Shown here piece by piece: positions 1 to 64,000 of a DNA stretch of 64,000 nucleotides. Position 1 is the stretch's first letter, and each line of letters starts with the position of its first letter. The DNA lies in contig MCFH01000030.1 in assembly GCA_002104945.1 (NCBI GenBank), forward strand, positions 1-64,000, given 5' to 3'. A model generated the notes under the pieces. The model was not told where the DNA came from, ran no database searches, and saw only the letters and a program-made list of their open reading frames with translations. A program made the position numbers and the translations under genes. The stretch is from Piromyces finnis finn. Lineage: Eukaryota; Fungi; Neocallimastigomycota.

Positions 1-1801
1 TTTATTAATATTCCTAATCGGAGGGGACGAAGAATTTTTATCATTAAGAAATACACAAACTTTATTATATAAATCATCATTTTTTAAGGAACATAGAATA
101 GAATTAATTAAAGAATCATCTTTATTAAAAGAATTAATTACATTACATGAAATAAAATTACAACTAAAATTACTACATTCAATATTTTCATTAATCCTAT
201 CATTATTATAAATATTACAGATATGATCACTACGTCTGGATAACAAATCAGGTTTACCAGACTTTTTTCCAGCTCTATAAATTAACTTAAAATCAAATCT
301 TGATAAAAATTCATACCATCTTATCTGTCGTTGTGAGAGCATCTCAGGCTTTCTTGGAAAGGTTAAATTCTTATGATCAGTATAAATAATGAACTGATGC
401 TTTGCACCTTCCAGATAATGCCTCCATTCTTCAAGAGCCACTTTGATAGCGAGCAACTCTTTATCATAAATTTGATAGTTCCTTTGAGACTTGGTTAAGC
501 TAGATGAAATAAAAGCAATAGGGTGCAATTGCCCTTCAAATTCTTGTGAAAGAATTGCACCGACAGCAAAGTTACTAGCGTCAGTCTCAACAATAAAAGG
601 TTTGTTGCTATCAGGGTTCATTAAGATAGGAGCTGAAGTAAAAGCCTTTTTAAGTGTAACAAATGCATTTTGACACTCAGAAACCCAATTAAAAGGAACA
701 TTTTTCCTAGTAAGTTTGTGTAGAGGACTAGCAATTTTCGCAAAGTCTTTAATAAAAATTCTATAATAATTACATAATCCAATAAAGGATTGAACTTCTT
801 TAACGTTTGTAGGAACAGGCCAGTCGAGGATAGCTTTAACTTTATCTCTATCCATTTTCAGACCATCTTTGGATAATACATAACCAAGGAAAGTGGTTTC
901 TGAAACATCAAACTCACACTTCTCTAACTTAACATATAAATTATTTTCTAATAATTTTTTCAATACTTTTTTAACATGTTCATGATGTTCTTCTAGGCTA
1001 TTTGAATATATTAGAATATCATCAATATATGATATAGCAAAATCATCTAAATAATCACTAAGGACATCATTTATGAAATGTTGAAACGTAGCTGGTGCAT
1101 TCTTTAAACCAAAAGGCATGACGAGATATTCAAAATGCCCATATCTTGTTCTAAAGGCAGTTTTGTATTCATCACCCTCTTTGATTCTAACTAAATTATA
1201 AGCAGACTTTAAGTCCAACTTAGTAAAGTATTTTGCACCTTTCACTCTATCCAATAAGTCACCAATTAACGGAAGAGGATATGAATTTCTAATTGTCATG
1301 TCATTAAGTTTCCTATAATCAACGCAAAGTCTTAATGACCCATCTTTCTTTTTGACAAATAAAACTGGTGCTCCGGCAGGAGATGAAGATTTCCTAATGA
1401 AACCTTTTTCTAAATTTTCATTGATATAATTTTTTAATTCATCTCTCTCTGCCTCAGTTAAAGGATAAAGAGGACCATAAAACAAGTTAGCATTATCCTT
1501 TAATCGGATTTCACAATCGTATTCACGATGTGGAGGTAAAATATTACAATTCCTTTCATTAAAAACCTCTTTAAATAATAAATATTGTTTTGGAATTTCA
1601 ATAGATTTTTTATCTTTATTCAAATTATCACTTTCACTTTTACATTTATTAATAATATTACAAAATAAATCATAACAGTTACTAACTGAATTTAATACAC
1701 GAGAATTATTATTATTACACACGTTTTTTGAAAATGAGTACTGTTTTGGTCCAGTGACCGAATTATTATCTTTATTTAAATTTTCATCAATACAATTAAT
1801 G
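1..1801 (-). CDS. pol: Element X pol, RT and RNase H part (Tf1/sushi-like Ty3/gypsy). Open to the window edge; continues the ORF broken at 20772.
   Basis: Manual translation gives GPLYPL..KGFIRKSSSPAGAPVLFVKKKDGSLRLCVDYRKLN..MPFGLKNAPATFQ..YIDDILIYS..ETDASNFAVGAILSQ..YTDHKNL. No stop before position 1, so it is absent from the ORF track. Confidence 0.95.
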
Positions 1802-2592
1802 TGTAAAGATATAATATATATCTTTAGATTATTTAATAATTAATTATTAATTATTAAATAATAAATTAATATTTAGTAAAACTGATTATAAAATTTTTGA
1901 GTAAATTTTATGGAATAATTTAATAATAAATTATTTTATAATAATTCCGTTAAATTTAAATTAAGATAAATATTTAAGTTTAAGGAATAAAAGAATTTTA
2001 ATTAAATTTAAATATTTCAAATATTTTAAATAATTAAAATATTTTTCAAATACTTTTTATTTAGTTTTAGAATAGATTATACTTTTTTATTTAAATTTAG
2101 AATAGTTTAATAATTTTAACTTAGTTTTAAAAATAGATTTATTTATATTTCAATAGGAAATATATTAAGAATAGTATTGATAATATTAAATTAATTTATA
2201 GAAAATACATGGGCTTTATTCAATTTTGAGTTTACTCAAATTGAATTAAAAGTATAATGAATTAGTTTAGTTTAGTTCTGTTATTTTATTATTTAATTAA
2301 ATTAGTTTTGTTTATTTTATATTAAATATATGTTTATTTAAATAGAATAATATATTAGAATATAATTATGAAAAAATATAAATACATGTAATTTTTATTT
2401 GTTAAATCGATGTAATTGTTATTTTCAATTTTTTAATTATTAACTATTATATAGTTAATAATATTTTTAAGAGTTTAAATAAAAATGTTTTTTTTTAAAA
2501 TAAAAATTTAATGTTTTATTTTTTTATTTTTGTGTTAATAAAAATTGTTTTGTTTTAAGTATAAAATCTGTTTTAAATTTTATACTTTTACA
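1802..2592 (+). repeat. 5' LTR of A
   Basis: TGTAAAGAT...CTTTTACA. Matches 7137-7928 and, inverted, 20773-21563 and 26328-27120; by eye the differences are homopolymer lengths. Confidence 0.97.
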
Positions 2593-2603
2593 ATAACAAT
2601 TAC
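2593..2603 (+). promoter_or_regulatory. Tf1-type self-priming site of A
   Basis: ATAACAATTAC directly after the LTR is the exact 11-nt reverse complement of GTAATTGTTAT at 2412-2422. TATAAATA lies about 35 bp upstream of 2412. No TGG tRNA-type PBS. Confidence 0.85.
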
Positions 2604-2754
2604 CTTTTCTTATTAAAAAACACGTTTTATATTTAATAATAAAACAATTTTTATTTTCTGAAGTTACAACATTGGGAATTGCTACCGTAGAAAATTTGGA
2701 ACTTTTCGGAAATTTTTTCTCTTCGGAAATTTTTTTTTTTTTTGTCTACTTGAG

Positions 2755-3050
2755 TAGCCTACCTTGTGGAACTATTTATGGTGTAACTTCTGTCAGTGTA
2801 ACATTAATTTTGTGTTACCCTACTTTGTGAAATTCTAAATAAATTTTGTGAAACACTACTTTGTGGAACTATAATTGTGGAATTTTTACCTACTTGTGGA
2901 ACACTACCTTGTGAAATCCTTCCTTCGTGGAATTCTTTTGAACGAATCTCGTGGAACTTTGCTTGTGGAACTTCTACTCTGTGAAACTTTCCTTTTTATA
3001 TTGGAATTGGAATAAGTGTAACTCTACTGTATGGAACAATGAAATCTTTA
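2755..3050 (+). repeat. Short leader repeats, CTAC(C/T)TTGTG(G/A)AA-like, about 10 degenerate copies
   Basis: Repeated ctaccttgtggaact, ctactttgtgaaatt, ctactttgtggaact etc.; mirrored in B at about 25870-26165. Confidence 0.75.
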
Positions 3051-3141
3051 TATATAAAATCTATCTGTAATACTAATAGAAATATATTTATGAAATACTC
3101 TTGTTTTTAAATTGATGAAACTCTTTTAAAATTAAATTTAA

Positions 3142-4455
3142 TTATAATATACTATAAAAAGAACTCGCTCGACACCGTTTGATAGGATAGAGTCTGAGCG
3201 ACATCTTTTATACATAGTATATTATAAATTAAATTGGATATATACAATTAAAAGAGTAAATTAAATCAAAAAATTAATTGCAAAGTAAGAAAATTAAAAC
3301 TTATTTAAAAAGAAAGAAAATTAAGAAAAAGTTAATAAAATTTTAAAATTATTTAAATATATTGAGAAATAAGTGAATTAGTATGTTGATTTCACTTATT
3401 TGAATGAATTATTAATTGTTATTTTGAAATGAACTTATTATATACTTAAAAGACCTCGCTCGACACCGTTTGATAGGATAGAGTCTGAGCGACATCTTTT
3501 AGACGTAGTATATAATAATTTTAGATTTATTTAAAATACATTGAGAAATATGAAAATTAAAATTTTGATATTTATTAATTAAAAGTAGTTGAGGAATAAG
3601 TTATCTTATTGAAATAAATTTATTATATACTATAAAAGACCTCGCTCGACACCTTTTGATAGGATAGAGTCTGAGCGACATCTTTAGATATTGTATATAA
3701 TAAATTAAATTGAATATATAATTAAAACAAATTAAAATTTGATTATATAATAAGTAAATTTGAAATGAATTTATTATATACTTAAAAGACCTCGCTCGAC
3801 ACCTTTTGATAGGATAGAGTCTGAGCGACATCTTTTAGATATAGTATATAATAAATTAAAATTAAGAAATGAATTAAAATTTTACAATAAAAGTAAAAGT
3901 AATAAATGTGTAAAGTTAGTTAAATAAATAAATTATTCTTTATTATAATAAGATTTCGATGACACCTTTTTAGAGGACAGAGTCAGATCGACATCTTTTT
4001 GGGAAATAGTATATAATAAATTAAATTGAAAATACTATAAATTAATTTAACTTGAAAATTTGAAATATATAATTTTATTTAATGAAGTTAGAAAATGATT
4101 TGATATTTAAAATTACTTTTAAAATAATTTAACTTCATACTAAATAAAGAACTCGACGACACCTTTTCTTTAAAGGATAGAGTCAGGTCGACTTCTTTAA
4201 TATGAAGATACAATATAAATTCGATTAACTAACTAAATAAATATAATATATTCAAGGATTATATATTATTAATTAAATTATATAAATACAATTAAGAAGT
4301 TTATTAAATAATATATTAAAATATTTTGAAGTAATACGAAAACGAACTTAAAAATTTAATTTCATTGTAATAACTTACTTTATACTTTATAAAGAATTCG
4401 CTGACACCAGTTGATATGATGGAGTCAGGTCGACTTCTTTTATATAAAGGTGTAT
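3142..4455 (+). repeat. Array of 7 conserved stem-loop units separated by AT-rich linkers (copy A)
   Basis: Core AAAAGA(C/A)CTCGCTCGACACC(G/T)TTTGATAGGATAGAGTCTGAGCGACATCTTTT at about 3158, 3448, 3634 and 3784, with variants at 3950, 4146 and 4391; spacing 150-290 bp. Confidence 0.95.
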
Positions 4456-4982
4456 TTTATATAACTGAATATTTGACTAAATAGAAAATTCTTAATAATT
4501 AGAATATAAATTTAAAGCATTTTTAATTTGATTTGAATTTATCAACAAAAGTCAATACAAATTTAGTTATTTAAAAAGTTATACATTTATTAAAAAAAAA
4601 ATTATTTTTATATTTAGTAAATTAAGATAATTTGATTGTAATAGTTTATTAAATAATTTATTAAACAAATGATTAAGAATAAATAATTAAAATAATTTGA
4701 ATTCAATATGAGGAGGTTTTACAAATTTAGTTGTTAAATAAATTATGTTTTTTATATTTAATAAATTAAAATAAATTAATTAAATAAAGAATTTTTTATA
4801 AAGAAGTTATTGTATATCTAGTTAATAAGTTTATATTTTTATTAAGAAGTAAGTTTTATATTTAAAAGATTCAAATAACTTGAATAAATTAATATAGTAG
4901 TTTTGATTGAATAATTATAAAGTTAAATAAATATATAATAAGAAATGAGTGTAATATTTTTTATTCTTAATAATATGATGGT

Positions 4983-5060
4983 AGTGAAATCAGAGCTAGA
5001 AAATTAATCTATTCTGGATCTGTTCTTAATTTCATTTATCTGGATTTTATAAAGAATAAA
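4983..5060 (+). pseudogene. Fossil aspartic protease motif in A
   Basis: Translates SEIRARKLIYSGSVLNFIYLDF versus DEVKAKVLIDSGSDLNFIHPEF in X; the catalytic Asp is replaced by Tyr. Confidence 0.75.
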
Positions 5061-5845
5061 ATGAAAATAAAAAGAAACAAGAAAGAAGAACAATTCAGTA
5101 ATGAAATAATAAATTTGAAAATTCCAATGTTTTAAAAAGAAACTTAATGAATTACTGAATTGTGGAGGATTATAACAAAATGTTAAGTACATTTGTCCTA
5201 TGGAAAATAATGTTATCTAAATAATTTTAATTATAATAAATGTAATTTAAAAAATAAATATGATTGTAATGTATTAGTATTGTAGAATTAGAAATAGCTA
5301 TAATAGAAATTAATGAGGAATAGTTTTAGTAATAGTAACAACTTGATAGTATAATAGTTAGTATTAATAATAATTAAAAAAAAAATAGAATTAATAAATA
5401 CAACAAATGAAAAAAAAATATAATAAAATGTAATAAATAGAATAAAGTAATAAATAGAATAAGTTAATAAATATGATAAATGTAATAAATAGAATAAATT
5501 AATAAATATAATAAGTTAATAAATATGATAAATGTAATAAATATAATGAATAAAACAAATATAAATTAATGTAATATGTATAATAATTATAAGAGTTTTT
5601 AATAAATGAATAGTTTTTATGTACTTAATAAAACGAACTTTATAAAGGAAAAAAAAAAAAAAGATTTTAATCTTTATACAATTCTTTTTAATGGAAGTAT
5701 AATGAGATTGATAACTATAATTACTATATATTGATTGTAGGAAATTAAATGATATAATTATTGAAATTCATATATTCCTTTAATCAATAAATAAGATAAA
5801 TGGAGTAAAATATGTTTTTAAACTAAATTTAAATATATCAATAGC

Positions 5846-6076
5846 TTAGTAAGAATTAAATAAAGTGATGAATTTAAAATTGCTTTAATCTTTATATGGC
5901 ATTTTTAATTTATTATCATACCTTTTATTCAAAAATGTATCAGCTCTATTTTAATATTTTAAGTGATGCTTTTGATGAAGTATTTTAATTACTTTATAAT
6001 TAATAATATTTAGTACAACATTATGTATATGTTTATATCAATTCTGTGATGTTTTATTGATGATATTTAAATTTAT
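5846..6076 (+). pseudogene. Fossil reverse transcriptase remnant in A
   Basis: LVRIK*SDEFKIAL...HF*...PF and FIDDI*IY versus LVRIKEGDEYKTAF...HFE...PF and YIDDILIY in X. Confidence 0.75.
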
Positions 6077-6543
6077 GAATTCATTGTTAAATTTTTAAAA
6101 AAGAAATAATTTTATAATACCATATATTGATAAATTATAAAATAAAAGAGAATTATAAATATGCTAAAAGTATTTTAAAAACGTCTAAAAATGATAAATT
6201 TGTTAATTAAATTATAGTATTTACTTGATGACTTGATACCACTTTTGTTTATTTAATAATAAGATTAAAAAAAAATAGTGGTATAGTTAATATAATTATT
6301 GAATGATGTTTTTCCATTATTATTAATGAATGTTAATTTTTTTACAAATATTTTATTACTAAGAATTTTGTTATATTTATTTGCTTAATAATAACCTTTA
6401 AAAAAAATAAGTTCCACTTGGTTTAAAGCTTGTACAATAATAAAAAACATTTAATACTCTTTAAATGCTATTTTCTTTATAATTTTAGAATTGTCTGTTT
6501 GATATATTTAATATAAATTTTATCACAGACTTTTCATTTAAAT

Positions 6544-6582
6544 GAGAGGGTGAACGAGATATTGTTCCAATATCTCCGTTGG
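6544..6582 (+). pseudogene. Fossil integrase remnant in A
   Basis: ERVNEILFQYLRW resembles the gypsy integrase ERVNQxLEQYLR motif. Confidence 0.65.
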
Positions 6583-7136
6583 TTAATAAAATCGAATTGA
6601 TTGTTATATTGGAATCTACTTATAATATTTTATTGTAATCAATCAATCAATTTCAATTTTATACAAACTATGGATTTAATTTAAAATTTAATATTGAAAT
6701 TTCTTCAGCTAATAAATCAAAGAAAGTTGAACAGATTATTATAAGTATTAATAAAAAGTATTAAAATTGTAAAATAGAATTTTAATCATGCATAAGAAGA
6801 TTATAAAAGTCATGATGATCAAGAAGAATTGAATAAATAAAAATTTGAAACTTAAGTAAATGTTTTGTTTTGAATACTTAAATAAAAATGTTAATAGAAA
6901 ACAATTTATAAATAACCATAATCTGAATATAAAAACAAATGGATTCTTGATGATTAAGTTTTAGATAAATTATTAGAATTATGTATAAGTAACAAGAATG
7001 ATAATAAGAGTATAAATAAATTAAATACTTATATATTTTTTTAACAATGTTATGATTTAGAAAAAGTAGTAACCATTTGTTATTTAAATTTCTTCAAGAA
7101 AATAATCTCGCAGGAGCTCGACTTAAAGGGCGAGAT

Positions 7137-7928
7137 TGTAAAGATATAATATATATCTTTAGATTATTTAATAATTAATTATTAATTATTAAATAATAAA
7201 TTAATATTTAGTAAAACTGATTATAAAATTTTTGAGTAAATTTTATGGAATAATTTAATAATAAATTATTTTATAATAATTCCGTTAAATTTAAATTAAG
7301 ATAAATATTTAAGTTTAAGGAATAAAAGAATTTTAATTAAATTTAAATATTTCAAATATTTTAAATAATTAAAATATTTTTCAAATACTTTTTATTTAGT
7401 TTTAGAATAGATTATACTTTTTTATTTAAATTTAGAATAGTTTAATAATTTTAACTTAGTTTTAAAAATAGATTTATTTATATTTCAATAGGAAATATAT
7501 TAAGAATAGTATTGATAATATTAAATTAATTTATAGAAAATACATGGGCTTTATTCAATTTTGAGTTTACTCAAATTGAATTAAAAGTATAATGAATTAG
7601 TTTAGTTTAGTTCTGTTATTTTATTATTTAATTAAATTAGTTTTGTTTATTTTATATTAAATATATGTTTATTTAAATAGAATAATATATTAGAATATAA
7701 TTATGAAAAAATATAAATACATGTAATTTTTATTTGTTAAATCGATGTAATTGTTATTTTCAATTTTTTAATTATTAACTATTATATAGTTAATAATATT
7801 TTTAAGAGTTTAAATAAAAATGTTTTTTTTTTAAAATAAAAATTTAATGTTTTATTTTTTTATTTTTGTGTTAATAAAAATTGTTTTGTTTTAAGTATAA
7901 AATCTGTTTTAAATTTTATACTTTTACA
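7137..7928 (+). repeat. 3' LTR of A
   Basis: Direct repeat of 1802-2592, preceded by the purine tract AAAGGGCGAGA. Confidence 0.97.
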
Positions 7929-9090
7929 TTTTACTAAAAATTATCAAGTTGTTGATAATACTCTTTATTATAAAAAAGATGAATTATATCTTAAAGTTAT
8001 TTACAAAGATGAAGATAAAAAAGATATTATTAGTCGTGCTCATTCTGTTGGTCATGAAGGTGCTGAAAAGACCACAAATAGAATTTTAAAATCTTATTAT
8101 TGGCCTGGTATTTGGAATGATGTTAGAATGTGGGTAAAGTCCTGTAGAAAATGTCAACTTTGTAGACCTAAGCCTTTACCTAAAAATACTGAAGATAATA
8201 TAACCCCAATTGAACAACCATTTACTAGAGTCGGATTAGATATAGTTGGCCCATTACCACTTACTAAACATGGAAATTCTTATATTATTACCCTTGTTGA
8301 TTATTTCACTAAATGGGTTGAAGCTAAAGCAATTCCAAATATGAAATCAGAAGAAGTAATAAAATTTTTAATAGAAGTAATAACAAGACATGGTCCACCA
8401 GAAATAATTGTTACTGATAATGGAAGTTCATTTATTTCTGATATTACTAAAATGATGATTGATTTATATGGATCATGGGTTCATTTTGTTTCTCCTCATC
8501 ATCCACAATCTAATGGTATGATTGAGAATAGAAACAAAGAAATAGGAAAAACTTTAAGACTCTTAATTGAAAATGAATCTGAATGGGATGAATATCTACC
8601 ATCTGCATTATGGTCACTTAGAACTACCAAAAATTCAAAAACAAAGTTTAGTAGTTTCGAATTATTATATGGTAGAAGAGACACATGGCCATTAGAAATA
8701 ATGTTTCCTGATATTTATAAAGATCCTAATGAAACAGAAGAGGAATATATTTTTAGAAGATTTTTAAGGCATCAAAATTGGGTAAAACAAGCTACTGAAT
8801 ATTCTAATCATGCTAATCAATATTGGGAACATAGAATAGGTTTATCCAAAGCTTTAAAGAAGACTTATAAACCGGGTGATCATGTTATGATAAGATTAAT
8901 AGGAAGAAGTAAATTAAATCCTTATTTTTATGGTCCTTATAAAGTTGTTAATAAACAAAAATTTAATACTGTTGTACTTGAAGATCCACATACAGGAAAA
9001 CTACTTGATAGAAATGTACATATTAAAAATATTTTTCCTTACGTTCTACCAGAACAAAATTTAACTTCAAGGGACGAAGTTAATTCTTAA
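7929..9090 (+). CDS. pol: Element Y pol, 3' part (integrase: HHCC zinc finger, DDE core, GPY/F). Continues the ORF broken at 27121.
   Basis: AHSVGHEG..YYWPG..CRKCQLC..RVGLDIVGP..VTDNG..PQSNGMIENRN..YFYGPY. Frame rejoins ..GIKKYFT|KNYQVVD.. across the TTTTAC duplication. Confidence 0.95.
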
Positions 9091-9103
9091 AAGGCCGAGA
9101 AAC

Positions 9104-9894
9104 TGATAAATAATGAAATTAATAAATATAAAATTATTATTAAACCTGATTTTTAAGTTAACCCTAAAAGTAACTTAAAACAAGTTATAGTTTAATTAAG
9201 TACTTTACCAAAATTCTTAAATAAAATTAATCCTAAACACTGCATATATTTTGATTATTGAAAGAAAATAATAAACTTTAATTAATCGAGATCAAAATAT
9301 ATAACTTTTGTTAAATTAATTGTTAAATTAAATGTTTAATAACTTCGTTAGTAAATTACACTTTAAAAGTAAACAAATATAATAATTCATGTTATAAAAT
9401 AATATAATTAAACACCTTTATTAAAACATTAAAAATAATTATTACTTTAATTAATTGTAAAATAAACAACTTTTTATATTCTTTAACTTTTAATTATTTC
9501 TTTTATTGTTATTTCTAATTACTTTTATTACTTTTATTGTAAATAGTTATTAATTTTATTGTTTTAATGTAAATAGTTTAAATCTAAAAGAAAATATAAA
9601 TACATGTAAATATTCTTATTTTAATCATTATTATTATTATTAATAAAGAAATATTATAATTTTAATAATCACTTTTATAATTAATTAAATAAAATTTTAA
9701 ATATTTAAATATTAGAAAAACGAGTGTTTCTAATAAAACAATTTAGTGTTTTTAATAAAACAATTTTATTAATCTTTATAAAAACAATTTTAAATTCTAA
9801 TCCATATAACTTATATAGTTATAACTCAAGATATAATATAATAATCACTTTTTGAAGTAAAATTCAAAATTAAGATTATTATCAAATTATATCA
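9104..9894 (+). repeat. 3' LTR of Y
   Basis: TGATAAAT...TATATCA, 791 bp, reverse complement of 32804-33594, preceded by a purine tract. Confidence 0.93.
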
Positions 9895-9899
9895 TTTTT

Positions 9900-10520
9900 T
9901 GATAACGGATTGGTAGTTATATTACAACTTTTTAACTACTTCTTCTGTTATCTTATATTGTTTTATCTCGACAGCTATTGTACGAGCTTTAACAATATCT
10001 ACTAGTTTTATTAATTTATTTTAAGTTATTTTATAATTTTAATAGTTTTATTATTTTAATAATATTTATATAGAATAATAACACCAGATTTATTCTATAA
10101 AATATTATTTATTATTAACACAATAATTACAAATTAGACAAGTTTAATTTCGTTTTTATATTTTCTTTTATTTATTGTTCTTACGCTCTTTTTAACAATA
10201 ATTTTTATTATATAAAAACTTATTTTTGTCTTTTAAATATTATTATGTATTCACTAATTAATTATATTAACTATTATTAAAATTTAACTTATTATTAGTA
10301 ATCTAAGTCTTCTCATTTTCTACTAAAAAATATTATTATTCTTTATAATAAAAATTATTTTTATAATTTAACCCAATCAAATATATAAATTTATAAAATA
10401 TTTGATTTTATGTAAATTATATTTTTATAATAAACTATATAAAATTATTTAATAATTATTTTATAATAAAATTTTCTACTAATATCAAATGTATAATATA
10501 TTTATAATTATTATTTATCA
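9900..10520. mobile_element. Putative solo LTR S1
   Basis: TGATA...TATCA-bounded block, separated from neighbouring LTR ends by TTTTT and TT. Single copy in the window. Confidence 0.6.
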
Positions 10521-10522
10521 TT

Positions 10523-11045
10523 TGATACGAAGAAAAATATTATCTTAATTCTATAAATGAATATAGAAAGTGATAATATTTGTATCTAAAATTTAATAAA
10601 TAAAAATAAATAAGAAAATAAAAATAGAATGAATGATTTTTATACTTGTTCATTTGCAAGTCTTTGTTAGTTTAAAATATAAAATTATTTTATTTAATTA
10701 TAAAGTTTTAATATTTAATAACTCTTGTATTATTAAATATATATATGTTATGGTTTAATACATCTTGAATGTATGTAAATATAATCACAACTATTATTTT
10801 AATAAAATTTAATATTATTATCTAATTTTACTGGATTATTAGGAACAATTTTAAAATAAAATGATTCTATCACTATTTATACAAAATTATTATTTTAAAG
10901 TATAATTATAAACAAATATAAACTATTTAATTTAAAACTAAATAAACAATTAAATAAACAAAAAGTTTACATTTATAATTTTTAATTTAATAATTTTATA
11001 CATGTTAATTATTTTAATTTTCAACTATCTGTGTTTTAATATTAA

Positions 11046-11112
<67 letters not shown>

Positions 11113-11144
11113 AATTCATAATTTATAAATTTAATTATTTATCA
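10523..11144 (-). mobile_element. Solo LTR family Z, copy 1
   Basis: Reverse complement of 13504-14254 and similar to 33599-34161; TGATA..TATCA ends; internal (ATT)n. Confidence 0.85.
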
Positions 11145-11149
11145 ATTTT

Positions 11150-11935
11150 TGATACAAGATGCATAGAAAAATATAATATTTTAAATATTTTATGAATAAT
11201 ATCTAATCCTTTTATAAATTGTATATCAATTACTAGTGTTAATAATAATTAAACTATATTAGTATAAATTATTATGACGCAAATGTTACACATATATTAG
11301 AATAATTAATTACACAAGAAACGAAAAGATATAAAAATAGTGATAAAGAACAAGATATAAAAGAAAAGAGGAGAAAAACTTTTCATATATAAATAATATT
11401 TGATATTTTAGTTTTAAGTATAAGTTCTATTTTATTTTATTTTAGTTACAGTTTATTTTAGTTTAGTTTTAGGTCACTAATTACGTATTTAGTATTTATT
11501 TATTATATTTAATTCAGTTTAAAATATTAATTATAAAAGAAAAGAATAATTATTGTTTATTTTTATTATTTCAAAAAGTTATATTTTATTATTAATAAGA
11601 ATTTTATCAACATATTTTTATATTTACATTTTATATTTAAGTATTTATATTCATTAAACAATAACTTTCGATTCTACTAGTATTGAATGTTATTAATGTT
11701 ATAATTATAATCATAATAATAATAATAATTAAATAAAGAAACTTTAAACCAAAATCTATTTAATTATATTATTATAAAATTTATTATTTTTATTATTTGT
11801 TTTTATTATTTATTTTTATTATTATAAAATAGAAATAAATACAATATTATCTAATATATTATTCAACTCTCATTCCCTATTGCTAACGTTCACAATTATA
11901 TTTTATTTATGGTGTTTTTGAAATATATTGAATCA
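11150..11935. mobile_element. Putative solo LTR S2
   Basis: TGATAC...AATCA-bounded block between Z and T with 4-5 bp spacers. Single copy. Confidence 0.55.
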
Positions 11936-11939
11936 TTTT

Positions 11940-13500
11940 TGATACGTGACGAACAGAAAATACTACTTTTGGTAGAAATTCCAGGTTAATTCATATAAGG
12001 GTTAAGATAATAATAAATTAAGGAAAATATCCAACCTTTGATGATATACAAAAAATAATTGAAGAATATTTAAATATAACACAAAATGATAAATTCAATA
12101 TTTTATTATCATTGAAAATAAAAAATAATGAAAGAATAAAGCTATTTAATTATCGTGTAAGAATAAAATATAATTTATTAGATGAAAATTATAAAAAACT
12201 TTTTAATGTTAATAATTATGTTGAAATGCTAAAAAGTAGACCATATATTTATTCAAATGTTCTATTAAATGATTGTAAAACTCTTGAAGAAGCTTTTAAA
12301 GTTGCAGAGTTAGCTTCAAAAGTTGAGGAATATAATGTATTTAATAATGAATTAAATTATTCTTTTGGTTCAATTATGAATATTAATATGACAACTTTAA
12401 ATCCAAGAATTAATGATATTAATATTAATAGTAATGATGATTGTGAAAAAAATATGGATTTATCAAATGTAAATAATGAAAGAGAAAATATAATAGAAGA
12501 TGAAAATGAAGCTGATACATGTAATGAAAATTTTAATAATAAATATGAGGACATGGAATGTAATAATAATTTATTAAATTCAATAAACCTAAGTGATTGT
12601 GATGAAGATAAAATTCTAAAACTTCAAGATAAAATACTTAATAATAAAATATTAGAAGATTATAAATGTTTACGTAATAAAAAGATTAAAAAACGTTTAG
12701 AAAGCATAATTAATGGAGTTGATATTGAAGATAAAAATACCAATGATGAAAATAATATTTATAAAAATAATTATATTAGAGATACTTTAAAGAATCATTG
12801 TCAATTATTAATAGTTAATCATAAATATAATAAAACAGAAATAGATACAATGCAAAGTAAAATAAAAGAAAAATTTTCATTTAATTATGGAAATAATAGA
12901 AAGGATACCAAAATGTTAGAAAGGAACTATAGGTATAAAAGAAAAAGAAAACGATAAATACTTGTAATATAAATTTTATTTTTATTTATTATATATTTAG
13001 TATAAAAACAATATAAAAACCTATAATTTTATTAATCCTTTGTTGACTTCAAGGGACGAAGTCTCATCTAAAGTGGGGGCATCTTGATACGTGACGAACA
13101 GAAAATACTACTTTTGGTAGAAATTCCAGGTTAATTCATATAAGGGTTAAGATAATAATAAATTAATAATAACTTTAATTAATAATGAAATTAATTAATA
13201 TGAAATTAATTAAAAAAAAATATTTAATATGTACTAATATAAATATAATTAATAATTAAAAAATTAAAATGATGTTCTTGATTTTGTAATTAAGTTCCAA
13301 AGATAATAAGATATAATAAAATGAGAAATTTAGTAATAGTTTAGTAATATTAATAGTGAATAAGTAGTATATAGGAAATATAGTTATTTTAAATATGTAT
13401 TATTAATAATAAATAAATGTAAAAATACTAATTATAATATATTTTAATAAAGATAAATATTTAATAATAATAAAAGGCTTATTTTGTTTATAATTGTAAC
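11940..13500 (+). mobile_element. Deleted element T: 82-bp 5' LTR remnant, gag fragment, PPT and 3' LTR from 13085
   Basis: 11940-12021 is repeated at 13085. GACTTCAAGGGACGAAGTC hairpin and AAAGTGGGGG tract precede 13085. Right end uncertain (no clear CA). Confidence 0.75.
12022..12957 (+). CDS. gag: 5'-truncated gag-like ORF of T
   Basis: KYPTFDDIQKIIEEY..LKIKNNERIKLFNYR..TLEEAFKVAE aligns by eye with V gag HYPSLKKIVTMLEEF..MRIKKNEKVKDFNIR..TLAEAYKLAE. No CCHC knuckle. Confidence 0.7.
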   Translation, partial: GKYPTFDDIQKIIEEYLNITQNDKFNILLSLKIKNNERIKLFNYRVRIKYNLLDENYKKLFNVNNYVEMLKSRPYIYSNVLLNDCKTLEEAFKVAELASKVEEYNVFNNELNYSFGSIMNINMTTLNPRINDININSNDDCEKNMDLSNVNNERENIIEDENEADTCNENFNNKYEDMECNNNLLNSINLSDCDEDKILKLQDKILNNKILEDYKCLRNKKIKKRLESIINGVDIEDKNTNDENNIYKNNYIRDTLKNHCQLLIVNHKYNKTEIDTMQSKIKEKFSFNYGNNRKDTKMLERNYRYKRKRKR

Positions 13501-13503
13501 GAA

Positions 13504-14254
<751 letters not shown>

Positions 14255-14257
14255 CGA

Positions 14258-15373
14258 TGATGCGTTGACCGATATATTTGTGAATAATATAATGTTTTTA
14301 ATAAATAATAAATTCTATATTATAATGATGAAACAATAAATTTAAAATAAAATAAAATATGTTTTATAATTAACAAATAAATCACTCAAAACTCGAAAAT
14401 AAACTCTTATTATGTTTTAAATTAAATCTTTATTATATTTTATAATTTATTTATTATCTGTTTATGGTCTTTTTATTCTCTATTTATTGTCCGCCCTTTA
14501 TAAAGAAGAATTTTATCTTCCTTTTATACATTTTCATTTATTACAGGTATTATTATTTTTAACTATTAAATGTTATTATTACTATTGTTATTATTTATTA
14601 AAATTAAAAGAATAAATTAAAATTATGTCTTAGTATTATAAAATATTATAGAATATTACTTATTTGATTTTCTTATTACTTCAAAATGTTTAAATTTAGA
14701 AAAATTATTATAAATTATCATTGACTATCATTAAATGTATAATACCTTGAATAAAATAATTAAAATTTAAAATTAAAATAATATTAAAATAAAATTAAAA
14801 TAAAATTAAAATAAAAATTTAACAAAATTAAAATATTAAAAGTATCAATTATTATAAACACTCATTTTATACAGAAACATAAAAGAGTTCTGTATTTTAT
14901 CTTTGGAATTGTTATTATTGTTCTATTTCCAGGTTTTAAGTTTATCACTTTTAGTAATAATTACTCAATTAGTTATTTTTTTAATTTATATATATAATTT
15001 TAAAAGAATTTCTAAAGAACACTTGGATAAACACTAGAATTAATAATTTGATGTATATCATTTTATTTTTAGTTTATTTATTCATTTTTATTTATTTATT
15101 ATTATTTTATTATTTTAGTACATTATTGGATTAAGTCGTTTTATTTTATTTAATAATTTATTTTATTATTATCACTATTAGGTCGTTTTTACTCAGAATT
15201 TATTATATAATAAAGATAATATTATTTATTTAAAGAAAGGGTTATATTTTCATAAAATTATTATTCATTCATCTTTAAGGGTTATTATTGTTTATTTTTA
15301 TTATAAGTTACTATGGGTTAAGTCGTGTTTATTCAGCTAGTTTTTATCATGTTTTTATGTGAGTAGCGTATCA
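14258..15373 (+). mobile_element. Solo LTR family W, copy 1
   Basis: TGATGCG...GCGTATCA, near-identical to 34165-35260; transcription direction unknown. Confidence 0.8.
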
Positions 15374-15377
15374 AAAA

Positions 15378-16033
15378 TGATACAATATTTTTATAAAGTA
15401 ACATAGAATAATATTTATTTGTTTTTAGGACTAAGCAAGTGGGAATAGTATAAAGTAATATATTCTAACAAAGAAAATTAACTAAGAATAATTTATTGTA
15501 AAATTATAATAACACTAAAACTAGAATAATAATATTTGTTTTTTTTTTTATAATATATTTTTTTTTTTTTTTTTTTTTTTTAATCTTTATTTATTAATAA
15601 ATATTTTAAGAGGTTTATAAGTAAAATTAAGAATAAGAGTAAAATACTAAGATTTAATATCTTTAATAAAAATATAGAATTATTCAACTAAATAATAATT
15701 CTCTTCCAAAAAAAATAATAATATAATAAAATTAAATAATCCTAAAAGTTTTACTTATTCCTTTTTTTTTTTTTTTATAACTTATTTTTCCTCTTTCCTA
15801 ATTAACGTCTCCTTTTTTTTTTTTTTTAATATATATATTTTTTTTTTTTTTTTTTCTATATCTATTTCTATCAACTCCGCTATAATACTATTATTAATTA
15901 TATTACATTGAATAAATTCTTGTACATATTTAATTACATTACGTAAATGTAAGAATTAAATTATTATTATAATTTAACCTATTTTCACCTATAATTTATT
16001 ATTATTTCTTATTTTTATAGTAACAACGTATCA
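15378..16033 (-). repeat. 3' LTR of element R
   Basis: On the minus strand it starts TGATACG right after AAGTGAGGGCGTCT and the conserved hairpin, downstream of the R integrase stop; ends TATCA. Confidence 0.8.
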
Positions 16034-16245
16034 AGACGCCCTCACTTAGTTTAGACTTCGTCCCCTGAAGTCCAGCTTAGTGTTCTTGTCATAATACCTT
16101 GAATTAATATTAAAGTTATTTTATTATTTTTTTTTTTTTTTTTTTTTTTTTTTATTATATTATATTATATTGTACTATTTATCTAAAAATGTCCTATAAA
16201 TTATCTTAAAAATATAATTTAAATTTTTCTAATATTTTATATATA

Positions 16246-16288
<43 letters not shown>

Positions 16289-16704
16289 GTAAGTTAACTG
16301 AATATTAATAACTATATAATTTATATATTATAATTTGATGTAACTATAATCTAATGATTATTATTATTATTATTTTTTTTTTTATATTCATATTCTTATA
16401 TATATATATTTTTCTATTATTTTATTATTTATATATTTTTATATATTTATATATTTATTTATTCTTATGTTAACGAAATTTAAACAAACCATTTTTAAAA
16501 TGTGATCTGAAATTTGAATTTGGAAATTTTAATTTGAAATTTGAATGGATTTCATCAGGATTAAAAAAATGATTTTCAGGATGTTGTGATTATATATATA
16601 TTATTTGTTCTATGTATTCTCATTCATATCTTCTTCTTCCGTACGTATTACCATTTTATTCTATTAATATTGAATTTTAAATTAAAAAATTTTTTTTTTT
16701 TTTT

Positions 16705-18056
16705 TTATAATTCCTCGTCTAGATTAATTTCTGTTATATAAGGAATAACATTTTTTAAATGAATATTCCTTTCTGCAATTTCCTTTGTGATTGGATCACA
16801 AACGGTTACAGTATTTAATTCCCTTTTTACAATTTCTAAAGGTCCTGTAAAGAACGGGTCTAGTTTCCTCCTATTAAATACTTTTACAAGAATTAAGTCT
16901 CCAGGTTTGTAATCACTTTTCATTCTTTTAATTTGTTTACGGCGATCTTCCCATAGTCTATTTGCCGTTTCAATATTTTTTATAGCTTCTCTTATCCATT
17001 GATCATGAGTAATAAATTTCCGTAGCCAATATTCATCTTCATTTTCTAATTCATTTTTCTTTTCAATATTGATTGATAATTCGAAGGGTTGTAAATCTCT
17101 TCTTCCGTACAGTAGTTCAAAACTACTGTGTTTCGTAACTTCACTTTTACATGTCCTTAAGGCCCAAAGTGCACTGTAAAGAGTTTCGTCCCATTCGTCA
17201 TATTTTTCCCCTAATAGTCGTAAGTATTTTCCTATTTCACGATTCCTATTTTCTACTTCGCCATTAGATGCAGGGTGGTAAGTAGTAATGTAATGGACAT
17301 AAACATCATGTAGGTCTAAGAAGGCTTTTGTTTTATCAGAAGTAAACTGCGGTCCGTTGTCCGTTACTAATATTTCAGGTATCCCATGTCTAGAAAAAAC
17401 CTGTTTTAAGAATTTTATTACGTCTTCTGATTCAGCTGACCTTAAGGGTTCAGCTTCTACCCATTTAGTTAAGTAATCTACTAATACTATAATATATTTG
17501 TTTTTATTTTTTGTAATAGGTAGAGGACCTATTAAATCTAAGCCTACTCTTGAAAATGGATAACTGGGAGGGTGTAATGAGGTATATCTAATGATAAGGG
17601 TTAGACTAGAAAATCATTAAGGTTAGATTAATGAAAATTTCATAATTATATTTTTATAACCAATCATTAAGTAATTAATTCACTTATCAAATTGTATTAA
17701 AAAAAAAAAAAAAATAATTTTCATGTATAAAAGAGAGAATAAGAAAGATAAAATAGTTCTTTAGTGTTTTTATTAATAATTAATAAAAATTAGTTTTTTT
17801 ATTTCGTCTTTAGTTTGATAATACACTGACCTAGCGAGTTAGTCGTATTATAATAATAAATTTAATAAATAAACATTATTAAAAAAAATACATATATATT
17901 TGATACATTAGAGTGTGTGTGTTTATTATTATAATATTTCGTTACAGAGGGGTAGCAATATCTTCTGAATATTTGTTTAATGATTGAGGCCTACAGGTTT
18001 GACATCTATGGCAACACTTAATATAATTTATTATATCACTTTTCATATTTTTCCAA
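16705..18056 (-). pseudogene. pol: Element R integrase, interrupted by solo LTR Q and cut at 18056 by insertion of X
   Basis: WKNMKSDIINYIKCCHRCQTCRP..(Q)..PPSYPFSRVGLDLIGP..VTDNGPQF..HPASNGEVENRN..PFFTGPL. Confidence 0.9.
17573..17946. mobile_element. Solo LTR Q (374 bp)
   Basis: TGTAA...TTACA with perfect 5-bp TSD GAGGG (17568-72 and 17947-51); removing it restores the R integrase frame (IAT|PPSYP). Confidence 0.9.
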
Positions 18057-18795
18057 TGTAAAGATATAATATATATCTTTAAATTATTTAATAATTAATT
18101 AATAATTATTAAATAATAATTTTGATATTTTAATGAAAAATTATTTATTTATAAAATTTATTATATAAATTTTAAGGAATAATTAAATAAATATTAATTT
18201 TAAAATATCAAAATTGGAAATGAAATTTGGATAAATATTTAAATTAATGGATAATTAAATTTAAATATTTTAAATATTCAAATTAAATCTTAAAAAGTTC
18301 TTATTTAATTAAAAATAGTTTAATAACTTTAGCGTAGTTTTAAATTAGTATTTTTTAATAGTAAATATATAATAAATAGTATTATTAATATTTAATTAAT
18401 ATATAGGTAATACATGGACTGTATTCAATTTGTAGTTTACTCAAATTGAATCAAAAGTGTATTTAATTAGTTTTAGTTTAGTTTTATTATTTTATTATTT
18501 AATTAAATTAGTATTAAATTAGTTTTGTTTATTTTATATTGAATATATGTATAATTAAATAGAATAGTATATTAAAATATAATTTGTAAAAAATATAAAT
18601 ACATGTAAAATTTCATAGTTAAACGATGTAATTGTTATTGACTATAATTTAGTTAATAACTAAATAAGAACTAATAAAAAGAAAAAAGAATATAAATAAA
18701 TTTCGTTTTTGTTTTTAATTTTTTATTTTATTGTGTTTTTGTTTTATTGTAAAAAAAAAATTTTATAATCTGTTTTAAATTTTAAAACTTTTACA
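18057..18795 (+). repeat. 5' LTR of autonomous element X (diverged relative of the A/B LTR)
   Basis: Same TGTAAAGATATAATATATATCTTTA start and TTTTACA end; self-priming pair ATAACAATTAC (18796) / GTAATTGTTAT (18628). Confidence 0.92.
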
Positions 18796-19032
18796 ATAAC
18801 AATTACCTTTTTTTTATAAAACACGTTATAAAATTTTTTTTTTTTTAATAAAACATATTTAATATTTTTTTCTTACCTACCGTGTCTTAGGAAATATCTA
18901 CCTCGTCTAAAGGAATATCTACTGTGTTTTAAAGGCGATCTACCGTGTCTTAGGAAATATCTACCGCGTTTAGATTATTATTTTAGTATCATTCAAGCTT
19001 CCAACACTATTTGGTTACTGTATTTAATTTTG

Positions 19033-19110
19033 TTACTATATTTTTAAGAGCTCGTCTAACACCGTTTGATAGGATAGAGTTACGACGACATCTTAAATAA
19101 AATATTGTAA
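19033..19110 (+). other. Single copy of the array stem-loop in the leader of X
   Basis: AAGAGCTCGTCTAACACCGTTTGATAGGATAGAGTTACGACGACATCTT: same loop region as the array units, with compensatory stem changes. Confidence 0.9.
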
Positions 19111-19139
19111 AAAATTAAATAAGTAAAATATTAAGCATA

Positions 19140-20772
19140 TTGGAGGAAATCAACCAACTCTTATCTAACCTCCACTTAAACGAAAATATGGACCGTCAAG
19201 GGGCGTCTTTGAGGATAGTTAATGATCCTCCAACCTTTTCAGGAAGAAGACAAGAACTAGATGGGTTCTTGACCAGGGTTGAACTAGCCATTGAAGCCAA
19301 CCCTGATAGATTTGTTAATGATGAGGCAAGAGTTCGATTCTTAATATCTTACTTTGTCAATAGACCTTTAGAATGGGCCGCTCGTTTAAGACAAAATAAC
19401 GACGCCGTTCTAAGAAACTATGATCAGTTTATTGCTGCTCTTCGTACCAATTTCGGGGATCCGAATAATGATACGATTGTTGCAAATGGAAGACTTTGCA
19501 ACATTAAACAAAGAAAATTTGGCAAGGTGTTCGAATACATTAACGAATTCCAACGCGTTAGCCAAAATTCGAATTTTAATGAAGCAGCTAAAATATACAT
19601 GTTCACAAAGGGATTACATCCGAAAATGCGTGAACATTTAGCTGTAGTGAATCCAAATCCCTCTCAATTAGAGCGTCTTTATTCTGATGTCCTTAGTATT
19701 GAAAATCTTACTAAGAGAAATGATATCAGTGAATATTACATGACGCATCAAGACCGAAGAAATTATAACCAAAATGATCCTATGGATGTGGATTTATATA
19801 GGATCAGTTTAGGTCAAAGAAAGGTTAATTACTTCCCTCCTCATAGAAGTAATTATGACGAAAATAAAATAAATCGCACTGAGGCTAAGAAGAATGGAGT
19901 TTGCTTTACTTGTGGAAAGTCTGGACACTTTCAATTCAATTGTCCAAACAAAAAGAAACCAAAAAATGTAAAAATTATCAAGAGATGCTATTCAGAAGAC
20001 GAAGCTAGCCCTTCAATCAAGAAAATTAAAAAGGATAATCTTAATCCCAAGGGAACTTCAAACATATTCGAAATTCATAAAGGTGAAAAGAAAAATATTA
20101 TTGATTTTTATATCAAAACCAATGATATTGATGAAGTCAAAGCTAAGGTACTTATTGATTCTGGTTCCGATCTTAATTTCATCCACCCCGAGTTCGCCCG
20201 AATCAATAATATTAAACTTTCAAATATTGCTGAATCTTTCAAGGTTTCTGGTTTAGGGCAAGGTACATCTACCGTGAAAAAGGAATCCGAAAAGTGCATC
20301 CTTCGTTTGAGAAATCATTACGAAGTCATTCAATTATATGCACTTAGAATTCCTGAAGTTGATATAATTCTTGGTGTACCTTGGATTGAAGAACATTGCC
20401 CTGTTTACTACCACGATTCTTCCAAAATTGCATTTAGCTCTACATACTGTGCCAGACATTGTAATGTGGGAAGAAGAAAGAACAAGAGTAGCACAAAGGA
20501 AACCAAGAAAGAAAAAATATCATCAAGAAAAGGAAAAGAAGTTATTCAAGATGATGAAGATGATCAATCCTCTTATAGTGAACTTGGTTCATACAATCAT
20601 TATGAATACTCTTATAGCGACTTCAGTGATGATGAAGAAACTTTAAGTATTAGAGGCCGTAGAACCTCCGTCAAAACCATTAGTAACCTAGATAGTTTTA
20701 ATAAAATTAAATTTAGTAATAGTTTAAATAATGATAATAATTGTAATTTTAAATGTATATGTAATAACATTA
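19140..20772 (+). CDS. gag-pol: Element X gag-protease part of a single gag-pol ORF (first ATG at 19188), interrupted by B
   Basis: DPPTFSG gag motif, CCHC knuckle CFTCGKSGHFQFNC, protease LIDSGS. Frame rejoins RT (..CNNI|NCIDEN..) across the CATTA duplication. Confidence 0.93.
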
Positions 20773-23700
20773 TGTAAAAGTATAAAATTTAAAACAGATT
20801 TTATACTTAAAACAAAACAATTTTTATTAACACAAAAATAAAAAAATAAAACATTAAATTTTTATTTTAAAAAAAAACATTTTTATTTAAACTCTTAAAA
20901 ATATTATTAACTATATAATAGTTAATAATTAAAAAATTGAAAATAACAATTACATCGATTTAACAAATAAAAATTACATGTATTTATATTTTTTCATAAT
21001 TATATTCTAATATATTATTCTATTTAAATAAACATATATTTAATATAAAATAAACAAAACTAATTTAATTAAATAATAAAATAACAGAACTAAACTAAAC
21101 TAATTCATTATACTTTTAATTCAATTTGAGTAAACTCAAAATTGAATAAAGCCCATGTATTTTCTATAAATTAATTTAATATTATCAATACTATTCTTAA
21201 TATATTTCCTATTGAAATATAAATAAATCTATTTTTAAAACTAAGTTAAAATTATTAAACTATTCTAAATTTAAATAAAAAAGTATAATCTATTCTAAAA
21301 CTAAATAAAAAGTATTTGAAAAATATTTTAATTATTTAAAATATTTGAAATATTTAAATTTAATTAAAATTCTTTTATTCCTTAAACTTAAATATTTATC
21401 TTAATTTAAATTTAACGGAATTATTATAAAATAATTTATTATTAAATTATTCCATAAAATTTACTCAAAAATTTTATAATCAGTTTTACTAAATATTAAT
21501 TTATTATTTAATAATTAATAATTAATTATTAAATAATCTAAAGATATATATTATATCTTTACAATCTCGCCCTTTAAGTCGAGCTCCTGCGAGATTATTT
21601 TCTTGAAGAAATTTAAATAACAAATGGTTACTACTTTTTCTAAATCATAACATTGTTAAAAAAATATATAAGTATTTAATTTATTTATACTCTTATTATC
21701 ATTCTTGTTACTTATACATAATTCTAATAATTTATCTAAAACTTAATCATCAAGAATCCATTTGTTTTTATATTCAGATTATGGTTATTTATAAATTGTT
21801 TTCTATTAACATTTTTATTTAAGTATTCAAAACAAAACATTTACTTAAGTTTCAAATTTTTATTTATTCAATTCTTCTTGATCATCATGACTTTTATAAT
21901 CTTCTTATGCATGATTAAAATTCTATTTTACAATTTTAATACTTTTTATTAATACTTATAATAATCTGTTCAACTTTCTTTGATTTATTAGCTGAAGAAA
22001 TTTCAATATTAAATTTTAAATTAAATCCATAGTTTGTATAAAATTGAAATTGATTGATTGATTACAATAAAATATTATAAGTAGATTCCAATATAACAAT
22101 CAATTCGATTTTATTAACCAACGGAGATATTGGAACAATATCTCGTTCACCCTCTCATTTAAATGAAAAGTCTGTGATAAAATTTATATTAAATATATCA
22201 AACAGACAATTCTAAAATTATAAAGAAAATAGCATTTAAAGAGTATTAAATGTTTTTTATTATTGTACAAGCTTTAAACCAAGTGGAACTTATTTTTTTT
22301 AAAGGTTATTATTAAGCAAATAAATATAACAAAATTCTTAGTAATAAAATATTTGTAAAAAAATTAACATTCATTAATAATAATGGAAAAACATCATTCA
22401 ATAATTATATTAACTATACCACTATTTTTTTTTAATCTTATTATTAAATAAACAAAAGTGGTATCAAGTCATCAAGTAAATACTATAATTTAATTAACAA
22501 ATTTATCATTTTTAGACGTTTTTAAAATACTTTTAGCATATTTATAATTCTCTTTTATTTTATAATTTATCAATATATGGTATTATAAAATTATTTCTTT
22601 TTTAAAAATTTAACAATGAATTCATAAATTTAAATATCATCAATAAAACATCACAGAATTGATATAAACATATACATAATGTTGTACTAAATATTATTAA
22701 TTATAAAGTAATTAAAATACTTCATCAAAAGCATCACTTAAAATATTAAAATAGAGCTGATACATTTTTGAATAAAAGGTATGATAATAAATTAAAAATG
22801 CCATATAAAGATTAAAGCAATTTTAAATTCATCACTTTATTTAATTCTTACTAAGCTATTGATATATTTAAATTTAGTTTAAAAACATATTTTACTCCAT
22901 TTATCTTATTTATTGATTAAAGGAATATATGAATTTCAATAATTATATCATTTAATTTCCTACAATCAATATATAGTAATTATAGTTATCAATCTCATTA
23001 TACTTCCATTAAAAAGAATTGTATAAAGATTAAAATCTTTTTTTTTTTTTTCCTTTATAAAGTTCGTTTTATTAAGTACATAAAAACTATTCATTTATTA
23101 AAAACTCTTATAATTATTATACATATTACATTAATTTATATTTGTTTTATTCATTATATTTATTACATTTATCATATTTATTAACTTATTATATTTATTA
23201 ATTTATTCTATTTATTACATTTATCATATTTATTAACTTATTCTATTTATTACTTTATTCTATTTATTACATTTTATTATATTTTTTTTTCATTTGTTGT
23301 ATTTATTAATTCTATTTTTTTTTTAATTATTATTAATACTAACTATTATACTATCAAGTTGTTACTATTACTAAAACTATTCCTCATTAATTTCTATTAT
23401 AGCTATTTCTAATTCTACAATACTAATACATTACAATCATATTTATTTTTTAAATTACATTTATTATAATTAAAATTATTTAGATAACATTATTTTCCAT
23501 AGGACAAATGTACTTAACATTTTGTTATAATCCTCCACAATTCAGTAATTCATTAAGTTTCTTTTTAAAACATTGGAATTTTCAAATTTATTATTTCATT
23601 ACTGAATTGTTCTTCTTTCTTGTTTCTTTTTATTTTCATTTTATTCTTTATAAAATCCAGATAAATGAAATTAAGAACAGATCCAGAATAGATTAATTTT

Positions 23701-26700
23701 CTAGCTCTGATTTCACTACCATCATATTATTAAGAATAAAAAATATTACACTCATTTCTTATTATATATTTATTTAACTTTATAATTATTCAATCAAAAC
23801 TACTATATTAATTTATTCAAGTTATTTGAATCTTTTAAATATAAAACTTACTTCTTAATAAAAATATAAACTTATTAACTAGATATACAATAACTTCTTT
23901 ATAAAAAATTCTTTATTTAATTAATTTATTTTAATTTATTAAATATAAAAAACATAATTTATTTAACAACTAAATTTGTAAAACCTCCTCATATTGAATT
24001 CAAATTATTTTAATTATTTATTCTTAATCATTTGTTTAATAAATTATTTAATAAACTATTACAATCAAATTATCTTAATTTACTAAATATAAAAATAATT
24101 TTTTTTTTAATAAATGTATAACTTTTTAAATAACTAAATTTGTATTGACTTTTGTTGATAAATTCAAATCAAATTAAAAATGCTTTAAATTTATATTCTA
24201 ATTATTAAGAATTTTCTATTTAGTCAAATATTCAGTTATATAAAATACACCTTTATATAAAAGAAGTCAACTCCATCCTATCAACTGGTGTCAGCGAATT
24301 CTTTATAAAGTATAAAACATGTTATTACAATGAAATTAAATTATTTTTTTTTTAAGCTCGTTTTCGTATTACTTCATAATATTTTAATATATTATTTAAT
24401 AAACTTCTTAATTGTATTTATCTAATTTAATTAATAATATATAATCCTTGAATATATTTTATTTATTTAGTTAGTTAATCGAATTTATATTGTATCTTCA
24501 TATTAAAGAAGTCGACCTGACTCTATCCTTTAAAGAAAAGGTGTCATCGAATTATTTATTTAGTATAAAATTAAATTATTTTAAAAGTAATTTTAAATAT
24601 CAAATCATTTTCTAACTTCATTAAATTAAATTATATATTTCAAATTTTCAAGTTAAATTAATTTATAGTATTTTCAATTTAATTTATTATATACTATTTC
24701 CCAAAAAGATGTCGATCTGACTCTGTCCTCTAAAAAGGTGTCATCGAAATCTTATTATAATAAAGAATAATTTATTTATTTAGCTAACTTTACACATTTA
24801 TTACTTTTACTTTTATTGTAAAATTTTAATTCATTTCTTAATTTTAATTTATTATATACTATATCTAAAAGATGTCGCTCAGACTCTATCCTATCAAAAG
24901 GTGTCGAGCGAGGTCTTTTATGTATATAATAAATTCATTTCAAATTTACTTATTATATAATCAAATTTTAATTTGTTTTAATTATATATTCAATTTAATT
25001 TATTATATACAATATCTAAAGATGTCGCTCAGACTCTATCCTATCAAAAGGTGTCGAGCGAGGTCTTTTATAGTATATAATAAATTTATTTCAATAAGAT
25101 AACTTATTCCTCAACTACTTTTAATTAATAAATATCAAAATTTTAATTTTCATATTTCTCAATGTATTTTAAATAAATCTAAAATTATTATATACTACGT
25201 CTAAAAGATGTCGCTCAGACTCTATCCTATCAAAAGGTGTCGAGCGAGGTCTTTTATAATATATAATAAATATATTTCAATAAAATAACTTTTTCCAATA
25301 GGTGATATTTACATTTTAATTCACTTATTTCTCAATTTCATTTTAATTAATAAATATCAAAATTTTAATTTTCATATTTCTCAATATATTTTAAATAATT
25401 CTATAATTATTATATACCATGTTTAAAAGATGTCGCTCAGACTCTATCCTATCAAACGGTGTCGAGCGAGGTCTTTTAAGTATATAATAAGTTCATTTCA
25501 AAATAACAATTAATAATTCATTCAAATAAGTGAAATCAACATACTAATTCACTTATTTCTCAATATATTTAAATAATTTTAAAATTTTATTAACTTTTTC
25601 TTAATTTTCTTTCTTTTTAAATAAGTTTTAATTTTCTTACTTTGCAATTAATTTTTTGATTTAATTTACTCTTTTAATTGTATATATCCAATTTAATTTA
25701 TAATATACTATGTATAAAAGATGTCGCTCAGACTCTATCCTATCAAACGGTGTCGAGCGAGTTCTTTTTATAGTATATTATAATTAAATTTAATTTTAAA
25801 AGAGTTTCATCAATTTAAAAACAAGAGTATTTCATAAATATATTTCTATTAGTATTACAGATAGATTTTATATATAAAGATTTCATTGTTCCATACAGTA
25901 GAGTTACACTTATTCCAATTCCAATATAAAAAGGAAAGTTTCACAGAGTAGAAGTTCCACAAGCAAAGTTCCACGAGATTCGTTCAAAAGAATTCCACGA
26001 AGGAAGGATTTCACAAGGTAGTGTTCCACAAGTAGGTAAAAATTCCACAATTATAGTTCCACAAAGTAGTGTTTCACAAAATTTATTTAGAATTTCACAA
26101 AGTAGGGTAACACAAAATTAATGTTACACTGACAGAAGTTACACCATAAATAGTTCCACAAGGTAGGCTACTCAAGTAGACAAAAAAAAATTTCCGAAGA
26201 GAAAAAATTTCCGAAAAGTTCCAAATTTTCTACGGTAGCAATTCCCAATGTTGTAACTTCAGAAAATAAAAATTGTTTTATTATTAAATATAAAACGTGT
26301 TTTTTAATAAGAAAAGGTAATTGTTATTGTAAAAGTATAAAATTTAAAACAGATTTTATACTTAAAACAAAACAATTTTTATTAACACAAAAATAAAAAA
26401 ATAAAACATTAAATTTTTATTTTAAAAAAAAAAACATTTTTATTTAAACTCTTAAAAATATTATTAACTATATAATAGTTAATAATTAAAAAATTGAAAA
26501 TAACAATTACATCGATTTAACAAATAAAAATTACATGTATTTATATTTTTTCATAATTATATTCTAATATATTATTCTATTTAAATAAACATATATTTAA
26601 TATAAAATAAACAAAACTAATTTAATTAAATAATAAAATAACAGAACTAAACTAAACTAATTCATTATACTTTTAATTCAATTTGAGTAAACTCAAAATT

Positions 26701-27120
26701 GAATAAAGCCCATGTATTTTCTATAAATTAATTTAATATTATCAATACTATTCTTAATATATTTCCTATTGAAATATAAATAAATCTATTTTTAAAACTA
26801 AGTTAAAATTATTAAACTATTCTAAATTTAAATAAAAAAGTATAATCTATTCTAAAACTAAATAAAAAGTATTTGAAAAATATTTTAATTATTTAAAATA
26901 TTTGAAATATTTAAATTTAATTAAAATTCTTTTATTCCTTAAACTTAAATATTTATCTTAATTTAAATTTAACGGAATTATTATAAAATAATTTATTATT
27001 AAATTATTCCATAAAATTTACTCAAAAATTTTATAATCAGTTTTACTAAATATTAATTTATTATTTAATAATTAATAATTAATTATTAAATAATCTAAAG
27101 ATATATATTATATCTTTACA
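20773..27120 (-). mobile_element. Non-autonomous LTR retroelement, copy B
   Basis: Reverse complement of A; LTRs 26328-27120 (5') and 20773-21563 (3'); self-priming site 26317-26327. Confidence 0.95.
24245..25783 (-). repeat. Array of 8 stem-loop units (copy B)
   Basis: Cores at about 25716, 25425, 25203, 25018, 24867, 24703, 24505 and 24259; one more unit than A. Confidence 0.95.
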
Positions 27121-29816
27121 GTAAAATATTTTTTTATTCCTTCAGGTAGGTCTAAATCTCTTGGATTAAAATCAGACAAAATTGCATAAGCACAATTTAC
27201 TATTTCATCAGAATTTTTAGAAGGTAATCTTGAAAGGGCATCAGCAAAAACATTTTTCTTTCCTTTATCATATTTTAATTCAATTTTATATTTATTAAAT
27301 TCTTCAATCCATCTTGCATGTCTACCTTTTGATGGAATATTCTTTTTATAAAATCCCAGTAATGGTTTATGATCAGTAATTAATATGGTAGGATTTTTAT
27401 TACTTATAATATATTGACGAAATTGTAGAATTGCATAATAAATAGCTAATCCTTCAAGGTCAGTAACAGAATAATTCTTTTCTGAAGTAGATAAAGTACG
27501 ACTAATACAACAAATTGGATGTTCCAATTTGTCCCCCTCCACCTGTAAGAGTACAGCACCAATGCCATTAGTTGATGCATCAGTACGAATAATAAATTCT
27601 TTATTAAAATCAGGATAACTTAAAATAGGATCACTTAATAGACATTGTCGGATATCTTCAAAAGCATTATTACATTCTTGTGACCAAATATATTCTTGGT
27701 CTTTCTTTAATAAATTAAAAAGAGAGCTTGCTCTAATAGAAAAATTTTGAATAAACTTGCGGTAGTAACTAGCTAAACCTAGGAATGATCTTAGTTCATT
27801 AACATTTCTTGGAGCATTCCATAAGGCAATACTTTGAACTTTAGAAGGAACAGTTTTTAATCCATTAGGTGTAAGTACATGTCCTAGTACTTCTACCTTT
27901 TCTTGAAAGAATTTACATTTTTGTAAATTAAGAGAAAGATTATATTTAGATAATATTTCAAAAACTTGTTGTAAATGATAAAGATGTTCTTCAGGTGATT
28001 TAGAATAAACAACAATATCATCAATATAAACAAAAAGACATTTACCAATTAATGGTAAGAGAATCCTATTCATTTCTCGCTGGAAAGTAGCGGGAGCATT
28101 AGTTAAACCAAATGGCATTACTTTAAAATTATAATTACCAAATTTTGTTGTAAAAGCAGTTTTTTCAATATCATTTGGATTCATAGGAATTTGATGATAG
28201 CCAGAATATAAATCTAAAGCAGAAAATATTTTTGCACCATTAACAGAAGAAATTAATTCATCAATAAAAGGAAGTGCATAAGAATCCTTAATGGTAATTT
28301 CATTAAGTCTTCTATAATCAATACACATTCTCCATTTACCATTTTTCTTTTGTACAAGCAGAACTGGAAATGACCATGGAGAGTGAGAAGGAGTAATTAA
28401 ACCTTTATCAAGTAATGAAAGAATTTCACTTTTTAAAATATCAGCATGTTCCTTAGATAATTTATAAGGTTTTAATTTTATTGGTTTATTAGTAGTAGTA
28501 ATTATAGAATGAGGCTCTAGATCCGCAGTAGTTAATTGAGACATTGATGTAGCCATACAATTTTTATATTTATTTATAATATGTTCAAATTTTGATTTAA
28601 TATTATCAGGTGTTGAATTTAAAATTTCTTTTAATGTATCTTGAAATTCTTGGTTTTCTTCTTTTGAAATAATTATAGAATTCATCAAAGGAATATCATT
28701 AATATCATTATCATTACTATTGATAATATTTGTAATTTTCTTTAAACCTTTTTTTGTTTTTTGATATATATAATCATCATCAGGGTCAATAAATAAACGG
28801 TATTTCTTTTGAATACCTCTTCCAAAAATTATATCAAATTATGGGTTACTTTGTTCTATAATATAAAATTTTTCTAAAATAGTACAACAATTATTAATAT
28901 TTATTTTTAAAGTAGTAAAAATATTTGTAGGAACAGTAGTACCATTAGCAATAGTTATATTTTGTTCCTCATCACTTTTTTCAATATTTTTATTAGATAA
29001 TTTATTAAAACCATTTGTAGTAATGATATTGACGTTTGCGCCAGTATCATAAAGAATTTTTAAATATTTTCCATCTATATCACCAATTATTAATGGAATA
29101 TTAGAGTTATTAAAGGAGTACATCACTTTTTCAATTTTAGGTTTACATCCTTGTTCTAATTCTTTTCTAAGTGATGGACTAGCAGAAAGTAATTGGGAAA
29201 GACTTATTTTTGGATATAAATTATTTGCTTCTTTAATTATACTAAATTTATCTTTGGTTTTTAACATTTGTATTTCTGTCATATTTCTTTTTGTGGTTAC
29301 TTTGGTTTTGACAGAATTTTTCTTTACTTTTACATCACTTGTTTCATTATTATTTTTAAAAGTTTCTTCATTGGTAGAATCATTAGAGTTATTAATTTCA
29401 ATAGGTTGGATATGTTCTTTTGTATTAGTAACTTCTTCTAAAGGTATTTCATTTGTATTATTTTGTTCTTCTTCACTTTCTATTTCTATTTCTTCATTTG
29501 GGGTTTCTTCCATAACTTCATCTTTATCTTCGCTAATTTTTCTTCTACGAGTATCTCTAATAGCCTTCTTTTGTTGTTTTAAATTCCTAATATTAGGTTG
29601 GTTAAGTATTGAGGGTTTGACAATACTTTTATTATTTGGTGATATTTTATTTTTATCTAATGTTTTAACATTTATTTTCTTCTTTTGAGCCGCATTAATA
29701 GAATAATTATTTTCATTAGAGATATTGGAATTTATTTGTGCTTCTTGTGTATTTTGTGAACTATTTGCAATTTTAGTTTTTATGGGAGATTGCTTACTCC
29801 CATTATTTAGTTTAAA
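27121..29816 (-). pseudogene. pol: Element Y pol (protease, RT, RNase H) with in-frame TAA at 28839-28841, interrupted at 27121 by B
   Basis: LYDTGA protease; YIDDIVVY RT; RTDASTNG RNase H. Track ORFs 28839-29513 and 27108-28688 are in the same frame. Confidence 0.92.
29782..29816 (-). promoter_or_regulatory. Putative -1 ribosomal frameshift signal of Y
   Basis: TTTAAAC slippery heptamer at the gag stop, 6-nt spacer, then stem ATGGGAG/CTCCCAT; pol is in the -1 frame. Confidence 0.8.
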
Positions 29817-30775
29817 TGATTGTATTCATCATCTAATTCTGGACAATCATTCGTAGTATGACCTATTCTTTTACAATTTAAGCAAACATTAATTTTTAGG
29901 TCCGCAAGCTTTTGAGTTATTTCTTTTAACTCATCATCATTATTTTGTGGGTATTTTAAGGTACTTTTTCTTTGCTCAACGTTTTGATTAATATTATTAA
30001 ATCTTGAATAATTATTGTTATCATTATTGTAGTTATTATTTTGAATATTACTATTATAATTATTATTTCTGTAGTTATTAGTATAATTTCTATTATTATA
30101 ATTTTTAAAACTATTTTGAGTAGTGTTATTGTTATTCATTCGGTTATAACTATTAAATTTATTTGAATATGCTCTATCATTATTTCTTTGAGTATTATTA
30201 TCATTTGGAGACCTTCTAGAATTAATGGAAGTTCTTATTTTTGGTCTATTTTCTTCAACTATATTGAAAATTTTCTCTTTCTTAATAGTAATGTTTCTGG
30301 CTTCTTCTAAACTTTTTGGTTCAGCTTCTAAAAGTGCTTCGTAAGTTTTAGTAAGGTTTCTAAAAGCATTAATATAGTAGGACAATATGATTTCATTTGA
30401 CATTTTTAAGTTTGTTTTATTTATTACAGAGTCAAATTTAATATTGAATTCAGATACACTTTCATTTTTCTTTATTGTAATAGTAGACAATTCTAATAAT
30501 CTAGAATTCTTTGGTACTGAACCCTTAAAATGACTTTTAAGATTTTTGATGATGGTATTATAATCATCTGGTGTTTCTTTATTTAATGCATTAACTACAA
30601 TTGTTCTAGCGGTACCTGTAGTTAATGATATAAGATATTCTAACTTTTCTTGTTCTGGTATCTTATATAAATTACACCAATGTTTAAAAGAAAATTCCCA
30701 ATCATCAAATTCAACCTTTGTTGAACCCAAAATAGGTATTCTATTAAAGGTGATACCTTTAGTAGTATTATCCAT
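29807..30775 (-). CDS. gag: Element Y gag
   Basis: 322 aa with C-terminal CCHC knuckle CLNCKRIGHTTNDC, upstream of pol. Confidence 0.9.
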   Translation of the reverse strand: MDNTTKGITFNRIPILGSTKVEFDDWEFSFKHWCNLYKIPEQEKLEYLISLTTGTARTIVVNALNKETPDDYNTIIKNLKSHFKGSVPKNSRLLELSTITIKKNESVSEFNIKFDSVINKTNLKMSNEIILSYYINAFRNLTKTYEALLEAEPKSLEEARNITIKKEKIFNIVEENRPKIRTSINSRRSPNDNNTQRNNDRAYSNKFNSYNRMNNNNTTQNSFKNYNNRNYTNNYRNNNYNSNIQNNNYNNDNNNYSRFNNINQNVEQRKSTLKYPQNNDDELKEITQKLADLKINVCLNCKRIGHTTNDCPELDDEYNHLN

Positions 30776-32143
30776 TATTACTTTTTATTTTTATTTTATT
30801 TAATTTTATTTTAATATTTTATTTAAAAGTTTTAATTTTATTTGTTTATAATAAGTACAATAATATATTTTTATTTACAATTATTTTTATTTATACTGAA
30901 TTTTTTTTATTTACAATAATATAATTTTATTTACAAGTATTTAGTATTATTTACAATAATTTGTTCACAATAAAATAATTTTATTTACAGATATTTTTTT
31001 TTTTATAAAGGATATTAGGTTTTTTTTTTTTATTAATAAAATATACTCTTATATAATGTAGTATGATAGAGAGCAATTTAGTTGTTATGTGTAGACAGTT
31101 ATTTTAATTTTATTGTTATTAGGGAACTTTATTCTTGAGAAAATTTTATTAACGTTATGAGTATATTTTATTTATATCAAATTTTTTTTATATATTAGTA
31201 TTGTTATTTATAAAGAATAGTTGTTTTTAATGTAAGGTATATATATATATTTTTTTTTATTATTACAAAGCAGAAAGATAATATTGATTATGTTGTTATA
31301 GTACCTTCAGAGTACCCGACAGTTTCGTCACCGTGCCTTTCGACCTCCACTAACTAACCGTCATAAATATTAAGTGGTGTAATATTTACTTATTAGTTAG
31401 CGCTCTACTCCCCCACGATATGTGATAAAACTGCACTCTTACTAACTTACTATAAAACACTTTAATTATCTCAGTAATTAATTAACCGAAAAGATAAACA
31501 AAAGTTATTTTTCGCTGAAAATTAACTAAAAAGACAACTCAATATTATTGCTTTTATTATTTGAAATTTATAACAATACTTTTAATTTTATTTAACCGAT
31601 GATTATATTTTATAATTTTTATTAAATAATTTTTATCTTTAATTTATAAATTATAATTATTAATTTATAATTATAATTTATGTATTTCTTTTTCTTTTAA
31701 AAAAAAATAATTAAATATAAAACTTTATTTACAGGATTTATTTTTCGCTTTTTAGTGCCTTACAACAATTTAATTAACCGGCAAAAGCTACTAACTAGAG
31801 GTGATATACTAGACCTCAAAATAAATTTAAACTATATATTTTTATGTCGCTTTACCTTCACGACAAACCTTTAGCCTTCGGTGACTAAAGTTCCTTATTC
31901 GCCAGAGTTCACAAAAGTATTCAACTTGAGAGTCCTGTATTGCGTGCTTTTTATCACACTAACAATCCCTTCCCCCAAGTAAGCGTGCTATTCACACTCG
32001 TCCTACTTTTACAAATACTTCAGTGATTAACAGCTATAGTTTCTAACCAACTGAAACTAGTTAATTATACACTGAAACTCTGTATATGAGCTCTATACGC
32101 TCCTAGTATATTTTTACAAGTATTTTTATTTATAAAGTTTTAT

Positions 32144-32191
<48 letters not shown>

Positions 32192-32389
32192 GTTTGTTTG
32201 GTGTATATATATTTTTATATATATATACTTAAATCTTTATTTATTATTATTTTGATTTATTTTTATTTTATATTTATTTTTATGTGTATATATCTAATGT
32301 ATATATACCTATTTTATTATTATAATTAATTCTTTCAACTATCTTATTTATAATATTATCAATCTATTTATCTAATAATTTTTCTATAC

Positions 32390-32426
<37 letters not shown>

Positions 32427-32786
32427 CTTTTCTTATTTAAAATATCTATATATTTTATCTAATATATAATGTTTATATATCAATTTACTATATTAATACT
32501 ATACTATTAAGTATTATAATTTATTTATTTTATTTTAATATTGATTTAATAATATTTAAATAATATTTCAATATTGAATATTGATTTATTATTTTAATAT
32601 TATTTTATTATTTAATAAGTTATAATTTCTAAATAGATAAAATATTGAGAATATTTAACTATTCTATTAACTATCTATTCTATACTATTATAACTTAATT
32701 ATTTAATTAATTTCATAGAATATTTTACTATTCTATATGAAATTTTTATATAAAGAAAATTTATATATTTACCTTATTTTGATTCT

Positions 32787-32802
32787 CCGGTTCGAAGGAC
32801 CA
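32787..32802 (-). promoter_or_regulatory. PBS of Y, probably tRNA-Tyr
   Basis: TGGTCCTTCGAACCGG starts 1 nt after the LTR and resembles the complement of eukaryotic tRNA-Tyr 3' ends (recalled, not searched). Confidence 0.7.
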
Positions 32803-32803
32803 T

Positions 32804-33594
32804 TGATATAATTTGATAATAATCTTAATTTTGAATTTTACTTCAAAAAGTGATTATTATATTATATCTTGAGTTATAACTATATAAGTTATATGGATTA
32901 GAATTTAAAATTGTTTTTATAAAGATTAATAAAATTGTTTTATTAAAAACACTAAATTGTTTTATTAGAAACACTCGTTTTTCTAATATTTAAATATTTA
33001 AAATTTTATTTAATTAATTATAAAAGTGATTATTAAAATTATAATATTTCTTTATTAATAATAATAATAATGATTAAAATAAGAATATTTACATGTATTT
33101 ATATTTTCTTTTAGATTTAAACTATTTACATTAAAACAATAAAATTAATAACTATTTACAATAAAAGTAATAAAAGTAATTAGAAATAACAATAAAAGAA
33201 ATAATTAAAAGTTAAAGAATATAAAAAGTTGTTTATTTTACAATTAATTAAAGTAATAATTATTTTTAATGTTTTAATAAAGGTGTTTAATTATATTATT
33301 TTATAACATGAATTATTATATTTGTTTACTTTTAAAGTGTAATTTACTAACGAAGTTATTAAACATTTAATTTAACAATTAATTTAACAAAAGTTATATA
33401 TTTTGATCTCGATTAATTAAAGTTTATTATTTTCTTTCAATAATCAAAATATATGCAGTGTTTAGGATTAATTTTATTTAAGAATTTTGGTAAAGTACTT
33501 AATTAAACTATAACTTGTTTTAAGTTACTTTTAGGGTTAACTTAAAAATCAGGTTTAATAATAATTTTATATTTATTAATTTCATTATTTATCA
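32804..33594 (-). repeat. 5' LTR of Y
   Basis: Reverse complement of 9104-9894, followed by the PBS. Confidence 0.93.
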
Positions 33595-33598
33595 AAAA

Positions 33599-34161
33599 TG
33601 ATAAATAATTAAATTTATAAATTATAAATTAATAATAATAATAATAATAATAATTAAAATATAGATAAAAATTTAAAATATTTAACATGTATAAAATTAT
33701 TAAATTAAAAATTATAAATGTAAACTTTTTGTTTATTTAATTGTTTATTTCTTTTTAAATTAAATAGTTTATATTTGTTTATAATTATATCTTAAAATAA
33801 TAATTTTGTATAAATAGTGATAGAATTACTTATTTTTAAAAATGTTCCTAATAATCCAGAAAAATTAGATAATAATATTAAATTTATTAAAATAATACTT
33901 ATAATTATATTCATATACATACCGAGATGTATTAATAACAAAATATATATATATTTAATAATACTAGAGTTATTAAATATCAAAATTTATAATTAAATAA
34001 ACATTATTTTATAAAACTAACTAATACTTGAAAATGAACAAGTATAAAAATCATTTATTTTTATTTTCTTTATTTTTATTTATTAAATATTTTTTTTAGA
34101 TACAAATATTATCACTTTCTATATTCATTTATGGAACTAAGATAATATTTACTACGTATCA
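33599..34161 (+). mobile_element. Solo LTR family Z, copy 3 (more diverged, short AAT tract)
   Basis: Similar to 13504-14254; flanked by AAAA and AAA. Confidence 0.8.
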
Positions 34162-34164
34162 AAA

Positions 34165-35260
34165 TGATGCGTTGACCGATATATTTTTGAATAATATAAT
34201 ATTTTTAATAAATAATAAATTCTAATATTTATGATGAAACAATAAATTTAAAATAAAATAAAATATGTTTTATAATTAACAAATAAATCACTCAAAAACT
34301 CGAAAATAAACTCTTTTTATTATGTTTAAATTATCTCTTTATTATATTTATAATTTATTTATTGTCTATTTATTGTCCCCCCTTTATAAAGAAGAATTTT
34401 ATCTTCCTTTTATACATTTTCATTTATTACAGGTATTATTATTTTTAACTATTAAATGCTATTATAACTATTGTTATTATTTATTAAAATTAAAAGAATA
34501 AATTAAAATTATGTCTTAGTATTATAAAATATTATAGAATATTACTTATTTGATTTTCTTATTACTTCAAAATGTTTAAATTTAGAAAAATTATTATAAA
34601 TTATCATTGACTATCATTAAATGTATAATACCTTGAATAAAATAATTAAAATTTAAAATTAAAATAATATTAAAATAAAATTAAAATAAAATTAAAATAA
34701 AAATTTAACAAAATTAAAATATTAAAAGTATCAATTATTATAAACACTCATTTTATACAGAAACATAAAAGAGTTCTGTATTTTATCTTTGGAATTGTTA
34801 TTATTGTTCTATTTCCAGGTTTTAAGTTTATCACTTTTAGTAATAATTACTCAATTAGTTATTTTTTTAATTTATATATATAATTTTAAAAGAATTTCTA
34901 AAGAACACTTGAATAAAACACTAGAATTAATAATTTGATGTATATCATTTTATTTTTAGTTTATTTATTCATTTTTATTTATTTATTATTATTTTATTAT
35001 TTTAGTACATTATTGGATTAAGTCGTTTTATTTTATTTAATAATTTATTTTATTATTATCACTATTAGGTCGTTTTTACTCAGAATTTATTATATAATAA
35101 AGATAATATTATTTATTTAAAGAAAGGGTTATATTTTCATAAAATTATTATTCATTCATCTTTAAGGGTTATTATTGTTTATTTTTATTATAAGTTACTA
35201 TGGGTTAAGTCGTGTTTATTCAGCTAGTTTTTATCATGTTTTTATGTGAGTAGCGTATCA
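34165..35260 (+). mobile_element. Solo LTR family W, copy 2
   Basis: Near-identical to 14258-15373; flanked by AAA and AAAA. Confidence 0.8.
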
Positions 35261-35264
35261 AAAA

Positions 35265-37894
35265 TGCTACGGTTCAAATAAGATATCACAAAACACTTGA
35301 ATAGTTATAAAAATAAAAATTTATTTAATTTTAATTTTTATTCATTTAATTTATTTTTGATTTTTCAATTTTTAAAATTTTTCTCAAAAATCCTCGTACT
35401 TTTTCCAACTATCCATTATTTTAAATTTAATGGTTTTGGATAGCTAAGGATTTAAATTGATTTCATTCATAATATATGGATCATTCACTGTAACATATAT
35501 TAATTAAATCCTTAATATATATTATGAATAATCTCTTAATATTTGAATAGAAAAATTTTTAATTTATAATTAATAAATTTTTAATTTATGATATGTGTAA
35601 CATTTTTGCATATCATATATTATATATTTAATTATGACATATAATAAAATTATATTATTCAATTAATTATGCCCTTTTTTAGACATAAATAATAATTTTT
35701 CTGTCGAGGTATCTTCTGTTTTGTGTGTAACAGTTGCCTCTTTTAGTAAAAATTATAATTAAATTCTATGTCATAATTTCAAATTATAAAATATTATACA
35801 ATAAAGTTAATTAATAAAATAAACCTTAAATAATAATAAAATACCTATAACTATTTTAATAATAAAATTTTGTAAAATTTTATAAGTATAAAATATTATA
35901 AGTAATTATACTAATACTAATAATAAAGGTCTTAAATAACTATATACAAATAATATAACTATATAATAAAAATATTAATAATTACTAGAAAAATGTATAA
36001 AAATTATATATTATAATTTTTATATTTTAAAAATAGAGTTAAACACTAGTAAGGAATATAAATAGTTGAAGGTTAAATGTCAAAATCACAATTCATGAAA
36101 TTTGACATTTCATGAAATTTCATAATTTTGAATTAATAGTTAAATTAATTAAAATATTAATTTAATAATATTTTACTAATAATAGTTTATTTAATATAAA
36201 TATTAATTGGAAAGCTATTTATTATCCGGAGATAAATAGAGTGTAACAATTAATTAATATTAAACAAACCAATTAGTAAAATAAGATTCATTTAAATAAT
36301 TATTAATATTATTTTTAACAACTTATTAATATCGATATTTAAAGAAAATTATATTATTATTACTATTATATTTTATTAATATTTATATTTATATTATTAT
36401 ACATGTATAACTTAAATTATATTATTATTATACTTTATTAATATCAACATTATATTAAAAATGAAGTATAAATAAGTTGAACAAAGAACAACTTTAAGAA
36501 GTTCTTTGTGAGATTATTATACTCATTTTTATATAGTAAATTCAATATTTAAAATTAATAATTATCATTTACTTATATTATAAAAATTAAATAAAATATT
36601 TCTTAAAAAACTATATTTATTACTCTTTTATTTATAAAAATTTATTATTTACTATATAATTAAGCCTATCCTAACCTAGTAGACTTAATTATAATTCTAA
36701 ATCCACTCTAACTCTTGACATTAAATGTTAAGTTTTTGGGTTTGGTTATGCGGCCAGGTCAGAATGTTATTAATTATATAGTAAAAATGTTTTTTAAGAA
36801 ATTAAATTTAATTATAAAATAACACCTTAAACTCCCAAATGAAAAATGAAAAATTTATATTTACTTTAAAATAACTTTTTATAAATTTTTTATTTATTTA
36901 ATAATAATATAAATGATATTATAAGTAACTATATAATTAAGATTATAACTATAATCTTTACAAAGAATTAAAATCGAATTCAATTCATTCTCTTTTATAT
37001 TCTTTGTTCAGATTATTAAATTGATATTAATAAGAATAAAGTATTACATGTAATATATTAGTAATATAATTAAATAAGTAATAAGATTGTTTGTTTGTTT
37101 GTTTGTTTGTTTGTCATGACATAAAATAAAATAAACATATGATTAATCATTTAAACAGTTGATCCTAATTAGTAATTATAAAAACTATTCAATTAATAAT
37201 TCATCATTATTAATTGATATTACCATAACATATTTGTTATAACTAAATAATTATTATTTTCAAAATTATTTCTAATAAAACTTGCCGTTAACCTATTTTA
37301 TAATAATTAAGATTATTTAATTTATAGGTATTAACTGTTACACCTAAATGGGTCTAGTTCTATTTTTAGTAACAATCGTTATCATTAATTAAATTAATAT
37401 AACTAAAATTCCTATTGATATATTTTTAATTTCATCAAGTCATAAGAAATATTTATGATCCATACTTGATATCATATTGATTTTAATTTACCTAATAAAA
37501 TCTTTAAATGATCATAACTTCCTTAAATGATCAGTTAGAAGGACCGCGATTGTACCAAATTGTAGCTTTCTTCCTAAGCTTTCCAATAAACCTAGTTTCA
37601 TCACCGTAGCGATCGTTTTTGGCGAGTTACACCTTATTTCGTACTTGCTTATTTTTGGTTAAGGGTTATAGTATATTGATATTAAATTTTTGAAATCATA
37701 ACCCTTTCACTGAATCAAAATTTAAAAGGTGACTTTTAAAAGTGTTTTAAAATAATTATTGAAATTATTTAATTATAATTATTATGTTTAATTAATTATA
37801 GATATTATCTGAATTTGTTTTAAATCCAGTTAATATCTTCACATTAAATCCTAAAATTCTAGCTAATTCAACTATTTATGTTCATTCCTTAACA
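35265..37894 (-). mobile_element. Solo LTR of family V, split by insertion U
   Basis: 35265-36077 plus 37849-37894 rebuild the V LTR; AAAA on both sides. Confidence 0.88.
36078..37843. mobile_element. Insertion U, 1766 bp, probably a long solo LTR
   Basis: TG...CA ends with 5-bp TSD TTAAA (36073-77 and 37844-48); no ORF. Confidence 0.75.
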
Positions 37895-38781
37895 AAAATG
37901 CTACGGTTCAAATAAGATATCACAAAACACTTGAATAGTTATAAAAATAAAAATTTATTTAATTTTAATTTTTATTCATTTAATTTATTTTTTGATTTTT
38001 CAATTTTTAAAAATTTTCTCAAAAATCCTCGTACTTTTTCCAACTATCCATTATTTGAAATTTAATGGTTTTGGATAGCTAAGGATTTAAATTGATTTCA
38101 TTCATAATATATGGATCATTCACTATAACATATATTAATTAAATCCTTAATATATATTATGAATAATCTCTTAATATTTGAATAGAAAAATTTTTAATTT
38201 ATAATTAATAAAATTTTAATTTATGATATGTGTAACATTTTTGCATATCATATATTATATATTTAATTATGACATATAATAAAATTATATTATTCAATTA
38301 ATTATGCCCTTTTTTAGACATAAATAATAATTTTTCTGTCGAGGTATCTTCTGTTTTGTGTGTAACAGTTGCCTCTTTTAGTAAAAATTATAATTAAATT
38401 CTATGTCATAATTTCAAATTATAAAATATTATACAATAAAGTTAATTAATAAAATAAACCTTAAATAATAATAAAATTCCTATAACTATTTTAATAATAA
38501 AATTTTGTAAAATTTATAAGTATAAAATATTATAAGTAATTATACTAATACTAATAATAAAGGTCTTAAATAACTATATACAAATAATATAACTATATAA
38601 TAAAAATATGAATAATTACTAGAAAAATGTATAAAAATTATATATTATAATTTTTATATTTTAAAAATAGAGTTAAACACTAGTAAGGAATATAAATAGT
38701 TGAAGGTTAATTCCTAAAATTCTAGCTAATTCAACTATTTATGTTCATTCCTTAACAGAATGCCCTTCGTTAAAACTCAAG

Positions 38782-41700
38782 CTACTCCGTTGCTGAGTTA
38801 TATTTAACGACATTTTTGAAATGTACATTTCTGTTCATTAGTACTCCAGTTTCTGGGTCTGCTAAGACTACTGTATTGAACTGTTTCTGGACCACTTTGA
38901 GAGGTCCTACAAAGTAAGGTTCCAATTTTGTTCTACTGAAGTTTCTTACCAAAACTAGGTCACCTACTTTTATTTTCTTAGCTTGGTTCATACTTAATTT
39001 TTCTTCTCTTCTCATAGACCAATATTTATTAGCCGTCTTTACATTTTCAGCAGCTTCTAGGGTCCATCGGTAGTGATTTATAAACTTTTCCAAAAGAATT
39101 TCATCGGAACTCTTGTTTTGATCTTTAGTGGGTCGGGCAGCTATATCAAAAGGTTGTTGGTCTTCCCTACCATAAACTAGCTCAAAACTTGAATGTTTCG
39201 TAGCCGTATTCTTTGTAGTTCTTAAGGCCCAAAGCGCGGAAGGTAGAACTTCATCCCAGTCTTTACTTTCTTTCCCTAAAAGTCTTAAAAGTTTCCCAAT
39301 TTCCTTATTTCGGTTTTCTGTTAATCCATTACTTTCAGGGTGGTAGGGAACTGTGAACTTCACATATACGTCATATAGGTCTAGAAATATCTTTGTCATA
39401 TCTGAGGTAAATTGAGTTCCATTATCTGTAGTAATAACTTGTGGTACCCCATGTCTTGCAAACACATTTATTAAAAACTTTATCACGTCCAGAGAAGTAA
39501 CAGTTTCCACCGCTTCGGCTTCTACCCATTTAGTAAAATAGTCAACTATGACTATTATATATTGTTTACTATTTCTTGTCTTAGGTAATGGCCCAATAAT
39601 ATCCAAACCTAGATGTACAAATGGTCCTTCCACTTTAGTAGCTTTGTCCTCAGTTGGTTCTGGATAAGGTTGTGGTCTATTTACTTGACACTTCTCACAC
39701 TTGCTAATAATTCTTTTAATATCCGCTATCATATCATTCCAATAATAATTTTTCTTTAACCTTTGATAAGTCTTATAATAACCTTCATGACCTACGTTAT
39801 GTGCTTGAAATATTAACTTTACTTTTTCTTCTACAGTAGATATTAGCTGACGTAAGTTATTACCATCTACGAAATAGTCCTTCCCATCTATGGTAGTAAA
39901 TTTTTCAGCTATAAACTCCTTAATAACTTTGGTTAATAACTCTTCATTATTAGTTTTATTAATTTTTGTTACCAGTATCTTTTTCTCCTCTTTATTCTTC
40001 ATTCTTGATAATGCATCAGCTATAACATTATTCTTTCCTTTATCATATTGAATATCAATATCCAACTGACTTACTGTAAGACACCATCTGTTGTGACGTG
40101 CACTATTTGGTTCCTTATTTTTAAATAAACCCAAAAGTGGTTTATGGTCCGTATAAACCATAGTAGTGTACGGGTTTCCTAAAATATAAGGTTTTAACTT
40201 ACTCACGCAAAAGAATAACGCAGCACCTTCTAACTCTGTTATTCCATAGTTCTTCTCCGCTTTACTAAGACTTCGACTAATATAATGTACCGGGTGTTCT
40301 ATTTTGTTAGTTTCATCTTCTTGTAATAAAACACCACCCACTCCTTCATACGACGCGTCCGTACGTATGATAAAAGGCTTATCAAATTCAGGAAACTTTA
40401 AAATGGGAGCGTTTATCAGTTTTTCTTTTAATACTTTAAATGCTTTTTCATGTTTTTCTTCCCATTTATATCGTACATTTTTCTTTAATAACTCACATAA
40501 GGGCGCGGTTACTTGAGAATAATTAGGAATAAAATTTCGATAATATCCTACTGCACCCAAAAATGAACGTAACTCATGAATATTTCCTGGAGCTTCCCAC
40601 TTCCTTATGGCTTCTATTTTACTTTCCAAAGGACTCAAACCTTTAGTAGATAACCTGTGACCTAATACATTTACTTCTTCCTTCATAAAACTACATTTCT
40701 CAAGATTTATTTTTAATTCATTTTCTTTCAATATTTCAAATACTCTCTTAATATGTTCCATGTGTTCTTCCACACTCTTGGAATATATGAGTACATCATC
40801 AATAAAATTATATACACAATTTCCTATTAAAGGAAATAATATCTTATTCATTTCCCTCTGAAAAGTTGCTGGTGCATTAGTTAACCCAAACGGCATGACC
40901 TTAAACTGATAGTTACCAAACTTGGTAGTAAAACTAGTAACCTCAGTGCTTTCCTCATGCATAGAAATTTGATGATAACCTGAATATAAGTCCATAGTAG
41001 TGAATATTTTGGCTCCGTTCAGACTATCAAATATTTCATCAATATAGGGGAGTGAATAAGAGTCCTTTTCCGTGAGGTCGTTCACTCTCCTATAGTCCAC
41101 ACACATTCTCCACTTACCATTATGTTTTGGAACCAGAACTACAGGGGAGGACCATTCTGAATAGGACGGCTCTATTAACTTTTTTTCTATTAGCTTAGTT
41201 AACTCTTCTTTTAGTATATCTGATTTAAATTTAGTTAACCTATAAGCTCTTTGTTTAACTGGTTTTACACCAGCCTTTAGATTTATTTTATGTGGTGATA
41301 ATTTAGAAGGCGTTAATTCCTCAGAAGACGTCGCAATAATCTCTAAGTTTTCTTCCAAAAGTCGGAGTATTTCTTTCCGTTTATCTTTTGGTAAGGTGTT
41401 CAAGAATATCTCATTGTGTATATACTCCTGAGGTGGTAAACCTTCAATAGACTTCAAGCTTTTAGTATCTCCATCTGGTATCTTCTTAATAGTACATACC
41501 AATTTTCCTTCATTATAATATTGGTTATTGATAGGTACTATTTCTTCTACTACACCTCTTTCTTTCACTTGACATAAGCTCTTGGTTACTGGATTTATAT
41601 ATAATAAATTATCTACTTGAGTTTTATAATTTATTAACATATCATAGAACGGTTCTTCTTTTTCAAGTATTCTGAAGTCAACCACTAGTTCTACCTCTCC

Positions 41701-42300
41701 TATTCTAACTGGTATACGCACCACAGTACCCTCAGAGTATTCTTCATCAGTAGTAGCTAGTCGAATACGTCCTTTGCTTATTCCTACCACTTCATATTCC
41801 TTTGGTAGTCTTTTGTAAAAAGAAGATGTAATAACATTTAAGTTACTACACGTATCCACCAGTAGTTTTCCTGGTATTCCATCCACAGTCGCATCCACCA
41901 TTGCTATATCCTCTTCTGAAGCTTCATTATTCTTACTTATATAGTCATGGTAGATATTATTTAATAAGGTTGTAGTAGCTACTATGTTATTTAATGCACC
42001 TGATACCTTGCTTTGTACTTTCTCTAACTTTAGTCCTTGGGAAAGTTGTGTTCTTATTTTTGGGCATACATTAAATAACTGTCCATAAGTAATATCACAT
42101 TTAGCTGTGTTTAAATCTTCAAAAATATCATAATCACTGGTATCACCTCTCATTTGGATATTACGTGTGACTTTCTCCTCTTTAGTTTTATCTTTTTCTT
42201 TATCTTTAGTCATTTTCAATAACGTCGGTAGAATATCTGTATTTTTCTTTTTAGCTTTTTCTACTTCTACTTTATCTTCCGTATCAATACTGACCTCCAT
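38782..42300 (-). CDS. pol: Element V pol (protease, RT, RNase H, integrase, GPY/F; no chromodomain)
   Basis: LVDTCS, FIDDVLIY, RTDASYEG, AHNVGHEG..CEKC, LDIIGP..TDNG..ENRN, PYFVGPL. Confidence 0.95.
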   Translation of the reverse strand: MEVSIDTEDKVEVEKAKKKNTDILPTLLKMTKDKEKDKTKEEKVTRNIQMRGDTSDYDIFEDLNTAKCDITYGQLFNVCPKIRTQLSQGLKLEKVQSKVSGALNNIVATTTLLNNIYHDYISKNNEASEEDIAMVDATVDGIPGKLLVDTCSNLNVITSSFYKRLPKEYEVVGISKGRIRLATTDEEYSEGTVVRIPVRIGEVELVVDFRILEKEEPFYDMLINYKTQVDNLLYINPVTKSLCQVKERGVVEEIVPINNQYYNEGKLVCTIKKIPDGDTKSLKSIEGLPPQEYIHNEIFLNTLPKDKRKEILRLLEENLEIIATSSEELTPSKLSPHKINLKAGVKPVKQRAYRLTKFKSDILKEELTKLIEKKLIEPSYSEWSSPVVLVPKHNGKWRMCVDYRRVNDLTEKDSYSLPYIDEIFDSLNGAKIFTTMDLYSGYHQISMHEESTEVTSFTTKFGNYQFKVMPFGLTNAPATFQREMNKILFPLIGNCVYNFIDDVLIYSKSVEEHMEHIKRVFEILKENELKINLEKCSFMKEEVNVLGHRLSTKGLSPLESKIEAIRKWEAPGNIHELRSFLGAVGYYRNFIPNYSQVTAPLCELLKKNVRYKWEEKHEKAFKVLKEKLINAPILKFPEFDKPFIIRTDASYEGVGGVLLQEDETNKIEHPVHYISRSLSKAEKNYGITELEGAALFFCVSKLKPYILGNPYTTMVYTDHKPLLGLFKNKEPNSARHNRWCLTVSQLDIDIQYDKGKNNVIADALSRMKNKEEKKILVTKINKTNNEELLTKVIKEFIAEKFTTIDGKDYFVDGNNLRQLISTVEEKVKLIFQAHNVGHEGYYKTYQRLKKNYYWNDMIADIKRIISKCEKCQVNRPQPYPEPTEDKATKVEGPFVHLGLDIIGPLPKTRNSKQYIIVIVDYFTKWVEAEAVETVTSLDVIKFLINVFARHGVPQVITTDNGTQFTSDMTKIFLDLYDVYVKFTVPYHPESNGLTENRNKEIGKLLRLLGKESKDWDEVLPSALWALRTTKNTATKHSSFELVYGREDQQPFDIAARPTKDQNKSSDEILLEKFINHYRWTLEAAENVKTANKYWSMRREEKLSMNQAKKIKVGDLVLVRNFSRTKLEPYFVGPLKVVQKQFNTVVLADPETGVLMNRNVHFKNVVKYNSATE

Positions 42301-42726
42301 ATCTTCGTTTTCTTCTCTTTCGTCTTTATTTATGGGGGTTGGTGGTTTACTTCTTTGTTTTTCTCTGAGTCTTTTACTTTTTTTCTTTTTCCTTGTTAAT
42401 ATTAGGTTGACTCAGAACAGACGTGTCAAGTTGGTTCTTGGGTTGTGATGGTGAACCTGATTCTAAACTCTCATTACTGAGTTCACGTTCTTGTTGCTTC
42501 CTAGTAGCAGGGGTAACTATTGGTCTTGGGTCTTCTTTTAATGATTTTTGTACTCTTTTCTTGGAAGAGTCTTCTTCATCATTAGCTTTTCTTTTAGCTG
42601 CAGCAATAATTTTATCTTCAATAGAAGATATTTCTTCATTATCTGATAAGTCAGAATACTCAGAATATTCAGAGTACTCATTATTATCAACTGAACTGTT
42701 ATTAAGTGAAGCTATTTTTGGATTAC

Positions 42727-42760
42727 TGGGAGTGCTTCTTCTCCCACTATCTAATTTAAA
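42727..42760 (-). promoter_or_regulatory. Putative -1 ribosomal frameshift signal of V
   Basis: TTTAAAT at the gag stop, followed by stem TGGGAG/CTCCCA; the -1 frame stays open for about 125 codons. Confidence 0.7.
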
Positions 42761-43671
42761 TGACCTTTTCTGGCCTTTTGTTTGTTTTCTTCTACTATGG
42801 CACTCAGCTTAGGACAATGATATTGAAAGTGTCCCTTCTCGTTGCAAAAGTAGCAAGTTTTGATAGTTAAGTTTCTCATTTTCTCCGTCAACTCATTCAT
42901 AGGATCTTTCTTATCATTACCATAATTCGCTATTGTTGGCTTCTTGTTCCTTTCATAGCTATCTTCTTTTCTTTCATATTTATTTTTATATCTTTTATCA
43001 GAGTTAGAAGAGGTGGATACATCATAATTGTTAGCTTTATGACGATTTCTTAAATTTAGTCTGTCCCCATCTTCGGCAAGCTTGTAGGCTTCTGCTAAGG
43101 TAACTTCTTTTTCCCTACGCACATTTTCCCAGGCTTTATAGTTAGGCTCAATGGAATCTAAGTAATCTTCAACATCTACTTTCCTTCTACGCTTCTTGTC
43201 TAGTTTGACATACAAGGAACGGTACCTTATGTTGAAGTCTTTTACTTTTTCATTCTTTTTGATTCGCATATCCCTAAGCTCCTTGAGAAGTTCTATTTGA
43301 TCTTCCTTTACTCCATAAAATTCTTCTAACATAGTGACTATCTTTTTAAGGGAAGGGTAGTGAGCTCTTCTCTTTCCTCTACCTTCATCTTCTTCATCAC
43401 TATCTTCACTGTCTTCATCACTTTCGAAGTCCTTATTAGGATTCAACTCTTGAATAAGTTCATTTGGTGTTCCTGTAGTAGTAAACAAACAAGCTAGAAA
43501 CACCATTTTTGGACTTTTAACATCTTGAAGCATAGTCCAATACTTTAATTGACTATACCAAGTCTTAATGTCCAAATTATCTTCGGTTAATCTAGTGACA
43601 TGCTTTAATTCCTTCATTAATTTAGCAAAGTCAATAGATTTATCAGCTCCCGTACTCATTTTTATATACAA
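42751..43671 (-). CDS. gag: Element V gag
   Basis: 306 aa with CCHC knuckle CYFCNEKGHFQYHC. Confidence 0.92.
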   Translation of the reverse strand: MYIKMSTGADKSIDFAKLMKELKHVTRLTEDNLDIKTWYSQLKYWTMLQDVKSPKMVFLACLFTTTGTPNELIQELNPNKDFESDEDSEDSDEEDEGRGKRRAHYPSLKKIVTMLEEFYGVKEDQIELLKELRDMRIKKNEKVKDFNIRYRSLYVKLDKKRRRKVDVEDYLDSIEPNYKAWENVRREKEVTLAEAYKLAEDGDRLNLRNRHKANNYDVSTSSNSDKRYKNKYERKEDSYERNKKPTIANYGNDKKDPMNELTEKMRNLTIKTCYFCNEKGHFQYHCPKLSAIVEENKQKARKGHLN

Positions 43672-44050
43672 GTTTTAAATAAAGATAAAAATACAATTTT
43701 ACAATAATATTAAAGAATGAAACAAGTTTAAAAAAAAAATAATTTTCTTTTATAAGAATTTAAAAGAATGAATTACAACAATATTTGAAATATATTTAAT
43801 TAACAACACTAATAATTATTCTCTTTAGTTAAACTAGTAATACCAATATAAAATACTTCCTTAACTGCACCAATTAACAATATTAATTTCTCTCTATTAA
43901 CTATTTTAATTGTGCCTTGAAGTATATAACTTTTTATTATACTAGTATAACCCTCTTTTGAATTATTAACTATTTTAATTAAATAATAATACAAAAATAA
44001 ATATAAAAATAACTATAAAAATGTAGTGTGATATCAATATGTTATTATTA

Positions 44051-44068
44051 TCCCCGATATCTCCACCA
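44051..44068 (-). promoter_or_regulatory. PBS of V, probably tRNA-Ala
   Basis: TGGTGGAGATATCGGGGA starts 7 nt after the 5' LTR and resembles the complement of tRNA-Ala 3' ends ..ATCTCCA-CCA (recalled). Confidence 0.72.
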
Positions 44069-44949
44069 TTAATTATGCTACGGTTCAAATAAGATATCAC
44101 AAAACACTTGAATAGTTATAAAAATAAAAATTTATTTAATTTTAATTTTTATTCATTTAATTTATTTTTTGATTTTTCAATTTTTAAAAATTTTCTCAAA
44201 AATCCTCGTACTTTTTCCAACTATCCATTATTTGAAATTTAATGGTTTTGGATAGCTAAGGATTTAAATTGATTTCATTCATAATATATGGATCATTCAC
44301 TATAACATATATTAATTAAATCCTTAATATATATTATGAATAATCTCTTAATATTTGAATAGAAAAATTTTTAATTTATAATTAATAAAATTTTAATTTA
44401 TGATATGTGTAACATTTTTGCATATCATATATTATATATTTAATTATGACATATAATAAAATTATATTATTCAATTAATTATGCCCTTTTTTAGACATAA
44501 ATAATAATTTTTCTGTCGAGGTATCTTCTGTTTTGTGTGTAACAGTTGCCTCTTTTAGTAAAAATTATAATTAAATTCTATGTCATAATTTCAAATTATA
44601 AAATATTATACAATAAAGTTAATTAATAAAATAAACCTTAAATAATAATAAAATTCCTATAACTATTTTAATAATAAAATTTTGTAAAATTTATAAGTAT
44701 AAAATATTATAAGTAATTATACTAATACTAATAATAAAGGTCTTAAATAACTATATACAAATAATATAACTATATAATAAAAATATGAATAATTACTAGA
44801 AAAATGTATAAAAATTATATATTATAATTTTTATATTTTAAAAATAGAGTTAAACACTAGTAAGGAATATAAATAGTTGAAGGTTAATTCCTAAAATTCT
44901 AGCTAATTCAACTATTTATGTTCATTCCTTAACAAAAAAGTTGAAAGTA

Positions 44950-45031
44950 GTCACTTTGGCGGAGTGGTTAACGCGGTGGCCTGCTAAGCCATTTCCCTTT
45001 GGGAGCGCAGGTTCGAGTCCTGCAGGTGACG
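44950..45031 (+). tRNA. tRNA-Ser(GCT)
   Basis: 82 nt, acceptor stem GTCACTT/AGGTGAC, A box, anticodon loop CTGCTAA, long variable arm, GGTTCGAGTCC B box. Confidence 0.95.
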
Positions 45032-45040
45032 AAATTTAAT

Positions 45041-45113
45041 GCGAAGTTGGCGCAGTCGGCAGCGCGTAAGTCTCATAATCTTAAGGTCGTGAGTTCGAAC
45101 CTCACACTTCGCA
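45041..45113 (+). tRNA. tRNA-Met(CAT), elongator type
   Basis: 73 nt, acceptor GCGAAGT/ACTTCGC, anticodon loop CTCATAA, T arm GTGAGTTCGAACCTCAC. Confidence 0.95.
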
Positions 45114-45580
45114 AAAATATATTTTATATTTTGAATATTTTCAAAATTTTTTGAATATAATATTTTATTACCTCTTAAAAAAAAAAAAAGAATTTAATAT
45201 ATAAAAATCTACAACTTTATATTATTCGAATAATATGTTCTATTTATAATTATTTTAAAGTTTTAAAATGTTTACTTTTATATTCTTATTTATTTACTTT
45301 ATTTTTTTTTATTTTAATAATTATAATATATTTTTTTATTTTAATAATTATAATAAATATTTCTATTATTATTGTTGGTATTATAAAGTTCCTTTTCCCT
45401 ATTAGTATTTCAAACAGAATTAATTAATCTGTGATACATGAATATTTTTGATATATTTCAAAAGGAAAAAAAAAAAAAAAATTTTAATAACAATAATAAT
45501 AGTTATAATAATAATTTATTAATATTTTTTTTTTTTTAAAAAAAAAAAAAAAAGACTTTTATTTAATAATATCGAATAGT

Positions 45581-47133
45581 TTATTCTGTGTCGTGATATT
45601 TCTGACTAGCAAGATACTCCGACCAAGAAATTTTACCACTATAAATAATGTTTGTTTAAGTTATACCGATTAGAAAAATAAATTATTTGTAATATTTAAA
45701 ATATATAATATTATAAAAGCACATATTCAATAAAAAAAAGAGGAAGAATATTTATAATATAAATTTATTTTCTAATAATAATAAATATTTATCATTATCA
45801 TCCCATTTAAATTATATTTCTTTCTTTTTTCTTTCTCATTTTCTCTCTAATATATATTTATTTTTCACTACATATATACTTACTTTCCATCAATATCATC
45901 TTCTTCCAAAATATGTTCAACCCATTTAGTAATATATTCTAAATTCTTTTTTTCTTCTGTTTCTGGATCGAAACCATCAATAAAGGAAGCAAAAAGTTCA
46001 TTTCCGTCTAATTCATTATCTCCATTATAGTCATGAAGACTAAAGAAATATAATAAATCATCTATAATGAAAAAAAAATAAATAAAATAAAATAAAAAAA
46101 AAAAAAAAAAAAAAGGAAATAAAGAATATTAAAATATATTAAAATATATTGTTTATATTGATAATAATTATAATTTTATGATAATTCGACGTGAAAATTC
46201 AATTATAAGGGCAAAATGATAAAATTATGAAATGTATATGATATGGCATAAAATATATTTTGAAATCCATTTAAATTTCGTTTAAGAATTATTATAACAA
46301 GTAAATGGTTATTATATTTATCATCCATTTCATATTATTTTTAATAAAATATTGATAAATGTTTTATACATTAAAAAAAAATGAAAAAGAAAAAATATTA
46401 ATATAATTGTAATAATTGTAATATATTATACATTGTTAATCCATGTAATATAAATAATATATATTAATTTTTATTAAACTTTTTTTATTTTTATTGATTA
46501 TACCTTTATTGTTATCAGATTTATGGTTACTATATTATTAAAATATATAATAAATTATATATATATATTATAAAGAGTTATAAAAAATTAAATATTATTT
46601 CTAATAAATAGTATATATTAAGATAATATTAAGATAATAGTATAAACAAATATAGTATGCTTATATATTTTCTTTTCCTTTTTTTTTTTTTTTAGTAATT
46701 TTGTAATAATTATTTTAATAATATAATAGTAATTAATATAATTGATAATGCAAAAAAAATATACAAATTCAATTGAGTTTAAAATGATATAAAAAATAAT
46801 AATTTCCTTATTGTTATTTATATTTAATATTCTACTTTTACAAGATGTTTTTAATTGAAATTATGAGATTGAATAACTTGATTGCACTCTTCATTTTATT
46901 TTCAATGTAAATATTATTATTGCAGTTATTGCTGTTGTTAATTTTCTTTTATTATTATTACTATTATTATCATTATTATTATTTAGTTTATTTAAAAATA
47001 GAAATTACATTTTTCTATGAACAGCATAATTGTTATGACCATCTCCTTCGTCATATGAATCTGAATATTGATTAGCAGAAACAAAAACTATACATTCCGC
47101 TATTATGGCAACAATAAAATAAAAAAGATTCAT
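45581..47133 (-). CDS. MCFD2: Secreted two-EF-hand protein, MCFD2/Ssp120-like (4 exons, about 128 aa)
   Basis: Exons 47133-47009, 46529-46504, 46061-45884 and 45638-45581 with GT-AG ends and consistent phases. Signal peptide, LYFFSLHDYNGDNELDGNEL, and EF loop DIDGNGKISWSE. Confidence 0.75.
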
Positions 47134-47367
47134 AATGTATTAAATATTATTATTTTTTTTATTTTCCTGCCTTTATTTTATAATAAGAAAAAATAAGTAT
47201 CAATATTATTTTTATTTTTATTTTTTTTATTTATCTAAAAAAAAATATAAATTAAATTTTTTATACCAACAATTATAGTAAATTTATTATATTATTTATT
47301 TTCAATTTAATAAAATAATAATTATTAATATTTTTTGTAAAATTCATGATAAAATAAAAAACATATA

Positions 47368-47412
<45 letters not shown>

Positions 47413-48185
47413 TTTTTAACAGCTACAAATATTATTAATACTTTGTAAGGTTAATGTAGAGTTTATTTTCTTGTTTTTATTTCATTTATCAACTATTTTT
47501 TTTTTTTTTTATTTTCCTATACTGGCATTATTTCTCCATATAATTCTTTAACACTTTTCCATATTTTCAAAACTAATAATTTAAATAAATTTCAATCTAA
47601 CTTATAATTTTTTAAAACCATTATTATTATTAATAATATTTTTATTCTTGCTTTTTTATTGTTTTAATACTCTATATATTAAAAAAAAAAAAAAAAAAAA
47701 AACGTAACACATTCATTCATAAAGTATTAATTAGTTATTATAATGGGATTTATTTTTATATTAATCATTTTTGTAAAACTTTATAAAAATATAAATCTTA
47801 ATAAATAAATCTTTAATCATATATATTAAAAACTAAAATATATATATATATATATATATATAAAGAAAAATAATAGATCATAATAAAAAAAAATATAACA
47901 TAATAAAATAATAGTATAAATTATAAATAAATTTCTTTTATATATAAATATTAAAATATAAAAAAAAATTAATCAAAAATGAATTAAATTTTCATATTTC
48001 ATTGTTATATTTGAAAAATTGAATATTATATTATTTACATTACATATTTTTAAAAACATTTATATAATAAAGGCACATCTTTAGATAAGTTGTTAAGATA
48101 ATTTTCTTTGGAGGATATAGTGATTAAATGTTATATAAATTATTTATCTTCTAAAAGTCTTAATGTCCCTCAATTTAATAATAAT

Positions 48186-49165
48186 TTAATAATTTGACTT
48201 ATTATCAGAATAAATATTATCGTTAGATTGCTGTTGAGAAGTATTGATTTGTGTCGGCTTTGGGGTATTCATTGGTGTAGTATTTGGTGTTGGAAGAGAA
48301 GACGTTACAATACTTTCATACGACATTTGAGAATTTGAATAATTTATCATTTGATTTCTATTATAATTGTTATTGTTATTACTAATATGGTTATTACTAT
48401 TAGTATTATTATTATTAGCATTGGTATTATTATTAGTAGAAATACTGGTAATATCTGAATTGATTCTGTTATTATCTACTGAGGTACTTTCATTATTGAT
48501 TGGTGCTGGAATGGTTTCTATTACATGATTATTTTTATTATTGCTATTTTGATGATTATAATTATTAATATCATTGCTTGTTTTTGGTAGTACATTAATA
48601 TTTACATTTGTAAAACTGTTGTTATTTGAGTTAGATGAATTAAAATTATTAGAGCATTGATTATTAAAATTGTTATTACCATTTTGATTATCAAAATTAT
48701 TTGAAATATTTGTAGTTTGATTAAAATTAATGTTTGTATTTGGACTTCCACTTTGGTTATTAAAATTACTATTTGGAACTGGTTGATTACCATTTAAACT
48801 TGGATTATTGTTTGGATTATTATTACCATTTTTATATGTAATTGGTATATGAGGTAGAATTTTGTTTGATTCTGGTAATCTCTGATTCATATTATTATTT
48901 TGGTTATTATTACTTTCATAATAGGCATTATTATCTGACTTATTCTTATCACTAGTAAAAGAATAATAATTATGTTGATGTGAATTGCCACTATTATTAT
49001 TATCATTATTATTGTTGTTGTTATTATTGCTGTTGTTGTTACTATTATCATTATTATTTTTCATTTGCATTCCATTGTTTATTGGTACACCACTGTTATT
49101 ATTATTCATTGAATTATTCATACCATTATTCATATTTCTCATCATCATCATCATATTGTTGTTAA

Positions 49166-49198
<33 letters not shown>

Positions 49199-51334
49199 TC
49201 ATTGAACTCATATCATTCATGCTTATATTATTCATATTAGAATTGCTACTTCTTCTTTGATATGGATCATTATAACTTTGGTTTGGCACTGTTTGATTAT
49301 TATTTAAATAGCCTGATTTATTATTATTAAAATTATTATAATTGCCATTATTATTATTATTGTTGTTGTTGTTGTTATTATTATTATTATTACCATTATT
49401 ATAATAATGATAGTTCATATTTTGGTTTTGGTATGAATTATTAAAACTATTATAATTTCCATTATTATTTGATATGTTTTGGTAACGATCATAATTTTCA
49501 TTCAAAATTTCATTATTTTTATTCATCATTCCATTATTACTATTATTGTTGTTATTGTTGTTATTGTTGTTATTGTACATATAATTATTATTATTATTAC
49601 TACCATTATTATTATTGTTATAATGCATATTACTATAGTTGTTTGACTTTTGTTCCTCTTGGTAATGATATTCATTATTATCTTGTTGATCACATTGATT
49701 TGGAGTTGAAAGAATATCATTTATACCTATTGAAGTTCTATTTTTTGGATCACCTGAATTTAAACGTTTTCCAGCACCTCTCTTATCTATATAACTATTT
49801 GAAGCCATCTCTTTATTCTTATTAATTCTTCTATGACGATGTCTAATAAATTCACCATTAATAAAACTTTCCAAAAAATCTTCATGAATCGTCCAAAAAC
49901 AACTTTTGGAGTGTGTAGTAGAAGTTGCAGGAGAATGTGGAAGTTTAACAAAACATTTTTGTAAAGACAAATTGTGTCTTATAGAATTTTGCCAGCGTTG
50001 ATCAGTACGATCGAAGGTTGGATAATGTTCTACAATCCAATCACAAATAGTACTGAGTTGAGCCTTTTGATTTGGACTTGACATAATTGCTTGACCAATT
50101 AAAGAGGCATAAGTAGGTCTATTTTTCCTATGAGGAGAGTTAACATTATTAATATCATATGGTTTACTGTTAGCATTAATGAATTTAGAAACAGTTGGAG
50201 TAAATGTTGAAGGAGTATTTTGCTTAGAAGTAGTAGGTGTATCAAAACTTATTTGTTTACTATTGTTAAATTGAGGTGAACCATTATTAGGAGATGGGAT
50301 TTGATGATTATTATAAGAATTGTTATTAGAATGGACTGGGGTGTTATGAATTGAACTAGGAGGAGTATTCACCAACTTATTTTTCTTTATTGTAAAATTC
50401 GCCATATTATTTTTGAAAGCTGTGTTACTGTTATTATTGTTGTTGTCATCATTATAATTATAATAAGTTGGTGATGGATTTTGGTATCTATAATCCTTAT
50501 TATTTGGAGTAGACATAGAATCTATTAAAAATAATGTGAAAATAATATAAAAATTAAAAAAGAAAATTAGTTATAATAATTACTCATTTTATTTCATTTA
50601 TTTCATTCTATTTTTTTTTAAATATAAAAAATGAATAAACTCAATAGTAACTTATTTTCTTAAAAATAAGAAATTATTATATTTATTTTCTCAATCTCTC
50701 TATATATATCCATTTGTAAATTAATAAGTAAATTCAAATACATACTGTTCATGTCTTTAGAATCATTAAGGTTATACATAGGTGAAGAATATTGCATATT
50801 ATCAGGATATTTCTTCATATTAGCATTGTTTGAATAAGGAGACATATTTTGAGGTAAAATATTACCATTATTATTATTATTTTGATTCATTTTATTATTA
50901 TCATTATTACTATTGTTGTTATACATTTGATTATTATTTTGATAGTTGTATTCTTGTTTTATAAACACATTTGACATTTCATTATTTATCATATTATTAT
51001 TAGACCTATCATTGTTGAGCATACTGTTTTTATTTAACGTATTATTTTGTCTATTGTTATTTTCTTGGTTTGAATATTGCATATTATCATTATTATTGAC
51101 GTTATTCTTGTTATTATAATAATAATTATTATTCATTCCTTGCATAAAATATTGGCTTTTATTTTCTTGATATATGCCATTGGGTGATTGGTCATTCCTA
51201 TTATTATTAATACTATTGTTTTGAGCAATGTTATTCATGCTATTCATATTCATTTTATTTTCCTCTTTTTTACTATTTTTTATATCAGTTGATAATGGAA
51301 GACAAGCGTAAGATATGGTTGCTAAAGCATCCAA
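48186..51334 (-). CDS. Forkhead-box transcription factor with Asn-rich regions; intron 50522-50745; true start further upstream
   Basis: RPTYASLIGQAIMSSP..WQNSIRHNLSLQKCFVK..FWTI. GTATGT donor and TAG acceptor join the two track ORFs in frame; the 51334 start is TTG after a likely acceptor. Confidence 0.88.
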
Positions 51335-54300
51335 TGGATTTGATTGCTTAAACTAATCAAAAATAAATTGATATTATAATTTTAATAAAAAAAAATTTAT
51401 ATTTTAATTATTAGTAAATTTATATTTATTGAATAGAAAAAATAATAATCTTATTTTCTCATTAATATTTAATTTTTACTAAAAAAAAAAAAATCTAATT
51501 CAACTTCTGGTTTTTTTTTAAAAAAAAAAAAAAAGAAATAAAAGAAAAAGTATAAAGTAAAAAAAAAGTTAATAGAATTAAAAATTTTTTTTAAAATATT
51601 TTTGTCATCCTTCTTTTTCCACACGCTTACATTACGTAATTTTGTATTACATTAAAAATTAATAGAAATAAACTTTTTCATAAAAATATTAAAGTTTTAA
51701 CTTTTTACCTCTTCATCATGAATTTTTGACCAATCCACATCTACTTTGATGTTATTTGTTACACAGAAAGACATTTTAAAGTAATTAAAGCTTAATTAAA
51801 TAAAAAAAGGTTAGAAATAAACAAATTAGGAAATTATTAAAAATTTTAATTTCTATTATTATTAATAAATAAAAAAATAAACATTAATAAAATAAAAGGG
51901 AAAAACTATAAAATATTAAATTAATAATATTTATATAGTTATATAGTTGTATGAATAGAATCTTCATAAATAATAAATAAATAAAATTTTGATTCAAATT
52001 AAATGATAAATGAAATATAAATAAAACATCATAATAATTATTCATTTTATATATTGTACTCTCTATTACTTTCTAATAATCTAACTTTCTTTCGCATAAC
52101 AATAATTTTTGTTATATATGTTTATTTCTTAATTTAACAAAATCAATGTTTTTTTTTTTTTGAAATTTCTCATTGAATAGCCAACAATAGTTATATTTTT
52201 ATAAACTAATTTTTATCTGTCATCTTTTTTCACTTGCTTATTTTTTAATATTTCTATTTCTATTTTTAATTAAATTTAAAATCCATTTAATTTAAATAAA
52301 TAATAAATGTTTGAGAATATATTCGATCATACAGTAATAAATTAATCAAATGAATATAAATAAGCTTTGGTTGTGTATATTAACAGTATATTCATAATAT
52401 ATTAGAATGTTTATCATTATTATTGTTTGTTTATATTATTTATATTTATATTACTATTGTATTACTTTTTGATGTTTTTTAATAGCTTACTAAATTGGTG
52501 ATATTTATATTAAATATAAATATACATATATTGCAATATTATTCATTTATATATTCATGTTTATAATGTTTCTTTCAATAATGGGACTATAATATATTCA
52601 CAATTCAGTTTTTATATATTTTGTTTATAAATAAATTTTTGTATGTTCAAAATTGTTAATTGTAATATATTATAAATATATCAATTGATTATAAATAATA
52701 CATGAATATATAAGGTAATAATACTTTATAATGAATATTATTTATTTTCAATTCCATATATTTATATTATATTATAATTTATGTTTCTATTGAATTTTAT
52801 TTATAATGAGTTGTATTATCATTTTTATTATTGTTGATGATTACACATTAAATATTTATTAATTAAATTTTTTTGTCTATTTCATTGAATTAATTCTTCA
52901 TAAATTAATTAATTAAAAATGAAGAAGTCACAACAAGGTAAAATTATATGAAAAGATTGAAGGTTACTTGTTGAATTGTTATATAATTGATCTTTACTAG
53001 AAAGTATTTTAATTTAATTTAAGAAAGAGTACATTGTTCATTTTAAGGAAGTACATAAAATTGAAACTAAAAATAAATTAATAACTTATCCTTATACATT
53101 ACCTTTTAATAATTAAATAGACATATGCTTGTAAAAAAAAATATATTTTTTTTAAACTATAAAATAAATAATTATTAATTTTTTAAAAAAAAAATAATTA
53201 GTATTAGTCTAAACTTATGAGTAAATACAATTTAAATTATTTTATCATGTTTCTTTTTCTCATTTATAATGGTTAAATTTGTTAAATTTTTTATTGTGTT
53301 TTTTTTTAAATATTAAATACTAATGAATATATTACTGGTATTCTTGATTTTAGTATTTTTGGGTTGTATTAGTGTATTATCATTCATACAATTAAGTTTA
53401 TAATTATTTCATGTTGAATAAAATAAATATGATTTGATTACTATTCTATTAAATACTGAAATTGATGATTTTTAATTATATAAAATGTTTCTTTATATCT
53501 TTATATTGATAACAATATGATATAATCTATTTAATATTATAATTTTCCTTCTTACTAATTGAATAAAAATTAAAATTACTTTCATACTGAAAAAAAATGT
53601 TGTTGATTCTAAATATTATTAATATTATAGACTTATTATTCATTACTAATATTATTTAAAATGTTACTGTTGATAACTTATTCCATTATAATAAATACAT
53701 TTTTAATAATAAATATATTAAATAATTACTTTGATTTAAATGGTATATAATATATCTTCTTTTTAAGGATGTAAAAAGAATAATCACTTTTATAAGCAAG
53801 AAAATAGATAAATTTTATACTTTTATAATAAATAAAAAATTGTAATATATTATACAAAATAAAAGATAATAATTTTTATATTGAAAAAAAAATAAAAAGT
53901 AAATTCTCTTTGAAGTTGTAAAACAAAAAAAAAAATTACAAAAAAAAATTTTTTTTAATGCAACTATTAATATTTTTAATTAATTAAAAAAAAATTTTTT
54001 TAACTATAATTAAAGTATAATTGTATATAAATAAAGTTAAATTTATATAAAAAATGAATAGAAATGCTGGAAGGATCGTATCGAAAAAGTCTAAATAATA
54101 GGATTAAACATAAAAAAAAAAGTAATACTAGTATTAATAATAGTTATAATAAAAGAAAATTATAGTTTTATCATATTAATAAAATTATAATGAATAGAAT
54201 TAGGACAAAATAAAAATAAAGTTCATCGATACGAAAAAAGTGAATTTTATTTTGATAAATTAATATTAAAAGAGAAATGATAAAAAAATTAGACCATAAA

Positions 54301-54596
54301 AAAAAAGTAAAATGCATTTAATACATGATCAATTAATCAATAATTTTGATTTAAATATGATTAATATTACAATAATATAAAATAATATCATAATTTTGGA
54401 TAATAAAAAAATAAAAAAAAAGGTTATAATATTATTACATTTCATTTATTTTTAAAATCATATAACTCAATGTTTCTTTGCTTTTTATTTATTTACCTTT
54501 AATAATTCACTGATATTCTCATGTATTACCATATTTTTTTAATAAACCCTTAATTTTAGATTTTTGTTTTTTTTTTTTATGTTTTGTTTTTTTGTA

Positions 54597-54644
<48 letters not shown>

Positions 54645-57600
54645 TTCATTTATTTATTTATTTATTTATTTATTTATTTTAATTTATTTTATTTTATTAA
54701 TTTAGTTATTAATTTTTTATTTAATGAATGAAAATGTTTATTTAATAAATGCTTTATCTATTCACTAAAATAAATATATACTATTATAGAAAAAGGGTAG
54801 AATAATTATCATCAAAAATTAAATTTCTATAAAAGCCAAAAATTAATTTTCATCTACCATTCATTTCATCGTTACAAAAAATATGTAATAATAGTAATAG
54901 TTTTTATATTAGTAACATTATATAATAATAGTAATTATTTATTTTATTTAAAATGTAACATAATAAGTTTAATATTTTGACTTAAATATATTACTTTATC
55001 ATATATTAATATATAGAATTAGTTTATTTTAATAAATAAATGAAATTAATTAAAAAAACTTTAAATATTTTTTCTTAGTGATAAATTCATTGAATAATAC
55101 ACTATATACTTTTTTATAAAAAAAAATACAATAAAATTGAAATGAATTAGAATGAATGAACCATTATATTATTATATTATATTATTATATTATTTAATTA
55201 AATTTTTATTTATTTTTATTAATGATTGAATAAATTAAAAAACCATAAAGAAAAAATATATAAATTAATTTCTTTTATATAATTATATTATGAGTAGTAT
55301 ATTGTGTAATGTATTACATTAATAAATATATTATGATATATACTAAATATATAATATATGAATATAAATTTTATTTTATTTTTTTTTGTTATTTTGGTTT
55401 GGTTTAATTCATACTATTTTATGGTATAAAAAAGAAAAGTTTTTTAACAAAACATCTTTATGTAAATAAAATGTTGGTGTATTTACTGGTAAGATTAATA
55501 TTTCTTATTCTTAAAGCATATGATGATAACATTTAATATTTTATTGTATTTCTGTTAAATTACTCATTATGTGAAATGATATAAAATGATATATTCTACA
55601 AATATTTCATCTCTTCTACTATTATAATTGAAGTGAATAAATATTAATACATACATAAACCTTTTCTGATACAAAGAATAATTAATAAAATAATATTATA
55701 ATATTATATATAATAGATTTATTTCATAAAACAATAGAAAAAACCTGCAATTGATATTACACTTTTTCCTAATACTTCTTTTATTAATACTTATTAATAT
55801 CCATTTTTTAACCTATTGATTTAATTGTTCTTAATAGGTATTACTTGCAAAAAGATATTATTGAACAGGAATAATATTTTCTATGAATGACCTATTCTAT
55901 TAACGGAAAAATATAAATTTAACTTTAATGATTTATTTTTCTATCATGTAATACAAGGAAAGTAATTTCAATAATCAATAATATTATAATTAAAAAATAA
56001 TGTTACACTAAGTATTTTTAATTCTAAAATGGTACAATTTTGTTATTGTTATATTACTCTATATTATATCTTTATCAATTTTTAATAAGGTTATTCTTTA
56101 TGTTAAAATAAAATTAGATTATCTTAATTCTGATAATTATTGAGTAGTTGTAATTCCTTTTATTACTAGGATGATAATTATACCTCAAATAATAATATAT
56201 ATTTTAATCTTATATAATTATTTATTTTATTATTTTTATTAATAACAATAATTTTTGATGTATATTATATTGTAATTTAATATATTTGTGTAATGTTAAA
56301 TAAATTAAATCTTAAAAAATAAATTATCAAATACAATAATAATTATATTAAATAGCATTTATATTCAATAATATATTTATTATGAGAATAATTTAGACAT
56401 TTTTATTCATATGAAAAATAAAAAAAAAAAAGGTTTGATGAATTTAAACTTTATTTTATAATATAATAAATATTATCTAGTATTGTAAGGTCGATTGGTA
56501 AAATAAATTTTGATAAATGGGATGATTTAATATAAATACATATATTATCTATTGATTGATAATAAAACAATTTTTTAAGTTTTATTTTATTTTACTTTTT
56601 TAATGTAACTCTATGTTAATAAACTTTATTAATTATAAATATGAATAAGTTAAAATGTATTATAAATACTATAATAATATATTATTTGTTTTTTTTATTA
56701 CTATATAGTATGACAAACTATTGTTTTACCTTTAAATTATTGGTTAAAAATAATTTACAAGATAGATAATATATTAGAGTTTAATCTATTTTTTTCTATA
56801 TTTTGTTTTTTTTTTGTTGTTGTTGTTTTTCTATTTTTTTTTTTTGGTATTGTTTTTGTTTTGTTTTATTTTGCTTTTTTTCAAATTATAATAAATCAAT
56901 ATATAAATTAATAAATTTATCAATATTTTTTTAACAAATAAAATATTAATGGTAAATATACTATAATATATACATAATTAAATCCAATATATTAAGTTAT
57001 TAGTAATAATATTTACTACAAAAAAATTATAAAATATTTATAATGTATTTGATAAAAAATATTAACTATATTATAAAGTAAAGTAAAACACTCATATACT
57101 CTAAAAAGAATATTAAAATGAATAAAATAAAAAGAGATTAATAGACATTAGTTACATTTTGATATATAATTATTCTCAACAAAAAAAAATAATAAAAAAA
57201 TTAAAACAAAATATTAATAAAAAATAATATAAATATATTGAATAAAGAAAGTAAATTTTTTTTCAAGAATTATTTCAGCTAAGTATTTGGTATATATTAA
57301 AATAATGAACTTGGTAAGAAAATTAAAATTAATACATTCAATAAATAATAATAAAATACTTTATCAACATATCGTAAATTCATATTATTTAAGAGAAATG
57401 ATTTTAAAATAATAAATTTCTTGTTTACATTTAGATTCTATCATCACGTTTATCTTATTTTTGTTTAATATGTATATCGTAATTATTATAAACAATTTTG
57501 TTTTGTATCCTTACCGCTAATTTTGTATTACCATAAAAAATAAACAATCCTAAAAAAAAATTAATTATTTTTACCTCCTATTTTTTATAAGCATTAAAAA

Positions 57601-58175
57601 AATATAATGTAAATTATAAATTGATCAAGTTTATGATAAAACAATAAAACTGAAAACAAAATAATAATAGATTGAATAATATTAAAAACAATTTTTTTTT
57701 AATGCATATTATTTCAAAAGTTATTTCGAAAAAAAAAATATATATAAATAAAGTACTAAAATATATATATAAATAGGGTATTAAATAATTAATTAGTTGA
57801 TTGGTTGAAATAATGGCAAAAAAAATATATTTTGGTTGGTTTCATTTTTCTTATATAAAGTACCAATAGCTATTATTATAAACAATAAAAATAATATTAT
57901 TTATGTCAATTTTTGTTAAGCAACTTTATTTCAAAAAAAAAATTCTGTTTAAATTCTTTTTATATGTAATATATTATAATTATAATAATATATTACAATA
58001 TATACTTATATATTCAAGGTTTTGTGTAATAATAAGAAAAAAATTATTTTAATTTAAAGATAATTAATTAGTAAATTTAATTTATTATCCTCCTTACTTA
58101 TTGTTAATTAAACTTTAATTTTTAATTATACTAAATTAGTTAAATGAAAATATTCTACTTTTTGAAATCAAATAG

Positions 58176-58345
<170 letters not shown>

Positions 58346-60726
58346 TTAAATTATGATAAAAAAATGAGTAATGTTAACAAAAAAAATTTACATTATTAAT
58401 ATTATTGGTAGTAATTGATAATTTTATTTTGTTATTTTTTATATTATCATATATTAATATACATTATGTAATTCTAAAGAATGATATATATATTATTAAA
58501 TAGAATAAAAAAATAATAGTAAGATTCGAGTACATATTTATCGAGTGAAATAGTAAAACTAATGATATTATATTAATTATATAGTTGATTTTTATAATAA
58601 AAAAATTTTTTTTTTCTTCTATATTTTTAGTTGACTAGTAAAAAATAACTTTATTTTTTATTTTTTTTTTTATATAAACAAATAAGGTTTTTAAAAATAC
58701 TCGTAATACAAAAAATTACATCCAATAAAATAACAAAAAAAAATCAGTTATTCATTTTACAATTATCATGTTATAAAGTCCAAAATTTTTCGATACATTT
58801 TTCATTATTAAATTTATATTTTTTTTAACTCCGACTTTACTAGAAATACATAAAATTATAATATTATCATTTCTGTTTGATTAATAAATAGCATTACAAA
58901 AACGCCAACATTATATAATTTTTATAATTACTATTAATGATATTATTAATTTTTTAAAAAACTAGAATTTAATTTTAAATTATTATTAATAGAAAATACA
59001 TATATTCCATAATTATTTCAATAGTTTATCGTTTGCTTGTTTTTTATTCAAATCTTAAATTGAACATATTATAAAAATTATTTATCATTTTAATTCATTA
59101 CTTTCTAATTATCAATAAAACTACTGTTGTACAAATCTTAATTGTTGATTTTTTTTAAAGTATCTGTTATTTATTTATTGTTAAATACTTTAATAAATAG
59201 TATTACTTTATCAATATTAAGAATTGGAAATTATATATATATATATATTTTTTTATGAAACCCAATTATTATATATTAAACCAAAAATAGTATTTTTCTT
59301 TTTTTTTTTTTTTAAACTTTAGTTAAACACATAACAATAAGTTCTATAATATTCCTTTTTAGTATTAATCATTCTTAAAAGTATATTGACCTAACATTTT
59401 AGTAAACATATACATTATTAAAATAAACCAAAATATATTATAATTAAGATACATTATATTATTATATTATGTTATTATTTGTAAAAGTTTTTTCTTTTTT
59501 TTAATATTATATATTTAAATAATGTTATCTTTTATATCAGTAAAAATAAACTTTATTTCATATAAATTTTAATAAAAAAAAATTATTAAAATAAAATTTT
59601 TTTTGTTAAAAAAAAATGAGTAATTTTTTCCATTCTATATATAGTATATACAAATGCATTTATTTTTTATTGGTATTTTTTATTTGGTACTAATAACTTT
59701 AATAATATTAAAATTATTAAATACATTAAAGAGTTATTTTTTGTTCATAAAAGCCATGTATTTTCAATAAATAAAGGGTTAGAAATAAAATTATAGGAAA
59801 TAATAACATTTAAAATAAAAAGACATCCTATTTATAAATATTATAAATTAAAAAATGGATAATATATTCAACTATATTTATTTTATATTTTAGTTATAAA
59901 TAATAGGTAATATTATTTAAAAAGAAAAAGAAATAAGAAATTTCATAATTCTATATGGTTAGAACTTTAAAATTGAAAAAAAAAAATATATAATATATAT
60001 AATATCTTTTTTAATTTATCTATTTAAAAATTAAATAGCAACAATTATTGTTTTTAGTTTTAAAATAAAAAGAAAAAATGCGTGTATATTTATAAATCTA
60101 AGTTTTCTTTTATTTCAATTACATCTGTTAAAACAAAAACAAAAACAAAAACAAAAAAAAAAACATTTTTTATTTCAAAGTTGCACTATTCCAAATCACT
60201 TTAAAATATATATATTTTTTTATTTCAATCATTTAAGAAAATTATTTTTTTATAGTCTTTTTTCATTTTTTAATTTGTTTGGTTCTTAATTTTTATTAAA
60301 ATGTTTCAAAAAATGCTTTATTATAAAAGTTTCCTTTTTTAAACAACCTTTTTTTTTACCAAAAGTGGTAAAAACTAAAATTAATAAAATAAAAAAGAAG
60401 TATAATATATTATGAACAAAATTATATATAAAATTGAAAGACAACTTTCTTTAAAAAATGTTGATTAATAGACAATTGATTATTTTTTTATTATTTTTAA
60501 TGTTTTATTCAATTATATTTATGTACAACAAAATTCATTTGAGCCAATCATATAAATAGCTAATTAATTTAATATTATAAGTTATAATATGATATTAGTT
60601 TAGATGGAAATAATAACAGCTAATATAAGCAATAAAAATTATTGTATGGCTAAATTATACCACAAAATATAGTAAATTATAAATTGAAATTAAAAATATC
60701 TATTGTAAAAGTTTTATTTGATAAAT

Positions 60727-62986
60727 ATGCCAAAAGATACCACAAATAATATAAAATTAATATTTTCTGATGATTTTAAGCAGGATGCATTTAAAATAAT
60801 AGAATTAACAAAAGAATTAGCTGATGAACTAGAAGAAAATAAAGAAAATACCAAGTAATGAAAAAAAAAAGAAAATTGCTTTTCATTTTAAATTTATATT
60901 CCATTTATGACAATTTACCAATTTATGATTAATTTTATTTTATATTATAATATTTAATTTATTCGTTTTTTTTCCAGGATGGTATTTAGAGGTCTTCCAG
61001 ATGATGAAGCAGTATTTTGTACTAATAATAAAACATATCAAATAAAACATGTTCAAACCACAAATATGATGCTTCTTTTGTATCCAGAACAAGTCAAAGA
61101 ACAGGATGACTCAATGGACATTAATAATAGTACTTCCAATAAATACTTTTTTTATAGCATCAAAGATAATATCTCTTCCTATTATGAACTTATTAAAATT
61201 TCACCAAGAATTAAGAAACTTCATATGATATTATCTGATACTAAATATCATGGTCCTGATGAAGAAGACCGTTTTGACAGGCAAAAGGTATATATATAAT
61301 TATTGTTTTTTTATTATAAATAAAAAAAATAAGGAAGAATAAAATTGAAAAAATATTTTTAAGGATGAAAAAAAAAAAAAAATTAAAAGAAAGTAATTCT
61401 CTATTTTGTAATTTTTTAAAATTTCAATTTTATTTTTTAAATTATAATTTTATCTATTTTGTGAATTTATATACAACACTATTCATCATTTTATTCTGTA
61501 TTATTATAAACATATCTTTTATTAATATTTTCTTTTTTTTTTTATTTCAAAGGTACATTTTTATACTTTAGACGATATTCTTAATGAAATTCAGGCTAGT
61601 GAAGAAGAAATTTTAGAGGGTTTAAAAGAATATAATGCTATTAATATTAATGGTTTGTATTAAATAATAATAAATATAATTATATAAATATATCTATATC
61701 TATATGTATATTCTTCATATTTTTATTTTTATATATTTTCTCTTTCTTTTCTTTTTTTTCTTTTTCTTTTAATATCATTTAAAATATAATTTCAAACTTT
61801 AAAATATTAAATATTTAATTTAATACTTAATTTCAAATTTCATTAATATATGATTTTTTTTTTTTTTTTTTTTTTTTTCTTTTTCTTCCTCTTCTTCTGA
61901 TTTTTAGGTTATTGGAGAATTCTAGATTCCAATTATATTCAAATATTTTTAGAAACTTTATTAAATAACATCGTTATTTATGATCTATCATCAGAACATC
62001 TTCCTCTTAGAAAGATTACAGAACTTTCAATAGAATTTGATTTTCCGGATTTTGTAACTACTCATATTTTGGAAGTTTTTTCAGAAAAGGTGTTTAACGA
62101 AGAGCAAGGTAAAGATAAAAATAAAAATAGTAGATAAAAAAGAAGAGAATGAGAAAATGAAAACGAAAAATATACCTTTTATTTTAAAGATTAAATAATA
62201 TAGAAACTTTTTAATTTAGTAATTATATATATTTGTTATCTAATAAATTATTTTTTTATAGATACTTATTATACCCTTTCTAAGGAAAAAATCACAAAGT
62301 TCCTTGGAATTCAATTGTTAGCTTCTCATATGGTAAATATTTAGTAATAAGAGAGAATACATACTTAATATTATAATAATATAATATAAAATAATATAAT
62401 ATGATATTATATTTTATTTTTAAAAATAATTTAATTTATATATTGTGTGGGTATTAATATCAATAATTATATGTATCCTTTTTTTTTTTTTTTATTCTAT
62501 ATTCTATTATAGCCAAATCCATATGAATATAATGACTTTATGGCAAAATGGAAAGAAATTATTCCAGAAGATTACACTGCAGATATTGAACTCATTAAGG
62601 TAAATATAAGACATATAATTTTTTTTATTGTTATATAATACATATTAATAATATCTATCTTTTTTTTTTTTTTCTTTTCTTATTAATAATTTTATTATTA
62701 TATTTATACTCATTTAATATTTAATTAGGGTTTTTATATTGAGGAAGATGTAACTTTTCAAAATGATAAAAGATTATTGAAGTATTTCCCAATGACTGAA
62801 CTTTCCCATAATATTAAGCAACGTCTGGAGGAACTCTTTTATGCCAAACCAAAATGGAAGGATAGTAGTCTTCTTCCATACTTACAAGATATTGAGTCGA
62901 ATAAAAAGATAATTGATAGAGCTTTGATTAAATATGCAAGATCTTCTCGTGTCGGAAAACAAACTTATTATACCTCTAGATTTTAA
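60727..62986 (+). CDS. DCC1: Sister chromatid cohesion protein Dcc1 (7 exons)
   Basis: Exons about 60727-60854, 60978-61287, 61553-61652, 61909-62108, 62261-62332, 62513-62600 and 62729-62986. Motifs RGLPDDEAVFCTNNKTY, IQASEEEI, GYWRIL, and LF..KPKW...L.PYLQD. Confidence 0.88.
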
Positions 62987-63607
62987 ATATGATAGTTGAA
63001 TAATTATAGAAATACAATAATATAATATGTTTCTTTTATATTACATAACTTTATTTAAAAACAAAAACAAAAATGGAATAGCAATAACAATAATATTTTT
63101 TATAAATAAAATAAAGAATACGATACCAATTTATTCTATAATTTAAAATTTATTTAAATATCAATATTTTAATATATTTTATTTTGCATTTTTTTTTTTT
63201 TTTTAATTTTTTTAAACATGATAATTTAACTCTAAATAAATAATAATAGTAATGTAAATCAATTATATATAAGAAATATAAGTACAATATATATATCTAA
63301 AAGTAAAGAAAATAATGCACTAAATACGCTTGTAATATTTTTTTTTCATTTTGAAATCCAAAAATTTTTTCGAAAATTATAAATATTCAATCTTTTATGT
63401 AGATTATATAAGTATTAACTTTATGAAAAAAGAGATTGAATATTGATAATAAATAAATGCATATTTATAATATATATGTATATATAAATAAAGAAAAAAA
63501 AATTAAAAAAAAAAGAAAAAGGATTTTATATTTTATATTATTATTTAATTTCAATATAGAAAAAAAAAAAACATATATATATATATTTTTCCATTTTAAT
63601 ATAATGA

Positions 63608-63943
63608 TTATTTTTGTATTGGAATTTTAAGAGAATATCTAGCTTTATCTAATATTTCATTTTGGATTTTTGGATAATCTGGCCAGGCTTTCAATACTCT
63701 ATTACAAATGTTAATTGCATCTACAAATTTATTAGCCTTCATATAATTGAATGCTAATTTAAATCCAATAGATGGATTCGATTCTCTTACTAATTTCCAT
63801 GCATTTTCATAATGATATGCGGCATCTACATAAGAAGCTTCTTTTTCCATAATAAATCCCATATATTCCCAAGCTCTAAAACAAGATTTATTATAGGAGA
63901 GTACTTTTTTCAAAAGATCTGTTGCTAAATCAAATTTACCACC
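63608..63943 (-). CDS. TTC21B: Last exon of IFT139/TTC21B (intraflagellar transport A, TPR protein)
   Basis: AWEYMGFIMEKEASYVDAA..AWK..NPSIGFKLAFNYMKA..YPKIQNEILDKARYSL matches the TTC21B C-terminus as recalled; TTTTTAG acceptor at 63944. Confidence 0.9.
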   Translation of the reverse strand, partial: GGKFDLATDLLKKVLSYNKSCFRAWEYMGFIMEKEASYVDAAYHYENAWKLVRESNPSIGFKLAFNYMKANKFVDAINICNRVLKAWPDYPKIQNEILDKARYSLKIPIQK

Positions 63944-64000
63944 CTAAAAAAAAAAAAGATTTAAAAATATTAAATATGAATGAATAAATTAAAAATGAAA

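Follow-up and report, generated by a model that had tools for sequence, protein, structure and literature searches.

A predicted leader RNA hairpin, single in probably self-priming Ty3/gypsy elements and multiplied in a non-coding derivative, as a candidate Gag-binding signal in the gut fungus Piromyces finnis

A non-coding LTR retroelement of the anaerobic gut fungus Piromyces finnis carries a tandem array of structured hairpins in its leader, and its autonomous Ty3/gypsy relatives carry the same hairpin as a single copy upstream of gag. We read this hairpin as a cis-acting leader RNA signal, probably for Gag binding or packaging, that a parasitic derivative has multimerized; judged from sequence, we give that reading about an even chance. 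Apart from those of yeast Ty elements and retroviruses, the packaging signals of LTR retrotransposons have been poorly characterized, and how non-autonomous elements beat their helpers has so far mostly been inferred.

The array of element A comprises seven hairpins of ~60–90 nt with one common architecture, all on the + strand between 3139 and 4461 (Table 1; positions refer to the window, the whole 64,000-nt stretch of DNA analyzed). Their cores start at 3171, 3462, 3648, 3798, 3961, 4158, and 4403, at spacings of 291, 186, 150, 163, 197, and 245 bp. A loose pattern, GACACC-N(8–22)-GAGTC, matched the window 14 times versus 0.01 expected, and a 34-nt core pattern matched 9 times versus 0 expected. 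The seven GC-rich cores in A/T-rich DNA described in the original prediction are thus borne out, with matches far above expectation. The six units other than unit 5 form long imperfect hairpins, with energies between −20 and −31 kcal/mol and z scores of −3.2 to −7.1 relative to dinucleotide shuffles; unit 5 has a weak outer stem and folds weakly in an 89-nt segment (z −0.97). The common stem-loop that had been proposed is accordingly strong in those six units, and every sub-helix named with it was recovered—the outer stem, AAAAGA/TCTTTT, TCGCTC/GAGCGA, GAC/GTC, and the CC/GG cap—together with all of the stem variants quoted.

Two covariance models, R1 built from the best units and R2 from 30 diverse units, define the extent of the family. 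R2 returned exactly 16 units in the window, the number originally given: seven in element A, eight in its sister copy B, and one in an autonomous relative, each on the sense strand of its own element. Across the genome, the canonical array has eight units at spacings of 291, 217, 186, 150, 163, 197, and 253 bp; the unit that copy B has in addition to those of element A derives from a 222-bp tandem duplication. Near-identical copies have anywhere from 5 to 8 units, showing that unequal recombination is ongoing. The spacers, 63–204 bp long, are partly homologous products of tandem duplication.

Pairwise similarity within the array is 82% for hairpin cores and 53% for spacers, the latter at the level of shuffled sequence (51%). 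Units 5–7, which are old, keep the architecture while their spacer similarity is at chance. The GC-richer cores persist despite a genome of about 15% GC (11–35% per kb in the window). Diverged, older lineages of the element (contigs C101 and C160) likewise carry hairpin arrays, and no young copy lacking every hairpin was seen among the copies sampled. These comparisons uphold the earlier proposal that the structures persist.

Table 1. Coordinates of the elements, hairpins, and associated features in the window
Feature	Position	Strand	Basis or score
Non-coding LTR retroelement A (LARD), 6.1 kb	1802–7928	+	Direct repeats 1802/7137; LTR alignment; TG..CA ends
5' LTR, 791 bp	1802–2592	+	Four-way LTR alignment
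Putative self-primer GTAATTGTTAT in LTR, predicted R start	2412–2422	+	Exact reverse complement of the 11 nt after the LTR
Predicted Tf1-like self-priming PBS	2593–2603	+	Complement to self-primer
Eleven YGTGDAAY (CTACYTTGTGGAAC-like) short leader repeats	2765–2990	+	Motif matches
Hairpin unit 1	3139–3228	+	R1 97.6 bits; MFE −29 kcal/mol, z −5.7
Hairpin unit 2	3432–3519	+	R1 109.6 bits; z −5.2
Hairpin unit 3	3617–3704	+	R1 102.1 bits; z −6.7
Hairpin unit 4	3768–3855	+	R1 115.5 bits; z −7.1
Hairpin unit 5, diverged, F2-like stem TCGAT/ATCGA	3930–4020	+	R1 51.6, R2 54.8 bits; z −0.97
Hairpin unit 6, TCGAC/GTCGA, longer apical loop	4131–4207	+	R1 37.1, R2 59.2 bits; z −4.1
Hairpin unit 7, most degenerate	4372–4461	+	R1 30.1, R2 57.3 bits; z −3.2
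Colinear decayed pol remnants	4977–6761 (PR ~4977–5054, RT ~5724–5884, IN ~6585–6761)	+	tblastn
Polypurine tract AAAGGGCGAGAT adjoining 3' LTR	7125–7136	+	Read from sequence
3' LTR	7137–7928	+	LTR alignment; near identical to 5' LTR
Autonomous Ty3/gypsy relative F1, 5' part	18058–20772	+	Truncated by LARD B at 20773
F1 LTR	18058–18795	+	Sequence
F1 PBS	18796–18806	+	Self-primer/PBS pair
F1 21-nt repeats	18877–18973	+	Sequence
F1 single hairpin	19027–19114	+	R1 63.1, R2 72.4 bits
F1 gag-PR ORF	from ATG 19188	+	Pfam Ty3_capsid, zf-CCHC, RVP_2
Sister LARD copy B, inverted, 99% identical	20773–27120	−	Inverted repeats I1–I7; LTR alignment
Copy B hairpin array, eight units (canonical number in the genome)	24239–25786	−	Patterns and covariance model

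The host of the array is a decayed retroelement. The interior of element A (2593–7136) holds no ORF of at least 90 aa, and tblastn with the gag-pol proteins of relatives recovered colinear remnants of PR (E 2e-3), RT (E 8e-3), and IN (E 4e-9). Together, these two observations identify element A as a non-coding derivative (LARD) whose + strand is the sense strand, in agreement with the original description of a non-coding LTR retroelement with decayed coding sequence. Element A has the features of this class: two long TG..CA LTRs, a large non-coding interior, and a PBS and polypurine tract adjoining the LTRs, the last two read from sequence. Its LTR sequence occurs in at least 40 copies that are 98–100% identical in the 56-Mb assembly of 232 contigs that we searched, the one genome from which this evidence comes, so the family was amplified recently; the listed matches of the unit-1 model include roughly 30 arrays. 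LARD sequence was also present in four sequencing runs from three studies as contigs of unknown kind, one of which extends from LTR position ~311 into the leader and may stem from DNA or from read-through. A candidate autonomous element bearing the LARD's own LTR was rejected: the sole long LTR pair, 11.7 kb apart on contig C46, belongs to a LARD whose unit 7 holds a nested foreign element.

Two further leader features accompany the hairpins. The putative self-primer lies inside the LTR, 170 nt upstream of the PBS, and matched the window 8 times versus 0.26 expected, always at LTR or PBS positions. The YGTGDAAY motif occurs 11 times in 225 nt of the element A leader versus 10 times in the rest of the + strand. 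F2, an autonomous family, has four leader copies of this motif against the 11 of the LARD, and F1 has a related 21-nt repeat, present 4.7 times.

Autonomous relatives carry the hairpin once, in front of gag. The F1 hairpin of the window, which first surfaced as an extra R1 match outside the LARD arrays, belongs to an element assigned to Ty3/gypsy from the capsid, zinc-knuckle, and protease domains of its window ORF and from single ORFs of 1626–1635 aa in other copies; the order RT, RNase H, IN was seen solely in neighboring elements of other families. We compared the regions upstream of gag at F1 loci (30 loci, Gag 90–100% identical) and at 40 loci of distant families (F2 and the T families; Gag 47–56% identical to F1, with F1 and F2 53% identical). 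The model matched upstream of gag at all 15 F1 loci searched and at 35 of the 40 F2/T-family loci, and a looser pattern recovered the hairpin at three of the remaining five. Each of these loci has a single hairpin on the gag-sense strand, 70–260 nt upstream of the gag ATG, and every sampled family of the clade has this same single hairpin on the same strand, with Gag 50–56% identical from family to family. In all families, its place is that of a packaging signal: in the 5' leader, downstream of the PBS.

Selection on the single copy is visible within F1. Among 29 distinct F1 leaders, variability per column was 0.014–0.03 in the hairpin, 0.15–0.40 in the other leader sequence, and 0.03–0.07 in gag. 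The hairpin is the most conserved stretch of the F1 leader, conserved above gag itself.

Family relationships place the LARD nearest to F2. Across the LTR and early leader it shares 85% identity with F2 and 73% with F1, and its units 5–7 have F2-like stems. F1 is present in ~35 copies and F2 in ~5, two of which have intact ORFs of 1590–1599 aa. The self-primer/PBS pair is kept in F1, F2, and T3–T7 as an exact complement of 11–13 nt, 132–170 nt apart, and this clade of gypsy-type elements probably uses Tf1-like self-priming. Two other gypsy lineages in the window (37898–44897 and 27108–31400) showed no hairpin; their PBS regions are of the ordinary tRNA type.

All hairpins share one plan: 39 distinct sequences reduce to about 14 types. 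From the base, a lower A/U-rich stem and a small internal loop lead to a 5–6-bp stem; in the middle sits a 3-bp GAC/GUC helix, replaced in some families by AAC/GUU (F1) or GAC/GUU. An asymmetric 1×5 internal loop sets a lone 5' A against 3' A-N-N-G-N (AUAGA, AACGC, AUCGA, or AGAGA), with a further 1–2-nt bulge after the 5-nt 3' bulge. This internal loop and the flanking GAC/GUC-type helix are kept in sequence, whereas the stems change with pairing kept. The apical part is CC-loop-GG in F1, F2, and the LARD and a 4–5-bp CUGY(A)/(U)RCAG helix in T3–T7. Its 22 nt are identical in the F1 copy of the window, F2, and LARD units 1–2, and differ at one position in LARD units 3–4 and one F1 subfamily.

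Base-pair changes between types follow the predicted helices. In F1, the upper helix shows G:C to A:U and the outer stem shows C:G, U·G, and U:A; between F and T types, the lower stem shows G:C to A:U and A:U to C:G. The LARD stem series (units 1–4, 5, 6 of B, 6 of A) shows C:G to A:U and also U:A to C:G by way of U·G, with the wobble in unit 6 of copy B standing between U:A in unit 5 and C:G in unit 6 of copy A. A structural alignment made by hand from the 14 types had 237 of 245 pair cells canonical and compensatory types at 10 of 20 pairs. RNAalifold recovered three helices on this alignment, which is open to bias; on automatic alignments, it returned just an 8-pair local stem (MAFFT alignment A2) or nothing (covariance-model alignment A6), a failure that we attribute to register shifts between unit classes.

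The formal statistics are divided. In the covariance-model alignment, 86.5% of pair cells were canonical versus 77.3% after shuffling (0 of 500 shuffles) and at most 52% with partners slid, and 9 of 17 pairs had changed on both sides. Measures robust to relatedness did not rise above shuffles: double-change pairs numbered 9 versus 8.2, and pair types 20 versus 23.2. The evidence on covariation is thus mixed, with pairing above the shuffled level and the relatedness-robust measures not exceeding it. We regard the hairpin structure as well supported and its formal covariation statistics as suggestive. With structure persisting while spacers decay, and stems changing with pairing kept, the hairpin behaves as the selected, structured module that had been postulated.

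The sense of the hairpin is fixed in the genome. All 45 R2 matches lie on the sense strand and none on the reverse complement. Thermodynamics did not separate the strands (mean sense–antisense difference 0.24 kcal/mol, P = 0.5), so we assign the strand from context and from the asymmetry of the loops.

Searches of catalogs placed the hairpin in no described class. In the Rfam search suggested with the original prediction, only two tRNAs elsewhere in the window passed the gathering score, and a permissive search of 2600–4600 gave best matches of E 0.6–6 (15–25 bits versus thresholds of 40–100). The hairpin is thus an addition to the structured RNA families, uncatalogued so far. The same lack of a match at the gathering score led us to set aside a snoRNA or a ribozyme. 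The likeness to CRISPR noted at first proved superficial: repeats are 66–98% alike, spacers are uneven and partly homologous, and the array sits in the interior of a eukaryotic LTR element. A MITE was discarded on the grounds that the units are never dispersed outside this element clade. Farther afield, the apical-loop pattern had 0 matches in the viral and metagenome contigs scanned, and the T-type pattern had 0 in metagenomes and 3 in viral contigs, all attributable to chance in GC-rich contigs, a blank that means little.

We propose that the hairpin acts as a cis-acting structured RNA in the genomic sense transcript of a self-priming Ty3/gypsy clade, between the PBS and the gag start codon. 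Autonomous elements would maintain a single copy under strong purifying selection. The LARD would have kept just its needs in cis—LTRs, self-primer and PBS, leader repeats, hairpin, and polypurine tract—and expanded the hairpin to 7–8 tandem copies by unequal recombination. Helper Gag, through its CCHC nucleocapsid knuckle, may recognize the hairpin and so recruit LARD RNA into virus-like particles. With eight such sites, the parasite RNA would bind borrowed Gag with greater avidity than does the helper's RNA with its one site. Position, retention in the parasite, and exposed conserved purines would fit a recognition signal for Gag or its nucleocapsid part. Among the three functions originally put forward, a multimerized Gag-binding or packaging signal appears to fit best; the same data would suit a protein sponge, which they do not distinguish from such a signal.

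At a more tentative level, the LARD may be a super-competitor for capsid protein: having made the helper's single Gag-recognition hairpin eight-fold and tripled a second leader motif, it would outnumber its closest helper several-fold. In that case, the hairpin would constitute a new RNA family, and retroelements of early-diverging fungi would have their first defined packaging determinant. Whatever its ligand, it offers a candidate signal that is compact at about 60 nt, is easily mutated, and has a conserved internal loop. One genome holds several divergent variants and a natural dose series, with one hairpin in helpers and 5–8 in the parasite, which together make the idea of competition by avidity directly testable.

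Other readings of the hairpin account for parts of the same evidence. The data suit a host-protein ligand nearly as well: a host factor might bind the hairpin for export, stability, or localization of the intron-less element RNA, more copies having more effect. Such a ligand accords with the long stem, with an asymmetric internal loop conserved in sequence, and with retention of the hairpin in a gene-less element; the constancy of the ligand would also explain well that F1 and F2 share their apical sequence though their Gags are 53% identical. Yet the apical stem-loop of T3–T7 differs in the same genome, so that a single host ligand would read the internal loop only, and no known export element in Rfam matches; we consider a host ligand unlikely. 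Alternatively, the hairpin might serve reverse transcription or RNA dimerization, for instance by positioning the self-primer, aiding strand transfer, or pairing genomes; the array would then be incidental to the retention of one copy or more. Ty1 and retroviral leaders do combine functions of this type, and the hairpin does follow a predicted self-priming PBS in the leader. It is, however, 230–540 nt from that PBS, and eight copies bring priming no obvious gain. None of the apical loops (GUUUGAUA, UUUU, AUA, AUUA, ACA) is self-complementary, which leaves no kissing-loop dimerization site and makes dimerization unlikely; as a whole, this explanation seems to us quite improbable.

Control of gag translation in the autonomous elements, by a scanning barrier, shunt, or switch, is suggested by a stable hairpin so close to the gag ATG. 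The LARD array would then be a neutral repeat, its units alike through gene conversion and recent origin, and the ongoing unequal recombination among near-identical copies is what a neutral repeat would show. A role in translating gag cannot account for the array, given that the LARD, which lacks gag, has retained and multiplied the hairpin. Neutrality also sits poorly with old units that keep their architecture beside spacers at chance, with GC-rich cores surviving in so AT-rich a genome, and with the arrays of diverged lineages, and we think the combination improbable to much the same degree as a role in reverse transcription. Less probable still is a polycistronic small-RNA precursor, for or against the element family, with the hairpins as Dicer substrates. 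Arrays of imperfect hairpins of this length would suit Dicer, RNAi reportedly works in anaerobic gut fungi (PMC5796279), and there is a weak likeness to models of miRNA precursors. That likeness is far below threshold (E 0.6–6), conservation falls on the internal loop and the short GAC/GUC-type helix flanking it and not on a 21-nt duplex arm, and intact autonomous elements conserve the hairpin above gag, which is unexpected for a trigger directed against themselves. Function as DNA—palindromic protein-binding sites, an enhancer or insulator array, or miniature inverted-repeat insertions—strikes us as barely credible. The units are palindromic and fold about equally on both strands, and the binding-site array in the Drosophila gypsy leader offers a parallel. 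But they are confined to this clade and fixed in orientation relative to gag, and their stems change with complementarity kept and through G·U-type intermediates, neither of which a dimeric DNA site needs.

A leader signal read by Gag, our preferred account, would have a functional model in retroviral Psi: there, stem-loops of the leader expose purines that the nucleocapsid part of Gag recognizes through its zinc knuckle. The hairpin shares with Psi the position between PBS and gag; it has no sequence or Rfam relation to it. Psi is normally a single composite domain, in contrast to the eight repeats of the LARD. The constitutive transport element of Mason-Pfizer monkey virus, a simian type D virus, is a long hairpin whose conserved internal loops bind protein and which acts more strongly in multiple copies in reporters. 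It resembles our hairpin in its long stem and conserved internal loop and differs in its 3' location, host export factor, two symmetric loops, and lack of sequence similarity. In the transcribed leader of Drosophila gypsy, also a Ty3/gypsy element, Su(Hw)-binding sites form a tandem array with AT-rich spacers. These sites are recognized as double-stranded DNA and form no hairpin; of the features described here, the YGTGDAAY repeats at 2765–2990 are a nearer counterpart than the hairpins.

Self-priming and parasitism have precedents of their own. In Tf1 and Tj1, the PBS is complementary to a stretch in the 5' LTR that is taken as the mRNA 5' end (PMC4600332). Every family here has such an exact complement upstream, presumably again at the mRNA 5' end; the primer structure described for Tf1 lacks this hairpin. 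The LARDs of Triticeae combine long LTRs and a non-coding interior with dependence on trans-complementation and conserved predicted RNA structure, according to a later account (PMC7215508, citing Kalendar 2004). The element described here shares the long LTRs and non-coding internal domain; it has no sequence relation to them, and no tandem array of a helper-leader hairpin is described for them. The novelty originally claimed for the architecture is thus fair as regards multimerization, but conserved leader signals in parasitic LTR elements were already known from BARE2 and the LARDs. In barley, BARE2 keeps the packaging and dimerization signals of BARE1, is packaged in BARE1 particles, and outnumbers BARE1 (PMC3735527). 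Our LARD, too, keeps its cis signals (LTR ends, PBS, leader motifs, and hairpin) and outnumbers its closest helper, with roughly 30 arrays among the listed matches versus ~5 copies of F2. BARE2 is of the Copia type, still encodes pol, and has its signals in single copy, whereas the LARD is of the Ty3/gypsy type, is fully non-coding, and has multiplied 7–8 times the signal by which, we infer, its RNA is packaged.

LARD copies A and B, non-coding LTR retroelements in inverted orientation, carry each other's target-site duplications at one end: TAATG flanks the 5′ end of A and the 3′ end of B, and TTTTAC the 3′ end of A and the 5′ end of B. One interrupted gene can be read from two pol fragments lying on opposite strands. 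Together, the swapped duplications and the split gene indicate that the ~12.8-kb segment between the copies was inverted through A × B recombination. Within this segment lies a 281-aa ORF that had no Pfam match.

Coordinates of features in the window and at two other loci of the genome
Feature	Position	Strand
TAATG, LARD A 5′ end	1797-1801	
TTTTAC, LARD A 3′ end	7929-7934	
TAATG, LARD B 3′ end	20768-20772	
TTTTAC, LARD B 5′ end	27121-27126	
pol fragment	27108-28688	-
pol fragment	7929-9090	+
281-aa ORF	12112-12957	
YGTGDAAY array, LARD leader	2765-2990	
YGTGDAAY array, LARD B	25944-26159	-
YGTGDAAY copies, F2 leader	L063:980-1160	
21-nt repeat, F1 leader	18877-18973	
High-depth leader segment	2602-2801	
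LARD A putative self-primer / complement	2412-2422 / 2593-2603	
F1 putative self-primer / complement	18628-18638 / 18796-18806	
Unrelated gypsy element	37898-44897	
Solo LTR of its family	35263-36086	
tRNA neighbourhood	44950-45113	
Nested gypsy element	L031 (G000:C46:740000-749999):3912-10000	

The LARD leader carries a second repeated motif, the CTACYTTGTGGAAC-like YGTGDAAY, in 11 repeats. Four copies occur in the leader of the autonomous Ty3/gypsy family F2, and the F1 leader holds a related 21-nt repeat (×4.7); these repeats could form a second protein-binding array. In sequencing run X1 (kind unspecified), contig depth reached ~5600 across the initial 200 nt of the leader, versus 100–450 across most of the remaining element, reflecting either a leader segment common to many more elements or an abundant short RNA.

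Other gypsy elements were also encountered. At L031, a foreign element (1530-aa ORF, own 500-bp LTRs) is nested within hairpin unit 7 of another LARD copy, in opposite orientation. An intact, unrelated window element has a 1172-aa pol ORF and a tRNA-type PBS; because it and a solo LTR of its family both directly adjoin two tRNA genes, tRNA-gene-targeted integration is suggested.

No tRNA-type PBS was found in the hairpin-bearing gypsy families, across window copies and loci L041, L051, L063, L067, and L069–L074. Every such family, at these same loci and in the window, instead has a site 132–170 nt inside the LTR with an exact 11–13-nt complement in the sequence immediately following the LTR, a predicted self-priming arrangement of the Tf1 type.
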